Assembly: GCA_037481835.1 (NCBI GenBank)
Contig: JBBFKW010000004.1
Span: forward strand, 14,569 to 78,568
Reading direction: 5' to 3'
DNA: 64,000 nucleotides
From: Desulfosoma sp.
Lineage (GTDB): Bacteria; Desulfobacterota; Syntrophobacteria; Syntrophobacterales; DSM-9756
How positions within the stretch are numbered: the stretch's first letter is position 1; the number at the start of each line of letters is the position of its first letter. The notes under the pieces were generated by a model. That model searched no databases and was not told where the DNA came from. It saw nothing but the letters and a program-made list of their open reading frames with translations. Positions 1 through 64,000 of the stretch are shown one piece after another. The position numbers and the translations under genes are program-made.

Positions 1-264
1 CCCAAGGATTCCCACGCCGGAGAGGTGGAAACGTCCCTCATGCTCCATCTTCATCCCCACTGGGTTTGCGGGACCGCCGAGGAAGCCTATCCCACCTTTC
101 CCGAGCACATCCTCGTGCGGAACAAGAGGGCCTTTTGGCCCACGGGCGTCTGGGGAAACCCGCAGGCGGCATCCGCCGAAAAGGGCCGCCGGCTCATGGA
201 AGCTTCCATTTCCGCTCTCGTCACGCTGATCGAGCGGTTGAGTGCGTGGCGTGATCCCGAGTGA
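1..264 (+). CDS. Creatininase/creatinine amidohydrolase family protein, 3' part (truncated by window edge)
   Basis: Frame 1 reads PKDSHAGEVETSLML...GVWGNPQAASAEKG; HAGExETS and GvxGdP..AsaekG are creatininase-family motifs. Confidence 0.85.
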   Translation, partial: PKDSHAGEVETSLMLHLHPHWVCGTAEEAYPTFPEHILVRNKRAFWPTGVWGNPQAASAEKGRRLMEASISALVTLIERLSAWRDPE

Positions 265-288
265 CCGAACGCGAGGAAAACCTGACCA

Positions 289-2640
289 ATGCCCATGGGC
301 CGGAAAAGAGACAAGGCGAAGTCTAATTGTCCACGAGAAATTGGCGACGAAGGTGAGCTGTCTATGGAGGAAGGGCGACCTGACGCCGGCCGAAAGCCCG
401 CAGTCCCTGGCGGCTTTCCCTTCAAGGCTTCGCCTGCCGGAGCTCAAGGGGGGCTCGATGCCCCTCCTCCGCGAAAACTCCCGGAACTGCTGGCCCCGGC
501 CGGCCATTTGGAGGCGCTCTGGGCGGCGGTGGAAAGCGGGGCCGACGCCGTCTATGTGGGCCTCAAAAAGCTGAGCGCTCGCGCTCATGCCGCCAATTTT
601 ACCCTAGACGAGCTCGCCCGCCTTCTCCCCTTCACCCGAAGTCGGGGGGTGGCCCTGTACACGGCTCTGAACAGCGTGATCACGGCCTCCGAAGTCCCCT
701 CCGTGCTGGATGTGCTTCAGGCTCTGTCGGATCTCGCCGTAGACGCCGTGATTGTCCAGGATCCGGGGATCTTTCTCCTCTGTCGTCGATATTTTCCTTC
801 CCTTAAGGTGCATGCGAGCACCCTTGCGGCGGTGCACAATAGTGCGGGGGTGAACGTCCTGGAACGGCTCGGCGCCCGCCGCATCGTCCTCGCCCGGGAA
901 CTCACCCTTGAGGAAATCCGGGCCATCCGGAACCGGACCCAGGCGGAACTGGAAATTTTCGTGCACGGAGCCCTGTGCTATTCTTTTTCCGGGCTGTGTC
1001 TTGCCAGCAGCTTTCGAGGCGGCCACAGCGGCCTGCAGGGACGATGCGTCCAGCCATGCCGGCTTCGGTTTACCCAGGGCCGAAAGTCGGGTTACTTTTT
1101 TTCATGTAACGATCTCTGTGCGCTCGATCGCATCCCGACGCTGAAAAGACTCGGCCTGACGGCTTTTAAGATCGAAGGGCGCATGAAGGACGCCGAATAC
1201 ATCGCCACCGTCGTTCGAGCCTACCGCCATGTGATGGACGCCCCGGACAGCCGTGCCCGCGATGCGGTGGAGGAAGCCCGGGAATGGCTGACTGACGCCC
1301 CGGCGCGACGCCTTACCGACGGTTTTCTCGGCACTCATGCCCCGACCCATATTCTCAGTCCCCACCGCTCGGGATCCAGCGGCCTCTGGGTCGCTACGGT
1401 GAAATCGATCGGCCCGGACGGGCTTCGGGTCGATGTGCGCCACGCCGTCCGAACAGGGGATCGGCTGCGCCCCGAATCTTCGGAAGAAAAAGAATCCCCG
1501 GCGGTCATCGTCGAAGGAATCCTTGGGGAAAACGGCACCCTTGTCGAGGAATCCCCCCCTCAGGGCCCGGCGGTTCTCACCATCCGCGGGCGCATGGAAG
1601 CGCCGCCGGACGCCCGGCTTTTCCGCATCGGGAGAAAACCCCTTTCTCTCAGCAAACTCTGGCAGCAGATCACGGCAAAGAGCCCGGACGGGTCCTTCCC
1701 GGCCATGGCCCGTCCTTTTTCCGCAAATGCACAATATTCCCGTTTCCGGCATCCTGAGGCTCTTGATGAGGAGTTCTCGCACGGGGCGGCCAACGTGCGG
1801 CGCCTGAACCCTTCCCTGTGGATCAAGATCCGCTCATTGGCCGATCTGGGTCGCGCCATGGCATCGCCGGCCCAGAAGGTCTGGCTTACGGCCAGTCGGG
1901 AAAACCTGGAAAAAATGGCCAAAAGACGCCTGCACGACGCTCAAAAAGAGCGCTTCGGCTGGGCGCTCCCGCCGGTTCTTTTTGAAAGAGATGAAGATTA
2001 CTACCGCAAAGCCGTAGCGTGGTACATTTCCAAGGGCTATCGTTCCTGGGAAATCAACAACTGGGGCCATCTGGACTGGTTCTTTCCCGAGGCGCAAGCC
2101 TCTCTCACGGCCGGATCCCGCATGAACATCCGGAACAAAGCGGCCATGGCCGCCTTGGGCCGACTGGGATGCCGCTGGACGGTTCTCTCGTGGGAGATCA
2201 CCCGGGAAGAACTTCGAGAACTCATCATGGATCCCGTGCCTACGGTCCCGGTGGTTCCGGTATACGGTCGGCCGCCCCTTTTTCTTTCCCGGATTCATCC
2301 GCCCATTTTGGAAGATCGGCCCGTGAAGACACCGCGCGGAGAAACCTACATCTACCGAAAAGAAGGACCCTTGGCCGCCCTGTACGCCGACCGGCCGGTC
2401 AATTGGTTTGAAAAGATTCCGGATCTCCAGGCCATGGGATATCGCACTTTCCTTATGGACATGGGGGATGTCACACCCACCACGGAGCCTCGGGAATGGG
2501 AAAGGCTGCTCAGCGGGTACTTGCGCCAGCGCGCCGATGCACCCTATTCGCTCTTTAACTACGACAGGAAACCCATCCCCGAGGGCGCAAGGGCCGGCGA
2601 TCCGTCGCCAGATCCGCCGTCGGTGATGCGAAAATCGTGA
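289..2640 (+). CDS. Peptidase U32 family protein (RlhA/TrhP-like prephenate-dependent RNA hydroxylase)
   Basis: PELLAPAG, GADAVYVG, LARELTL, HGALCYSFSGLC...RCVQPCR, FKIEGR; start uncertain (ATG 364 possible). Confidence 0.85.
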   Translation: MPMGRKRDKAKSNCPREIGDEGELSMEEGRPDAGRKPAVPGGFPFKASPAGAQGGLDAPPPRKLPELLAPAGHLEALWAAVESGADAVYVGLKKLSARAHAANFTLDELARLLPFTRSRGVALYTALNSVITASEVPSVLDVLQALSDLAVDAVIVQDPGIFLLCRRYFPSLKVHASTLAAVHNSAGVNVLERLGARRIVLARELTLEEIRAIRNRTQAELEIFVHGALCYSFSGLCLASSFRGGHSGLQGRCVQPCRLRFTQGRKSGYFFSCNDLCALDRIPTLKRLGLTAFKIEGRMKDAEYIATVVRAYRHVMDAPDSRARDAVEEAREWLTDAPARRLTDGFLGTHAPTHILSPHRSGSSGLWVATVKSIGPDGLRVDVRHAVRTGDRLRPESSEEKESPAVIVEGILGENGTLVEESPPQGPAVLTIRGRMEAPPDARLFRIGRKPLSLSKLWQQITAKSPDGSFPAMARPFSANAQYSRFRHPEALDEEFSHGAANVRRLNPSLWIKIRSLADLGRAMASPAQKVWLTASRENLEKMAKRRLHDAQKERFGWALPPVLFERDEDYYRKAVAWYISKGYRSWEINNWGHLDWFFPEAQASLTAGSRMNIRNKAAMAALGRLGCRWTVLSWEITREELRELIMDPVPTVPVVPVYGRPPLFLSRIHPPILEDRPVKTPRGETYIYRKEGPLAALYADRPVNWFEKIPDLQAMGYRTFLMDMGDVTPTTEPREWERLLSGYLRQRADAPYSLFNYDRKPIPEGARAGDPSPDPPSVMRKS

Positions 2641-2648
2641 GGTGTTCC

Positions 2649-5600
2649 ATGCCGCCGTTTGTTCATTTGCATGTGCACAGCCAGTACAGCCTTCTCGATG
2701 GAGCCATCCGACTGGGGGAACTCATCCAAACGGCCAAGGACTTCGACATGCCCGCCGTGGCTATGACCGATCACGGCAACATGTACGGAGCGCTGGAATT
2801 TTACGAAAAGGCCAAGAAAGCCGGCATCAAACCCATCATCGGCTGCGAAATCTATCTGGCCCCTCGAGGACGCCATTCCCGAGGAACCACGGGCCACGCC
2901 AGCGGCGCATCAAACGGCAACGATGAAGACAGGCGTCAACACCTGGTGCTCCTGGCCCAGGATCTCACCGGCTATAAGAACCTCCTGAAGATCGTCACCA
3001 CCGCTTATCTCGAGGGTTTCTATTACAAACCTAGGGCCGACAAGGAACTGCTGCGTGCCTACCCCGAAGGCCTTATCGCCCTTTCCAGCTGCCTGAAAGG
3101 CGAGGTCGCCTCAGAGCTCCTCCACGGCCGCACTGAGGCGGCCGCCCGAGCCGCCTTGGAGTACCGAGAAATCTTCGGAAACGACCGATTCTTTCTTGAA
3201 ATTCAAGCCAACGGCATTCCCGAGCAGGCCCTGGTCAATGAAAAGATCATCGCCCTGGGAAAAGAACTGGACATTCCCCTGGTGGCCACCAACGATTGTC
3301 ATTACTTAAAGCGCAGCGATGCCCGAGCCCACGACATCCTGCTCTGTATCCAGACGGGAAAAACCATTCTGGAAGAAAAGCGCCTGAAGTTTCGAACGGA
3401 CCAGCTCTACTTCAAGTCCCCCGACGAAATGTGGCGCGAATTCGCCCATGTGCCGGAAGCCCTTGAAAACACGGTGCGTATCGCAGAAATGTGTTCCCTG
3501 GACATCCCCTTGGGGGACTATCATTTTCCTGTGTTTCCCGTGCCCGAAGGGGAGTCCCTTGAATCCCAGTTTCGCAAAAGCGCCCTGGAAGGCTTCGAAA
3601 AGAGGCTTCAGGAAATCCGCCACAACCGCCCTCGGCTTTCGGACCAGGACCTGGAAGAATACCGCCGGCGCCTTCACTACGAGATGGATGTCATCGTAGA
3701 AATGGGCTTTGCCGCCTATTTTCTCATCGTGGCGGATTTTATCGCCTACGCGAAAAACAAGGGAATTCCCGTGGGGCCCGGTCGAGGGTCCGCCGCCGGG
3801 AGTCTGGTGGCTTACGTCATGGGCATTACGGATTTGGATCCCATCGAGCACGGGCTGATTTTCGAGCGGTTCCTTAACAAAGAACGCATCAGCATGCCCG
3901 ATATCGACGTGGATTTTTGCGTCCAGGGGCGGGACGAGGTTTTCCGTTACGTTTCGGAAAAGTACGGCAAGGACCAGGTAGCCCAGATCGCCACCTTCGG
4001 CACTCTGCAGGCCAAGGCCGTGGTGCGCGATGTGGGCCGGGCCCTGGCCATGCCTTACAATGAAGTGGATAAGATCGCCAAACTCATCCCCGGGGCTCCG
4101 GACATGACCCTGAAGAAAGCCTTTGAGCTGGAGCCGCGTCTAGTGGAGCTGCAGCGGGAGGACCCACAAATCCGAGAGCTTTTCGAAATCGCCCAAGCCT
4201 TGGAAGGGCTCACCCGGCACGCCTCCACCCACGCCGCGGGCGTCGTCATCGGCGACAGGCCCCTGGTGGAATACATGCCCCTGTTCCGCGACCAAGACGG
4301 CAAGGTGGTCACCCAATTTTCCATGAAGTCCGTGGAAAAGGCCGGCCTGATCAAATTCGACTTCCTGGGCCTGAGAAACCTCACGGTGATCCACAACGCC
4401 GTGCAGCTCATCGAAAAAAATCACGGCGTGCGCTTGGACATGAGACGCCTTCCCCTGGACGATCCTGAAACCTACGCGCTCCTGTGCCGAGGCGACACCA
4501 CCGGGGTCTTCCAGCTGGAAAGTGCAGGCATGCGGGACCTTCTCCTGCGGCTGCAGCCGGAACGTTTCGACGACATCGTGGCCCTCATGGCGCTGTACCG
4601 GCCGGGTCCCATCAAGAGCGGCATGGTGGATCAATTCATCGACGGGAAACACGGGCGCATTCCCATCACTTACGATCTGGAGCTCTTGCGGCCCATCCTG
4701 GAACCCACTTACGGCGTCATCCTCTACCAAGAGCAGGTCATGGAAATCGCCCGGGTCTTGGCCAACTACACCCTGGGGGAGGCGGACATCTTGCGCCGGG
4801 CCATGGGCAAGAAAATACCGGAAGTCATGGCGGCCCAGCGGGAACGGTTCCTGGCCGGAGCCCAGAAAAACGGCATCGACCTCACCAAGGCCAACCACAT
4901 CTTCGACCTCATGGACAAGTTCGCCGGATACGGCTTCAACAAGTCCCACAGCGCCGCCTACGCGCTCATTTCCTACCAGACGGCTTACCTGAAAGCCCAT
5001 TACCCGGTGGAATACATGGCGGCCCTGCTCAACAGCTTCCTCAACAACACGGACCAGGTGGTCAAGCTCATCAACGAATGCCGGGAAAAGGGCATCGCGG
5101 TGCTCCCGCCCGATGTGAACGTCAGCGACCTGGATTTCACCGTCGTGGAAGGCAAGATTCGATTCGGGCTCGGTGCCGTGAAAAACGTCGGCGAAGGGGC
5201 CATCGAAACCATCCTGGCGGCTCGAGCCAAAGACGGTCCGTTCCGATCCATCTTCGATTTTTGCGAGCGCGTCGATCCTTCCAAAGTCAATCGCCGCGTG
5301 CTGGAACATCTCATCAAGTGCGGTGCGTTCGATTCCATCCATGCGGATCGGGCCAGGGTGCTGGCCGGCATGGACCAGGCTCTGGAAAGAGCCCAGGCCC
5401 GCCAGAGGGATCGCAGCGCGGGGCAACTGAGCCTGTTCGATCTGCTGCGCGCTACGCCTCAGAAAGCAAGGGAACCCGAAATTCTTCCCGATGTGCCGTC
5501 TTGGGACAGCCGCACCCTTCTCAACTACGAGAAGGAATCCCTCGGTTTTTACATTTCCGGCCATCCTTTGGATCACTATGAAAACCAGATCCGCGCCCTG

Positions 5601-6158
5601 TGCACGGCCGACACGCAGCGGGTCCGGGAACGGCAGGACGGGGCCAAGGTCATTCTGTGCGGATTGCTCACGATCACCAAGGAATTGGTGACGAAAAAAG
5701 GAGACCGCATGGCCTTTCTCAGTCTGGAAGACAGGGAAGGCACGCTGGAGGTGGTGTGTTTCCCCGAGGTCTACTTGAAAGCGCGGCCAATCCTGGACGG
5801 CGACGAGCCCCGAGTGGTCTTCGGCACCATCCAGCACGATGAAAAAGGGTCCAAGCTTTTGGCCGATCAGATCATGACGCTGGAAGACGCCGAGAGCCAA
5901 ACCGTGGAGAAGGTGCTCATCAAACTGTCCGCCCAGTCCCTGGATCGAGACGCGCTGGAAACCCTGCGTCACGTCCTGGTGGCTCATTCGGGAGACTGTA
6001 AAACCCTGCTGCACCTCAATGTGGACGGGCAGGCGACGGCCGTGATCGCCCTCAGTAGCAAGCTCCACGTCACCCCGTCCCACGGGTTCGTGGAAGCCAT
6101 GACGGCGCATTTCGGCCCTGATTGCCTCGATCTTGTGCGCAAAGCCTGCCATCAATAG
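2649..6158 (+). CDS. dnaE: DNA polymerase III subunit alpha
   Basis: PHP HLHVHSQYSLLDG, GPGRGSAAGS, MPDIDVDF, GFNKSH; no intein. Confidence 0.98.
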   Translation: MPPFVHLHVHSQYSLLDGAIRLGELIQTAKDFDMPAVAMTDHGNMYGALEFYEKAKKAGIKPIIGCEIYLAPRGRHSRGTTGHASGASNGNDEDRRQHLVLLAQDLTGYKNLLKIVTTAYLEGFYYKPRADKELLRAYPEGLIALSSCLKGEVASELLHGRTEAAARAALEYREIFGNDRFFLEIQANGIPEQALVNEKIIALGKELDIPLVATNDCHYLKRSDARAHDILLCIQTGKTILEEKRLKFRTDQLYFKSPDEMWREFAHVPEALENTVRIAEMCSLDIPLGDYHFPVFPVPEGESLESQFRKSALEGFEKRLQEIRHNRPRLSDQDLEEYRRRLHYEMDVIVEMGFAAYFLIVADFIAYAKNKGIPVGPGRGSAAGSLVAYVMGITDLDPIEHGLIFERFLNKERISMPDIDVDFCVQGRDEVFRYVSEKYGKDQVAQIATFGTLQAKAVVRDVGRALAMPYNEVDKIAKLIPGAPDMTLKKAFELEPRLVELQREDPQIRELFEIAQALEGLTRHASTHAAGVVIGDRPLVEYMPLFRDQDGKVVTQFSMKSVEKAGLIKFDFLGLRNLTVIHNAVQLIEKNHGVRLDMRRLPLDDPETYALLCRGDTTGVFQLESAGMRDLLLRLQPERFDDIVALMALYRPGPIKSGMVDQFIDGKHGRIPITYDLELLRPILEPTYGVILYQEQVMEIARVLANYTLGEADILRRAMGKKIPEVMAAQRERFLAGAQKNGIDLTKANHIFDLMDKFAGYGFNKSHSAAYALISYQTAYLKAHYPVEYMAALLNSFLNNTDQVVKLINECREKGIAVLPPDVNVSDLDFTVVEGKIRFGLGAVKNVGEGAIETILAARAKDGPFRSIFDFCERVDPSKVNRRVLEHLIKCGAFDSIHADRARVLAGMDQALERAQARQRDRSAGQLSLFDLLRATPQKAREPEILPDVPSWDSRTLLNYEKESLGFYISGHPLDHYENQIRALCTADTQRVRERQDGAKVILCGLLTITKELVTKKGDRMAFLSLEDREGTLEVVCFPEVYLKARPILDGDEPRVVFGTIQHDEKGSKLLADQIMTLEDAESQTVEKVLIKLSAQSLDRDALETLRHVLVAHSGDCKTLLHLNVDGQATAVIALSSKLHVTPSHGFVEAMTAHFGPDCLDLVRKACHQ

Positions 6159-6192
6159 GTGCAAAGGAGAAGAACTCTTTGGGAGGTGGCCC

Positions 6193-6534
6193 ATGATTGA
6201 CGATTACCGTTTCGGATCCATGGAAATCGCCGGGACGACCTACCAAGCGGACCTTAAGATCGTCAACGGGAAGGTCATCCCGCAGTGGTGGCGTAAGGAA
6301 GGCCATAAGGTGTATGTGGACGATATTTTGGATATTCTCGAGGCGCAGCCGTCGGTTTTGGTTGTCGGGCGCGGAAAACCGGGCCTCATGAAACCGTCCA
6401 ACGACGTGCGTCGCCTGTGCTTGGAAAAGGGCATCCAGCTCATCGAGGAGCCGACCGACGACGCCGTCAGAACATTTAACGAACTCGCCAAAGCGGGGAA
6501 AAAGGTGGCCGGTGCTTTTCACCTGACCTGTTGA
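6193..6534 (+). CDS. Mth938-like (DUF498/DUF598) protein
   Basis: IDDYRFGSMEI, LVVGRG, AFHLTC C-terminus; GGAGG RBS. Confidence 0.85.
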   Translation: MIDDYRFGSMEIAGTTYQADLKIVNGKVIPQWWRKEGHKVYVDDILDILEAQPSVLVVGRGKPGLMKPSNDVRRLCLEKGIQLIEEPTDDAVRTFNELAKAGKKVAGAFHLTC

Positions 6535-6546
6535 GGCGGCTCGAGC

Positions 6547-7029
6547 ATGGAAACCCTCATGCTTTTTGTGGAAACCACGGCCCAGGAGCAGCGCCGGGAT
6601 TTATGCCGGTGGGTGGAGCGCTTCGTGGACGAAGGTCGTCGCGTCTTCGTGTGGACGGGGTCCACGATCTCGGCCCAGCAGCTGAACGGGCTCCTGTGGA
6701 GCTTTTCCAAGCAAAGCTTTGTGCCGCACCGGATCGTCACCGACGCCGACGACGGCGAATCGGCACCGGAGCCGGTCCTGATCGGCTGGGTCCTCCCGGA
6801 GCGCGGCAGGGTCCAAGTCCTCGTGTGCGACGAAGCCCCCGACCTTGCAACCGTGCCGTCTTGTGAGATGATCGTTCATTTCGTCCCCATGGACGACCCG
6901 GTAAAGCGGGAAGAAAGCCGACGGCTCTGGACCACCGCCAAAGGCATGGGTTATGCGGTGCGCCATGTGCCGAAAGAGCCGGCCAAATCATCCGGCAACA
7001 CGATAACACGGAGGGTTCCATCTCCATGA
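6547..7029 (+). CDS. holC: DNA polymerase III chi subunit-like protein
   Basis: QLNGLLWSFSKQSFVPH resembles HolC LD.LLW.F...SFVPH; size and position after dnaE. Confidence 0.7.
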   Translation: METLMLFVETTAQEQRRDLCRWVERFVDEGRRVFVWTGSTISAQQLNGLLWSFSKQSFVPHRIVTDADDGESAPEPVLIGWVLPERGRVQVLVCDEAPDLATVPSCEMIVHFVPMDDPVKREESRRLWTTAKGMGYAVRHVPKEPAKSSGNTITRRVPSP

Positions 7030-7301
7030 GCCTTTTTGACTATCCGAAGAAGCTCTACTACGACTATGGGAGCCGTTTGGCGATTTTTCTGGTCAAACGG
7101 CGTCTTCGGAAAAAGGGATTGGATCCGGGCGCGTGGCTGGTCCTCGCCCGGCTTTATGAAGTGCGCCGAGAGTTTTCGACGGCCATATCGACTCTGGAAC
7201 AAGCGCTCCGGATCTATCCAGGAAACGCCGCCTTGGAGATTCATCTAAAGCGCATCAAGGCCCTGGCCGCAGGCCCTTCCGGTTCGGGGCGCAACGCCTG
7301 A
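7026..7301 (+). CDS. Small TPR-repeat protein
   Basis: AWLVLARLYEVRREFSTAISTLEQALRIYPGN TPR pattern; ATGA overlap with previous gene. Confidence 0.7.
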   Translation: MSLFDYPKKLYYDYGSRLAIFLVKRRLRKKGLDPGAWLVLARLYEVRREFSTAISTLEQALRIYPGNAALEIHLKRIKALAAGPSGSGRNA

Positions 7302-7310
7302 TGCCCGATC

Positions 7311-7715
7311 TCAGTAGGCCGGCACGGTCATGTAGCGCTCGTTGGTCATCTGGTTGCCCTGGTAGGTGCGCGTTCGCACGGTGGCCGTCTGTCCTTGGTA
7401 ACTGACGGGGTCGGCCTGGACCCATTCGTTGGTGCTGGGATTGTGGTAGGTGACCGTCTGCCGGCGCCGCCCGGCCTCTTCCGCCGCCCTTTGGGAGACT
7501 TCAGCAATGCCGTAGCCCGCCAGGGACCCGATAGCCCCGCCGATCACCGCGCCTCGCCAGGGGTTCTTGTTGTCAATGAGGGCGCCGACGCCCGCTCCCA
7601 CCACACCCAGCCACGTGGCGGATTCCAAATGCTGCTGGGTCGTGGGCCCCGGCACGCACGCCCCCACGGACATCGTCATCAAAACCACCGTCAGAACAAG
7701 GCTCATGCCTTTCAT
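7311..7715 (-). CDS. Glycine-zipper lipoprotein
   Basis: Signal peptide with lipobox VGAC; GVVGAGVGALI...GAVIGGAIGSLAG zipper; AGGAG RBS. Confidence 0.75.
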   Translation of the reverse strand: MKGMSLVLTVVLMTMSVGACVPGPTTQQHLESATWLGVVGAGVGALIDNKNPWRGAVIGGAIGSLAGYGIAEVSQRAAEEAGRRRQTVTYHNPSTNEWVQADPVSYQGQTATVRTRTYQGNQMTNERYMTVPAY

Positions 7716-7750
7716 CGCCCGTCTCCTTTTGAGAATCACTGTAGCCCGAT

Positions 7751-9769
7751 CTATTCTCTGTCTGCCACCGCATGGTCCAGGGGAAAATCGCTTTCCCTCT
7801 CGAACCGATCCTCCAAGGCCTCCAGCTCCAAAGCCGTCTGCTCCCAGAGCTCGGTCACGCCGGCGATTTCCCGGGCGCACTCCTGAAAGCGCCGCTGCAG
7901 CGCCGCCACATCGGTTCTTCCTTGGTATGTGGCGGGATCGGCTAAAAGGACGCTCAGCCGATCCCGTTCGTCATGGAGACGATCCAAGTCCTTTTCCAAG
8001 CCCGCCAGGCGGTCTTGGAGCGGCTTCTTCAAACGGTAGAGGGCGTTGCGCCGTTCGGCTTCCCATCTCTTGCGCTCTTTAGGGTCAGGCTTCGACCTGG
8101 AAGCATCTCGGAACTCCTCGGGCCCCTTACCCCCCGAATCCATGACGGCTTGTTCGCCGCCGCGGAAAGTGCCTTTCCACAGCCGCTCGTAATCGTCGGC
8201 GTTCCCCGGCAGCAGCTCCACCCGGCCTCCTCCGACCACCAGGATCTTATCGGCCAGGACATTGATGAAATGCCGGTCGTGGCTTACGAAACACACGGTG
8301 CCTGTGTACGCCGCCAGGGCTTCTTCCAGCATTTCCCGACCGGGAATGTCCAAATGGTTCGTCGGCTCGTCCAACAGCAAAACGTTGGGCGCCTGCACCA
8401 ACAGCTTGCACAGGCTCAGGCGGGCCTTTTCTCCGCCGCTGAGGACGCCGACTTTCTTTTCCACATCGTCACCCCTAAAGAGGAAGGCTCCCAGCAAAGT
8501 TCTTACCTGGGTGTGCGGCATGGCTCCGGAAACCGAGAGAAGTTCCCCGAGAACGGTGTTGTTCGAGTTGAGTTCCTCCCACAGGTGCTGGGCGTAGTAG
8601 CCGATTTTTACGTTATGGCCGCGCCGCACTTCGCCGCCCGTCACGGACTCTTTTCCGGCAAGGATTTTCAGGAGCGTGCTCTTGCCCGCCCCGTTGGGTC
8701 CGAGAAAGGCAATGCGGTCGCCGCGTTCCACCACCAGATCCACCCCGTCGTAGACCACCTGGGGTCCGTAAGCCTTGCGGATTCCCACCAGTTCCAAGAC
8801 ACGTCGCCCGCACCGGTCGGGGTCGGGAAACTGGAAGTGCACGGTCTCCTGATTCGCCGGACCTTCGATCCGCTCCATCTTCTCCAGCATCTTGAGGCGG
8901 CTTTGGACTTGGCGAGCCCGGTCTTTCCGCACCCGGTTGCGGGCGATGAACCTTTCCATATGGCGGATGCGCGCTTCTTGATTCTCCTTGGCCGCTTCCA
9001 AGACGCGGCGCCGGACGGCTTTTTCTTCCATGTAGCGATCGAAGTCGCCCTGGTAAATGTCCACACGGCCGTTTTCCAGCTCGAAAATCCGATGGACCAC
9101 GCGGTTTAAGAAGGATCGGTCGTGCGACACCACGAGAACCGCCGAACGTGTCTCCTGAAGGTAAGATTCCAACCAGAGGATGGATTCCAGATCCAAGTGG
9201 TTGGTAGGTTCGTCCAAGAGGAGGACATCGGGTTGAGCGAGAAGAAGCCGCGCCAGTTCAACCCGCATGGCCCATCCGCCACTTAAGGAAGCCAAAGGCG
9301 TGTGGAAATCTTTTTCACCGAAGCCGAGTCCCATAAGAATCTTACGGGCGCGGGCTTCCAAATCGTAGGGCCTGAGATGCTCCAGTCGATCCAGGAGCGC
9401 GGCATGGCGCCGGGCAAGAGCCTCGGCGGCATTCGCCGTTGGGGCCTCTTTGAGTGCCGTTTCCAGCTCTTCTATTTGGCGGCGCAACTCAAACACTTCG
9501 GCACATACCCCTTGGGTGTGTGCCAAAACGGTGGTTTCATCCGAAGGGCGCCACTGCTGGGGAAGGTAGCCCAAGGTAAGGTTTTTGGCGCGGCTCACGA
9601 GGCCGGCATCGGGCTCCAGGTCGCCGAGCACAATCCGAAACAACGTGGTCTTGCCGGCTCCATTGGGCCCGACGACCCCGATACGGTCGCCGGGATGGAT
9701 ATGAAAGGAGACACTTCGAAAAAGTTCTCTATTACCGAGAAACTTACTGACATTCTGAACGGCGATCAA
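7751..9769 (-). CDS. ABC-F family ATPase (Uup/YheS-like)
   Basis: Two NBDs (GPNGAGKT/S, LSGG, LLLDEPTNHLD), linker, C-terminal coiled coil, no TM segments. Confidence 0.92.
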   Translation of the reverse strand: MIAVQNVSKFLGNRELFRSVSFHIHPGDRIGVVGPNGAGKTTLFRIVLGDLEPDAGLVSRAKNLTLGYLPQQWRPSDETTVLAHTQGVCAEVFELRRQIEELETALKEAPTANAAEALARRHAALLDRLEHLRPYDLEARARKILMGLGFGEKDFHTPLASLSGGWAMRVELARLLLAQPDVLLLDEPTNHLDLESILWLESYLQETRSAVLVVSHDRSFLNRVVHRIFELENGRVDIYQGDFDRYMEEKAVRRRVLEAAKENQEARIRHMERFIARNRVRKDRARQVQSRLKMLEKMERIEGPANQETVHFQFPDPDRCGRRVLELVGIRKAYGPQVVYDGVDLVVERGDRIAFLGPNGAGKSTLLKILAGKESVTGGEVRRGHNVKIGYYAQHLWEELNSNNTVLGELLSVSGAMPHTQVRTLLGAFLFRGDDVEKKVGVLSGGEKARLSLCKLLVQAPNVLLLDEPTNHLDIPGREMLEEALAAYTGTVCFVSHDRHFINVLADKILVVGGGRVELLPGNADDYERLWKGTFRGGEQAVMDSGGKGPEEFRDASRSKPDPKERKRWEAERRNALYRLKKPLQDRLAGLEKDLDRLHDERDRLSVLLADPATYQGRTDVAALQRRFQECAREIAGVTELWEQTALELEALEDRFERESDFPLDHAVADRE

Positions 9770-9780
9770 TCACGGCCACC

Positions 9781-10200
9781 TCAATAGACCCATTTGCCGT
9801 TGGCGAACCGAAAGACTTCCGTCACGGCGCGCGTCCCGCAGGCGAAAGGTCCCTTGGCCGCTTCATTGCGGCTCTTTCCTTCGCTCTCGCACACTTTTTC
9901 TTCATAACTCAAAATCCCCACAAAAGGGCAGCCCTTGTTATCCGTCTTCTTCACGCGGGCTTCCTTAAACTCTCCCAATTCCGAATATCGTGCCACAACT
10001 TTCTTCTGGCCTTTGATCTCTTCGAAGGAAATGTTTTCCGGACCGTAGTTTCCGTGTTGGGTGAGTTTTTTCATCCATTCGGCCCGAAAGCTTTCAAAGA
10101 GCTGGCAGGCTTCTTTCTCGTCGGTCGCCCGGGCGTCCCAAGAGACGAGGAAACTGAAACCGAGGACGAGCAGTATGGCGAAGGCGGCTTTTTTCCCCAT
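9781..10200 (-). CDS. Exported hypothetical protein
   Basis: Signal peptide MGKKAAFAILLVLGF...ARA, four Cys, aromatic C-terminus. Confidence 0.7.
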   Translation of the reverse strand: MGKKAAFAILLVLGFSFLVSWDARATDEKEACQLFESFRAEWMKKLTQHGNYGPENISFEEIKGQKKVVARYSELGEFKEARVKKTDNKGCPFVGILSYEEKVCESEGKSRNEAAKGPFACGTRAVTEVFRFANGKWVY

Positions 10201-10214
10201 GGTCGTATGCTCCC

Positions 10215-10250
10215 AAAAAAGAGGCCGGGCACACCGTGATGCCCAGCCTC
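10215..10250 (-). terminator. Intrinsic terminator after the OmpA gene
   Basis: GAGGCTGGGCA...TGCCCGGCCTC stem followed by T6 on minus strand. Confidence 0.75.
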
Positions 10251-10270
10251 CAACAGGTCATCCTATATGA

Positions 10271-11299
10271 TTATTGAACGACTTTAATTTCCACGCGCCG
10301 GTTCATACGACGGCCTTCTTCCGTGCTGTTGTCCGCCTTGGGCTTGGATTCACCGTACCCCACGGTCTTCATGCGGGAAGCACTGATGCCCTTGGAGACG
10401 AAGTAGTTGAACACGGACTTGGCGCGCCGTTCGGACAACTTCTGGTTGTAGGCGTCGGTCCCGAGGGCGCAGGTGTGGCCTTCGATAATGATGTGGATCT
10501 GCGGGTTCTTGGAGAGCACCGCGGCACCTTCATCGAGCACCGGCTTCCATTCGGGCTTGATGTCGGCTTTGTCGAAGTCGAAGTTGATCCCGCGCAGGAT
10601 GATCACTTCTTCCTTCTTGGCTTCCACCGCCGTGGTGTAGAAGACGTCCTTGACGAACTGCTTCAAGGCCGCTTGGTCGGCAAGGAGCGTGGCGCCTTCG
10701 GCGTGGACGCCGCAACCGCCGATGGCGCTGATTTTCTTAAGGATTTCAGCCCCCTTGGGCTCGTCTGCAAAGCTGATCACATGAAAACACACCTGCGGGT
10801 ACTTCGTCTTAATCGCCTGAGCCGCCGCGACGGGATCCGGGCCTTGATTCGCGCCGCCGTCCGAGACAATGATCACGCCCGTCTTTCCGCTCAGGCCGGC
10901 AAGGACCGTATCCAGCGAGCTGATGCCCGGGCCCATGGGGGTGAGTCGACCGAAAATGTCCTGCTCATTTTTGATCTTGGCGATGCCTTCCCCAAAAGCG
11001 CTTCTCTTGTACACGGCCGGGTCGGAGATCTTCTGCCACGGGGCGAAAAGATCCAAGGCGCCCTTGTATCCCAGCTCGGGAATTTCATCGTTCATCTTGA
11101 ACATGACTTCTTTGGCCAAAGCCATCTTGACCTTGCCCAGCTTGGTGTGGGTCATGTACATGGAGCCGGACTGGTCGGGAAAAAGAATAAAATTGTCAAT
11201 TTTGGGGATGAGCTTCGTTTGGGCCTGAACCGGTCCGCACAGGAACCAGCCCACGAGAAAAACCGCCAACAAAAGCATCCATCTTTTCTTTCCCTCCAT
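10271..11299 (-). CDS. OmpA-family protein with N-terminal vWA domain
   Basis: Signal peptide; MIDAS-like DQSGS and SDG; INFDFDK, EGHT, NQKLSERRA, NRRVEI. Confidence 0.9.
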   Translation of the reverse strand: MEGKKRWMLLLAVFLVGWFLCGPVQAQTKLIPKIDNFILFPDQSGSMYMTHTKLGKVKMALAKEVMFKMNDEIPELGYKGALDLFAPWQKISDPAVYKRSAFGEGIAKIKNEQDIFGRLTPMGPGISSLDTVLAGLSGKTGVIIVSDGGANQGPDPVAAAQAIKTKYPQVCFHVISFADEPKGAEILKKISAIGGCGVHAEGATLLADQAALKQFVKDVFYTTAVEAKKEEVIILRGINFDFDKADIKPEWKPVLDEGAAVLSKNPQIHIIIEGHTCALGTDAYNQKLSERRAKSVFNYFVSKGISASRMKTVGYGESKPKADNSTEEGRRMNRRVEIKVVQ

Positions 11300-11533
11300 A
11301 AAACGCTCCTTTCTTTTCCAGTGTGAAACCGTTCAGGGGTGTGGGTGAAAAAAATGCGTCGGCCGATATATCCAGGTCGCTTGACACACCACCCGCCTTC
11401 TCAAAAAGGCGATGCGGCACCATGACCTTTCACCCATGGTTGCGAAAATGATCCCGTGCACAGCGCCTATTTCTCATGAAAGCCTTTGTCAGGTTAGGGG
11501 CGATCGTGAAAATTTTCTGCTCTCAGTCTTTGT

Positions 11534-11562
11534 AGGGTAAACAACGAAAGGCATGGAGTCAA
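11534..11562 (-). promoter_or_regulatory. Putative sigma70 promoter of the OmpA gene
   Basis: TTGACT-N17-TACCCT. Confidence 0.5.
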
Positions 11563-11607
11563 GCCGCAACTCGCATGGTTACAGCCTATTAGGCCCTTTG
11601 CCCCCGT

Positions 11608-13623
11608 TTATGCAAGAAACTTTTTCACGCCTTCCTCCACCGCAAGGCTTAAAAACCACTCCCGGTGCCGGAAAAGAAGGCCCTTGGCGACCATATCGTC
11701 CAGAAAACCGCGCAAGCCCTCCAGCGAAAAGCGCTCATGTTCCTTTTCCAGGACGTCCAAAGGTTTCGGATCGAGACAGCTCAGATAAACCTCACGGGAA
11801 GCCTTGGAGAGCCGATACGTTGTCTGGACACGCCCATGCCGGTCCCGGCGACGAATAAGGAGAAAAGTGCCGCCGTCGAGATATCCCAGTTTCGGCTTTC
11901 CCCCACCCGTGCTTCGGCGAAAGGCCGCGTCCTCCCGTTGCCATTCCCTCAAAAGATCCCATACGGGTCGCCACAAACGGCGCTGCCGAAGACGATCGCA
12001 TCGATATCCCTTGACCATAAAGCGTGCTTGTCTGAAGATTTCTTCCGGAAAAAGCAGCGCGTAATGGGGGTGGTTGCCGATACCCTTCAGGCCGTATTTC
12101 TCAGGCTCGAAGGCCATGGGACTCCCTTCCCCAAGCCAGAACCGCACACCCTTCAAGGGACGATAGACATTGACGGCCCGAAGGACATCCAGTGTTTCGT
12201 GCACGTCTTGGGGTGTGCTGCCGGGGAATTCCAAAATGAGATTGGAACGGTTCTCGATGCCGAATTCTTCACAGTGTCTCATCCAGGCCACATTGTGGAT
12301 GACGTGAGTCCCCTTGCCCATGCGCCGGAGCAGCCCGTCACTCAAGGCCTCGATGCCCGCCTGGATCTCGCGGAACCCCGCCAGGCGAAGACCGCGCACC
12401 TCTTGTCGAGAAAGCGGCAAACGCACTTCACCAAAGAGGTGAAAATCTTTCCCAGACCTTTGAATCGCTTGGGTCGTTTCGGCAACCTTCGCCGGGTTCA
12501 AGGCATTATCCACGAAGACGAAGCGAAGGCTCTTGTGCTCATCGGCCAGCGCCGCCAGCTCCTTGGCAATTCGATGCGGCGCCTTGGATCGGTAGCCGCG
12601 CCACTGTAAATTGAGGTTACAGAACCTGCAGGCTCTCTTGTGCGGCTGTTCTTCCCGCGCCGTGTGCCACCAGCAGCCTCGACTGGATTCCACTGGAATC
12701 GTGTAAATCGGCGTGCGCGCGTCCCCGACGTCTTGGGCCTGTCGGAAAAAGTCGCTGTAGTCCGGAACGGGCAGCTCGCCCAGGTTCGTCACCTGGCTCC
12801 ATCCCCCGCCGTCCACGCGGCTGTCTTGTCGTCGAAAAAAGATGCCCGGACCCCACCGCTGCACACCTTCCGAAGAAGCCCCTGGCAGAGGCTTTTCTGA
12901 AGCGCTCGGGCCCGCCGGCCCATTCTCGTCGGCCGGATTCTCTAGAACGCACCGTTCGTGTCTGTGGGCGGCTTGAAAAGGAGCCCGGTCCTCCGGCGCT
13001 GGATGGATCTGCGGTCCCCCTTGAAGGAAAAACAGGCGGGATACCAGGTTCGCCAGAGGTTTTTCGCCTTCACCGCTGACGACGAAATCGATCCACGGAA
13101 AGGTTTCCATAAGGGATTTTCCCAGGACACTGCTGACCAAGCTTCCCCCAAGAACGATCGGCACGTCGGGAAGGCGCTCTTTTAAAGCGCAAGCCAAAAA
13201 AAGAGAGGAGGTGAGCTGGGCGAAACAAACGGAAAACCCCACGAGGTGCGCCTTTTCCAGATCGCGCCATAACGGCATGCTTTCGTGAAAGTCTTTAATT
13301 TTTCGGCAGATCTCTTCGAATGCGGGAAGAGCTCCCCCTTTGGCGCGCGGCCAGTGTTTGGAAAAAAGCCGAGCACATGCTTCAATGCGTTCCGGATACA
13401 GGAGAGCGGCGTAGACGGCTTCGCCGAGCCAACTGCGTTCGGCAAGGCGCCGGTAAAGCGAGCGGCCCAAAACCCTTTCCACATCGATGTAAGGGTGGGC
13501 CGCCGCCGTGTGGACGGCGCCGCCGAACACACGCTTCATATAGGCTTTGAGAGAACCCAGCTGGATGGAAGGGCGATCGGCCAGGGCCCACGGCATGGAC
13601 ACCAGGATCAATCGCACGGGCAT
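11608..13623 (-). CDS. B12-binding radical SAM protein, RiPP-maturation C-methyltransferase-like (TIGR03975/PoyC-like)
   Basis: LVSMPWA..RPSIQLG.LK N-terminus, B12-domain GFS..FAQ and SGEGE, ESSRGCWW...CRFCNLN, QAGIEALS. Confidence 0.8.
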   Translation of the reverse strand: MPVRLILVSMPWALADRPSIQLGSLKAYMKRVFGGAVHTAAAHPYIDVERVLGRSLYRRLAERSWLGEAVYAALLYPERIEACARLFSKHWPRAKGGALPAFEEICRKIKDFHESMPLWRDLEKAHLVGFSVCFAQLTSSLFLACALKERLPDVPIVLGGSLVSSVLGKSLMETFPWIDFVVSGEGEKPLANLVSRLFFLQGGPQIHPAPEDRAPFQAAHRHERCVLENPADENGPAGPSASEKPLPGASSEGVQRWGPGIFFRRQDSRVDGGGWSQVTNLGELPVPDYSDFFRQAQDVGDARTPIYTIPVESSRGCWWHTAREEQPHKRACRFCNLNLQWRGYRSKAPHRIAKELAALADEHKSLRFVFVDNALNPAKVAETTQAIQRSGKDFHLFGEVRLPLSRQEVRGLRLAGFREIQAGIEALSDGLLRRMGKGTHVIHNVAWMRHCEEFGIENRSNLILEFPGSTPQDVHETLDVLRAVNVYRPLKGVRFWLGEGSPMAFEPEKYGLKGIGNHPHYALLFPEEIFRQARFMVKGYRCDRLRQRRLWRPVWDLLREWQREDAAFRRSTGGGKPKLGYLDGGTFLLIRRRDRHGRVQTTYRLSKASREVYLSCLDPKPLDVLEKEHERFSLEGLRGFLDDMVAKGLLFRHREWFLSLAVEEGVKKFLA

Positions 13624-14028
13624 CTAAAACAGCCTTTTCACCCAAATCAGGCTCAAGGGGGAGCTCATGTCGTATTTGCAAAATCGAGCGATTTCGTTAG
13701 GATCGGCCGCTTGCTTCAAGTCCAGCAACCGGTCAAAATCCCTTTCCACCACCACATTGCAAAAGTCCATGGGCACAGACCGGATGAGGTCCAGCTCATC
13801 GTCTTCCCACAGTTCTTCCGCGATGTCGGACATGCCGTTTTCCAGGGCGTGGTGGACGCACACTTTGAAACACGCCCCGCACTGGCACCGATGAATGGCA
13901 TCGAAATCCATAGGGATGGGTTGCCCTACCTCGCAAAAAGGACACACGATGATGTGTTTGGGAACCGGTCTCTTGGAACGGGCCATGCTCATCGTGGCAT
14001 CGATCCCCCATATCGTAGGCTTTTTCAT
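13624..14028 (-). CDS. Cys-rich hypothetical protein (zinc-ribbon-like)
   Basis: CPFC and CQCGAC; abuts the rSAM start and overlaps the upstream stop (ATGA). Confidence 0.7.
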   Translation of the reverse strand: MKKPTIWGIDATMSMARSKRPVPKHIIVCPFCEVGQPIPMDFDAIHRCQCGACFKVCVHHALENGMSDIAEELWEDDELDLIRSVPMDFCNVVVERDFDRLLDLKQAADPNEIARFCKYDMSSPLSLIWVKRLF

Positions 14029-14207
14029 TCGTCCTCGTCCAAAATCATGTCCGCTTCATTGCCGCAAATGGTGCACTTGCGGGTTTCCTTCTTCTTTTTG
14101 GAAACCACGCCAGGTTGCTCTTCCACGTCAATCCACGTGCATGTCACCACCATATCCGCTTCGTTTCCGCAGTTTTCACAATGACAGACTTGACGCAGCA
14201 TACTCAT
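14025..14207 (-). CDS. 60-aa protein with duplicated CxxCGNEADM motif
   Basis: CENCGNEADMVV and CTICGNEADMIL; strong AGGAAAGGAG RBS; own promoter. Confidence 0.8.
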   Translation of the reverse strand: MSMLRQVCHCENCGNEADMVVTCTWIDVEEQPGVVSKKKKETRKCTICGNEADMILDEDE

Positions 14208-14254
14208 CGGGATCTCCTTTCCTCACAAGGTCTCCGTTCCTTCGTTTTTGAAGG

Positions 14255-14283
14255 ATTATAAGGTCATGTCGCTTGAAATCCAA
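14255..14283 (-). promoter_or_regulatory. Putative sigma70 promoter of the small-protein/rSAM operon
   Basis: TTGGAT-N17-TATAAT. Confidence 0.6.
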
Positions 14284-14342
14284 CCCGAAGTTTGCCATAA
14301 AGCATTTCCTTGACGGCACGGGGCCGCCCAACACCGTCGGTC

Positions 14343-15044
14343 ATGGCCGAACCCTTCCTCCACAAGGCGTCTTTGCCCATGAAAAGCCCGCACCCGCCTT
14401 CGGAAGACCGCCGAAGAAGGGCCGAAGAAATCCTGAAAAGGCTTGACACCCTGTATCCCGATGCGCGGTGCAGCCTGAACTACCAAAACCCCTTTCAGCT
14501 CCTCGTGGCCACGGTCCTTTCCGCGCAATGTACCGATGAAAGGGTGAACAAGGTCACCCCCACGTTTTTTAGGCAATTTCCCACACCACAGGCGGTCGCC
14601 CAGGCACCCGTCGAGGACATTGAAAAACTCATTCACGCCGCAGGGCTCTACCGGAACAAAGCTCGAAACATCCAGAAAGCCTGTCAGATTCTCGTGGACC
14701 GACACGGCGGAAGCGTCCCGGTTACTCTGGAAGACCTTGTACAGCTTCCCGGCGTCGGCCGGAAGAGCGCCGCCGTGATCCTCGGCAATGCCTTCGGCGT
14801 GCCGGCTTTGCCCGTGGACACCCACGTGGCCCGGGTTTCGCGCCGGCTGGGCCTGGCCGACGGGACCGATCCCCTGCACATAGAACGGGATCTGTGCGCT
14901 CTCTTTCCCAGGCAATCCTGGGTCCGCCTCTCTCATCAGCTCATCCAACACGGCCGGCGGGTGTGCCGGGCTCGGCAGCCCCTGTGTGGCGATTGCGCTT
15001 TGCAAAGTCTGTGCGATTTCTTTCAGGCCGCTCCGCCATCCTAA
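14343..15044 (+). CDS. nth: Endonuclease III
   Basis: LSAQCTDERVN, HhH LPGVGRKSA, VDTHV, C-x6-C-x2-C-x5-C cluster; start uncertain. Confidence 0.93.
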   Translation: MAEPFLHKASLPMKSPHPPSEDRRRRAEEILKRLDTLYPDARCSLNYQNPFQLLVATVLSAQCTDERVNKVTPTFFRQFPTPQAVAQAPVEDIEKLIHAAGLYRNKARNIQKACQILVDRHGGSVPVTLEDLVQLPGVGRKSAAVILGNAFGVPALPVDTHVARVSRRLGLADGTDPLHIERDLCALFPRQSWVRLSHQLIQHGRRVCRARQPLCGDCALQSLCDFFQAAPPS

Positions 15045-15260
15045 CTGCCATGGCGTTTCCTCGGATCCAGTGACGAAGGAAAGGCCCCCTGGCACAGCCC
15101 TCATCAGGACCCGTACCCCACGGCTCAGTGGGTCGTGCCATTTCTCGTCAGGATCCGACAGTCCGGCGACAAACAGGCCGCCCAGGCCCTCCAAGGTCCT
15201 GAAAACCTACGGGCGATCCTTTATGCTCCTTGACATCGATCTTCCTCGAAATTCGGCCGC

Positions 15261-16247
15261 TCAGAGAAGACGCGCCGCCCAAATTCCTTTTCCCACGTTT
15301 TTCACCGGGATCCAACCTCCTTCGTCACCCTGCCTCCAATGGACTTCCACTCTTTCGCCCAGTGCCACGTCGCTGTAGGCCGTTACGATCATCGCCGCCA
15401 TGTGGACGTGGGCCCGTTTCTTGACCTGCCCGAAAAGGATCCCCGTCGGGCCGGGGTGAGACGGCACCCTGAGGAGCACGTCGGCCGGCCTGGCCATGGC
15501 CGAAAGGCGCTCGTTTTCGCCCTTGGACCGCCCGACGGCCAAAAGGCACGATCCGCCGAGGCGGAAATGTCGGCCCCATTTCAGCCATTCCACATCGCCG
15601 GGTTCGGCGTCGGGAAACATGGCCAAGAGCTCCTTCACCTTCCGAGCAAAGCCTTCCTTGGTGAGCATGCAGCCGCCGCCCGGCTGCGGAATATCCCGCA
15701 CGCCGTAGCGGGCCACCAATTCCATTTGCCTTTTTCGGCCTCGGCCGTGCAGGTCCAGAAGCTTTTCCCGGTCCACGATGCCTTCCAGCTCCACGACGGT
15801 GGGTTCGAGGAGCTTGGCGCTGAGAGGCCGGAGAATGCGGCCGGAAAGGCCGGATATTTTTTCCACGATCTTCATGGCCGCCCGCCTCTGGCTCATGGGC
15901 CTCTGGCCAACCACTTCCCCGGTAAAAAGGAAATCGGCCCCTTCGGCGGCCAGAATCCGGGCCGCTTCTCGAAGCATCAATCCATGGCAGTCGATGCACG
16001 GGTTCATGTGGCGCCCGTACCCGTGAGGGGGGTTCTTGAGCATTTCAAGGAACACGTGACCGATATCCACGGCTCGGGTAGGAATACCCGCGATACGGCC
16101 GGCTTTCAGCCCGGGTTCGGGTCCGAAGAAAGGAGTGAAGAAGGTGATGCCGATGAGATCCAGGGGTTGTTCCTGAAGGACCTTGACCGCCAGGATGCTG
16201 TCCAGGCCTCCGGATAGCAGGCCGATTCCTTTGCCTCGCACTCTCAT
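15261..16247 (-). CDS. PP-loop tRNA sulfurtransferase-like protein (ThiI/MnmA-like with DUF814-type C-terminus)
   Basis: SGGLDS, NPCIDC, TGEVVGQRPMSQ, PGGGCMLT, GRHFRL. Confidence 0.8.
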   Translation of the reverse strand: MRVRGKGIGLLSGGLDSILAVKVLQEQPLDLIGITFFTPFFGPEPGLKAGRIAGIPTRAVDIGHVFLEMLKNPPHGYGRHMNPCIDCHGLMLREAARILAAEGADFLFTGEVVGQRPMSQRRAAMKIVEKISGLSGRILRPLSAKLLEPTVVELEGIVDREKLLDLHGRGRKRQMELVARYGVRDIPQPGGGCMLTKEGFARKVKELLAMFPDAEPGDVEWLKWGRHFRLGGSCLLAVGRSKGENERLSAMARPADVLLRVPSHPGPTGILFGQVKKRAHVHMAAMIVTAYSDVALGERVEVHWRQGDEGGWIPVKNVGKGIWAARLL

Positions 16248-16289
16248 TGATGTCTCTTCGGCTCTTCGATGTCGTCCGGGGATTAGGAA

Positions 16290-17120
16290 TCAGTCTGTAG
16301 GATACGGCGCCGGATCCACGAAGATTTGTGAGAAACCGAGCTGTTTCATGTGGGAAAGCAACCTCGCGTGCACCGCGGCGTCCTTCACGATCGGGATGTC
16401 CGCCGATCCCAGCTGGATCTTGGCGCTTCCCGAAATCCACCGCACACGAACGTGACGGCACCCGGTTTCGTGCAGAAAGTCTTCGGCGGCTTCTATCCGT
16501 TTCAATAGGTCCATGTCCAGGGGAGTGCCGTGGGGAATGCGGGTGGCCAGGCAGGACTGAGACGGCTTGTTCCAGTTGGGAAGGCCGACAGCCCGGGCCG
16601 TCCGGCGGATATCTTCTTTGGCCCAGCCCGCCAGAGCCAACGGACTGAGCACCCCTTTTTCTCCTAGAGCCTTCCGGCCCGGCCGATCTTTTTCCGCATC
16701 GCCGGCATGGGATCCGTCCACCACCCCCCAGCCTTCATCGACTTTTTGCAGGACGGTCTCCATGAGCACGGCTTTGCAACGATAGCAGCGATCGGGGCCA
16801 TTTTCCCGAACAGCGGCCTCGGCAAGAAGATTCACAGAGAGCACCTCCAGAGGCAACTGCAACGCCGCCGCCACGCACAGCGCCGCCGCCTCTTCCCGTG
16901 CCGCAAGAAAGGGGCTCTTGACCAAAACGGCCTTCACCCGCTTTTTGAACACCCGAGCCAAGAGGTAGGCTAAAAGTGTGCTGTCCACTCCGCCGGAATA
17001 GGCGATGGCGGCGGCTTCAAAGGCTGCCGTCACGGCTTCCAGCCGCCGTGTTTTTTCCGACCCGACGGCCGCCCTCACACGATCGATACCGTCAGACGAA
17101 CTCTTCACAATGACTGCCAA
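16290..17120 (-). CDS. larE: ATP-dependent sulfur transferase, LarE family
   Basis: AYSGGVDS, RCYRCK, DRPGRKA, KPSQSCLATRIP. Confidence 0.85.
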   Translation of the reverse strand: MAVIVKSSSDGIDRVRAAVGSEKTRRLEAVTAAFEAAAIAYSGGVDSTLLAYLLARVFKKRVKAVLVKSPFLAAREEAAALCVAAALQLPLEVLSVNLLAEAAVRENGPDRCYRCKAVLMETVLQKVDEGWGVVDGSHAGDAEKDRPGRKALGEKGVLSPLALAGWAKEDIRRTARAVGLPNWNKPSQSCLATRIPHGTPLDMDLLKRIEAAEDFLHETGCRHVRVRWISGSAKIQLGSADIPIVKDAAVHARLLSHMKQLGFSQIFVDPAPYPTD

Positions 17121-17122
17121 CC

Positions 17123-18286
17123 CTAAGACGGCCTTGCGGGATTGGGCAGGAGCTTCTGGGGCACGCCCAGTTCAAACCGGCCTTCTTCGATCCATTGTTT
17201 CAAAATACCGGCGATTTCCCGAGCCCGCACGACGCTGGACAGGGGAACGGTGGGGACTTCTTTTTCTCCGATCCGGATGTGTCCCGAGCGCAGCTCCTCA
17301 TAGGTCACTTCCGCAAGGGGCTCCGCTTGGGTGAAGCTGTAGTCCTTGACCTGGGTGACAATTTCTGCATCGGAAACCCCCGTGTAGGCGGCCATGTCTG
17401 CATCCAGGATGGGAATGGGAACTCCGATCCCCACGGCAAGGGAACACCCGTAGCCTTGGATACTCACGCCCATAAGCCACCGGGGGCTCATCTCTTTGAG
17501 ATCACCGAGAACCATGAGGGTCCCCGAGGGCATGCGGGGAACCCCGTTGGGCAACCGGGGCACGTCGGGCCGATGCTGGGACCCGTGCCACACGATGTAG
17601 CCTTCGGCACCGCCCAAGAAGATTCGGGTGCCCAGCCCCACGGTTCGATAGTGGGGATCGTTCAAGAGCGGGCTCAGTTCCCCGGACGTGGAGTAATTGG
17701 CGTTTCCCAGGCGCGGTTTCAACGTGCCCATGTACGTGTAAATGGTTTTTTTGGAAAGATTCACGGCACAATTGTAGTTTTGGTACGCGTTCCTCGGATT
17801 GCACAGAACCGCGTAGGGGAGATCCTGCAGGGTCACGGTCATTTCCACGTGGCGGTTCGGGTAGCAGTCGGTGCCGTAGGCTTCAGCCCGAAGCCTCACG
17901 GGTTTTCCGCTCACCAAGTCGTGGATCACATGGCCGCCGCCGTATTCAAAGGTACCCGGATGGACCTTGTTCAAGGGATCGTCGAAAGCGGGTTCCGTCG
18001 CCCCCAAATAAACATCCACGGCGGCCAAGCCGGCGTACGCGGGCACATCGTTGAGCCACACTCTGGCGGCCTTGATGGGCGGCTGGGTATGTCCGAAATT
18101 GATGAAAACCCCCGAGGAGCACATGGGCGCGAAGGTGCCCGTGGTCACCACATCCACTTCCTTGGCCGCTTTTTCCGGGCCCACTTTCTTGACCAGCCGG
18201 GTCATCTCTTCCGCCGTGAGGACTACGGCCTGTCCCCTTCGAATCCGTTCGTTGATCTCTTCGTATGTCTTGGAAACCGATGCCAT
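17123..18286 (-). CDS. DUF39/COG1900 homocysteine biosynthesis protein (aspartate-semialdehyde sulfurtransferase)
   Basis: EINERI..G.AVVLTAEE, VDVVTTGTFAPMCSSG, YGGGHVI, GTDCYP, RNAYQNY; no CBS pair. Confidence 0.85.
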   Translation of the reverse strand: MASVSKTYEEINERIRRGQAVVLTAEEMTRLVKKVGPEKAAKEVDVVTTGTFAPMCSSGVFINFGHTQPPIKAARVWLNDVPAYAGLAAVDVYLGATEPAFDDPLNKVHPGTFEYGGGHVIHDLVSGKPVRLRAEAYGTDCYPNRHVEMTVTLQDLPYAVLCNPRNAYQNYNCAVNLSKKTIYTYMGTLKPRLGNANYSTSGELSPLLNDPHYRTVGLGTRIFLGGAEGYIVWHGSQHRPDVPRLPNGVPRMPSGTLMVLGDLKEMSPRWLMGVSIQGYGCSLAVGIGVPIPILDADMAAYTGVSDAEIVTQVKDYSFTQAEPLAEVTYEELRSGHIRIGEKEVPTVPLSSVVRAREIAGILKQWIEEGRFELGVPQKLLPNPARPS

Positions 18287-18366
18287 GAGCCCTCCACCCC
18301 CTAAGAATCCCATTGTCCGACCCGGGATGCCTCCCGAGCGGGTTCGCAACCTATATTGTCCGCCGC

Positions 18367-18819
18367 TTACTGCCGAAAAAACACGTAGGGTTCCAAAGCC
18401 CGCCTCAGTTCTTCGGGAAGGTGGCAGGAACGCCACGTTCTGTCAATAGCCACCATGGATGCGTGCCCTCGCCCAACCACGTCCGGGCAGCCTTCAATAA
18501 AAAAATAGAAGGCGAACGTGACGGAACGCCGGCTGATTTTGAAAACCCCAACACGGAGCCGCAGGGAATCGCCGTATTTGGCGGGCCGAAAGAAATCGCA
18601 CGCCGCCCCCACGATGGGTAGACCAAAGCCTTGCTCCACATTGCGAAAATACTTCTCGGGCGGGCAGCCCGCATGGCGCATCAATTCTTCAATGCCGTGG
18701 TGGCAATAGCGAAAATACGATGCGAAGTAGACGACACCGTACGGATCCGTATCCCCGAAGCGGATCGTGATGGGAATTTCCATGCAATTCTGCGGGGCGT
18801 TTTCGGGAAGCTCTACCAT
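18367..18819 (-). CDS. Acyl-CoA thioesterase (4-HBT/YbgC hotdog family)
   Basis: IRFGDTDPYGVVYFASY, FFRPAKYGD; AAGGAG RBS. Confidence 0.88.
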   Translation of the reverse strand: MVELPENAPQNCMEIPITIRFGDTDPYGVVYFASYFRYCHHGIEELMRHAGCPPEKYFRNVEQGFGLPIVGAACDFFRPAKYGDSLRLRVGVFKISRRSVTFAFYFFIEGCPDVVGRGHASMVAIDRTWRSCHLPEELRRALEPYVFFRQ

Positions 18820-18907
18820 GGCCGACTCCTTTCTCCCGGCGTTGACGACGCTTGTAGAATAACATCCCCCTGCTGAAGCCACCCACTTTTTTTATCCACG
18901 TTCCCTC

Positions 18908-18936
18908 TTGGCAAAAAATCGACGGTGCACTAGGAT
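18908..18936 (+). promoter_or_regulatory. Putative sigma70 promoter
   Basis: TTGGCA-N17-TAGGAT. Confidence 0.4.
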
Positions 18937-18996
18937 GCATTGTCAATGGACGGTGGAAAACCTACACGGTCGATCTCTTCCAGGTTCAAACTTCGT

Positions 18997-20007
18997 ATGA
19001 GCATCCATGCCTTGAAAAGCATCCGAGGAGCCGGCGGCCTAAACATTTACGCGTTCTTCTTTTTGTGCGCGTTGTGTTTTTTCGCAGGAACGTTGGCTTG
19101 GGTTTTCCCGACCCCAGCTCAGTCGTCCCCTTTGACCGTCGTTGCACGTCAGGACCACGAGCCCTTTTCTTATGCCGACATCCATGGCGAACCCGCCGGC
19201 ATGCTCGTGGATCTTTGGCGACTGTGGGCCCAGCGCACGGGCCGCCCCGTGCGGTTCGTGCTGGCATCGACCCCGGAACTGGAACAATGGCTGAAAGACG
19301 GTCGGGCCGACGTCTGGACCGGGATTTTCCCTTTGGGCTCCCATCCCGACGTTCTCATGACCGACCCGGTGATGCTCCTGTTTCGGGCGCCCACCGTCAC
19401 GACCCATGAAGGCGTTCTGGCCGTGCGCGCCGCCGTGCGAGGAGACAAAGCAGAGCTTCTGGCGGAAATCAGTCTTGGATTTCATCGGCTGACGGAAGAA
19501 GACCGCCGCGCCATGCTCGTCCGGTGGTGGCCGCAGGACGATTTCGTCCATGTGCCACGCGAGCGCATCGCGCTGGGGGCGCTGCTGGGATCCACCTTTC
19601 TTTTCCTTTGGGCCGTAGGCACCTACGTTTTTTACCGGTTCAAACTCAAAGGCAGATCTCAGGAGCTCCTCACCGTGTTGGCCGAACTGCGCCGCAAAAA
19701 CAACGCCTTGCAATCGGAAATCGCCGAACGCCAGCAGGTGGAAAGAGACAAGGAAAGGCTCATCCAGGAGCTTCGCGAAGCGCTGGAAAACGTGCGAAAA
19801 CTCCGCGGGCTCCTTCCCATCTGCGCCTATTGCAAAAAGATTCGAGACGACCAAGGCTATTGGAATCAATTGGAAAGCTATATCAGCCAGCATGCGGACG
19901 TGACCTTCACCCACAGCGTCTGTCCGGAATGTTCGAAAAAAATCTACGCGGAACTCAAGGCCTTCAAGGATGCTGAACAGCAAAAGAAAAAGGCCGCCTC
20001 CGGATAA
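18997..20007 (+). CDS. Membrane sensor: short PBPb-like domain, TM helix, coiled coil, C-terminal CxxC...HxxCxxC domain
   Basis: PFSY...G...GMLVDLW, GRADV; TM segment; LLPICAYCKKIRDD.GYW...FTHSVCPEC; start uncertain. Confidence 0.75.
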   Translation: MSIHALKSIRGAGGLNIYAFFFLCALCFFAGTLAWVFPTPAQSSPLTVVARQDHEPFSYADIHGEPAGMLVDLWRLWAQRTGRPVRFVLASTPELEQWLKDGRADVWTGIFPLGSHPDVLMTDPVMLLFRAPTVTTHEGVLAVRAAVRGDKAELLAEISLGFHRLTEEDRRAMLVRWWPQDDFVHVPRERIALGALLGSTFLFLWAVGTYVFYRFKLKGRSQELLTVLAELRRKNNALQSEIAERQQVERDKERLIQELREALENVRKLRGLLPICAYCKKIRDDQGYWNQLESYISQHADVTFTHSVCPECSKKIYAELKAFKDAEQQKKKAASG

Positions 20008-20034
20008 ACTCCTTCCTCGAGCGCTCCCCGTCGC

Positions 20035-20063
20035 CTGACAAACCGGCGACCTTGTGGTAAGAT
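20035..20063 (+). promoter_or_regulatory. Putative sigma70 promoter
   Basis: CTGACA-N17-TAAGAT with extended -10 TG. Confidence 0.5.
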
Positions 20064-20124
20064 GCCGTGCTCGATAGGGCACGACGCCGTAAAAACCCCA
20101 TACACTGACAGAGGATAACACATC

Positions 20125-20538
20125 ATGCACACACCGATCAGCCCGGCTCAGGAAGAGGCCACTCCCTTAAACATTCGCAATCCCTATATCGTGAACTTTC
20201 TGAAGGCCCTCGTGGAAAAGAAGGGCGAAAAGCACAGCCCGGACGTCCTGAAAAAGCTCCTGGACGACATGTACAAACTCTTCGAAAACCTTCTGGGACA
20301 AAACATGGTCAAAGCCCTGCCGGAAGACAAGCGCGCGGAATACCTCGAGCTCACGAAGGACCTCAGCAAGCTCAGCTACAAGAAGGTGGAAGAGATTTTC
20401 GACAAACACGTGCCTCATTACCAGGACGTCATGAAGGAGACGATGAAGCAGTTCACGACGCTTTTCATGAAGAACCGCCGCTTCGATCCCAAGGATTTCG
20501 AGAAAACGGAAGGCGATGCGGCGCCGCCTCAGGGGTAA
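20125..20538 (+). CDS. Helical hypothetical protein (DUF5663-like by eye)
   Basis: Own promoter, GAGGA RBS and terminator; LG..MVKALPED...VPHYQDVM pattern. Confidence 0.75.
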   Translation: MHTPISPAQEEATPLNIRNPYIVNFLKALVEKKGEKHSPDVLKKLLDDMYKLFENLLGQNMVKALPEDKRAEYLELTKDLSKLSYKKVEEIFDKHVPHYQDVMKETMKQFTTLFMKNRRFDPKDFEKTEGDAAPPQG

Positions 20539-20554
20539 AAAACCTGGAAGGGAT

Positions 20555-20589
20555 GGGCCCGGCCACGGCAGGCCGGGCCCCTTGTTTTT
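20555..20589 (+). terminator. Intrinsic terminator
   Basis: Perfect 10-bp stem GGGCCCGGCC/GGCCGGGCCC then CTTGTTTTT. Confidence 0.7.
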
Positions 20590-20688
20590 CCCAGCGGGAC
20601 CGACCTTGCCGAAGGCCCACGGTGTTCTTACCTTGCAGAGCACTGAGTTCGAGGGATGGATAAACCAACACAGATGGAGTTACACGCT

Positions 20689-20952
20689 ATGGATGATCTC
20701 ACCGTATGCCCCCACTGCGGAAGCCGAATGAAAAAGTGGCGCGTGCCCGAGTTTTCCACCTGGTCGGCGGAATTCTTCTGGGTTTGTTTCAATGACGAAT
20801 GCCCGTATTTCGTCAGAGGATGGGCTCAGATGGAAAAAACCGTGGCCAACCGTGTCTCCTATCGCTACCGCTACGACCCGGACACGGGCTATCGAGGCCC
20901 CTTGCCCGTGTGGTCCCAGGACGCCCTCAGGTCGGGAATCATCGAGGACTAG
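20689..20952 (+). CDS. Small zinc-ribbon-like protein
   Basis: CPHCG...VCFNDECPYF; GGAG RBS. Confidence 0.75.
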   Translation: MDDLTVCPHCGSRMKKWRVPEFSTWSAEFFWVCFNDECPYFVRGWAQMEKTVANRVSYRYRYDPDTGYRGPLPVWSQDALRSGIIED

Positions 20953-20984
20953 GGGGCTTGGCCGAGCGGTCCAGGCCGATGCCG

Positions 20985-21761
20985 TCAGGGACGTGCCTTC
21001 GGCCTCAAGGGACCTTCGCCCAAAAGGAAGAACTTCAGCCACGCCAAAGCGAGTTCGTAGAGGACGGCGTCGTCCTCGCGGGCTCGCTCCACGTCCATTT
21101 GCCCCCCATCAAACATGTGCAGAAATCGGCTTTCAAACACGAAGGCCCGAAACCGGTCCAGGTCGTAAGACGCCATGTAGTACATGGGGATCTGCTTTTC
21201 CGTAAGGCCCTGGCGCACGGTAGGGTGGGTGACGAGCTCCATCCAGTCGTTGTTCATGCGATGGTATTCCTGCAGCCCCTGGTCCGCAATCCATTCTTCG
21301 ACGGTCCACGTGCGCGGCTCATCGAAGCCCCGACAATGGTCTTCCACCACAAGATAATAGGATTCCAGCACGGTGCCGTGGACGCGATGCTTGCGGGACG
21401 CTCGAGCCAGAGGGTACGTCCGGCACGCGGACGGCCGGTCCGGATAGACCCGGCACCCGGCGGGCGTGACAAAGGGGCAGGTGCGCCTGTCGTTTTCCTG
21501 CATGGTGAGGCAGACAACCGGCAGCGGGCTTCCTTCCGCAACCACCACATCGGTGTAGCGGTCGAGAAATTCAGTGGTGGAAAGATGCAGGTGCCGCGAC
21601 AATCTCAAAACGTCATACGGAGTCAGCATGAGATTTAAATCCCGGCAGCACTCCGTAAAACACGAAACACCGGGATGACAGGAAAACCGGAAAGTGCCGT
21701 CCTGAATGGGTTTCAAACGGTCGCGGATTTTTTCCGGGGCCGTGCTTTCGATCTCGTCCAT
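20985..21761 (-). CDS. YkgJ-family cysteine-cluster protein
   Basis: CHPGVSCFTECC, CPF...C.VY..RP.ACR.YP, CRG. Confidence 0.88.
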   Translation of the reverse strand: MDEIESTAPEKIRDRLKPIQDGTFRFSCHPGVSCFTECCRDLNLMLTPYDVLRLSRHLHLSTTEFLDRYTDVVVAEGSPLPVVCLTMQENDRRTCPFVTPAGCRVYPDRPSACRTYPLARASRKHRVHGTVLESYYLVVEDHCRGFDEPRTWTVEEWIADQGLQEYHRMNNDWMELVTHPTVRQGLTEKQIPMYYMASYDLDRFRAFVFESRFLHMFDGGQMDVERAREDDAVLYELALAWLKFFLLGEGPLRPKARP

Positions 21762-21772
21762 CCGTCCTCTTT

Positions 21773-22489
21773 CTAAAGCACCGAAAACAGTTCGGCGATT
21801 TGGCTTCGAATATAGGCGAACGCCAGGAGCAGCTTTTCTTCCTCGTTTTCCCGCACCGCCTCATAGCGCTCGTCATCAATGCCGTAGAAGGCCCGAAATC
21901 GAGGGTCTTGCACAATGGCATCAAACCGGTCGAGATCGTAGGCCAAATACAAGAGCTTCCCCAATCCCGCTTCCATTCTTTGTCCCGGCTGGAAATCGGG
22001 CGGCATGACCTGGTGAAAGGCGCGTTCCATGGTTTCGTAGGGGCCGACCCCTTGGCTTTCCAGCCACTCGCCCACCGTCCATTGCTTGCCTTCATGGAGG
22101 CCGAAACAGCGTTTCTTGTCGGCAAGGAGGCGATAGGTGCCCTCTTCCTTGGCCAAATCCAAGGGAAACATGCGGCAGGCCCACGGCCTGTTTTCATACA
22201 CGCGACAGCCGTCGTCGGCCACGAACGGACACCGCAGGGTCTCCGGATCCATGGCGAGCTGGACGACGGGCACATGGGTCACTTTGGCCAGATAATGGCG
22301 CGTGTATCGGGCGAGGAACTCCCCCGAACCCATCTTCAAGGCGCGACGGAGCCTCAGGATGTCGTAGGGTGTGAGGTAAATGTTCACATCACGGCAGCAC
22401 TGGGTAAAACACGGCAGTTCGTGATGACAGGCAAAGCGTAACGGACTTTCTGCTCGGAAAACCGCCTGAGTGCTTTCTGCAGGGTTCAT
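21773..22489 (-). CDS. YkgJ-family cysteine-cluster protein (paralogue)
   Basis: CHHELPCFTQCC, CPF...C.VY..RP.ACR.FP, CFG. Confidence 0.88.
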   Translation of the reverse strand: MNPAESTQAVFRAESPLRFACHHELPCFTQCCRDVNIYLTPYDILRLRRALKMGSGEFLARYTRHYLAKVTHVPVVQLAMDPETLRCPFVADDGCRVYENRPWACRMFPLDLAKEEGTYRLLADKKRCFGLHEGKQWTVGEWLESQGVGPYETMERAFHQVMPPDFQPGQRMEAGLGKLLYLAYDLDRFDAIVQDPRFRAFYGIDDERYEAVRENEEEKLLLAFAYIRSQIAELFSVL

Positions 22490-22549
22490 AAAGCCGTCCT
22501 CAAAACCGGTCGAAGGACCTTTCGGGTTTTTCCATGCGGGGCCAAGAGA

Positions 22550-22804
22550 TCAGTCTTCATAGGGAAATGCCTGGAAATTCTTGAAGTCGGGATTGCCGTG
22601 CAAAAACATTTCCACAACGCGAAGGGTCTGAGGACCGCGGCATAAAATGACCTGGCACGTGCATTGGCGCCCACACGCGTCACAGAAGTAATCCTCGTTC
22701 ACCTGCCGCCCGCAAAAGCAATAAGGCGTCATGGCAAGCTGCCGTTCCTCCCACTCGGCCACGAAATAATCCCGTTGCTGAATTTTGAGCGCCTCCGGCG
22801 TCAC
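22550..22804 (-). CDS. Small Cys-rich hypothetical protein
   Basis: CFC, CDAC, CTC...C; GAAGGAG RBS before GTG. Confidence 0.7.
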   Translation of the reverse strand: MTPEALKIQQRDYFVAEWEERQLAMTPYCFCGRQVNEDYFCDACGRQCTCQVILCRGPQTLRVVEMFLHGNPDFKNFQAFPYED

Positions 22805-22832
22805 ATCGGGCTCCTTCCCTTTTCAAGAACAT

Positions 22833-22857
22833 GAGGGGCGGGCACCGCCCGCCCCTC
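22833..22857. terminator. GC-rich hairpin after the HdrD-like gene
   Basis: GAGGGGCGGG-N5-CCCGCCCCTC; only a weak T-tract. Confidence 0.4.
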
Positions 22858-22897
22858 GAGTTTGTCGTCCTCATGCCCGGCGCGGTATCGCCCAGGC

Positions 22898-24058
22898 TTA
22901 AAGAGCGGCCGCCAAAAGTTCGGACAGTTCGGCGATTTCCAGCTGCTCCTGCTTGCCCAAACTGTTGCAGGCGTCAATTAACATGTTCATGCAGTAGGGG
23001 CAAGCCGTGGCCAAAACCTCCGCGCCTTTGTCCATAGCGTCCATGACCCGCAGTTCCCCGAAACGTTCCCCCATGGGCACTTCGGCCCAGATGCGGCCGC
23101 CGCCTCCCGCGCAGCACAAGCTCAGCTCCCGGGACCGGCTCAGTTCCACGGCGCCCCCGTCCGCGGTCCTTTCCAGAAGCTGCCGCGGGGCATCGAAGAT
23201 ACCGCTGTGCCGGCCCAGGTAGCAGGGATCATGGAAGGCCACTTTTTTCGATGCATTTGGAGCAAGCTTCAGCCGCCCGTCCTGAACGCATTGGGCCAGC
23301 AGCTCCGTGTAATGGATCACTTCCCACTGCCCGCCCAACTCGGGGTATTCCTGCGTAAAGGTCCACAGGCAGTGCGGGGAGGTGGTGATGATCTTCTTCA
23401 CTCCTTTGGCGTTGAAAAGCTCGATATTTGACTGGGCCAGCTTCTGAAACAGCTCTTCGTCGCCCAGCTTGCGCATGCTCTCGCCGCAGCAGCTTTCTTC
23501 GTTCCCGATGACGCCGAAACGGATCCCCGCGGCCTTCAGCAGCTTCACAATGCTCTGCGCCACCTTGGTGCTCCGCGGGTCGTAGCAGGAGTGGCAACAC
23601 ACGAAGAGAAAGTATTCCGAATCCGGACCGAAGGTCGGCACATCCAACCCCTGCTGCCACGCCGTGCGTTTTTCACGAGGTCCGGACCAGGGATTGCCGT
23701 TGGCATGGGCACTGCCCAGAATGGGGCGCAAATTGGCCGGGGCCATCCCCGCCCCGACGATACTCGCCCGCATGGCGCGCACATTGTCCACGATCTTGAC
23801 ACCTCGAGGGCAATTGCTCTGGCACATGCTGCAGGTGGTGCACGCGAACAGGATGTGCTCGTCTTCAAAGCCTTCCATGCCCATCTGGCCGAGGCGCTGC
23901 ATGTGCCGGATGTTGAACTTTTCGCTGGTTTCCCCGGGCACCAGGCGCCACGGGCACAAGTTGGTGCACAGACCGCACTGCATGCACCAATTGACCGTCT
24001 CCGCACCCATGCTCACGATATAGTCACGCATCTCCAGCGAGACGTATTTCGGTTCCAT
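22898..24058 (-). CDS. Soluble HdrD-like Fe-S protein (2x[4Fe-4S] plus two CCG domains)
   Basis: CMQCGLCTNLCP, CTTCSMCQSNCP, ESCCG, HDPCYLGR, LCCAGGG, TACPYC; no TM helices. Confidence 0.88.
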   Translation of the reverse strand: MEPKYVSLEMRDYIVSMGAETVNWCMQCGLCTNLCPWRLVPGETSEKFNIRHMQRLGQMGMEGFEDEHILFACTTCSMCQSNCPRGVKIVDNVRAMRASIVGAGMAPANLRPILGSAHANGNPWSGPREKRTAWQQGLDVPTFGPDSEYFLFVCCHSCYDPRSTKVAQSIVKLLKAAGIRFGVIGNEESCCGESMRKLGDEELFQKLAQSNIELFNAKGVKKIITTSPHCLWTFTQEYPELGGQWEVIHYTELLAQCVQDGRLKLAPNASKKVAFHDPCYLGRHSGIFDAPRQLLERTADGGAVELSRSRELSLCCAGGGGRIWAEVPMGERFGELRVMDAMDKGAEVLATACPYCMNMLIDACNSLGKQEQLEIAELSELLAAAL

Positions 24059-24097
24059 CTTCTTCTCCTTCCGTACGGGTCTTCCAAGCCCAAACCC

Positions 24098-26317
24098 TTA
24101 AAAACCTTTGTAAGGATTGGGGCCCACGTTTTCCAAGGTAGCGGCGAAGTCGTCCAGAATCTGCGGCAACCGGGCGTAATCGGTGATGGACACCTGCTCG
24201 AAACGGACCCGATCCGATTCCAGCACCAGGCGATCCAGGGTCTCCTTGATCTTGCTCATGCGGATGTTGGCCAATTCGCTGCCTTTGACAAAATGGCACT
24301 GGTAATCGTCGCCATGCTTGCACCCCAGAAGCAGGATGCCGTCGATGCCCTTGGATAGGGCGTCGGCGATCCACACCAGGTTCATGGATCCCAGGCAGCG
24401 CACCGGGATGACCCGAACCCAGGGGTTGTATTGGGCCCGGCGGATACCCACCATGTCCAGAGCAGGGTAGGCGTCGTTTTCGCAGGCCAAGACCACAATG
24501 CGCGGTTTTTCCTCGTCTTCTTCCGGCACATCGATGTTCTTGATGACGTTGCCGATCATGCCCACGGAATAGTTCTTGAACGAGATGATCCGTTCCGGGC
24601 AGGCGCCCATGCACACGCCGCAACGGCGGCACCGCGTGGGGTTGGGCAGGGGGTTGGCTTTCTCGTCTTCGTTGATGGCGCCGAAAGGACATTCTTCTGT
24701 GCATCGCTTGCACTGGGTGCAGCGCTGCATGAAGAATTCGGGATAGCTGAGATCCCCCGCCCTGGGATGGACGGCCTTGCCTTGGGCCGTCATTTCCACA
24801 CACTGGATGGCCTTGAGCGCCGCACCGGCCGCATCGTCCATGGCTCGAGCGTAATCCATGGGCGCGCGCACGGTCCCGGCCGGGTAAATGCCTGTGCGGC
24901 GGGATTCATAGGGGAAACAGATAAAATGGGAATCGGGAAAACCGTACTTCAAGGCCGGCACTTCGGGTCCTTGCCGGTATTCCAAGTTCAGGAGGTTGGA
25001 CACCAAAATGGTGTCGGCCGGGACTTCAAGCTCTTCTTCGCCTTCCTTGGGCTGCTGGGCCTTGTAGGGCTTGCCGAGAGAGGCCGTAGAGACCATGCCC
25101 GTGGCAAGCACCACCAAATCCACGGACTCCGAGACAATGGGCGCTCTTGTGAGCACGTCCTCGGCGGAAACCGTCAAGGCTCCGGAGCCGTCGTCTTCCA
25201 CCGCGGTGACCGTTCCCCGCACAAAGACGACACCGTCCTTCTGGACCTGCTTGTAGAAAAGCTCGTAATTTCCGGTAGCCCTCATGTCCTTGTAGAAAAT
25301 GTAGACGGGCATCTCCGGGTTCTGTTCCTTGAGCACTTTGGCTTGTTTCAGGGATTCCACACAGCAGGCGGCCGAACAATACGGCAGATGCTCGGGGTCG
25401 CGGGACCCGGCGCACAGAACGAAAGCGACGCTCTTTGCGGCCTGCCCATTGGACGGCCGCACGACCCGGCCTTCCTTCAGCATGGCTTCCAATCGATCCG
25501 CCGTGATGACGTCCCCGTGTTTTCCGTAACCCAGATGTCCCAGCTTGTCCGCTTCGTAAGGAACCGAACCCGTCGCCAGCACGATGGCACCGACCCGTTC
25601 GGAGGCCTGCGAGCCGTTGGATTGGATCGTCACGTCGAACATGCACGGCGCTCCGACGATCTTTTTGATCTGAGAGCCGGTATACACGGTGATCTTCTCG
25701 TTTCCGGTCACCGCCGAAACCAGCCCATCCAAGTCGAACGTGTGGGGTTGGTCGTACGGCGGGGCAAGAGGCGGCACGGAGTGCACCGTCTGGAGATAGC
25801 CGCCGAGGGATTGGCTCTTTTCCACCAGAACGACCTCGTATCCTGCGGCGGCGGCTTCCTTGGCGGCCGTGAGGCCCGTCAGCCCCCCGCCGACCACCAA
25901 GATCCGTTTGCTCAAGTTTTCTCCTTGGAACGGGACCGGGGGCTCCATTTCCTTGGCCTTGGTGAGACCCATGCGCAGGTAGTCCTCGGCCATCATCTGG
26001 GTGTCTTCGTCCCCGGCGGGATGACTCCACACCACCTGCTCCCTGAGGTTCACGCGTTCCAGAACTTTGTCGGCCCCGAAATCAAAGACGTCGGTCATGA
26101 CCCGCGGTGAACACGCCGCAATGACCACCGTGTTGACGCCGTGGTTCGAAATATCGTCCGCAATGAGCGCGCGTCCTTCTTCCCCGCACAAAAAGCCGTG
26201 TTCCCGGCACACGGGCACCTTGTGTTCGCCGGTGGCCACCTTGGCCAGCGCCGACACATCCAACGCGTCCCCAATGCCACAGCCCGTGCAGATGTATACG
26301 CCGATTTTCTTATCCAT
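24098..26317 (-). CDS. qmoB: QmoB (HdrA + ferredoxin + MvhD-like domains)
   Basis: AACSPR, GGGLTG, CAGSRD..HLPYCSAACC, two CxxCxxC motifs, CENDAYP...RCLGS...GCKHGDDYQCH, GPNPYKGF. Confidence 0.95.
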   Translation of the reverse strand: MDKKIGVYICTGCGIGDALDVSALAKVATGEHKVPVCREHGFLCGEEGRALIADDISNHGVNTVVIAACSPRVMTDVFDFGADKVLERVNLREQVVWSHPAGDEDTQMMAEDYLRMGLTKAKEMEPPVPFQGENLSKRILVVGGGLTGLTAAKEAAAAGYEVVLVEKSQSLGGYLQTVHSVPPLAPPYDQPHTFDLDGLVSAVTGNEKITVYTGSQIKKIVGAPCMFDVTIQSNGSQASERVGAIVLATGSVPYEADKLGHLGYGKHGDVITADRLEAMLKEGRVVRPSNGQAAKSVAFVLCAGSRDPEHLPYCSAACCVESLKQAKVLKEQNPEMPVYIFYKDMRATGNYELFYKQVQKDGVVFVRGTVTAVEDDGSGALTVSAEDVLTRAPIVSESVDLVVLATGMVSTASLGKPYKAQQPKEGEEELEVPADTILVSNLLNLEYRQGPEVPALKYGFPDSHFICFPYESRRTGIYPAGTVRAPMDYARAMDDAAGAALKAIQCVEMTAQGKAVHPRAGDLSYPEFFMQRCTQCKRCTEECPFGAINEDEKANPLPNPTRCRRCGVCMGACPERIISFKNYSVGMIGNVIKNIDVPEEDEEKPRIVVLACENDAYPALDMVGIRRAQYNPWVRVIPVRCLGSMNLVWIADALSKGIDGILLLGCKHGDDYQCHFVKGSELANIRMSKIKETLDRLVLESDRVRFEQVSITDYARLPQILDDFAATLENVGPNPYKGF

Positions 26318-26321
26318 GGAC

Positions 26322-27590
26322 CTACCTCCTCACCATCGCCTGAATCGCCTTAAGGGCTGCCGCCGTCGCATCCTGCACACTGGACGCCACATCCACCGGG
26401 CGTTTCACACATCCGGCCGGGATGACGCCGCCTGACGGTTGGGCCGAAAGCATGAAGCCGTGCTCATCGTAGGCGGCTTCCGCCGGGACCTTTTGGTCCG
26501 CCGTCGTCGGGACCATCCCCGTGGCCAGAACCACCAGATCGAAAGCGTCCCGAAGAATGGCTCCCGTCTGTTGATCTTCCACCTGCACGGTCACTTGGCC
26601 CGTTTCCGCGTTTTCCCAAATTTCACCCGGCTTGCCCTTCACGAACCGGATCCGTGCATCCGATTGGACCTTTGTGTAAAAGTCCTCGTATTTTCCGAGA
26701 GCCCGAATGTCGATGTAAAAGATGGTGACGGAGGCCTGGGGGTTCTGATCCAGGACGTAGGTGGCCTGTTTCAGCGACGCCAGGCAGCAGATGCCGGAAC
26801 AGTAGGGCAGATGGTTCTCATCCCGCGAGCCGGCGCATTGCACGAAGGCGACGCGCTGCACAGGAGCGCCGTCCGAAGGGCGGACGATATTCCCCTTGGT
26901 CGGCCCGTTGGTGGACGCCAAGCGTTCCATCATGACGTTGGTGATGACGTTTTTGTATCGGCCGGCGCCGTAGTAGGCGATCTTGGATGCATCGTAGGGC
27001 ATCCAGCCGGTGGCCCAAATGACAGCCCCCACTTTCAGGTCGAAGACCTTTTCCTGCATGTCCAAATCCACGGCACCGTATGGGCAGGCCGCTCGAATCT
27101 TTTCCGCCTCCGCCGTGCCCACCACCTCCGGGGCGATGACGTAGCGCAAGGGGAAGGCGAATTCGTGGGGAAGATACGCCGCCTTCACCGTGCTCAAACC
27201 GTAGTCGAAGGGATTGGGCACTTCCGTTTCAGCCGCTTGGGCACACAGCCCGCACGCCGTGCACTTTTCGTTCACGTAGCGAGGGGCCATCTTCACCGTC
27301 ACGTCCAGATCCCCGGGTTGGCCGGCGATATTGACGACCTCAGCCATGGTGAAAAACCGCACCAGGGGGTTGTTCTTAATCCTCCTGAAGTTGATTTCAA
27401 GCCCGCAGGCCGGCGGGCACAGCTTGGGAAAGTATTTGTTCATCCGGGCCACGCGCCCGCCCAAAAACGGTTCCTTTTCGACGATGTAGACCGGAAAACC
27501 GGCTTCCGCCGCCTCCAGGGCCGCGCTCAGGCCGCTCATCCCGCCTCCTAGCACCAATACGCTGCGATGGCCGTTCGTCACATCCGACAT
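26322..27590 (-). CDS. qmoA: QmoA (HdrA-like flavoprotein)
   Basis: GGGMSG, KYFPKLCPP.CGLEINF, QCAGSRDENHLPYCSGICC; follows aprA. Confidence 0.95.
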   Translation of the reverse strand: MSDVTNGHRSVLVLGGGMSGLSAALEAAEAGFPVYIVEKEPFLGGRVARMNKYFPKLCPPACGLEINFRRIKNNPLVRFFTMAEVVNIAGQPGDLDVTVKMAPRYVNEKCTACGLCAQAAETEVPNPFDYGLSTVKAAYLPHEFAFPLRYVIAPEVVGTAEAEKIRAACPYGAVDLDMQEKVFDLKVGAVIWATGWMPYDASKIAYYGAGRYKNVITNVMMERLASTNGPTKGNIVRPSDGAPVQRVAFVQCAGSRDENHLPYCSGICCLASLKQATYVLDQNPQASVTIFYIDIRALGKYEDFYTKVQSDARIRFVKGKPGEIWENAETGQVTVQVEDQQTGAILRDAFDLVVLATGMVPTTADQKVPAEAAYDEHGFMLSAQPSGGVIPAGCVKRPVDVASSVQDATAAALKAIQAMVRR

Positions 27591-27692
27591 GGATTCTCCT
27601 CCGCTGCAAAGGATTGGCCGCACACCATCCGCCGCCTTTCGGTCTTGTCACCTTTTGTGCCTCGGATTCCCTCGGCGGCCTGGGTGTGCGTC

Positions 27693-27710
27693 TTGTGAGA
27701 CTCTTCACCC
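27693..27710. promoter_or_regulatory. Rex-like operator at the qmoA promoter
   Basis: TTGTGAG-ACTC-TTCACCC, 11/14 to TTGTGAA-N4-TTCACAA, just downstream of the -10. Confidence 0.6.
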
Positions 27711-27717
27711 GCACCGT

Positions 27718-27746
27718 CCCATAGCACAGGGACACTCGCGAGGCAA
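27718..27746 (-). promoter_or_regulatory. Putative internal promoter for qmoA
   Basis: TTGCCT-N17-TATGGG with extended -10 TG. Confidence 0.45.
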
Positions 27747-27772
27747 GGACGCGGGGTCCTTCTGCGAGCATT

Positions 27773-27810
27773 AAAAAACCCCCTGGGGCCCATTCGGGCG
27801 CCCAGGGGGT
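27773..27810 (-). terminator. Intrinsic terminator after aprA
   Basis: ACCCCCTGGG...CCCAGGGGGT stem plus T6. Confidence 0.8.
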
Positions 27811-27830
27811 GGGTGGCTCAGCCTAGACGA

Positions 27831-29744
27831 TTACACATCCAGGTTGATGACCGGGACCTTCTTCATGGTCCATTCGCCCGTCGCCGGATTCCAGACGGAA
27901 TTGACGAAGACGTGCCAATTCTTCTCGTCCATATCCGGGAAGTCGGCGCGGAAGTAGTAGCCCGGCCAACGGCTTTCTTCGCGGAACAGCACGTGGCGCA
28001 GGTGGCTTTCGGCGATCCACATGCGCTGCACGTTTTCCCAGCACCTCATGAGTTCATGCAGGTTCTCGGCGGCCAGCTTTTCGGAGTCTTCCTTGAGCAT
28101 GGTCAAGAGCTCGAGGCCGCGTTCCAGAAGATGTTTGTTCGTGGTGAACTGGGCCGAGACGCCGGCGCAGTATTCATCCATGATCTTCTGGAGGCGGAAC
28201 ATGAACATCTTGGGCTTGATGAAGTTCGGGTTGATGTCCGGATCGCTGGACATGGGCGCGAATTCTTCGAACCGGGCCAACGGGGCCAGGATCTTGTCGC
28301 GCAGCGCGGCCACCTGGGCTTCATCGACCTTCGGGGCTTCGTTGTGGTCCAGGATGTAGGCGATGGCGCCCTTGGCGGCGATACGGCCTTCGGCGTGGGA
28401 GCCGGAGGAGAACTTGTGCGAGGAGGCGCCCGCACCGTCACCCGCCGTGAACAGCGCCGGAACCGTCGTCATGTGGTTGTAGACGCCGATGGGTTCCCAT
28501 TGCTTGCGGTATTCCGCCGGCATCAGGTCTTCCGGACCGCACACCCAGGCCCCGGAAGCGCCGGAGTGGGAGCCGATGAAGTACGGCTCGGCGGCGGCGA
28601 TTTCCGAAGGCTTTTCTTCGGGCTGGATGTTCATGCCGGCCCACAGGATGGCCTGGCTGATGGTCATGTCAAGGAAGTCTTCCCACGCCTCGGCTTCCAA
28701 TTCCTTCATTTTCTTCTTGAAGGCCTTGGGATCGTCTTTGTACTTGGCGGCCAGGTTGGCGATGGCCTCTTCCGTCCTCATGTAGATGGGACCCTTGCCG
28801 GCCATGACGTCTTCCATGCCGAGCCAGTTACGCAGGTTGGCCGGGATGGGCTTACCCGTGCCGTACGGAGCCCACTTGGGCAGCTCGTTGGCTCGGGTGA
28901 CCATGTATTCTTCGCCCAGGGCGTTGGTGGCGCGGGACTTGAACAGCAAGAACCACGCACCCACAGGGCCGTAACCGTCTTTAAAGCGCACCGGGATGAA
29001 GCGCACTTCCTGGCAGGTCATTTCCGCACCGGCGCGAATGGTGAAATAGGCGGTGGAGCCGCTGTTCCACGGCGGATACCACGCGCGGCCCAAGCCTTCA
29101 CCCACGGAGCGCGGACGGAACACGTGCACCGCGCCGCCCATGCAGGCGATGGTGGCCTTGGCCGTAAAAACATAGAACTTATTCTCGCGGACGCTGAAGC
29201 CCACGGCGCCAACGCACTTGCCGTTGTTCAAGAGCGGTTCCACGATGAAGACGCGCTCAAACAGCTGGCCCTTGTCGCCCATGGTGGCCAGAGCGTTCTT
29301 GGCGGCTTCGGCCACGACGACCTTGTAGGACTCGCCGTTGATCATGATCTGCCAACGGCCTTCATGGACGTACTCGCCGCTTTCATCTTTCCAAATGGGA
29401 AGTCCCCATTTTTCGAAAAGATGGACGGAACTGTCCACGTGACGGGCGATGTCGTAGACCAGGTCTTCACGGGAGATGCCCATGAGGTCCTGACGGACAT
29501 ATTTCACGTAATCTTCCACGGTGTTTTGGCCTTTGCCGTAACCAATGTACTGGTTGATGGCGGAAAGACCCATGGCCACGGCGCCCGAACGATCCATGGC
29601 GGCCTTGTCCACGACCGTGACCTTCAAGCCGTATTTCTTGGCCCAGTAGGACGCCTCAAAGGTGGCGCCGCAGGCGGACATACCACCGCCCAGAATCAGA
29701 AGATCGGTGTCAACGCGTACGGTTTCGAAATCGGAAGGCTTCAT
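27831..29744 (-). CDS. aprA: Adenylylsulfate reductase alpha subunit
   Basis: RSGAVAMGLSAIN, WQIMINGESYK, RFKDGYGPVGAWFL, HKFSSGSHAEGR. Confidence 0.98.
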   Translation of the reverse strand: MKPSDFETVRVDTDLLILGGGMSACGATFEASYWAKKYGLKVTVVDKAAMDRSGAVAMGLSAINQYIGYGKGQNTVEDYVKYVRQDLMGISREDLVYDIARHVDSSVHLFEKWGLPIWKDESGEYVHEGRWQIMINGESYKVVVAEAAKNALATMGDKGQLFERVFIVEPLLNNGKCVGAVGFSVRENKFYVFTAKATIACMGGAVHVFRPRSVGEGLGRAWYPPWNSGSTAYFTIRAGAEMTCQEVRFIPVRFKDGYGPVGAWFLLFKSRATNALGEEYMVTRANELPKWAPYGTGKPIPANLRNWLGMEDVMAGKGPIYMRTEEAIANLAAKYKDDPKAFKKKMKELEAEAWEDFLDMTISQAILWAGMNIQPEEKPSEIAAAEPYFIGSHSGASGAWVCGPEDLMPAEYRKQWEPIGVYNHMTTVPALFTAGDGAGASSHKFSSGSHAEGRIAAKGAIAYILDHNEAPKVDEAQVAALRDKILAPLARFEEFAPMSSDPDINPNFIKPKMFMFRLQKIMDEYCAGVSAQFTTNKHLLERGLELLTMLKEDSEKLAAENLHELMRCWENVQRMWIAESHLRHVLFREESRWPGYYFRADFPDMDEKNWHVFVNSVWNPATGEWTMKKVPVINLDV

Positions 29745-29762
29745 GTGTTCACCTCCTTAGGG

Positions 29763-30209
29763 TTACTTCTTCAGGGTGGGAAGTTGCGCCGCCAAGGTGG
29801 AAGCCGGTTCCGTGCAGAGCACAGGGCTCTTAATGTCGTCGGAACCCGTCTGCCACTCATCGGGCCACGGCTTGGCCTGGCCTTCCGGAGTCGTCCGGAT
29901 GGGGAACTTGAAGCGCTTGACTTGGCCGTTGCGGAACTTCACGGTCCACATGATGTCTTCGGAGCCCCGAAGCGGCACAACCGAGGCGCCCATGGGAACG
30001 AAGTCGGCATAACCGCGGACATCCACCGCCTGCTGCGGGCAGATCTTCACGCAGTTATAGCATTCCCAGCACATTTCCGGAGCCCGGTTGTAGGCCTTCA
30101 TCTTTTCCTTGTCCAGGACCATGAGGTCGTTGGGGCAGATGTACATGCACGCGGTCTTGTCCTGCCCCTTGCAGCCGTCGCATTTCTCGAGGATGACGTA
30201 ACTAGGCAT
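29763..30209 (-). CDS. aprB: Adenylylsulfate reductase beta subunit
   Basis: CDGCKGQDKTACMYICPNDLM, CWECYNCVKICP, KRFKFPIRTT. Confidence 0.98.
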   Translation of the reverse strand: MPSYVILEKCDGCKGQDKTACMYICPNDLMVLDKEKMKAYNRAPEMCWECYNCVKICPQQAVDVRGYADFVPMGASVVPLRGSEDIMWTVKFRNGQVKRFKFPIRTTPEGQAKPWPDEWQTGSDDIKSPVLCTEPASTLAAQLPTLKK

Positions 30210-30375
30210 CTTTTCACCTCCTAAAGGTTATCACGGAACCACTGACCACTGCGAACCCTCCTTCAAGAGTCCGCCCCAAAGAAACAGCCGTTGCACCTCC
30301 TTTCCTTGGATGCAAACACCCCGTTTCCCCTGTGGGAAGAGCCCCCAAAAGGCTCCCCCACGAAACTGCGGTACG

Positions 30376-31611
30376 CTATTTCTTGGCCGGAGCGTCCCCT
30401 GTGGCCGCTCCGTGAAGTTTAATTTCCACCTTTTCTTCCAAGCTCGCGTAGTATTCTTTAAGAATTTCCAAGACTTCCGGCCGCGAAAAGTGCGGATCGA
30501 GCTCCCCGCCCTCCGACAAGGTCTTGCGGACCATGGTGCCGGAGAGAATCAACCGGTCGGCCTTGCCGTGCGGACAGGTCCTCATGGAAGCCATGCCGTC
30601 GCACTTGAAGCACCAGAATGTCCAGTCGATCTTAAGCGGCTTGGTGATGAGGGCGTCTTTCGGGATTTCATCGAAGATCTTCTGAGCGTCAAACGGACCG
30701 TAATAGTCGCCCACCCCGGCATGGTCGCGGCCGACGATGAGGTGGCTGCAGCCGTAGTTTTGACGGAACACGGCATGGAGCAACGCTTCGCGAGGTCCGC
30801 CGTAACGCATTTCCGCCGGATAGCCGCCCACGACGATGGTGTCTTTGACAAAGTAGTTGTCCACCAGAGCGTCGATGGCTTTCTTGCGCACGTCGGCGGG
30901 GATGTCGCCGGCCTTGAGCTTGCCCAGCAACTGGTGGATGTAGACGCCGTCCATGACTTCCACGGCGATCTTGCAGAGATACTCATGGCTGCGGTGCATG
31001 GGGTTGCGGGTCTGGAAAGCCGCGACTTGGGACCAGCCTTTTTCGTCAAAAATCTTGCGGGCTAAGGCCGGCGTCTGATAGGTCCCCTTGAAGACTTCCG
31101 GGTAGAAGCTTTCGCTCAAAACCTTCACGGGACCGGCCAGATTGAATTCCTTCTGGGCCATGACTTTGGCCACGCCCGGGTGCCCCGCCGCATCGGTCGT
31201 CCAGAACACGGACTTGCATTCGTGTTCCTTGTCGATGGTATATTTTTCCGTCACCTTCATGGTGCCAAGGATCTGGTCGTTTTCCACATCCCACAGGGCC
31301 ACCTCTTCGTTGGGCGCCAAGCTCCCCGCCAAATCCTTGTCGGCAGACAGGGTGATGGGAATGGGCCAGAACGTCCCGTCTGCCATCTTGTACTCGTCAC
31401 AGACCCCCTTCCAGTCGTCGTAACCCATGAACCCTTCCAGGGGCGTGAAGGCACCGATGCCCAGCATGACCAGGTCCGACGCCTCGCGGCTCGTCATGGG
31501 GACCTTTTTCAGGGTCTTGGCCCTTTCCATTTCGGCCTTCCGGGCTTCACCTTCCAAGAGCAGGGGTTTGAGCTTTCTTTCTTTCCCGTGGGGAGGAACC
31601 AACTTGGACAT
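30376..31611 (-). CDS. sat: Sulfate adenylyltransferase (dissimilatory)
   Basis: [42 protein letters not shown]. Confidence 0.98.
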
Positions 31612-31673
31612 AATCCATTCTCCTCGTCTCGTTGTTAGCTCTAGTAACCTTCCGCAAGAGGCGGCACTCCAGC

Positions 31674-31691
31674 TTGTGCAATCCGTATCAA
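31674..31691. promoter_or_regulatory. Rex-like operator over the predicted sat start site
   Basis: TTGTGCA-ATCC-GTATCAA, 10/14. Confidence 0.45.
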
Positions 31692-31695
31692 TGTC

Positions 31696-31723
31696 ATTAT
31701 AGAGGGCCCGGCGTCCATGTCAA
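31696..31723 (-). promoter_or_regulatory. Consensus sigma70 promoter of sat-aprBA
   Basis: Perfect TTGACA-N16-TATAAT. Confidence 0.8.
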
Positions 31724-31783
31724 GTGAAAAAAGACGCAAAGAGACACGCCGCTCTCCCCCTCTCAGGTCGCGGCCCCAGCCTC

Positions 31784-31966
31784 TTAACTTTTGGCCCCCT
31801 CTAAGGCGCCTTTAAGTTGGCTCATCTCCTTTTTGGCTTCCGCCAAGGCCTTTTCAAGCTCCATGCGCCGAGGGTGATCCAGGGGCAGGGGTGCCATTTC
31901 CTTTTCCAGATCTTCGATGCGCTTCATGCATTGGTACAGTTCGTGAGCCAGGGCTCGAATCGTCAT
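31784..31966 (-). CDS. Small coiled-coil hypothetical protein
   Basis: 60 aa helical hairpin pattern, co-oriented with neighbours. Confidence 0.65.
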   Translation of the reverse strand: MTIRALAHELYQCMKRIEDLEKEMAPLPLDHPRRMELEKALAEAKKEMSQLKGALEGAKS

Positions 31967-32012
31967 CGCATTTTCCCACCATGCCGAAAAAGTCGGGGCC
32001 TCCCCGGTTCCG

Positions 32013-33086
32013 TCATGTCCTTTTATTCATAAACTTTTCGTAGGCCAAAAGGAAAGTCTCCACAGCGGCGGGCGGGAGCCTCAGCTGATAGCCCGTTCCC
32101 CTTGGGATCTGTCCCCGCCGCAAGGCCGGGTTCAACCTCTTGAGGTCCTCCAGGGGGACGCCCGTCCACTGGGACGCTTGGCTGAGCGTCAAAGGACGAT
32201 GGACCCACACGGTCGTAAAAGCCCACAGGGGGGAATAGGTCGGCTTCTGGATGCCGTATTCCTGCAGGTTTCGAAGCACTTCCACGGCCGCCAGCACCTT
32301 GGGCACGAACCGGCGGGTCTGTTGGGGCAACGCCCCCTTTTTCCACAGGACCCAAAAGTCGCTGGTGCGACACCGACCCATGGCCTCCTTGACCACCCCA
32401 TCTCCTGCATTGTACGCCGCCAGGGCCAGTTCCCAGGACCCGAACTGTTCGTAGAGATCCAAGAGATAAACGGTTGCGGCCCGGGTGGATTTAATGGGGT
32501 CGAACCGCTCGTCCACATAGCCGTCCACCCGCAAGCCCAAAGACCGTGCCGTCTTAGGCATGAGCTGCCAGAACCCGGCGGCTCCCGCCCCGGAACTGGC
32601 ATGGCCGCGAAATCGGCTTTCCACAAAAACGACGGCAACCAAATCCGACGGAGCGCCCAAGATATCGAGGATTTCCTTCATTACGGGGAGGTAGATCCAT
32701 GCCCGGTCCAACATCTCCTGGAAGCCTTCAAGATCCTTAACGGCGTATTCGTGAACCTGCTTTGTGATGCTGGGGTGGGATGGAAAGGAGATGAAGCGCT
32801 CTTGAGGACGACCTCCCGGGGAGGGGATTGGGCCCGGGTAGGACGGCGACGCCCCGGATGTGACGGGGACCGCCGCCAGGAACGAGCCGGATGACGCACG
32901 GCCGACTGTGTGGTTCGCCCCGAGAAGCTGCTCAAGGGGATCGACCGAGGCGGCGAACGCCTCCGAAAGTCCCGCGAGGGAAAAGCTCATGAAGGCCAAG
33001 AGCAGAATGTAACGTGAGAAAGATCCGATCGCCCTAGCGCGCTCTTCCTGTGGCCGGATAACCCGATGCCTGAGGATAGCCGCCAT
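32013..33086 (-). CDS. Lytic transglycosylase (MltD-like SLT with LysM-like tail)
   Basis: VES, AAGFWQLMP.TA, DERFDP.KST.AA, LAAYNAG, LKRLNP; AAGGAG RBS. Confidence 0.9.
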   Translation of the reverse strand: MAAILRHRVIRPQEERARAIGSFSRYILLLAFMSFSLAGLSEAFAASVDPLEQLLGANHTVGRASSGSFLAAVPVTSGASPSYPGPIPSPGGRPQERFISFPSHPSITKQVHEYAVKDLEGFQEMLDRAWIYLPVMKEILDILGAPSDLVAVVFVESRFRGHASSGAGAAGFWQLMPKTARSLGLRVDGYVDERFDPIKSTRAATVYLLDLYEQFGSWELALAAYNAGDGVVKEAMGRCRTSDFWVLWKKGALPQQTRRFVPKVLAAVEVLRNLQEYGIQKPTYSPLWAFTTVWVHRPLTLSQASQWTGVPLEDLKRLNPALRRGQIPRGTGYQLRLPPAAVETFLLAYEKFMNKRT

Positions 33087-33440
33087 GCTCACTCCTTGTT
33101 AAAGATCCACCAAGGGGGCCCCTAGGGAGCGGCCCGTGGTTTCCTGGACTCCTTTAGCCGCCGACCTACGCTGCTGGCAAATCGTGGAAAGGGGCGTTTC
33201 GCGCCTTTTGAGCCCGTATTCACGGATTCCGCCCCCCTCTCGGATCAGGGCGATCCCCTGTGTTTTTCCCTCATGAAGGCGGATTCACTCTTTCACCCGT
33301 TCTGACGGATCCTCCCCTTTTCGGACAAAAACTTTTTTTCACTCGCCTTGGCCCTGCGATTTCTTGTATAGAGGGCCGCTTTCTGGCACCATTTTTGATC
33401 ATGACAGACGGCCTGTCGGGCGAATCGAAGGATGGGGTTT

Positions 33441-34793
33441 ATGAAGGATAAGAGAGAGAGGGCCGCGGTGGTGAGCCTCGGCTGCGCCAAGAACCTGGTA
33501 GACAGCGAGGTACTGGCACACCAGATAAGCTTTCTAGGCTATGAACTGACCGACGATGCCTCCCAAGCCAGTCTCGTTGTGGTGAATACCTGCGGCTTTT
33601 TGGAATCGGCGGTGGAAGAAGCCGTGGAGCGGATCCTGGATCTGGCCCGCTTCAAGGAAGAAGGCTCTTGCACCCACCTGGTTGTGGCGGGGTGCATGGT
33701 GCAGCGCTACGGTCGCAAATTGATTTCCCTCCTGCCGGAAGTGGATCTTTTTCTCGGCACGTCCCAGTACGATCGCTTTGCGGCCCTTTTCCAGGAATTC
33801 CGTGAAAAGGGCTTTCCGAAAATGCATCTTTCCCGCCCTACATATCTTTATCGCGGCGGCATTTCGAGGCTTCCGTCCACACCGGCGCACTGGACCTACG
33901 TGAAGATCGCCGAAGGGTGCAGCAACCGCTGCTCTTTTTGCCTCATTCCGTCTCTGAGGGGGCCGTACCGAAGCCGTACCGTTGACGATGTTGCGGCCGA
34001 AGTGGGACGCCTTGCGGAAGCGGGAGTGGTGGAGGTCAATCTCATTGCCCAGGACACGACGGCCTTCGGCAGCGATCGCCGCGACCCGAGCGCACTGTGC
34101 CGGCTTCTGGAAGCCTTGGAAGGCGTCAAATCGCTGCGATGGGTACGGCTTCTCTATGCCTACCCCTACGGCGTCACCGACGCCCTCCTAAAGACCATGG
34201 CGTCCAGTTCCAAGGTGGTCCCTTACTTGGACATCCCCTTTCAGCACTGCGTCCCCAGAATTTTGGACGCCATGCATCGACGGGGCGGAAGTCTTCGTCC
34301 CCATGAAGTTATCGACCGCATTCGAAAGCACCTGCCCAACGCAGCACTAAGAACGTCGCTCATGGTAGGCTTTCCCGGAGAAACCGAAGAGGATTTCCGG
34401 GCGTTGTGTCGATTCGTGGAAGACGTTCGATTCGACCACATGGGGGTTTTTGCCTTTTCCCCGGAAAAGGGATGCCGGGCCGCCCGCTATCCCGATGCCG
34501 TGCCGGATGAGGTGAAAGAGGCACGCCGTGCGGCACTCATGGACCTTCAGCGTGACATCTCCCGAAGCATCCTCCGGCGCTTGGTCGGACGCGTCCTGCC
34601 CGTCCTGGTGGAAGGGGCTCACCCGGAAACGGAATTCTTGGCCGTGGGGCGCTTACCCGGGCAAGCCCCGGAAGTGGACGGCTGCGCCCTGATTGTTGAG
34701 GGAAACGCCCGTATCGGCGACATCGTCCCCGGGGAAATCCTCAAAGCCCACGACTACGACGTGGAAGTGCGTCTAAGGATGGAAAGATTTTGA
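33441..34793 (+). CDS. rimO: Ribosomal protein S12 methylthiotransferase
   Basis: SLGCAKNLVDSE, NTCGF, GCMVQRY, EGCSNRCSFC.IP, QAPEVDG TRAM domain. Confidence 0.95.
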   Translation: MKDKRERAAVVSLGCAKNLVDSEVLAHQISFLGYELTDDASQASLVVVNTCGFLESAVEEAVERILDLARFKEEGSCTHLVVAGCMVQRYGRKLISLLPEVDLFLGTSQYDRFAALFQEFREKGFPKMHLSRPTYLYRGGISRLPSTPAHWTYVKIAEGCSNRCSFCLIPSLRGPYRSRTVDDVAAEVGRLAEAGVVEVNLIAQDTTAFGSDRRDPSALCRLLEALEGVKSLRWVRLLYAYPYGVTDALLKTMASSSKVVPYLDIPFQHCVPRILDAMHRRGGSLRPHEVIDRIRKHLPNAALRTSLMVGFPGETEEDFRALCRFVEDVRFDHMGVFAFSPEKGCRAARYPDAVPDEVKEARRAALMDLQRDISRSILRRLVGRVLPVLVEGAHPETEFLAVGRLPGQAPEVDGCALIVEGNARIGDIVPGEILKAHDYDVEVRLRMERF

Positions 34794-34874
34794 CACCCTT
34801 TGTCTTTTTCGCTATGAACCGGGTCGGATTTTCCTAACCGAAAGCCCCGATGCCAGCCCGGCACGGGATTCTCC

Positions 34875-35921
34875 TTGAGGAGTAAAGCCGCCGCCGTGAC
34901 CGTGCCCGTCTCCCCCCCCTTCAGCCATCCCCCCGTAACCGGCGATGTGCTCAAAGCCCGGATTTACGCGAGCATACGCCCGGAATTGGACCGGATCGAA
35001 AAAGCCATACGGAGGCATTTAAGCTCCAGTGTTCCGCTCATCGAGGTCGTTGGGCGCTATATCATGGAAAGCGGCGGCAAACGCCTGAGGCCGCTTCTGA
35101 TGGTTCTCTCTGCCAAGCTCTGCGGCTATCGCGGCACCCGGGATGCCGATCTTTCCGTGGTTTTCGAATTTCTCCACGCGGCAACCCTTCTGCACGACGA
35201 TGTGGTGGACAATGCGGAAATTCGGCGCACAAAGCCCGCCGCCAACACCCTGTGGGGCAATCCGGCCGTCGTGCTGGTCGGGGATTTTCTCTATTCCAAA
35301 GCCATTCTCATGACTGTCTTGTACGAAAATCTCCGGATTCTCGAAGTCCTCTCGGAGACGACCACGCGCATGGCCGAGGGGGAGGTCCTTCAGCTTATCC
35401 ATTCCGATGATTTGGAAACGGATGAGCCGGCTTATATGGAGGTCATCATCCGCAAGACGGCGGTCCTCATGAGCGCGGCCTGTCAAATCGGGGCGATCTT
35501 CGCCGAGGCTCCGCCCGCTCAGGAAAACGCCCTTCGCGACTACGGCCGCCATTTGGGGATAGCTTTCCAGCTGATCGACGACGCCTTGGATTACGTGGGA
35601 ACCGTCGGGGAATTGGGAAAACCCGTGGGCAACGACCTTCAGGAGGGGAAAGCCACCCTGCCGCTCATCTACGCCATGGCCCAGGCGGACTCCGATGGCC
35701 GGGACTTGATTCGCAGGGTTTTTACCGCCGACACACAAACCCCTCAGGAGATCCAGGCCGTCCAGCGGGTGGTTCAGGAATTGGGCGGGGTGGATTACAC
35801 GGTTCGGCGCGCCGCCGAACATGTGGCCGCGGCCAAGAAGAATCTGCAAAGCTTTCCTGCGAGTCCCACCAGATCCCTTCTCGAGGATATAGCCGACTAC
35901 GTCCTGTGCCGGCGCTCCTAG
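34875..35921 (+). CDS. ispB: Polyprenyl diphosphate synthase (IspB-like)
   Basis: GGKRLRP, LHDDVVD, FQLIDDALD, GKPVGNDL.EGK.TLP; start uncertain. Confidence 0.9.
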   Translation: MRSKAAAVTVPVSPPFSHPPVTGDVLKARIYASIRPELDRIEKAIRRHLSSSVPLIEVVGRYIMESGGKRLRPLLMVLSAKLCGYRGTRDADLSVVFEFLHAATLLHDDVVDNAEIRRTKPAANTLWGNPAVVLVGDFLYSKAILMTVLYENLRILEVLSETTTRMAEGEVLQLIHSDDLETDEPAYMEVIIRKTAVLMSAACQIGAIFAEAPPAQENALRDYGRHLGIAFQLIDDALDYVGTVGELGKPVGNDLQEGKATLPLIYAMAQADSDGRDLIRRVFTADTQTPQEIQAVQRVVQELGGVDYTVRRAAEHVAAAKKNLQSFPASPTRSLLEDIADYVLCRRS

Positions 35922-36046
35922 CCCCCTTCGGCCGCCCGGTCCACAAGCGGGCCGGAGGTCGCGCTCCCAGGAAAAACATCGCCATTTTTTATTATCGGAG
36001 AAGCTCTAGGGTTTGTGAGGAGATGGGGGTCGGGGAAAAGGGGTTT

Positions 36047-36147
36047 CGTTGGGATTCGCTTCGCTCACCCCAACCTACACCTACACCTTGCCGGCCCACA
36101 TCCTTGAATAAACGCGTCGGTTGGGTTTAGCGAAGCGAACCCCAACG
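36047..36147. repeat. Inverted pair of GTAG-family REP-like palindromes
   Basis: Minus-strand GTAGGTTGGGGTGAGCGAAGCGAATCCCAACG (36047-36078) and plus-strand GTCGGTTGGGTTTAGCGAAGCGAACCCCAACG (36116-36147). Confidence 0.75.
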
Positions 36148-36495
36148 GACATTTTGTTTCGGCGGAACGACAAACCATGGAGGTCCGGCCTTCTGAGGCT
36201 CTGAACCCGACTTTCATCCAAACACGGCCGATGAGCCATTGCCGGACAAACTCCCTGAGCCTTTCGGCCCGCAACCCATGGGGCTCTCGAGCCTTCTCGA
36301 CGGCGGCGCGCCGATCCGGCCCGACGCCGTCCTTGCCAAAGGGGCCTGACGTCAGGCGTCCTGCCGGCACGCCGTCCCCCTCCATCCGCTTGCCCTCACA
36401 TGACCTGCCGTGATAAACGAAGCCCGGGTTTGCGAGCGGTACGGCTCTTTGCAGAAGGCGCGCGCCCGATAAATTACCCGGAGAAAAAGCGCTCA

Positions 36496-37209
36496 GTGAA
36501 CGAGACCGCATCTTCATGCGAAGGATCATGGTATCCGCTGTTCCTATCCCTGACCGATCGGGTGTGTCTGGTTGTGGGAGGCGGGGCCGTGGGCGAAAGA
36601 AAGGTGCGGAAACTTTTGGAGCACGGGGCCCGGGTCCGGTTGGTGGCTGAGGTGCTCAGCCCGTGGCTTGAGCAGGCGCGGCGGCGGGAAACTCTGTGCT
36701 ATCTCGGACCGGCGTACTGCAGTGACCACATGGTCGGGGTGGACCTGGTTTTTGCCGCCACCAACGACGACGCCTTGAATCGCCGGATCGCCGAGGATGC
36801 TCGCCGAAGACGCGTCTGGTGCAACATGGCCTCCTCCCCGCACTTGGGAACCTGTCTTGTGCCGGCGTCCTTTCGCCGCGGGCCTTTGACCATCGCCGTG
36901 GCCACGGAAGGGCTGAGTCCCGCCGTCGCCAGGCGGATCCGCCAAAACCTTGAGGAACAGTTCGGCCCGGAATGGGAACCCTGCTTGCGTTTTCTCGGGT
37001 TCTTGCGCCGCGAAATTCAAGATCGCACCCGGGACAGCGCCCTCAATCAGGAACTCTTTCGGGCTCTTGCGGACCTGCCGCTCACCGAGTGGATCCGGCA
37101 GGGCCGGTTTGCCGAAATGACTGACGCCGTCTGCGATCTCTGCCGGGGGATCGTGCCCCATGAGCAGGTGGCTTCCTTATGGGACAAGGCATGGAACACG
37201 TCCTGCTGA
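36496..37209 (+). CDS. Precorrin-2 dehydrogenase / sirohydrochlorin ferrochelatase (SirC/CysG N-terminal type)
   Basis: YPLFL, VGGGAVGERK, FAATND, IAVATEGLSP; start uncertain. Confidence 0.88.
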   Translation: MNETASSCEGSWYPLFLSLTDRVCLVVGGGAVGERKVRKLLEHGARVRLVAEVLSPWLEQARRRETLCYLGPAYCSDHMVGVDLVFAATNDDALNRRIAEDARRRRVWCNMASSPHLGTCLVPASFRRGPLTIAVATEGLSPAVARRIRQNLEEQFGPEWEPCLRFLGFLRREIQDRTRDSALNQELFRALADLPLTEWIRQGRFAEMTDAVCDLCRGIVPHEQVASLWDKAWNTSC

Positions 37210-38015
37210 TCCTGGCGGCATGCGTCTACTGCATCGGGTCCGTGGGCTATTTCGTTTTCCTGGTCCGCAACGAGGAAAACGTCCATCGGGCGGCATTGGG
37301 CATATTGGTGGCCGGGGCGGTTTTTCACGGCACGGCCATCGTGCTGCGCTCCGCGGCCGCGGGGCACCTGGCCGTGACCACCCTTTCGGAAGCCCTGTCG
37401 TTCTTCGCCTGGCTCATGGTCGTGGCCTATGTGCTCATCCAAAACCGCTTGCGGCTGAGGGTCCTGGGGAGCTTTGTGGCGCCCTTGGCCGCTGCGTTCA
37501 TGTTCGGTTCGGCCATCCTGCCTTCGCACATGATCCCCGCAACCCCGCTCCTCAAAAGCACCTGGGTGTGGATTCACGTCAGCACGCTCTTCGGGGCCAA
37601 CGCCCTGTTCGCGGTGGCGTGTGCCGCCGGCATTCTTTACCTCTATCAGGAACGGGCCATTAAGAGGAAAAGGCTCGGGCCCCTCTACGGTCGCCTGCCG
37701 TCTCTGGAGCGGCTGGATCGTGTCAATCACGTCTGTCTGCTCATCGGATTTCCCCTCATGACCGTGGGGCTCCTCGCCGGCTTTCTCTACGCCAGCACGG
37801 TGTGGAAATCACCGTGGAATTGGGATCCCAAGGAAATTTTCGCCCTGATCACGTGGCTCATCTACGCCGTCCTGCTGCATGAGCGCCTCGCCGTGGGCTG
37901 GCGGGGCCGAAGGGCGGCGTGGCTGGCCATTTTGGGCTTTTCCGCCGTCTTGATCACCTTTTTAGGCGTCAATCTCTTCCTAAAAGGGCATCATACCCTT
38001 TTCGTCACTCAATGA
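37191..38015 (+). CDS. ccsA: Cytochrome c biogenesis CcsA/HemX-family membrane protein
   Basis: About 8 TM helices, conserved His (WIH), WNWDPKE. Confidence 0.85.
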   Translation: MEHVLLILAACVYCIGSVGYFVFLVRNEENVHRAALGILVAGAVFHGTAIVLRSAAAGHLAVTTLSEALSFFAWLMVVAYVLIQNRLRLRVLGSFVAPLAAAFMFGSAILPSHMIPATPLLKSTWVWIHVSTLFGANALFAVACAAGILYLYQERAIKRKRLGPLYGRLPSLERLDRVNHVCLLIGFPLMTVGLLAGFLYASTVWKSPWNWDPKEIFALITWLIYAVLLHERLAVGWRGRRAAWLAILGFSAVLITFLGVNLFLKGHHTLFVTQ

Positions 38016-38025
38016 GGATGCGGCG

Positions 38026-39330
38026 ATGGACATCTACCTTGTCGGCATGAATCACAAGACGGCCCCGGTGGACATTCGGGAGCGCATCGCCCAGGTCTGT
38101 CGAATGGATGCCAACCCGCTGGAGCAGCGGCCCCATTGCAAGGCCGTGGAAGAATTGTTTTTCCTTTCCACGTGCAATCGCGTCGAGTTTCTCTTTACCA
38201 CGCGAAACGGATCCGACGGCGTCGAGGAAATCACGGACCTCATGGTCCGCCTCATCGGCCTGCCCAAGGAGATGGTGCTCAAGCATTTTTATGTTCATAA
38301 GAATCTGGAAGCCGTGCGGCATCTTTTCCGCGTCGCATCCGGTTTGGATTCCATGGTGGTCGGCGAACCCCAGATCCTGGGCCAGATCAAGGACGCCTAT
38401 CGGGAAGCGACCCAATACCGGACGGTGGGTGTGGTCTTGAACCGGCTGTTACACAAGACCTTTTCCGTAGCCAAACGCGTGCGCACGGAAACCAACATCG
38501 GCTGTCACGCGGTGTCGGTGAGCTATGCCGCGGTGGAGCTTGCGAAAAAAATCTTCGGGGACCTCAGGGACAAACGGGTCATGCTCGTCGGCGCCGGAGA
38601 GATGGCCGAACTGGCCGCCGAGCATTTTCGGGGCCAAGGCGTTCGGGACATGGTCGTTGTCAATCGGACGTTGGAACGTGCCGTAGAGTTGGGCCGGCGT
38701 TTTCATGCCCAGACAGTCCCCTTCGCCCACTTCCCCGACGCCCTCCTGGACGTGGACATCGTGCTGTGCTCCACGGCGGCCGCCCAACCCATCCTTACCG
38801 CCGCCGACCTTAAACCCCGCATGCGCAAGCGCAAGAACCGCCCCTTGTTTTTCATTGACATCGCCATGCCGCGCAACGTGGATCCCAAGGTCCACGAAAT
38901 CGACAATGTCTACCTTTATGACATCGATGACCTCAAAGGCATCGTGGACCTGAACCTTTCGGAAAGGCGCCACGAGGCGGAAAAGGCCCAGTTCATCATC
39001 GACACCGAAACCTTGCAGTTTCAACAGTGGCTCCAGACCCTGGACGTGGTGCCGACCATTATCGCGTTGCGCCGTAAGGCCGAAAGCATTCGGCAGGCGG
39101 AACTGCGCAAGACCCTTTCCCAACTGCCCGGATTGGGCGATAAGGAAAAGGAAGCCATCGGAGTCTTGACGGAGTCGATGATCAAGAAGCTCCTGCACGA
39201 TCCCATTGTCTTCCTCAAGAAGAAATCGGTGCGGGAATCCAAAAAACTCTATGTCAGTTTCACGCGGCAGTTGTTCAATCTCGATCAGGAGGACGCGCCG
39301 GCACGCTCGCTTGACTGCACCGACGGGTGA
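38026..39330 (+). CDS. hemA: Glutamyl-tRNA reductase
   Basis: HKTAPV..RE, STCNRVE, GLDSMVVGEPQILGQ, GAGEM. Confidence 0.97.
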   Translation: MDIYLVGMNHKTAPVDIRERIAQVCRMDANPLEQRPHCKAVEELFFLSTCNRVEFLFTTRNGSDGVEEITDLMVRLIGLPKEMVLKHFYVHKNLEAVRHLFRVASGLDSMVVGEPQILGQIKDAYREATQYRTVGVVLNRLLHKTFSVAKRVRTETNIGCHAVSVSYAAVELAKKIFGDLRDKRVMLVGAGEMAELAAEHFRGQGVRDMVVVNRTLERAVELGRRFHAQTVPFAHFPDALLDVDIVLCSTAAAQPILTAADLKPRMRKRKNRPLFFIDIAMPRNVDPKVHEIDNVYLYDIDDLKGIVDLNLSERRHEAEKAQFIIDTETLQFQQWLQTLDVVPTIIALRRKAESIRQAELRKTLSQLPGLGDKEKEAIGVLTESMIKKLLHDPIVFLKKKSVRESKKLYVSFTRQLFNLDQEDAPARSLDCTDG

Positions 39331-39395
39331 TGTTAACGATCGGAGCCGCCGGCCGGCGCAAAAGCCGGCCGAAGGCTGTAAGACAGGGGGGCGCT

Positions 39396-39800
39396 ATGGC
39401 GGAAATCCTTGAATTCGGTAAGAAAAGACATGACGGCGCCAAGGCCGAAAGAGACGCCGAAGATCGCCGCCGAAAGGTGGAGGCCCTGCGGAGCCTCTTT
39501 CAGTGCAGTCGATGCGCCTTCAAATGCGCCAAATGCGGCACCCAGCTGGACCAGGCGGATCGCTCCGGGCACCGATATGCCAGCCCATATCCGTTGTGTC
39601 GCCATTGCCACGAGGAATACCAGGAATACCGAATGCGCCTGGACCACCCCGACCGACCCGCCGCCCAGTACTGGCACAATGCCCTGTGGATGGGGGTGTG
39701 GGAAAGCTGGCTGGAACACCAAAGGCGGCTGGACGAATACCGCCGATCCAAAGAATTTCTCCAACTGGTGCAGGAAGTGGAAGAACTTTTGGGAACTTAA
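39396..39800 (+). CDS. Cys-rich hypothetical protein (zinc-finger-like)
   Basis: CSRCAFKCAKC...LCRHC. Confidence 0.7.
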   Translation: MAEILEFGKKRHDGAKAERDAEDRRRKVEALRSLFQCSRCAFKCAKCGTQLDQADRSGHRYASPYPLCRHCHEEYQEYRMRLDHPDRPAAQYWHNALWMGVWESWLEHQRRLDEYRRSKEFLQLVQEVEELLGT

Positions 39801-39821
39801 CGTCGAGCAAGGAGCCCTCAC

Positions 39822-40034
39822 ATGATTGGTGGCATCGGCATGTCCGAATTGTTGGTCATCTTGGTGATCGTTCTCATCATCTTCGGCGCCGGAAAGTTGC
39901 CTGAAATCGGCGCCGGTTTGGGAAAGGGCATCCGCAACTTCAAGAAGGCGACGCAGGAAGAGCCGGAACTTCCTGAGAAGAAAATGGAAAAGATTGAAGC
40001 CCCGGCAGGGGGAACGGAAAAGCCCTCCAGCTGA
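39822..40034 (+). CDS. tatA: Twin-arginine translocase TatA
   Basis: [30 protein letters not shown]. Confidence 0.95.
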
Positions 40035-40166
40035 GGCCTGGGCGGTTCCTTAAATCCGAGGCCCTGACGAGCGCTCCCCTCCTTCCCCATGCTTTCGGGG
40101 CGGGCTTTGCGCCCCTTGGTCGAGCCGCCGCGCGGCGCCGCTCGCCGTGCTCCGGAACGAAAACTT

Positions 40167-40637
40167 TCAAAACGGGATGTCGTCCCCTTGGGGTCCGGGC
40201 ATTTCCGGCAAGGCATCGGGAAAGGGCTCTTCGGCCTTGGGTTTTGGACCCGGCTCCCGGCGCAAAGGCGCCTGGCCCGTTTCGGCGTGAACCGGCGCAT
40301 CCCGCCCGCTGTCGAGAAAGCCCACATCGGAGGCCACGATTTCCGTCGTCGATCGGCGCACGCCCTGGGCATCCTCCCACTGGTTGGTTCGCAGCCGCCC
40401 TTCCACGTAGACCAGACGTCCCTTGGAAAGGTAATTGGCGCAGTTTTCGGCGATCTTGCCGAACACCACGATGCGGTGCCATTCGGTGCGGTTTTCCCAA
40501 TTGCCTTCTCCAGCCGGCACCCTTTCGTCCGTCGCCAGGTTGAAGCGCACCACCGGCAATCCGCTTTGGGTATAGCGCACATCGGGATCGGCGCCCAATC
40601 GGCCGATAAGAATGACCTTGTTCAAAGTCCGCGCCAT
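40167..40637 (-). CDS. ssb: Single-stranded DNA-binding protein
   Basis: NKVILIGRLGADP, TEWHRIV, VEGRLRT, DDIPF C-terminus. Confidence 0.97.
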   Translation of the reverse strand: MARTLNKVILIGRLGADPDVRYTQSGLPVVRFNLATDERVPAGEGNWENRTEWHRIVVFGKIAENCANYLSKGRLVYVEGRLRTNQWEDAQGVRRSTTEIVASDVGFLDSGRDAPVHAETGQAPLRREPGPKPKAEEPFPDALPEMPGPQGDDIPF

Positions 40638-40777
40638 GACGTCCCTCGCCTTTCTATGGCCGCTGGGGCCGTTTTGCTGCAAAATACCGGCATGTTTCGA
40701 AACGCCCTTATTTTAATGATTCTATAACACAGGCCCTTCTGTCGTCACAAGCTCGGCGTGACGTGCCGCGAACGAAG

Positions 40778-40806
40778 TTGACTCCATGGGGGAAAGCCTT
40801 TACACT
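40778..40806 (+). promoter_or_regulatory. Putative sigma70 promoter of the plsC-rnj-ftsK operon
   Basis: TTGACT-N17-TACACT. Confidence 0.6.
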
Positions 40807-40863
40807 CTCGCCCGTTCAAGGATTTTAAGTCCTTTTTCCCTATAGTTAAATCGAGGGTCCCGC

Positions 40864-41631
40864 ATGAGGTGTGTGCGTACGGTTACTTTTTACGCCATGT
40901 TGCTCGTCTCGACGATCCTTTTGGGGATTTCGGCCATCACCATCGTCCTGGTCACCCGCAGAAGCGACTGGGCCCATTTGTGCGGCCGCCTGTGGGGAAA
41001 TCTCAATTTATGGGCGGCTGGGGTCACCGTGGACGTCCTGGGAAGGGAAAACCTGGATCCTCGAAAACCCGTGGTGTATGCCGCCAATCACCAAAGCTGG
41101 TTCGATATCTTCGCCATCCTGGGGAAACTCCCGGTGCAATTTCGATGGCTGGCCAAGGAAGAACTGTTTCGCATCCCCATCATGGGATACGCCATGCGGC
41201 TGATCGGCTACGTGCCCATTGACCGTTCCGACCGGAGAAAAGCTTTTCAGAGTCTGGAAGAAGCCTCCCAGCGAGTTCGCGAAGGGACGTCCGTCGTCAT
41301 TTTTCCCGAAGGCACTCGAAGCCGGGACGGGGTCATCCAGCCCTTCAAGAAAGGCGGCATCATTTTGGCCATCAAGTCAGGGCAGCCCATCGTGCCGGTC
41401 AGTTTGAGCGGATCTTACAAGATTCTTCCCAAAGGGGGCCGCCTGGTGCGCCCGGGGCGGATCCGCATGACCATCGGCACTCCCATCGAGACGGCCTCCA
41501 TGACCCTGGAAGACCGGGACCGCGTGATTCACATGGTCCGCGAAGCCATAAGGCTCCACCTCACCGAAAGGGAAGGGGGCTTGCTGAGCGACGATCCACC
41601 CGTCGCACAGGTCCGCCCCGCCGTTCTATGA
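40864..41631 (+). CDS. plsC: 1-acyl-sn-glycerol-3-phosphate acyltransferase
   Basis: NHQSWFD, IFPEGTRS, FKKG. Confidence 0.92.
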   Translation: MRCVRTVTFYAMLLVSTILLGISAITIVLVTRRSDWAHLCGRLWGNLNLWAAGVTVDVLGRENLDPRKPVVYAANHQSWFDIFAILGKLPVQFRWLAKEELFRIPIMGYAMRLIGYVPIDRSDRRKAFQSLEEASQRVREGTSVVIFPEGTRSRDGVIQPFKKGGIILAIKSGQPIVPVSLSGSYKILPKGGRLVRPGRIRMTIGTPIETASMTLEDRDRVIHMVREAIRLHLTEREGGLLSDDPPVAQVRPAVL

Positions 41632-43307
41632 CCATGAAGCCCTCCGACACCCTTCCGCTGCGCCTGATCCCCCTCGGGGGATGCGGCGAAATCGGCCTCA
41701 ACATGCTGGTCATCGAATACGGGGACACCATCGTCGTCATCGATGCCGGCTTGATGTTTCCCGAAGAGGAAATGCTGGGAATCGACATCGTCATTCCCGA
41801 CTTTTCTTATCTTCGGGAACACAAGGAAAAGGTCCAGGCCCTCGTGGTCACCCACGGCCATGAAGACCACATCGGGGCCATCCCCTTTTTCATTCGCGAA
41901 TTTCCGGTCCCCATCTATGGCACGGCCCTGTCCCTCGCCCTCATCGAAGAAAAACTTCGGGAACACAAGCTCCTGGAACGTACGGTGCTCCATAGGATCC
42001 AGGCTCGAGACCGCTTGGCCGTCGGCCCTCTGACCTTGGAGTTCATCCAGGTGTGCCACAGCATTCCGGACGGGGTGGGAGTGGCCGTGGAGACCCCCCA
42101 GGGGATCATCGTCCATTCGGGGGATTTCAAGATCGACCATACACCCCTGGACGGCAAGAGGTTTGACACGGCCCGATTCGCCGCCTACGGGGAACGGGGG
42201 GTTCTCGCCTTGCTTTCCGATTCCACCAACGTGGAAAAGGAAGGCTACACCTTGTCCGAAAAAGATATCGGGCATACTTTTCGGGAGATTTTTCGGGAAT
42301 GTTCCGGGCGGATTATCGTGGCCGTCTTTGCCAGCAACATTCATCGCATTCAACAGGTCTTGAATCTGGCCGAAGAATTCGGCCGGAAGGTTTTTTTCAG
42401 CGGCAAATCCATGGTGACCAACGTCCGGATCGCCAGGCACCTGGGATATCTTGACTTCAACCCGGAGAACGAAACCTCGCTGGCAGAACTCCAGCATCTT
42501 CCCGACAACCAGGTGCTCATGCTCACCACCGGAAGCCAAGGCGAGCCCATGAGCGCCCTGACCCGGATGGCCTTCAACGTGCACAAGAAGCTGTCCATCA
42601 AAGCCGGCGATACGGTAGTCTTCTCCTCCAAGTTCATTCCGGGAAATGAACGCGCGATCCATAACATTATCAATCACCTGTACCGCCACGGCGCCCAGGT
42701 CATCCACGACCAGGTGAAAGAAATCCATGTGTCGGGACATGCCTACCGGGAAGAGCTTAAAACCATGATCAATCTGGTGCGCCCCACGTATTTCATCCCG
42801 ATCCACGGGGAATACCGGCACCTTGTCCAGCACAAGCACCTGGCTCAAAGACTCGGGATCCCCGATGACCACTGCCTGGTTGTGGAAAACGGCGACGTCG
42901 TCTCCTTCGACAGGGGGGCCGCTACGGTGCAGAAGCGCATCGAGACCGGGAGGGTTTTTGTGGACGGCAAAGGAGTCGGGGATGTGTGCGATTTGGTGTT
43001 GCGAGACCGCCGGCACCTTTCCGAAGACGGCATGGTATTGGTTTCCCTGGTGGTGAGCAAAGAAACCCGGGAGATTCTCAGCGGCCCGGAGGTGGTGAGC
43101 CGTGGGTTCATTCTCGAAGAGACCAAGCCTGAAATTCTCGACAGTGCGCGGTGTCTCATCTTGGACGTGCTCGAACGGTTTCAGGCCGAGGGTGAGATGA
43201 TGGACTGCGGGGATTTTCAGTTGGAAATCCGAAGGGAGCTCAAAAGGTTTTTCCAGAAGGTGCTGGAAAGACGGCCGTTCATCCATCCCATGGTGGTGGA
43301 AGTCTAG
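41628..43307 (+). CDS. rnj: Ribonuclease J
   Basis: GGCGEIGLN, THGHEDHIG, HSIPD, GDFK, TGSQGEP, HVSGH. Confidence 0.96.
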   Translation: MTMKPSDTLPLRLIPLGGCGEIGLNMLVIEYGDTIVVIDAGLMFPEEEMLGIDIVIPDFSYLREHKEKVQALVVTHGHEDHIGAIPFFIREFPVPIYGTALSLALIEEKLREHKLLERTVLHRIQARDRLAVGPLTLEFIQVCHSIPDGVGVAVETPQGIIVHSGDFKIDHTPLDGKRFDTARFAAYGERGVLALLSDSTNVEKEGYTLSEKDIGHTFREIFRECSGRIIVAVFASNIHRIQQVLNLAEEFGRKVFFSGKSMVTNVRIARHLGYLDFNPENETSLAELQHLPDNQVLMLTTGSQGEPMSALTRMAFNVHKKLSIKAGDTVVFSSKFIPGNERAIHNIINHLYRHGAQVIHDQVKEIHVSGHAYREELKTMINLVRPTYFIPIHGEYRHLVQHKHLAQRLGIPDDHCLVVENGDVVSFDRGAATVQKRIETGRVFVDGKGVGDVCDLVLRDRRHLSEDGMVLVSLVVSKETREILSGPEVVSRGFILEETKPEILDSARCLILDVLERFQAEGEMMDCGDFQLEIRRELKRFFQKVLERRPFIHPMVVEV

Positions 43308-43320
43308 AAGGGGACGAGTT

Positions 43321-45555
43321 GTGGAGCGCAAGAAACACGAAGCCTGGGCCTTAGCCGTTTTGACGGCGAGTGTTCTTACGGCGGCGAGTCTCTTTTCGTA
43401 CCACAGTGCCGATCCCACTTTTTTTGGCTCTTCGGCCGCCGGTCGCACCATAGCGAACTGGATCGGCACGCTGGGCGCACACCTCTCCTGGCTCCTCTTT
43501 TTTCTGATCGGCTTGGGAGCTTATGCTCTTCCGCTCTTTGGTTTTTGGTGGAGCTGGTCGCTTCTTAAGGGCCGTGCCGTGTTTCCCTACGGGGGGATGC
43601 ATGTGGTGGGGCTGGTCCTCATGCTGTGGAGCGCCGTCACCCTGGCCGCCTTTCACGGACCGAAAGCCTCAGTGTTCGGCCAAGAAATCCTCGTGGGAGG
43701 CCAGCTGGGCACCCTTTCCGCGACTTGGCTTGACGCTCGTTTGAATCTTTTGGGTGCACACGTGCTCCTGGGAGGCCTCTTTCTCATCGGGCTCGTCCTT
43801 GCCACCCCTTTCAGCCTGAAATCCTTCGGGCGGCTTGTCGTGGCCATCCCTCTCGGTGTTTTTGCCCTCTTTAAGAGGTCTCGCCTTGAGGCAGCCAGAA
43901 CCGTGCCGAAAGAATCCACGGAAGAACGACCTGCAACCGCTCCGGCTCCGCGACCGAGCCGGCGCTCCAAGGGCTCGGCCGGCTCGGAGCGCAAGCTTGC
44001 GGAGGCGGCTCCTGCGCCGCCGCGCCCTGCGGTGGAAGAACCGGCTCTTTCACCTCGACAAAAGGCCGTCCCTTCGGGGCGCTCCCCCGAGGCGGTTTCC
44101 TTGCCGCCCGTCGATCTTTTGGATTTTTACGAAGCCGAAGAGGCCACACCGGATCCTTCCGTCCTCCAGCAAAGAGCCCGAACCCTGGAAGAAAAGCTCG
44201 GAGATTTCGGCGTCCAGGGCCGCGTTGTGGGGATCAATCCCGGCCCGGTGATCACCATGTACGAATACAGCCCGGCACCGGGCATCAAGATCAGCCGCAT
44301 CGTCGGCTTGGCCGACGATCTCTCCATGGCCCTCAAGGCGACAAGCGTGCGGGTCGTCGCCCCGATTCCCGGAAAGGCGGCCATCGGTATCGAAATTCCC
44401 AACGAAAAACGGGCCATGGTTTCCCTTCGCTCCATCATCGAATCCAAAGCGTTCAGCGCGTCCCCATCGCCTTTGACCATCGCTCTGGGCAAGGACATCA
44501 CCGGGGATCCCGTGGTTACCCAATTGACCCGCATGCCGCACCTGCTCATCGCCGGGGCCACCGGGACGGGGAAATCCGTGTGCATCAACGCCATCCTGCT
44601 CAGCCTCCTCTATCGGAACACGCCCGACACCTTGAGGTTCCTGTTGATCGATCCCAAACGCATAGAATTGAGCACGTACGAAAACATTCCCCATCTGCTC
44701 CATCCCGTCGTCACGGAACCCAAGATGGCCACTCGCGCCCTGCGATGGGCCGTTCAGGAAATGGAACTGCGCTACAAGCTCTTGGCCGACAAAAACGTCC
44801 GCAACATCGAAACCTACAACCGGGTATTGGGAAAGCAAGACTTGCGAAAAACCCCGGAAGGCCAGGTTAGGGAAACGGCCAACGGTTTGGTGCTGGAACA
44901 TCACCCTCTGCCGTACATCGTCCTGGTCATCGACGAACTCGCCGATCTCATGATGGTCGCTTCCCGGGAAGTGGAAGAATACATCACGCGGTTGGCCCAG
45001 ATGGCCCGAGCGGCTGGCATCCATCTCATTTTGGCGACCCAAAGGCCGTCCGTGGACGTTTTGACCGGTATCATCAAGGCCAACATCCCGACGCGCATCT
45101 CCTTCCAGGTGTCCTCCAAGGTGGATTCCCGTACCGTGCTCGACACCAACGGAGCCGAAACCCTCCTGGGGGCCGGCGACATGCTTTTCCTCCCCCCCGG
45201 GACGGGCAAATTGCAACGCATCCAGGGCGCCTTCGTTTCCGATGCCGAGGTGCAGCGGGTGACGGACTTCTGGCGCGAACGCCATCCCGAGGCGGATCCC
45301 ATGGCGCAACGGGTGACCTTTGCGGACAAGGAGTCGGGATCGGAAATCGCGGAAGAAGAAATGGACGAAAAGTATGAGGAAGCGGTGCGGCTTGTGGTGG
45401 AAAGCCGCCAGGCTTCCATTTCCATGATCCAAAGGCGGCTTCGGATCGGCTACAACCGGGCTGCGCGAATGATCGAAATCATGGAGCAGCAAGGAATCGT
45501 CAGCCCCTCGGACGGGAGCAAACCCCGCGAGGTTCTGGTTCCCAAGGAGCCCTGA
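43321..45555 (+). CDS. ftsK: DNA translocase FtsK
   Basis: N-terminal TMs, PHLLIAGATGTGKS, IDELADLM, ATQRPSVD, gamma domain GYNRAAR. Confidence 0.96.
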   Translation: MERKKHEAWALAVLTASVLTAASLFSYHSADPTFFGSSAAGRTIANWIGTLGAHLSWLLFFLIGLGAYALPLFGFWWSWSLLKGRAVFPYGGMHVVGLVLMLWSAVTLAAFHGPKASVFGQEILVGGQLGTLSATWLDARLNLLGAHVLLGGLFLIGLVLATPFSLKSFGRLVVAIPLGVFALFKRSRLEAARTVPKESTEERPATAPAPRPSRRSKGSAGSERKLAEAAPAPPRPAVEEPALSPRQKAVPSGRSPEAVSLPPVDLLDFYEAEEATPDPSVLQQRARTLEEKLGDFGVQGRVVGINPGPVITMYEYSPAPGIKISRIVGLADDLSMALKATSVRVVAPIPGKAAIGIEIPNEKRAMVSLRSIIESKAFSASPSPLTIALGKDITGDPVVTQLTRMPHLLIAGATGTGKSVCINAILLSLLYRNTPDTLRFLLIDPKRIELSTYENIPHLLHPVVTEPKMATRALRWAVQEMELRYKLLADKNVRNIETYNRVLGKQDLRKTPEGQVRETANGLVLEHHPLPYIVLVIDELADLMMVASREVEEYITRLAQMARAAGIHLILATQRPSVDVLTGIIKANIPTRISFQVSSKVDSRTVLDTNGAETLLGAGDMLFLPPGTGKLQRIQGAFVSDAEVQRVTDFWRERHPEADPMAQRVTFADKESGSEIAEEEMDEKYEEAVRLVVESRQASISMIQRRLRIGYNRAARMIEIMEQQGIVSPSDGSKPREVLVPKEP

Positions 45556-45560
45556 GATCC

Positions 45561-46340
45561 ATGAGCACATCACATCGGCGTTTCAGCGCGGCATGGAGCC
45601 CTGTTTTGGGCTTCGCTTATCGATTTATGATAGCGGTCTTCATCGTGCATGGGGCCGTGAGCGCGGCTGCAGCGGCCTCCGCCGGCGACGGTGCGGATGC
45701 CGGAGTGCAACACATTCTGAGCAAAATGGAAGACCACTACCGAAGCGTCTCGGCTTACACCGCGGATTTTTCCCAGTGGACCACATCCGTGGCCGCTTCG
45801 GGGGCGACCACGGAAGCCCGCGGTGTTTTTTACTTTCAAAAACCCCGGCGCATGCGCTGGGAATACGAACAGCCGGAACGCCAGATCTTCATTGCGCTCA
45901 AGGACACGGCGTGGCTTTACGTCCCCGAAGACCGGCAGATCTCTCTTTTCGAAATGAAGGAACTCATGCAGTCACCCATCATGCGCACCTTTTTTGAAGG
46001 GGTCGTCCCGTTGCGGGAAAGCTTCCAGGCTTCCTTCGACGCCGCAGCAGCGACGGAACAAACCGCCGTCCTGCGCCTCACCCCGAAGCAGGAAGATCCC
46101 AATGTGCGCGCCCTGCGCGTGTGGGTCGACACCCACGACTACAAGATCACCGAAATCGAAGCCCAAGACGCCCTGGGAAATCTCAACCGCATCCAGTTTC
46201 AAAACCAAAAGGAAATGCCCGCGCTGCCCAAGGAGCTTTTCGCTTTCGACCCGGACGATTCCATCGTCGTCTTGGACCCGAGCGGTCGCAAGCTGAACCG
46301 GGAAGAGATCGGCGCCATCAAACGCCGACTGAGAGACTGA
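45561..46340 (+). CDS. lolA: Outer-membrane lipoprotein carrier
   Basis: Signal peptide, ADFSQ, KPRRMRWEY..P; follows ftsK. Confidence 0.88.
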   Translation: MSTSHRRFSAAWSPVLGFAYRFMIAVFIVHGAVSAAAAASAGDGADAGVQHILSKMEDHYRSVSAYTADFSQWTTSVAASGATTEARGVFYFQKPRRMRWEYEQPERQIFIALKDTAWLYVPEDRQISLFEMKELMQSPIMRTFFEGVVPLRESFQASFDAAAATEQTAVLRLTPKQEDPNVRALRVWVDTHDYKITEIEAQDALGNLNRIQFQNQKEMPALPKELFAFDPDDSIVVLDPSGRKLNREEIGAIKRRLRD

Positions 46341-46352
46341 ACGGAGATTCGC

Positions 46353-47264
46353 ATGTCGTCCGACGATCGGCTCATCGCAAGAATCGCCACACTGAGGAAG
46401 GAAAAAAACGCCGTCATTTTGGCGCACAACTACCAGCCCGGCATCATCCAGGACCTCGCCGATCTTACGGGCGATTCCCTGGAACTGAGCCGAAAGGCGA
46501 GGGAGACGGACGCTCATGTCATCGTCTTTTGCGGCGTCCATTTCATGGCGGAAACCGCGGCCATCCTCAACCCCGACAAGGTGGTCGTCCTGCCCAATCC
46601 GGCGGCCGGGTGCGCCATGGCCGACATGATCACCGCCCGGGACGTGCGCCGGATCCGAGAAGATCACCCCGGGGTGCCCATCGTCACCTACGTGAATTCC
46701 ACGGCGGAAGTGAAGGCGGAAAGCACGGTCTGCTGCACCTCAGCCAACGTCACTCGCGTGGTGGCATCCTTCAAAGACGAAAAGGCCCTGTATCTCATCC
46801 CCGACCAAAACCTTGCCTTGTATGCCGCACGCCATACCGACAAGACGATCCACTACTGGAAGGGGTATTGTCCCATCCACCACCGCTTGACGGCGGAAAC
46901 GGTCCGCCAAGCCCGGCAGGCCCACCCGGACGCTTTGTTTATCGCTCATCCCGAATGTCGGCCCGAAGTGTTGGACCTGGCCGACGTGGTGACAAGCACT
47001 TCCGGGATGCTGCGCTTTGCCAAGGAAAGCCCCCACCGGGCCTTCATCATCGGGACGGAAACGGGCATCCTTCACCCGCTTCGTCGAGACAATCCCGACA
47101 AAGCCTTTTATCCCGTCTCCCCCCGGATGGTGTGCCCCGACATGAAAAAGACTTCCTTGGCCGATATCGTGCGCAGCCTGGAAACGCTCAGCCCCAGAGT
47201 CCAGGTGCCCGAAGAAATCCGAGTCAAGGCGCTCGAGGCCGTGGAGCGCATGCTGCAGATTTAA
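46353..47264 (+). CDS. nadA: Quinolinate synthase
   Basis: LAHNYQ, FCGVHFMAETA, GCAMAD, YVNS, HPEC, CPDMK. Confidence 0.96.
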   Translation: MSSDDRLIARIATLRKEKNAVILAHNYQPGIIQDLADLTGDSLELSRKARETDAHVIVFCGVHFMAETAAILNPDKVVVLPNPAAGCAMADMITARDVRRIREDHPGVPIVTYVNSTAEVKAESTVCCTSANVTRVVASFKDEKALYLIPDQNLALYAARHTDKTIHYWKGYCPIHHRLTAETVRQARQAHPDALFIAHPECRPEVLDLADVVTSTSGMLRFAKESPHRAFIIGTETGILHPLRRDNPDKAFYPVSPRMVCPDMKKTSLADIVRSLETLSPRVQVPEEIRVKALEAVERMLQI

Positions 47265-47273
47265 GGAACTGCC

Positions 47274-48380
47274 ATGGGCGAAGAGGGTTCACCGAAAAAG
47301 CCTGTTTTGGCCGTGACGATGGGGGATCCCGCTGGGGTGGGCCCGGAAGTGATCGTCAAGGCGGTTCACGAGCCCTGGGTGCGGGCGGCGTGCCGCCCCT
47401 TGATCATCGGCGATGTGAAGGCGCTTCATCGGGAAATGGACGCCTTGAATCTTCGCCTTCCTCTGAAGGTTCTTGGGGACGCAGAAGACGTCCAGGGATT
47501 TCTTACCGATGAGGCCCTTTGCGTGCTGTGCCCCAGACCCTTGAGTCCGGGCGATATCGCCTACGGCCGACCGTCAGCGGAGGCATGCCGGGAAACCATC
47601 CGTTTCATTCGAAGGGCCGTTGACTTGGCCATGAAGGGTCGCGCCGACGCTGTGGTCACCGGCCCCATTCACAAGGATATGCTTCAAAGGCACGGCTTCG
47701 CCTTTCCGGGGCATACGGAATTCCTCCAGGATCTCACCGGGGCCCCGCACGTGGTCATGATGCTTGCCGGACCGAAACTCCGTGTGGCCCTCCTCACCAT
47801 CCATCGCCCCCTTCGGGAGGTGGCCGATGCCGTCACACCCGAAAGGATCCTTAAAACGTTGGATGTGCTGGTCGCCTCTTTGAGGCGGGAGTTCGGGATT
47901 TCCCGGCCCAGAGTGGCCGTCGCGGGGCTCAACCCCCATGCCGGGGAATCCGGTCGGTTCGGCCGAGAAGAGCTGGACATCATCGGCCCGGCCATCGACA
48001 GTTTCCGCCGAAATCACCCGTCCTGCGATGTTTCGGGCCCTCACCCGCCGGATACGGTCTTTGTGCGGGCCTTCGAAGGGGCCTTCGACGCGGTCCTCGC
48101 CCTGTATCACGACCAGGGACTCATCCCGTTGAAACTCGCCCATTTTTATGAAGCCGCCAACGTCACCTTAGGGCTTCCCATCGTCCGCACGTCTGTGGAC
48201 CACGGCACGGGATATGACATCGCCGGCACGGGAAAGGCCCATCCCGGAAGCCTCCTATACGCCATGAAAACGGCCCTCACCATGGTCCATCACAGGGCCG
48301 CCGGAACCTTGCGGGAACGCACGGATTCCGGGGAAACCCCGCGTGGCGCAGAAAGTCTTGTCGTGAGTCGTGAGTCGTGA
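47274..48380 (+). CDS. pdxA: 4-hydroxythreonine-4-phosphate dehydrogenase
   Basis: MGDPAGVGPE, GHTE, LNPHAGE, YHDQG, RTSVDHGT. Confidence 0.93.
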   Translation: MGEEGSPKKPVLAVTMGDPAGVGPEVIVKAVHEPWVRAACRPLIIGDVKALHREMDALNLRLPLKVLGDAEDVQGFLTDEALCVLCPRPLSPGDIAYGRPSAEACRETIRFIRRAVDLAMKGRADAVVTGPIHKDMLQRHGFAFPGHTEFLQDLTGAPHVVMMLAGPKLRVALLTIHRPLREVADAVTPERILKTLDVLVASLRREFGISRPRVAVAGLNPHAGESGRFGREELDIIGPAIDSFRRNHPSCDVSGPHPPDTVFVRAFEGAFDAVLALYHDQGLIPLKLAHFYEAANVTLGLPIVRTSVDHGTGYDIAGTGKAHPGSLLYAMKTALTMVHHRAAGTLRERTDSGETPRGAESLVVSRES

Positions 48381-48381
48381 G
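48360..48381. repeat. (GTCGTGA)x3 heptamer tandem repeat at the pdxA/uvrA junction
   Basis: gtcgtgagtcgtgagtcgtgag. Confidence 0.85.
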
Positions 48382-50914
48382 CCCACAGGCCTGGATTCGC
48401 ATCCGAAAAGCCCGACAAAACAACCTCCAAGATCTCGACGTGGACCTTCCCAAGAACGCCTTTGTGGTCGTCACCGGCGTCAGTGGCTCGGGCAAGTCCA
48501 CGCTGGTTTTCGACGTCCTCCACGCTGAGACTCAAAGGCGGTATTTCAATTCCTTCCTTCCCACTTCCAGCATGGCCCTTCTGCCCAGCTTTCGTCGGGA
48601 AAAGCCGGATGTGGAGGCCATCGACGGCTTGAGTCCCTCCATCGCCGTGGAACAGTGCCGGTTTCCTTCCAACCCTCGATCCACGGTGGGCACCTATACC
48701 GACATTTACGATTTCCTGAGGCTCCTCTTCACCCGACTGGGAACCCCCACGTGCCCCTCGTGCCGGATTCCCATCCGATCCCACACCATCCGCCAAATGA
48801 TCGAACACCTCCTCCAAAGCCCGGAAGGCACCCGGGTGATGATTACGGCTCCTCTGAAACCCATTCCCGAAAAGAAACTCGCCCGCCTCTTGGCCTCCCT
48901 GAAGCGGGACGGTTTCATGCGGATCCTGTGGGACAATGAAGTGTATCTGCTGGATCCCATGCCGGCGCTTCCGCGCCGGCCCCAATACGCCCTGGAATTG
49001 GTCGTCGACCGCGTGAGCCTCAAAGCCGAAGCGTCAGGGCGCCTTTCAGGCTCTTTGGAGCTTGCCGCACGATACGGAAGCGGAACCGTTCGGATCGCCT
49101 TCGAAACAGGAGAGAGCCTCACCTTTTCCCAGAACGCCGCGTGCCCGCGGTGCGGACATGTGGCCCCCCCGCCTTCCATGGCCCTCTTTTCCTTCTTTCA
49201 TACCAAGGGGATGTGCCCGCGCTGCGAGGGAACAGGGGTGGATCCGGCCGGCTCGCCCAAGAAGGCGCCGGCGGAAGAAGACGTTCTCGATCTTCCCCGG
49301 GGCACGCCTTGCCCGGAATGCAAAGGCACGCGCTTGAACCAAAACGCCCGGTCGGTGCTTGTCGAAGGATGTTCCATCGGAGCCGTCCACGCCATGACGG
49401 TTTCGGACATGGACGCCTGGCTTAAAGGTCTGGATCCGGCGCCCCATGAAAGAGAGATCGCGGAAAAAATCCGAGAAGAAATACGCCAGCGCCTTCAGGC
49501 GCTGGAAAGACTCGGGCTGGGCTACGTCTCCCTGGACCGCCCCGTCGCCTCCCTTTCTTCCGGGGAAGCCCAACGCATGCGTCTCGCCCAACAGGTTTCC
49601 GCCCCGTTTTCCGGAATCATTTACATCATCGACGAACCCAGCGTGGGACTGCATCCCCAGGATATGGAAAGACTCATGGAAATCCTGCGGGATCTTCGGG
49701 CCCGGCAAAACACGGTCATCGTCGTGGAACATGATCCCGCCACCGTGCTGGAGGCCGACTACGTGGTGGAACTTGGCCCCGGGGCCGGCCCCGCCGGCGG
49801 CCGACTGGTCTTCGCCGGACCGCCCAAAGAACTCCAGCAATGCCGCCATTCCATCACCGCACCCTATTTGAAAAGAATCCGCGCCGCGGCACTCAAACCT
49901 TCCACCGGGGCAAAACCATTCAACCGGTTTCTCGTGCTGGAAGGTGCCAAAGGCCACAATCTCCAAAACATCACGGTTCGCTTTCCCCTGGAGGCGCTCA
50001 CGTGCGTTACCGGTGTTTCCGGATCCGGCAAGAGCTCCCTCGTGGTGCAGACCCTCTATCCCGCCCTGCTACGCGCCATCCACAAGGTGGACGCCCCGGC
50101 CTTGCCCTTTGAGGCCCTTGCAGGCTGGGAAAGCCTGCGCCGCATCCTGGTCATGGACCAATCCCCCGCAGGGCGGTTGCCAAGGTCCGTCCCGGCCACC
50201 TACTGCGGCGTCTTCGATCCCCTGCGGACCCTCTTTGCCGGACTTCCCGAAGCCAAGGCGCGGGGGTACTCGGCCGATCGGTTTTCATTCAATGTTTCCG
50301 GAGGCCGATGCGAAACCTGCCGGGGAGAAGGCCGCGTGCGCGTGGAAATGTTCCTTCTTCCCGATGTCTTTATCACCTGCCCCCAGTGCGGCGGGTCTCG
50401 CTACGACGATGAGACTCTCTCCGTTCGTTTCAAGGGACTGTCCATCGCCGACGTGCTGAACCTCAGCGTCTCTCAAGCCGCAGACCTCTTTCGCAACCTT
50501 CCCACCATCCGCCGCAAGCTCACCGTCATGGAAGAAGTGGGGCTGGGCTACCTTCGGCTCGGCCAACCGGGCAATACCCTTTCGGGCGGCGAAGCCCAGA
50601 GGCTCAAGCTGGCCCGTGAACTGGCCCGATCCGGTCGCCAACCGTCCTTGTACCTTTTCGATGAGCCCACAACTGGGCTTCATCCTCACGACGTGGAAAA
50701 GCTGGTGGCCCTTTTGCGCCGCCTCGTTTTAGCGGGGCATACGGTGATCGTTATCGAGCACGACCCGGATTTCATCCGATGCGCGGATTATCTGGTGGAT
50801 TTGGGTCCAGGAGCCGGACCCGAGGGCGGTCGCGTCGTGGCCGAAGGCCCCATGCCGGAGGTGCTCACCAGCTTCCATACACCCACGATCACGGCCCTGC
50901 GCCTCGGACGGTGA
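48377..50914 (+). CDS. uvrA: Excinuclease ABC subunit A homologue (short, divergent)
   Basis: Two GVSGSGKS Walker A motifs, [16 protein letters not shown], Zn-finger CxxC pairs, 845 aa. Confidence 0.88.
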
Positions 50915-50972
50915 TCCCTGGGAACAACCGTTTGGAATGAAAGGAGGGGAGCCTCCGGCGCGAGGTGTCGGC

Positions 50973-51605
50973 TCACACGCCGGTAGACAGGTGGTAGGCG
51001 ATACAGTCCAGTTTGATGGTAAAATCCACGTTTTCCACGTGGCAACAGTCGGGAACCTGGATTTGAACGGGCGCGAAATTGAGGATCCCGTTGATGCCTG
51101 CGAGGATGAGCTGGTTGGCCACACTTTGGGCGGCGCTGGCCGGCGTGGCGATGACGCCGATGTGCACGTCCCGTTCCCGCACCACTTCTTCCAATTCATC
51201 CACGTGGTTGACAATGAGCCCGTTGGGGAGTTTTTTCCCCACCTTCTGGGGGTCCACATCGAAGGCCGCCGTGAAGATGTAGCCGTGTTTCACGAAATTG
51301 CCATGCCGGATCATGGACGAGCCGATATTGCCCAGGCCCACCATGGCCAGGTTCCACGTGCGGTTGAGGCCGAGGATTTCCTTGATCTGGTTGACCAAAT
51401 CCGCCACATGGTAGCCCACACCGCGCACGCCGAATTCGCCGAAGTAGGCCAGGTCCTTTCGAATCTGCGCCGGGTTCACCCCGCATTGCTTGGCCAGCCG
51501 CTCCGAAGAAATGACATCCACGTCATCCTCCAGGAGCTCCTGCAGGGTTCGGACGTAGATGGAAAGGCGGTTGATGGTCGCCATGGGGATTTTGGCAAAT
51601 TTCAT
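50973..51605 (-). CDS. rex: Redox-sensing transcriptional repressor
   Basis: TINRLSIY, QIRKDLAYFGEFG.RG.GY, GLGNIG, ILNFAP. Confidence 0.96.
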   Translation of the reverse strand: MKFAKIPMATINRLSIYVRTLQELLEDDVDVISSERLAKQCGVNPAQIRKDLAYFGEFGVRGVGYHVADLVNQIKEILGLNRTWNLAMVGLGNIGSSMIRHGNFVKHGYIFTAAFDVDPQKVGKKLPNGLIVNHVDELEEVVRERDVHIGVIATPASAAQSVANQLILAGINGILNFAPVQIQVPDCCHVENVDFTIKLDCIAYHLSTGV

Positions 51606-51689
51606 CCTCTGCCCCTCATGCAGCCGTTGGTGCCGCGCCGGAACGCGCCTTAAAAGCCCTTGTGCATGCAGCCATGCCACGGATCCGTG

Positions 51690-51707
51690 TTGTGCTGCTC
51701 TTCACAT
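51690..51707. promoter_or_regulatory. Rex-like operator upstream of rex (possible autoregulation)
   Basis: TTGTGCT-GCTC-TTCACAT, 11/14. Confidence 0.55.
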
Positions 51708-51820
51708 GGCCAGGTTTAAAAGAAGGCCAAACCACCCGCTTACGGGGCATGGGGACCGAGGGCGATTTCCCTCGATCCCCACGGAGATTCAGCCTTCGTC
51801 GGAGCGCCTTCGCCTCGTCT

Positions 51821-52192
51821 TTAGTGCGCCAGGCCCACGAAGCCCTGGATGAGCTTGGAGACCGGGTTGGCGTAGATGAGGATGAGGGCGATGACCAGAG
51901 CGTAGATACACAGGGACTCGATCATGGCCAGACCGATCATCATGGTCACCGTGATCTTGCCGGAGGCTTCCGGGTTGCGGGCCACACCTTCCACGGAGCT
52001 CTTGATGGCCATGCCCTGGCCCAAGCCCGTCCCGAAGGCGGCGATGGCGATCCCGAATCCTGCGGCCACGGCCGAATACATGAAGAACCGAAGGCCTTCG
52101 ACCTTTTCGGCCGATCCCGCGTCCGCAGCCATGGCCAACGTGGTCAACCCGAGAACCAACAGCGTCGTGAAGAACCCAACTTTCCTAGACAT
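51821..52192 (-). CDS. atpE: F0 ATP synthase subunit c with N-terminal extension
   Basis: [34 protein letters not shown]. Confidence 0.95.
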
Positions 52193-52272
52193 CGATACAA
52201 CCTCCTTGGATTGAGAATTAAGTTTATGCGGCCTTTCCTCCAACCGTAACCGCCTCAGGGAATCCTTAAATC

Positions 52273-52995
52273 CTAGTGGGCTTCTTCGATGGCCCCGGCA
52301 AAGTACATGGATGAGAGCAGGCAGAAGATGAAGGCCTGCACAAAACCCGTGAACAACCCCAGGAACATGATGGGCAGGGGTGCCAGGTACAGGCCGGCGA
52401 GGAAAAAGAGAATGGCCAAGACCAGCTCCTCCCCGAAGATGTTTCCGAAAAGACGGATGGACAGGCTGAGCACGCGGGCCGTGTGGCCGATGAGTTCAAT
52501 GGGGAAGATTAAAGGGGTCAGCCACCAAATGGGGCCCATGAAATGCTTGATGTACTTGATGCCATGGAATCGCACGCCGATGACATGGGTAAAGGTCACG
52601 ACGATCAAGGCGCAGGCGGCCGTCGTGTTGATGTTGGCCGTGGGGGCGAAGAAACCCGGAATCATGCCCATGTAGTTGCTGAGCAGGATGAAAAAGCCCA
52701 GGGTGGCAATGAGGGGAAAGGCGAAGCGGCCCTCCTCTCCGGTGATCCCCACCATGAAGTCTTCGATCCCCGTGATGACCATCTCGAAAAAGTTCTGGCC
52801 TCCCGACGGGACCAGCTCCAGGCGGCTCACGGCCAGCTTGGCCAAAATGAGCAAGACGGCGGCCACCACCCATGTGTAGACCACATGGGGCAGAAGCAGC
52901 TTTTGCAGGAAGGTGTGGGCCTCATCGGCACTGTGGACGATGGGAAGTCCCAGCTTTTCCAACAGAATGCTGAGAAACAAGACCGGATGTTCCAT
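52273..52995 (-). CDS. atpB: F0 ATP synthase subunit a
   Basis: [24 protein letters not shown]. Confidence 0.96.
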
Positions 52996-52998
52996 AGC

Positions 52999-53397
52999 TT
53001 ACCTCTCTCCCCTCATGACCATTTTCACGGCTTCCTCTATGGCCACCAGCACAATGCTGACCATCACCACCGACAATCCCGCCAGGAACGCCGGTGGATC
53101 CACCCACCCGTAGTAAAGCACCGTAAAGACCACAAACACGGTGCCCAGGAATCGAAGGTAGTACTTGACGAAGAGCACCCCCTTGGAAGGGACGCGGCCG
53201 GGATGTTGAAACGCCCGCCGCATTTGCCATTTCATCACCTGAAAGCTCACCGTAACGGTGGCCCCTCCCAGGAGCACCCCCAGAGCGTCACGTATGGAAA
53301 AGAACAAGGCGGCACCCAGCGCGGCACAAAAGAGAAGAATCACATTCACAAGCTGGATGCGCCGAATCAGCCTTTCATCGCTCAGCAGTGTCCCCAA
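52999..53397 (-). CDS. atpI: ATP synthase protein I
   Basis: Four TM helices, KYYLRF, position before atpB. Confidence 0.85.
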   Translation of the reverse strand: MGTLLSDERLIRRIQLVNVILLFCAALGAALFFSIRDALGVLLGGATVTVSFQVMKWQMRRAFQHPGRVPSKGVLFVKYYLRFLGTVFVVFTVLYYGWVDPPAFLAGLSVVMVSIVLVAIEEAVKMVMRGER

Positions 53398-53404
53398 GAG
53401 TCTC

Positions 53405-53638
53405 TTACGGCGTGCGCCGGTCCTCGCGCTGCTGCCTCCGCATGAACCGCACGTAGTTGCGAAAGCCCGCGATGATTCCCATGACCAAAAACACCAAGGT
53501 GAGCCATGGGAAGGTCCCGAAGTGGGAATCCAGCCAAAAGCCTATGGCAACGCCGATGAAAATGGCGAAAGCCACCGAAAATCCCAGGGTGCTCGCCAAA
53601 CCGACCTGTTTCAGGTATTTTTTCGTCTCTTCTTTCAT
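53405..53638 (-). CDS. atpZ: AtpZ/AtpI-family small membrane protein
   Basis: G..IG.WLD..FGT.PW...FL..GIIAGF. Confidence 0.88.
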   Translation of the reverse strand: MKEETKKYLKQVGLASTLGFSVAFAIFIGVAIGFWLDSHFGTFPWLTLVFLVMGIIAGFRNYVRFMRRQQREDRRTP

Positions 53639-53646
53639 CGGCCACT

Positions 53647-53664
53647 TCGTGTAAAATATCACAG
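53647..53664. promoter_or_regulatory. Rex-like operator upstream of the atp operon
   Basis: TCGTGTA-AAAT-ATCACAG, 10/14, between promoter-like boxes and the start codon. Confidence 0.5.
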
Positions 53665-53782
53665 ACTACCTAGCATAGGCCCCCACCCAAGTCAACGCAA
53701 TTTTTCGTCGGCCCCTGGGGCAGGCTCGACAACGCCACAGAAGCCCACACGGCGTGCCCGATTTTTTTCAGCGCGCTTCTCC

Positions 53783-55105
53783 TCATGACCGCAGGGCCTT
53801 GCCCCCACTGCACATTTCCTTGACGACCCGAAGGGATTCCAAGGCCGCCTCGGCGGTGCGATCCAGGTCTTCCCGGCTGTGAGCCGTGCTCAGGAAAAAG
53901 CTTTCGAATTGAGATGGGGCGAGGTAGACGCCGCGAGAGCGCATCTCCCGGAAAAAGACGGCGTAGGCGGTGGTGTCCGCCTTGAGGGCCGTTGCAAAAT
54001 CCGTGACCTTCGCATCGGTAAAGAAGGCTGTTCCCATGGATCCCACGCGGTTCAAAGTCACCGGCACTCCGGCGATCCGGGACGCTTCGCGCAAGGCGGC
54101 TTCCAAAGCCGCCCCTTTTTCTTCCAGCGATTCGTAAATCCCGGGGCCACCGAGTATGGTGAGGGTCGCCAAGCCTGCGGCCATGGCCAGAGGGTTTCCG
54201 GAAAGCGTCCCCGCCTGGTAGACATCTCCCAAGGGTGCCACCCTTTCCATGATCTCCCGCCGGCCGCCGTAGGCCCCCACGGGAAGGCCGCCACCAAGGA
54301 TCTTTCCCAAGCAGGTGAGGTCGGGGCGGACGCCGAACCGTTCCTGAGCCCCTCCGGGAGCGAGGCGAAATCCGGTGATGACTTCATCGAAGATAAGCAG
54401 GCTGCCGTAGGTGTCGCACAACCGCCGAAGTCCCGGTAGGAAATCGGGCTTGGGGATGACGGTTCCCATATTGCCTGCAACGGGCTCCACGATGATCCCG
54501 GCAACGGTTTCGCCGTGGGCTTTCATGACCGCCTCTACTGCGGCGAGATCATTATACGGAACCGACACGGTGTGGGCCACCACTTCGGGCGGCACGCCGG
54601 GACTTCCGGGAATGCCCAAGGTCGCCAGGCCTGACCCCCCTTTGACCAGGAGGCAGTCGCTATGGCCGTGGTAGCACCCGTCGAATTTGATGATTTTCGG
54701 CCGCCCCGTATAACCCCGGGCCAGCCGAACGGCGCTCATGGTTGCCTCCGTTCCCGAATTGACCATGCGGACCATATCCATGGACGGGACCATGGCCACC
54801 ACTTTTTCCGCGAGCTCCACTTCCAACCGGCAGGGAATGCCGTAGGACATGCCCTGGGTCGCCGCAAAGCGCACGGCTTGGACCACCTCGGGATGGGCAT
54901 GGCCGAGGATCATCGGCCCCCAGGAGCCCACGTAGTCGATGTAGACGCGGCCGTCTTCGTCTTCCAGCCGACACCCGGAGGCTTTCTTGACAAAAAAAGG
55001 GGAGGCGCCCACCGATCGGCAGGATCGTACCGGAGAGTTTACCCCGCCGGGGATGAGGCCCTGAGCGTGCCTGAAGAGCGTTTCCGAAATGGTGTTTTGT
55101 CCCAT
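53783..55105 (-). CDS. hemL: Glutamate-1-semialdehyde 2,1-aminomutase
   Basis: [43 protein letters not shown]. Confidence 0.97.
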
Positions 55106-55189
55106 GAGACCCCCTTTTGTCCTTTATCTTTCCGGTGCGGGAAAGCGGATCACAGGACCGCGGGGTTTCCAAACAGCCCCCCCGCGCCC

Positions 55190-56965
55190 TTAGTCTTCCC
55201 GCAGCTTCTGCATTTCCCTATGGTAGGCGTGCATGAGATCCTCCAAACGGAGCATCCCCACCACCCCCAAGTCCCTCTCTTCCACGGGGATTTGACCGTA
55301 GCCCGAAGCCAGGAATTTCATCAAGGCCTCGTAGAGGCTTTCATCCGGCGAAAGGCGCACCGGAGGCGAAGCGAGTTCACCGACCACGACAAGTTCCGCA
55401 ATGGAGTCTTCAAAGAGCACCGTGCGAATATCCTGGAGCGACAGAATCCCTTTGAGGTGGAATCGGTCGTCCACCACAGGGAAGAACGATTCCCGGGTGT
55501 GGACCATGAACCGCTTGAGTTCCCGAAAGGTCATGTCTTCGGGAAGGCTGGTGACGGGCAGGCTCGGATCGTAGGCATCCCGGACCTTCAAATCCTGCAG
55601 GACATTCATCACCATGTCGGTGCGGTGCGCCGGAGAATGGAACTTGTTCAAGACCTGTTTTTCATACAAGGCCCACCCGTGGGAGCACAACACGGCGATG
55701 ACGGAGGCGAACATCAGGGGCACCACGAGGCCGTATCCTCCGGTCATTTCGCACACCATGAGCAAGGCCCCGATGGGGGCCTTGGCCACCCCGGCGAAAA
55801 ACGCCCCCATTCCCACCAGGGCAAAAGCCCCGGGGTTTGCCACCCATTGAGGGAATAGCCCGTAGGACACCTGCCCCACGGCGCCCCCCAGCATGGCGCC
55901 GATGAAAAGGGACGGGCCGAACACGCCGCCGCTGCCTCCCGAGGAAATGGTAAAGGACGTGGCAAAGATTTTAAGCACGGCGAGGCTGAGCATTAGGGTC
56001 ACAGACAACTGCCCGAACAGGGCTTTTTGAATGGTCCCGTAGCCGCCGCTCATGACCTCAGGCCTCCAGTAGGCGATCAGGCCCACCATGAGGCCCCCGA
56101 CCGAGGGAATCAAAGCCTTTTTCAAGGGCAGCCGGCGAAAGAAATAGTCGCGCATCCCGTAGAAGATCTTCACGTAGGCAAATCCGAAAGGGACGCAGAC
56201 CAGGCCGAGAGCGGCATAGAACAGAAGTTCCACGGGATTGGCGAAATGAATGGGGGGAATGTCGAAGATGGGTCTTTGCCCGAAAATACTAATAAAAATG
56301 GCATTGGCGATGACGGACGACATAATACACAGGATAATGCCTTCCGTCTCGAAATCCTCTCGATAGAGCACTTCAATCGCTGTGAGCGCTCCGCCTAGGG
56401 GGGCCCGGAAAATGGCACCCAGCCCCGCAGCGCACCCGGCCAGGAGCATGAGCCGCCGTTCCCGCACGCTCATTTGGAGGAACCGGGCCACCCACGAGCC
56501 GAAGCCCGCTCCGATTTGGGCGATGGGCCCCTCACGCCCGGCGCTGCCCCCTGTGGACAGGGTGATGATGGAGGCGATCCCCTTCACGTAGGGCACACGC
56601 GTGCGGATAATGCCGTTTTTGTTGTGGAAGGCGTCAATGAGGGCGTCCGTGCCGTGCCCTTCGGCTTCCGGTGCATAGCGGTACACTAAGAAACCCGAAA
56701 GGAGCCCCCCGAAAGCGGGGAGGAAAAGGAGCATCCAACGGCGGAAAACGCTCGAGCCCTCCAATGACACCAGGTGTTCCCCGCCGGGCTTGGTGAGCGG
56801 GTACCCCGCCAAATACTCCAAGAAAAAATACTTGCCCCACTCCAGCAGGACGAAAAACAAGCAGGCCCCCAGGCCGCTGACCACCCCCACGACCACGCTG
56901 TAAAGAACCCAGCGCAGAGTCTTGTTGCGCTCCAGAGCACCCCGCATCCCAGCCAGTCGTATCAC
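55190..56965 (-). CDS. ClC-family chloride channel/antiporter with CBS pair
   Basis: GHGT, GSAGREGP, GSGGVFGPSL, C-terminal CBS domains. Confidence 0.92.
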   Translation of the reverse strand: MIRLAGMRGALERNKTLRWVLYSVVVGVVSGLGACLFFVLLEWGKYFFLEYLAGYPLTKPGGEHLVSLEGSSVFRRWMLLFLPAFGGLLSGFLVYRYAPEAEGHGTDALIDAFHNKNGIIRTRVPYVKGIASIITLSTGGSAGREGPIAQIGAGFGSWVARFLQMSVRERRLMLLAGCAAGLGAIFRAPLGGALTAIEVLYREDFETEGIILCIMSSVIANAIFISIFGQRPIFDIPPIHFANPVELLFYAALGLVCVPFGFAYVKIFYGMRDYFFRRLPLKKALIPSVGGLMVGLIAYWRPEVMSGGYGTIQKALFGQLSVTLMLSLAVLKIFATSFTISSGGSGGVFGPSLFIGAMLGGAVGQVSYGLFPQWVANPGAFALVGMGAFFAGVAKAPIGALLMVCEMTGGYGLVVPLMFASVIAVLCSHGWALYEKQVLNKFHSPAHRTDMVMNVLQDLKVRDAYDPSLPVTSLPEDMTFRELKRFMVHTRESFFPVVDDRFHLKGILSLQDIRTVLFEDSIAELVVVGELASPPVRLSPDESLYEALMKFLASGYGQIPVEERDLGVVGMLRLEDLMHAYHREMQKLRED

Positions 56966-57065
56966 GGAATCTTCATGCTCCCCAGGAGGCTCGACCGCTC
57001 AACTCGCCCGACACTGTTCGCTGTCTTCCACATCCGGGCTGATGGGCGGGCACAACGCCCTTCGG

Positions 57066-58622
57066 TCAGTTTTCTTCCAGCGTGATTTCATATTGTTCCA
57101 AATGAAAGCTCCGCTCGCCCTGGACATGGAAACACGCATGAAGGGCTTCTTCCAGTCTTTCCAGGGATGCCCGTTCTTCGTCCAGAAGCCTGGCCGCCAC
57201 GTGGGGGTGAACTTGAATGAGGACGTTTCGGCCGAAGAGCTCCCGCTGTTCCCTTTGGATTTCCCGAAGGATTTCATAGCACAGGGTTTGGGTGGATTTG
57301 AGCTGCCCGTGGCCTTCGCAGTAGAAACAGGGTTCGCAGAGGGTTCTTCCGATGCTTTCGCGCGTCCGCTTTCGCGTCATCTCGATGAGGCCCAGTTCGG
57401 ACATGCGCAGAATGTTGGTCTTGCTCTTATCCTTTCGGACCGCCTCCTTGAGGGCGTTAAAGACCTTTTCCCGGTTGGCTTCCTTTTCCATGTCGATAAA
57501 ATCGATGATGATAATGCCGCCGATGTTGCGCAACCGGAGCTGGCAGGCGATTTCTTTGACCGCTTCCAGGTTGGTCTTGAGAATGGTTTCTTCCAGATTG
57601 CGTTTGCCCACGTATCGGCCCGTATTCACGTCGATGGCCGTGAGGGCTTCCGTCGTTTCGATAACGATATAGCCGCCGGACTTGAGCCACACCTTCTTGC
57701 TCAGCGCGCGCTGGACTTCCATTTCAATGCCGTAGGCGTCAAAGATGGGTTCGCTCCCTTCGTAGAGTTCCACGCCGTTTTTCAACGACGGCAGAAAGGT
57801 TTCCGTAAATTGCAGGACCTTTCGGTACTCCTGGGGATTGTCGATGATGAGCCGGTCCACTTCTTTGGTGAAAAGATCCCGAACGGCCCGCAGCGTGATA
57901 TCCAAATCCCGATACACCAGGGACGGCACCGCTGCGGTTTCCGCCCGGCGCTGAATGTTCTGCCACAACTTCAGGAGAAACTCCATTTCCGCCTGGATCT
58001 TTTCCGGGTCTTCCCCTTCGGCCGCCGTGCGCACGATAAAGCCGCAGTGGGCCGGCTTGATTTCCAGGACCAAGTCCCTGAGCCGTTTGCGTTCTTTTTC
58101 GTCTTCGATGCGCCGTGACACCCCCACGTGGTCCATGAGGGGCATCAAAACGAGGTTGCGACCCGGCAAGGTCACATGGGTCGTGATTCTCGCCCCTTTG
58201 TTGCCAAGGGGTTCTTTGGCCACCTGCACCAAGATCTCCTGGCCTTCCCGCAGCCTGTCTTCAATGGGCACATCGACCAGTTCTCTGTCATCCAAAGAGG
58301 ATTCGGATGAGTCGGCATCTTGGAAAGGAGCCGTCCCCTGATTTTCTTCCAGGCCGGATCCGGAGTCTTGAAAGATCTGATCCATTTCCATCAAAGGATG
58401 ATGGACATCGCTCACATAGAGAAAGGCCGCCTTTTCCAACCCGATGTCCACGAAGGCCGCCTGCATACCGGGAAGCACTCGAACGACCCTTCCTTTATAG
58501 ATGTTGCCGGCAATGCCTTCATCGGAAGCCCTTTCGATATAGAGCTCGGCCACCTGGCCGTTTTCGACGAGGGCCACACGGGTTTCGTAAAAATCCGCGT
58601 TGATGATCAATTCCGAAGCCAT
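57066..58622 (-). CDS. rng: Ribonuclease G (Rne/Rng family)
   Basis: GNIYKG.V..VLPGMQAAFVDIG, AIDVNTG, GGIIIIDFIDM, CFYC. Confidence 0.94.
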   Translation of the reverse strand: MASELIINADFYETRVALVENGQVAELYIERASDEGIAGNIYKGRVVRVLPGMQAAFVDIGLEKAAFLYVSDVHHPLMEMDQIFQDSGSGLEENQGTAPFQDADSSESSLDDRELVDVPIEDRLREGQEILVQVAKEPLGNKGARITTHVTLPGRNLVLMPLMDHVGVSRRIEDEKERKRLRDLVLEIKPAHCGFIVRTAAEGEDPEKIQAEMEFLLKLWQNIQRRAETAAVPSLVYRDLDITLRAVRDLFTKEVDRLIIDNPQEYRKVLQFTETFLPSLKNGVELYEGSEPIFDAYGIEMEVQRALSKKVWLKSGGYIVIETTEALTAIDVNTGRYVGKRNLEETILKTNLEAVKEIACQLRLRNIGGIIIIDFIDMEKEANREKVFNALKEAVRKDKSKTNILRMSELGLIEMTRKRTRESIGRTLCEPCFYCEGHGQLKSTQTLCYEILREIQREQRELFGRNVLIQVHPHVAARLLDEERASLERLEEALHACFHVQGERSFHLEQYEITLEEN

Positions 58623-58625
58623 GGT

Positions 58626-61241
58626 CTATTCCTCGAAAGGCACCACGGAAACCTTGCACACGCGGCATGCCCCTAGGGCCTGGGACGCATCGGGCAGCAG
58701 CAGTTCCAGGAAGCTCTGGGGACGAAAACGAGCCTGGGGGCTTTCCACCAGCTCCATAGCCACACCCGTGGGGTCGATCCGGCGCACGGAAAGGAGCACA
58801 TCGGCGCAGCGGGCTTCAATGTGCCCTCTTTTGGTCTTTTTGCTCACGAGGCGATCCGCGTACAGGGCATGGCGTGTCATGATAGCTTCCGCCATTTCTT
58901 CGGTCAAACCCGAAACGTGATAAGTCACCCGAAGGACGGACGGTTTTGCCGCCCCGGCAGCCAGGCGCTTTACGCCACACACACGAAGCCCCGCGGGTAA
59001 CTCCCTGTTGAGCCGATCCTGGATTTCCGAAGCCTCCAAGGCTTCTTCCAGCTGGATTTCCGCGTGCTCCGCTTCGCTTTCCATCCCCACGGGCAACGCT
59101 TCGCAAAAGGAAATCTTGGGATGGGGATGGAAGCCTTGGCTGAAGATTACGGGAAGACCCGATCTTCGGACCGCCCTTTCCATGATACGGCTCACTTCCA
59201 ACTGACCGTAGAAGCGGGCTTGATCCTTTTTGGCGAAACGGATTTCGTAGGTGTAGAGCGGCCCGTGGAAACCGCCGGGGGCATTCGGTTCCGGAATCGA
59301 ACACGCCTCGGCCAGCGGTTCCTCGTGAAGACGCGGTGCGACGGTTTCGCCGTCACAGGCGCCGCATCCCGAGCACGGTTCCCAGCGGCAATCCCCCGTC
59401 CGGGCATACGCCAAGGCTTTTTGCCATTCGTCCCAAAGATAAGATTTCCGCACTCCCGCACTCAGGTGATCCCACGGCAGCGGGTCATCTTTGTCATAGG
59501 CGCGCTGTGCCTCGGCATCGGCCGAAAGGCCGTGTTCGGCAAAGGCCTCGTCCCACAGGTGGCGCTGAAAGTGTTCTTCCCAGGCATCGAATCGCGCCCC
59601 CTTGCGCCACGCTGACGCCAGCACGGCGGCCAGGCGCCGGTCTCCTCGCGCCAAAGCCGCTTCCAGGACGCTCAAATCCGGACCGTGCCATTTAAAACGA
59701 ATCCCAGGGTGTCTTAAACGTTCCTTGAGAAAATCCAACCGCACGACCATTTCTTCTCTGGGGATCTGGCCCGTCCATTGAAAAGGCGTCATGGGCTTGG
59801 GGACGAACGTGGAGACGGCCACGTTGACGCCGGCCCGATGAGGTTTTCCCAGGCGCCAGACCTTCATGGACAAGGCCGCGATCTCTTCCACGTCGTCCAG
59901 AGTTTCGGTGGGCAGCCCCATCATGAAATAGAGTTTGATGCCCTTCCACCCGAGGGCATAGGCATCTCGCACCGTCTGAAACAGGTCTTCGTCCTCGATG
60001 TTCTTGTTGATCAGCCTTCTCAGCCGCACACTGCCCGCTTCCGGGGCCACCGTAAAGCCGGTCTTACGCACCCGGCGGATGCATTCCATGAGATCCTGGG
60101 AAAGGGTCCCCACCCTCATGGACGGCAAGGAAACGGCCACCCGTCGGGACGCCATCTCCCCCATCACGGCCCCCAGCAACCATCCCAGCCGGCAGTAATC
60201 CCCGGTGCTCAGGGAAAGGAGCGACACCTCTTCAAAGCCCGTCTCCAGAACGGCCCGGCACGCCTTGTCCACAAGGGTTTTCGGGTGCCGCTCCCGCACC
60301 GGCCTATAGACAAACCCCGCTTGGCAGAACCGACACCCCCGGGTGCACCCCCGGGCGATTTCCAGACCCAAACGGTCGTGAACAATTTGCACCAGGGGAA
60401 CCAGAGGACGGTCCGGGAGCGGGCTTTCCCGGTCCAGGTCCGAAAGGACCCTTTTTCTCACCCCTGTGTAGTCGGCGTAGAGCGGTTCCAGTCCTTCGAA
60501 TCGGCCTCTCCCATCGTAGCGGGCTTGGAAAAAGGACGGCACGTACACCCCGGGGATCGTCCGCGCCTTTTCCAAGAATTCGCGTCGAGAACCGCCGCAT
60601 GCGCGCCAATCCCTGTAGGCCGCCGTCAAGTCCGCCAAGACCTGTTCTCCTTCGCCCAAAACAACGAGGTCGAAGAAAGGGGCCAGAGGTTCCGGATTGT
60701 AGGCGCAGGGGCCTCCCGCGATCACGAAAGGGTCGGACTCACGCCGGTCTTGGCTGTAAAGCGGAATTCCGGCCAGATCCAGCATGGTGAGGATATTCGT
60801 GTAGCTCAACTCATACTGAAGGCTGAACCCCACAAAGGCAAACGCCCTGAGGGGGCGCCGGCTTTCCAGGGCGAAAAGCGGGCGGCGGCTCTCTCTTAGA
60901 CGCCGCTCGAAATCGGGCCAGGGGGCGTAGACCCGATCCGCCAGGACACCGTCCAAGTCGTTGAGTCGATGGTAAAGGAGCTGGAGACCCAGGTGGCTCA
61001 TCCCCACTTCGTACACATCGGGAAAAGCCAGGGCGTAGCGCACGTCCGCGTCATGAAAGTCTTTTCGGCGGGCATGGATTTCCCCCCCCAGGTACCGACC
61101 GGGCCGGGCGATGTCTCTAAGAAGCGACTCCAGCACGACCTCCGGCACGGGGGCGAAATCGGTCAAGGCCTCTCGGACTGTCCTTGGGGCCTCCGGGTCG
61201 CAGGGCCCGGAGACGGCACCGAGGTTGCTTCGAACATTCAT
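58626..61241 (-). CDS. TIGR03960-type B12-binding radical SAM protein fused to a TIGR03936-type domain
   Basis: RP.RYLGGE, FPDVYEVGMSHLG, RGCTRGCRFCQAG, C-terminal SQGFHPHPKISF..ALP.G.ES. Confidence 0.88.
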   Translation of the reverse strand: MNVRSNLGAVSGPCDPEAPRTVREALTDFAPVPEVVLESLLRDIARPGRYLGGEIHARRKDFHDADVRYALAFPDVYEVGMSHLGLQLLYHRLNDLDGVLADRVYAPWPDFERRLRESRRPLFALESRRPLRAFAFVGFSLQYELSYTNILTMLDLAGIPLYSQDRRESDPFVIAGGPCAYNPEPLAPFFDLVVLGEGEQVLADLTAAYRDWRACGGSRREFLEKARTIPGVYVPSFFQARYDGRGRFEGLEPLYADYTGVRKRVLSDLDRESPLPDRPLVPLVQIVHDRLGLEIARGCTRGCRFCQAGFVYRPVRERHPKTLVDKACRAVLETGFEEVSLLSLSTGDYCRLGWLLGAVMGEMASRRVAVSLPSMRVGTLSQDLMECIRRVRKTGFTVAPEAGSVRLRRLINKNIEDEDLFQTVRDAYALGWKGIKLYFMMGLPTETLDDVEEIAALSMKVWRLGKPHRAGVNVAVSTFVPKPMTPFQWTGQIPREEMVVRLDFLKERLRHPGIRFKWHGPDLSVLEAALARGDRRLAAVLASAWRKGARFDAWEEHFQRHLWDEAFAEHGLSADAEAQRAYDKDDPLPWDHLSAGVRKSYLWDEWQKALAYARTGDCRWEPCSGCGACDGETVAPRLHEEPLAEACSIPEPNAPGGFHGPLYTYEIRFAKKDQARFYGQLEVSRIMERAVRRSGLPVIFSQGFHPHPKISFCEALPVGMESEAEHAEIQLEEALEASEIQDRLNRELPAGLRVCGVKRLAAGAAKPSVLRVTYHVSGLTEEMAEAIMTRHALYADRLVSKKTKRGHIEARCADVLLSVRRIDPTGVAMELVESPQARFRPQSFLELLLPDASQALGACRVCKVSVVPFEE

Positions 61242-62428
61242 TGGGCCCCTCGAGACGAAGCCCGGGCGGCATAGAGGGGCGACATGGCCCGAAGTCGGGA
61301 GACCACCGCTTGGAGGGTTTCCACGGCATGGGCGACTTCCTCTTCGGTGTTGTCCTCATCCAGAGTGAAGAGCAAGGTCCCAAACGCCCCATCCCCCAAA
61401 AGGCCCATGGCCTCCAGGACGTGAGACGCCTTGGCCGTGATGGACATGCACGCCGAAGCGCCGGCGACGCAAATCCCCCGCAGATCCATGTGCAAAAGCA
61501 AAGCTTCCCCTTCCACGTACCGAACGGACACATTGACGAGGCCCGGCAGATGCCTTTCCGGATGGCCATTAAACCGCACGTCCTCGATCGTTTCGGCAAT
61601 GCGCTCCCGAAGCATCTTTTCCAACCGCGCGCACCGCTCCATCTTCGCGGGAAGCCTTTTGCGGATGCGTTCTGCGGCGGCGCCCAAGCCCACGATACCG
61701 GGGACGTTTTCCGTGCCGGTCCGGCGCCCGTCTTCCTGGCCGCCTCCGTGGAAAAGCGGCCACAAAGACACGCCCTTTCGGCAATACAGGGCCCCGGCGC
61801 CCTTGGGGCCGTTGAACTGGTTCGCGGCAAGACTCAAAAGATCCACGCCCAGATCCTTCACATCCACGGGGATGCGCCCCACCGAGGCGATGGCGTCCGT
61901 GTGGAGAAGAGCTCCCTGCTCGTGGACCACGGCGGCGACGTCCCCCAGAGGTTGGATGGTCCCCACTTCGTTGTTGGCGTGCATGATGGACACCAGCACC
62001 GTATCGGGCCGCATGGCCTTTTCCACATCCGCAGGATCCACCACGCCGTGCTCGTCCACAGGGACCAGGGTCACGGTGAATCCGAATTTCTCCAGAGCCT
62101 TCGCCGCATAAAGGACCGAATAGTGTTCCACGGCCGAAACGACGATGTGGCGCCCGTCGTGCATCCGATGGAAGGCGACGCCCTTAACGGCCAAATTGTT
62201 GGCTTCCGTCCCGCCGGACGTGAAAATGATTTCTTCGGGTTCGGCCCCGATGAGTGCCGCCGTTTGGGCGCGGGCTTTAAAAATGGCGTCCTGGGGCGCC
62301 TCGCCCAGATGATGGATGCTGGCGGGATTGCCGTAGTGCTCCGTGAGAAAAGGCGTCATTGCCTGGAACACCTCGGGAGCCAGAGGCGTTCCCGCAATGT
62401 GGTCCATGTAAATTCTTCGGCCCTCCAT
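61238..62428 (-). CDS. NifS/IscS-like protein lacking the PLP Schiff-base lysine
   Basis: YGNPAS.H, FTSGGTEANN, ANNEVGTIQP, GTENV, AGASAC; LSLAANQFNGPKG in place of SAHKxYGPKG. Confidence 0.88.
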   Translation of the reverse strand: MEGRRIYMDHIAGTPLAPEVFQAMTPFLTEHYGNPASIHHLGEAPQDAIFKARAQTAALIGAEPEEIIFTSGGTEANNLAVKGVAFHRMHDGRHIVVSAVEHYSVLYAAKALEKFGFTVTLVPVDEHGVVDPADVEKAMRPDTVLVSIMHANNEVGTIQPLGDVAAVVHEQGALLHTDAIASVGRIPVDVKDLGVDLLSLAANQFNGPKGAGALYCRKGVSLWPLFHGGGQEDGRRTGTENVPGIVGLGAAAERIRKRLPAKMERCARLEKMLRERIAETIEDVRFNGHPERHLPGLVNVSVRYVEGEALLLHMDLRGICVAGASACMSITAKASHVLEAMGLLGDGAFGTLLFTLDEDNTEEEVAHAVETLQAVVSRLRAMSPLYAARASSRGAQ

Positions 62429-62897
62429 TCCATTCCCCCCTCATCGTTGGCCATTCAGGGAAAACTCTAAAACCATTGTCGAAAAAGCATGTATCTATAC
62501 GTTCCCCGACGGGGCACCGTCAACCCCTAAGCCGGCATGGTTTCGAGCTTTGTCACAGCGGATGCCATCCGGCCCATCCCTGCGCCTGAGAAGCAGGCGT
62601 GTCCGAAATGGGCCCGAGTCGCAGTGGGCTCGCCCGCCATTTGCATCGCCCCGACGCGAACCCATCGGAGCCCATTGGTTTTCGACTGGGTCGCGGCGCA
62701 GTCCACATCCCGAAACGATCCTTTGGATCGAACGGCCACGCAAAGACGGTTGACGATGAAAATTGAAACATCAAGAGCCCTGAGCTCAACCCCATGGGTT
62801 CTGGCCGAAAAAAGGGCGGGTGCGTCGCCTGTGAAGGGGGAAAGGGCGGGAGCCGGGCGCGAGGGGGTTTTGCGCCCGAAGGATTGCGACTTTCTCC

Positions 62898-62946
62898 TTG
62901 CAAAAGCCTCGGGCCCATGCTAGAGGGTGCGTGAAATCTTTATCAT
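62898..62946 (+). promoter_or_regulatory. Putative sigma70 promoter with adjacent weak Rex-like site
   Basis: TTGCAA-N17-TAGAGG (extended TG) then GCGTGAA-ATCT-TTATCAT, 9/14. Confidence 0.4.
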
Positions 62947-63050
62947 GTCACGAGCTGCCGAGGAGGCAGTGCCTTCGGGATCGGGGGTTTTCACAACAGG
63001 GACAAGCGGCTGGTCACAAGGTCATCGGAGAAGCAGAAGGAGGCAAAGCG

Positions 63051-63362
63051 ATGAAGGTTTTCCTAGGCGGTCTTGCCGCAGCATTTTTCGGCATCATTGG
63101 TATTTTCATTTGGTTTAAGCCTTTCCTCAACCTGCTGGCGGGCGCCATCCCCTTGATGCTGCTCCTCGGCGGCGCCATGGCGGCCTACTTGGGCTACGAC
63201 GAGGTGAAGGATCAGCTCCCCTTTGGCAAGAAGAAAGAGGAAGAAGTCCCTCCGGCCGCTCCCACGGACGACCTTTCCAAGTACAAGGAAGAAGCGGAAA
63301 AGTACAAACAGGAAGTGGAAAAGCTCAAAGCCGAGCTGGAAAAGGCCAAGTCGGCCTCGTAA
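63051..63362 (+). CDS. Small two-TM membrane protein with C-terminal coiled coil
   Basis: AAGGAGG RBS, two hydrophobic helices, Lys/Glu-rich tail, own terminator. Confidence 0.8.
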   Translation: MKVFLGGLAAAFFGIIGIFIWFKPFLNLLAGAIPLMLLLGGAMAAYLGYDEVKDQLPFGKKKEEEVPPAAPTDDLSKYKEEAEKYKQEVEKLKAELEKAKSAS

Positions 63363-63389
63363 GGGCCGAAAGGGCCAGCGCTTTGTGTC

Positions 63390-63421
63390 AAAAGGCCTCC
63401 CGCGACGCGGGAGGCCTTTTT
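63390..63421. terminator. Bidirectional intrinsic terminator
   Basis: AAAAGGCCTCCCGCG-A-CGCGGGAGGCCTTTTT between convergent genes. Confidence 0.85.
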
Positions 63422-63456
63422 GCATCCGCCGCCCCGATCGCGGGCGGGTTCTTCTT

Positions 63457-64000
63457 TTACCGGTCAAACCCCTCCGCCGTATTCCCCACGGCCTTCCGCC
63501 AGATTTCGTAGGAACGGTATCCGCCGCTCAGGTTCTTGGCCCGGTATCCGTATTGGCGAAGGGCCCGCGCGGCCAGGTAGGAACGTTGCCCCACGTAACA
63601 ATAGGCCCAAATTTCCCGATCCTTGGGCAGTTCTTTCATGCGTTGCCGCAGGGCCCCCAGGGGGATATGGATGGCGCCGGGAATGTGCCCGCGCCGGAAT
63701 TCAAAGGGTTCGCGCACGTCCAATACCAGGACGTTTTCCGGAGGGTTGTCCATGTCTTGGGCGTGGACGACGTCCACATCGCCTCGAAGGACGTTGGCGG
63801 CGATCATCCCGGCAATATTCACCGGATCCTTGGCCGAACCGAACTGGGGGGCATAGCACAGTTCGGCCTCTTCGAGATCGAAAACGGTGCCGCCTTTTTG
63901 AACCGCCATGGCGATGACGTCCGTGCGACGCACCGCACCTTTCTTGCCCACGGCCTGGAATCCGAGGATTCTTCCGTCCTTTTTGGAAAAGATCAACTTC
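63457..64000 (-). CDS. CoA-disulfide/persulfide reductase with rhodanese domain, 3' part (truncated by window edge)
   Basis: ELCYAPQFGSAKDPVN dimerisation domain, LDVRE..EF..GHIPGA, YCYVGQRS, NLSGGY. Confidence 0.88.
   Translation of the reverse strand, partial: KLIFSKKDGRILGFQAVGKKGAVRRTDVIAMAVQKGGTVFDLEEAELCYAPQFGSAKDPVNIAGMIAANVLRGDVDVVHAQDMDNPPENVLVLDVREPFEFRRGHIPGAIHIPLGALRQRMKELPKDREIWAYCYVGQRSYLAARALRQYGYRAKNLSGGYRSYEIWRKAVGNTAEGFDR

Follow-up and report, generated by a model that had tools for sequence, protein, structure and literature searches.

The window (the whole 64-kb stretch of Desulfosoma sp. DNA analyzed here) carries one tight three-gene operon on its minus strand, in which the genes for two small proteins, p60 and p134, precede the gene for a radical SAM enzyme, rSAM (Table 1). 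The ATGA overlap between p60 and p134, and the p134 stop codon abutting the rSAM start, had been proposed in an earlier, sequence-only reading, and are confirmed by the coordinates. That reading also proposed a TTGGAT-N17-TATAAT promoter and a strong ribosome-binding site; these sequences are present as described, with a 17 nt spacer between the hexamers, and they recur in aligned relatives, in which AAGG/GGAG of the Shine-Dalgarno region is also kept. The ribosome-binding site of p60 is the strongest in the operon. A consensus promoter scan listed two sites (1.2 are expected by chance), and the p60 promoter was absent from this list because TTGGAT matches TTGACA at only three of six positions; conservation of the hexamers among relatives is the better evidence. 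The three genes would be transcribed together from this conserved, sigma-70-type promoter, and are translationally coupled. Neither a riboswitch, nor any Rfam family, nor a tRNA was found in the window.

Table 1. Position of the operon features, and of the two window genes closest in type to an exporter or a protease.
Feature	Position	Strand	Remarks
-35-like hexamer, TTGGAT	14278..14283	-	read from sequence; identical in 4/5 aligned relatives
-10 hexamer, TATAAT	14255..14260	-	read from sequence; invariant in 5/5 aligned relatives
Shine-Dalgarno, AGGAG	14214..14218	-	read from sequence; 6 nt 5' of p60 ATG at 14207
p60	14025..14207	-	60 aa, 6 Cys; first operon gene
p134	13624..14028	-	134 aa, 8 Cys; start overlaps p60 stop (ATGA)
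rSAM	11608..13623	-	671 aa; ATG directly after p134 TAG
ABC-F type ATPase	7751..9769
U32/TrhP-like protein	289..2640

The enzyme had been assigned from its letters to the GCWW-type B12 radical SAM proteins of TIGR03975, and the HMM search supports this assignment: it scores 328.6 bits against the model (RiPP maturation radical SAM C-methyltransferase; cutoff 281.85, E = 7.5e-98), and its GCWW motif is formed by G316, C317, W318, and W319. The radical SAM core (PF04055) is matched at 45.9 bits (cutoff 29.5), and the B12-binding domain (PF02310) at 27.9 bits (E = 2.3e-6), which is under the cutoff of 32.1; PF02310 is precomputed for most rSAM homologs, and the GGS and SGEGE motifs of the B12 domain are conserved in an alignment of 122 rSAM sequences. 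In these sequences, C317, C332, C335, and C451 are conserved without exception (122/122), and C616 in 99%. The first three, spaced as CX14CX2C in the window enzyme and as CX13CX2C in 100 of the 122 relatives, would ligate the Fe-S cluster. The enzyme is not a member of the QCMT family, as its score against that model (TIGR04014) is 27.2 bits vs. a cutoff of 360, and a search against PDB sequences returned nothing. A PqqD-type recognition element, considered for residues 540–671, was unsupported: the best PDB profile match was to PcfF (E = 0.044), and Pfam lent no support either.

Five rSAMs (those of the window and of loci L001, L010, L025, and L032) are linked to p60 and p134, and these fall in a single clade of 32 rows (local support 99) within a tree of 124 rows that also holds sister clades of 59 and 31 rows, while being only 41–44% identical between lineages. 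In each of the five cases, rSAM begins directly at the p134 stop codon or overlaps it (0 to 4 nt), with p60 just upstream. Divergence among the linked enzymes tracks that of the neighboring housekeeping genes, and this pattern fits vertical co-inheritance.

That the two small genes are real, as the sequence-only reading took them to be, is upheld by their conservation: homologs of p60 fall in ten clusters (61–92% identity), and those of p134 in 90 (53–86% identity, Sfum_1063 among them). In p60, all six Cys (C8, C10, C13, C23, C45, and C48) are conserved, C10xxC13 and C45xxC48 are invariant in the alignment of homologs, and there are two CxxCGNEADM knuckles. By sequence similarity, p60 is a member of a wider uncurated family, with 111 representatives at E ≤ 1e-3 and 50% identity clustering; the plasmid sequences searched held no match. 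The AlphaFold2 model of p60 is all-beta (pLDDT 80.8), and among its Foldseek matches, zinc-ribbon proteins (ribosomal and RNA-polymerase subunits) rank highest (E 0.2–1, TM about 0.5–0.6). It is predicted to be a zinc-ribbon or rubredoxin-like mini-protein. An origin of p60 as a duplicate of the zinc-ribbon part of p134 was ruled out (hhalign probability 1.9%). The ESM Atlas neighbors of both small proteins were uninformative, and PDB sequence searches with the two returned no more than noise from zinc-ribbon proteins of the LysW or rubredoxin type (E 0.6–0.9).

The p134 protein carries eight Cys in the motif CPFC...CxCGACxxxC...C...C, which are invariant or near-invariant across 79 sequences, and its C-terminus is kept to the final residue. 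No Pfam or NCBIfam family reaches cutoff; the AlphaFold2 model is weak (pLDDT 63), and a structural search with it found no match (best E 2.7). Its CxCxxCxxxC motif differs from the CxxCxxCxxxCP of ferredoxins. Probably, p134 is a small protein that binds metal or Fe-S. Selenocysteine was considered for the p134 of locus L032 and rejected, as the in-frame stop sits upstream of a later start codon.

The genome search with p134 gave 86 matches, every listed title being Syntrophobacteraceae-like, and in the genomes of this kind that were retrieved p134 stands divergent from nth. Eighty species loci were kept, all with such titles; as all were chosen through p134, they bear only on rSAM and p60 genes located near it. 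Among them, p60 occurs in nine and rSAM in four, and each of these four loci also carries p60, i.e., rSAM is present in 4/9 p60-bearing vs. 0/71 p60-less loci. When the remaining 71 loci were searched with an HMM of the broader p60 family, no diverged copy came up, and where rSAM is absent, the p134-OmpA spacer holds no remnant of it. A naive Fisher test of the association between p60 and rSAM gives p = 8e-5 and ignores relatedness; only two phylogenetically independent contrasts are available, for which the sign test gives p = 1.

The sequence-only reading took the three genes for a candidate modification system and named their co-occurrence across genomes as a check. The outcome of this check is mixed. 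The order of genes stands, as rSAM lies directly after p60 and p134 in all four loci and in the window. The reverse dependence does not, as p134 occurs without rSAM in 76 of the 80 loci (for 71 of these 76, the sequence extends 600 nt or more past p134, enough for a judgment), and p60 in five of nine. The system is therefore not an obligate one: the small proteins occur mostly without rSAM and, as they persist in its absence, have a function independent of the enzyme. Both are as well conserved in rSAM-less loci as in rSAM-bearing ones, and because of this equal conservation neither needs the modification, a point against the methylation of either.

An adjacent NHLP or Nif11 precursor is a contextual habit of TIGR03975, and lies outside the HMM definition. 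The sequence-only reading saw no such leader, and no protease or exporter, and it holds up in HMM searches and in a survey of open reading frames across the 64 kb. Neither p60 nor p134 matches an NHLP or Nif11 leader at E ≤ 0.1, nor do any of 79 p134 members at E ≤ 10; the long open reading frames of the window include no membrane exporter or RiPP-type protease, only housekeeping neighbors, and the sole candidates for either role are the two further genes listed in Table 1. A classical RiPP pathway, with p60 as the precursor and a methylated product that is cleaved and exported by genes elsewhere, would agree with the NCBI family name, with p60 coming first in the operon and having its strongest ribosome-binding site, and with the existence of minimal precursor-plus-rSAM pairs that have neither protease nor exporter. 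We consider this highly improbable, given that p60 is conserved along its whole length without a variable core, is predicted to form a compact zinc ribbon, and is retained in genomes that lack rSAM, in addition to the missing leader, protease, and exporter. A complete proteusin-like RiPP cluster is likewise not what is found, with p60 and p134 both conserved end to end.

Radical SAM enzymes require a low-potential reductant, and the two small proteins could be redox or metal proteins that donate electrons to rSAM, or mere neighbors of it; the target of methylation would then be some peptide or small molecule whose genes lie outside this locus. Several matches point in this direction: among 79 p134 members, 59 weakly match the nif ferredoxin III model (TIGR02936; best E 0.0015), 30 match NuoI, and eight match Pfam Fer4, while p60 falls just short of the cutoff for an FeS4 domain of the desulforedoxin type (20.7 vs. 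23 bits) and weakly matches a miniaturized rubredoxin in the PDB (E 0.89). Both p60 and p134 are thus possible electron carriers, which would count against either being a substrate, and their persistence without rSAM agrees with such a role. The available part of at least one survey also discards matches to TIGR03975, treating antiSMASH calls based on this model only as likely false-positive BGCs. However, all of these metal and ferredoxin signals are below curated cutoffs (for p60, no Pfam or NCBIfam family reaches cutoff, zinc-ribbon and FeS4 included), and the p134 of the window itself gives no such signal. Moreover, no conserved small open reading frame lies downstream of rSAM, no gene for another substrate is conserved beside it or was recognized in the 64-kb window, and strict abutment kept through deep divergence, as seen for rSAM and p134, fits a substrate-enzyme or subunit pair better than chance neighbors. 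A donor or bystander role for the small proteins is accordingly rated as rather doubtful.

The methylation of one of the small proteins is favored by the enzyme itself, which passes the TIGR03975 cutoff and retains all residues that are invariant in the family, and by other TIGR03975 members, on Ruegeria and Methylomagnum plasmids, that have their substrate gene immediately upstream. In the contexts inspected, what lies directly upstream is either the substrate gene or the gene for another maturase acting on that substrate, and at the present locus this position belongs to p134, whose stop meets the rSAM start in every linked case. The target could then be p134, with p60 as its independent accessory partner, and the low-confidence N-terminus of p134 (residues 1–25, pLDDT below 50) could act in a leader-like manner. 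This N-terminal stretch, however, varies among rSAM-bearing loci, and the p134 of L032 starts only a few residues before CPFC; rSAM is also missing from all loci with p134 and no p60, and none of the residues of p134 sets rSAM-bearing genomes apart. We therefore regard p134 as an unlikely target. For p60, too, an alignment read by eye reveals no residue that marks rSAM-bearing vs. rSAM-less genomes. What favors p60 is that rSAM was never encountered without it among these loci (two independent contrasts). A dedicated arrangement, in which a TIGR03975 enzyme was recruited to C-methylate a folded, intracellular, metal-binding p60, from an undescribed family with two CxxCGNEA[DE]M knuckles, and in which p60 works together with p134, is held to be questionable. 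If it is real, B12-dependent C-methylation would serve, beyond the methyl-coenzyme M reductase of methanogens, as an optional tuning of a protein instead of in the making of a natural product.

The reading that we tentatively prefer, while granting it somewhat less than an even chance, is that rSAM is an accessory gene, with a pattern of divergence that would suit vertical descent with losses, which provides an optional C-methylation of p60 or, less likely, of p134. The resident protein in this scheme would be p134, a small Cys-rich protein, with p60 kept only in some lineages, and rSAM would be another accessory gene, confined to loci that have p60. With SAM and cobalamin, the enzyme would methylate an unactivated carbon of a p60 residue (less probably of p134) once or several times. 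This methylation would occur inside the cell, as an optional tuning of a folded small metalloprotein, and no secreted peptide would be made. The logic of such tuning would be comparable to that of Mmp10 or QCMT, which, in the parts of the literature available, are B12 radical SAM enzymes that methylate folded methyl-coenzyme M reductase rather than a RiPP. The likeness does not go beyond this logic, in which an intracellular protein, and no secreted peptide, receives the C-methyl group: neither enzyme belongs to the family of the window rSAM, the domain order of Mmp10 is described as reversed, and their substrate is a large enzyme, in contrast to the Cys proteins of 60–134 aa at this locus.

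Among natural-product enzymes, PoyB and PoyC (polytheonamide) belong to TIGR03975. They are of class B, the B12-binding radical SAM enzymes, as the window rSAM is by family membership, and their substrates are ribosomally made; part of a review lists them as iterative, Csp3 methyltransferases, and a "PoyB group" of RRE-associated rSAM proteins is discussed in part of another paper. Unlike their pathway, the window locus has no NHLP leader precursor, epimerase, N-methyltransferase, protease, or exporter, and instead of a leader with a variable core, the candidates beside rSAM are fully conserved Cys proteins that are predicted to be folded. The cluster spacing of the window rSAM clade, CX13–14CX2C, can likewise be set against the PoyB/PoyC type. 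A second comparison is offered by MpcB/MpcC (clavusporin, Streptomyces clavuligerus), of which MpcB is presented in the available part of its description as a B12 radical SAM beta-C-methyltransferase with a non-canonical cluster motif (CX7CX2C) and a ribosomal peptide substrate encoded in the same operon. A plasmid gene of S. clavuligerus that matches the window rSAM (28% identity, with 64% of the query covered) carries the same NCBI family name. As far as that description extends, the Mpc cluster comprises a precursor with hydrophobic leader, core, and follower, an S9 peptidase, a transporter, and an obligatory partner, DUF5825, none of which occurs at the window locus.

The plasmid systems from Ruegeria and Methylomagnum resemble the present operon in arrangement. 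In Ruegeria, an Os1348-family NHLP gene lies directly upstream of a TIGR03975 rSAM in the same orientation, in an operon without protease or exporter; in Methylomagnum, a CefA/TIGR04463/TIGR03975 cluster has its substrate gene, CefA, upstream of rSAM, also in the same orientation. The upstream genes on these plasmids belong to recognized RiPP precursor families, whereas no curated family includes p60 or p134, and the two plasmid rSAMs share only about 25% identity with that of the window. In literature searches on TIGR03975, Sfum_1063, CGNEA motifs, and B12 radical SAM enzymes, we found no description of the operon.

Matches to TIGR03975 are routinely labeled as RiPP clusters. An rSAM subclade with two folded Cys proteins as its sole conserved partners would show that TIGR03975 enzymes also modify proteins or small metalloproteins. 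Two uncharacterized protein families, the p60 family and p134, would be named as well, and the presence of rSAM in Desulfosoma and its absence from Desulfacinum provide a natural comparison for the modification and its effect.

The sequence-only reading had described a promoter followed by three tightly packed genes, and each of these elements is present in the window (table below). The genes encode p60 (a 60-aa small cysteine protein), p134 (a 134-aa cysteine-rich protein) and rSAM (a B12 radical SAM enzyme): an AGGAG stands 6 nt 5' of the p60 ATG, the p134 start overlaps the p60 stop in a shared ATGA, and the rSAM ATG lies directly 3' of the p134 TAG, with no gap. The TTGGAT-N17-TATAAT pair was not listed by a consensus promoter scan of the window, because TTGGAT agrees with TTGACA at just 3/6 positions; we accept the promoter on its conservation among relatives rather than on the scan, as TATAAT is invariant (5/5) and TTGGAT identical in 4/5 sequences when the window is aligned with four relatives. 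The non-coding stretch that follows the rSAM stop, ahead of the OmpA-like gene, is similar to L001, one of the retrieved loci, in all frames (∼65-70%, tblastx), and contains a promoter-like TTGACT...TACCCT pair. This region probably drives the OmpA-like gene independently, and the operon would therefore end with rSAM.

Features of the window, by position
Feature	Position	Strand	Source
-35-like hexamer TTGGAT	14283..14278	-	minus-strand sequence
-10 hexamer TATAAT, 17-nt spacer from TTGGAT	14260..14255	-	minus-strand sequence
p60 ORF, 60 aa	14207..14025	-	ORF list + sequence
p134 ORF, 134 aa	14028..13624	-	ORF list + sequence
rSAM ORF, 671 aa	13623..11608	-	ORF list + sequence
Non-coding stretch	11300..11607
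OmpA-domain protein (342 aa) and 139-aa protein	9781..11299	-
355-aa ORF	18940..20007	+
Hdr-like cluster and sulfate adenylyltransferase	22898..27623 and 30376..31611	-
Second B12-binding radical SAM protein	58626..61241	-
Weak MamI match	62898..63362	+

Judged from their alignments, p60 and p134 are real genes under strong constraint, with conserved cysteines and 10 and 90 homologue clusters, respectively (identity 61-92% and 53-86%; Syntrophobacter fumaroxidans Sfum_1063 is among the latter). Comparison of the two proteins ruled out homology between them. In p60, C8, C10, C13, C23, C45, C48 and two CGNEA-type knuckles are invariant; no Pfam or NCBIfam model matches it at cutoff, and its AlphaFold2 model is all-beta (pLDDT 80.8), with top Foldseek matches, weak at E 0.2-1, to zinc-ribbon ribosomal and RNA-polymerase subunits. 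A p60 profile search of 1.84 billion representatives returned 111 proteins at E<=1e-3 (40 at E<=1e-10), a family size which suggests that p60-like proteins occur elsewhere too. The three long matches inspected were TDACGN-repeat proteins and were rejected as spurious; the remainder are 29-129 aa long and keep both knuckles.

In p134, eight cysteines are (near-)invariant across 79 sequences, and conservation of the C-terminus runs through to the last residue. Weak matches to nif ferredoxin III (59/79) and NuoI (30/79) occur among its members, and neither is found in the window p134 itself; its predicted model is weak (pLDDT 63) and gave no match in a structural search. In L032, a GC-rich, hairpin-like spacer of ∼95 nt (9925-10015) separates p60 from p134, which there starts only four residues ahead of the CPFC motif, so that the N-terminal 25 residues of the window p134 would be dispensable.

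The rSAM enzyme scores above the cutoff of TIGR03975, the RiPP maturation radical SAM C-methyltransferase family (328.6 vs 281.85 bits), consistent with its earlier assignment, and carries a Pfam radical SAM domain (45.9 bits) and an under-cutoff B12-binding domain (27.9 bits, E 2.3e-6). Among 122 aligned relatives, C317, C332, C335 and C451 are invariant, C616 is 99% conserved, and the GGS and SGEGE motifs of the B12 domain are retained. By all appearances, the gene is intact and functional. The presumed cluster motif, CX14CX2C (CX13CX2C in 100/122 relatives), is far from the canonical CX3CX2C spacing. Clavusporin MpcB is described as a B12 rSAM beta-methylase that has a CX7CX2C motif and requires a partner protein. 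A Streptomyces clavuligerus plasmid gene with the same family name is 28% identical to rSAM. Among solved structures, no relative could be detected from the sequence.

A genome search with the p134 alignment found 86 stretches encoding a relative; 80 loci were retained, with titles that name Desulfosoma, Desulfacinum, Desulforhabdus, Desulfoferrobacter, Syntrophobacter and Syntrophobacteraceae MAGs; <600 nt remained downstream of p134 in five loci and <300 nt upstream in one (75 and 79 assessable). By tblastn and two HMMs, p60 occurs in exactly nine (L001-L004, L010, L025, L032, L047, L080), always directly upstream of p134. The rSAM gene occurs in four (L001, L010, L025, L032), where its start abuts or overlaps the p134 stop. 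The proposed co-occurrence thus held in one direction, all four rSAM loci having p60-p134, and failed in the other, as both small genes are also kept without rSAM. In L025 (10400-12268), two overlapping ORFs of 436 and 189 aa make up the rSAM orthologue, the result of a frameshift (pseudogene) or of a MAG assembly error. In the Desulfacinum loci, L047 and L080, p60-p134 is followed by the OmpA-like gene, with no rSAM remnants left between. The OmpA-domain gene and its neighbor, whose product has no family match, are syntenic with p134 in 12/80 loci, some without rSAM. The upstream side is widely syntenic (NFACT-R-domain protein, PP-loop protein, HcyBio), with p134 divergent from nth in 74/80 loci, and the downstream side is variable.

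In a FastTree phylogeny of 120 rSAM homologs and four locus rSAMs, all five linked enzymes fall inside one 32-row clade (support 99; the other clades have 59 and 31 rows). Identity of the window to L001, L010, L025 and L032 is 72, 44, 43 and 41% for rSAM and 84, 58, 60 and 57% for the NFACT-R neighbor; for the PP-loop neighbor it is 73, 44 and 45% (L001, L025, L032). These comparisons fit vertical descent of the p60-p134-rSAM operon with repeated clean losses. A Desulfosoma caldarium rSAM (P0012, 59% identity) falls inside the Desulfosoma clade; no D. caldarium locus was among those retrieved, so that its genome either lacks p134 or lay outside those searched. In a quick p134 tree, the 68 p60-less rows form one clade (SH-aLRT 82), and p60-bearing rows lie outside, among the remaining rows. 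That p60 seems nested within p134 is a selection artefact, since loci were picked through p134. The rSAM gene accompanies p60 in 4/9 loci vs 0/71 without p60 (naive Fisher p 8e-5), an association that comprises just two independent contrasts (sign test p = 1).

The observation is therefore confirmed, and its interpretation as a modification system for a small intracellular protein is partly supported. Our tentative preference is that accessory rSAM would add a C-methyl group to p60 in the cell, as an optional modification. Gene order in two other TIGR03975 contexts speaks, by analogy, for a substrate relation: an Os1348-family NHLP substrate gene lies directly upstream on a Ruegeria plasmid, without protease or exporter, and substrate CefA and a SPASM maturase lie upstream on a Methylomagnum plasmid. 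On the same side stand the S. clavuligerus match and MpcB, and the finding that, among the distant loci compared, no other conserved small ORF follows rSAM. So do the long ORFs of the window (64 kb), which are the usual chromosomal genes of a sulfate reducer (dnaE, sat, hdr-like, hemA/hemL, uvrA, ftsK). According to a review, Mmp10 and QCMT are B12 rSAM methylases with protein rather than RiPP substrates, resembling the action proposed for rSAM. Retention and equal conservation of p60 and p134 without the enzyme speak against a substrate relation, as do the lack of any residue that marks rSAM-bearing genomes and the D. caldarium rSAM with no retrieved p134 locus; this persistence, and an electron-carrier role possible for both, favor the reading of the pair as redox partners or unrelated neighbors of rSAM, which we hold somewhat improbable. 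Optional methylation of p134 instead of p60 is a slightly poorer prospect still, and a classical secreted RiPP is very improbable. A search of the accessible literature found no description of the operon or of either small-protein family.

Elsewhere in the window, a second B12-binding radical SAM protein fuses TIGR03960 (744.9 bits) with the TIGR03936 "radical SAM-associated" domain. The Hdr-like cluster and sulfate adenylyltransferase are typical of a sulfate reducer; the cluster encodes HdrA-like proteins of 433 and 739 aa, with a VhuD-like end, and an HdrC/TfrB-like Fe-S protein. The 355-aa ORF encodes a coiled-coil stretch and, C-terminally, a CAYCKK...HSVCPEC motif; it has no NCBIfam match and overlaps a 363-aa ORF of the opposite strand, and either of the two could be the gene. 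The match to MamI, a magnetosome protein, is weak (29 bits, cutoff 80), and the product is probably merely a small membrane protein.
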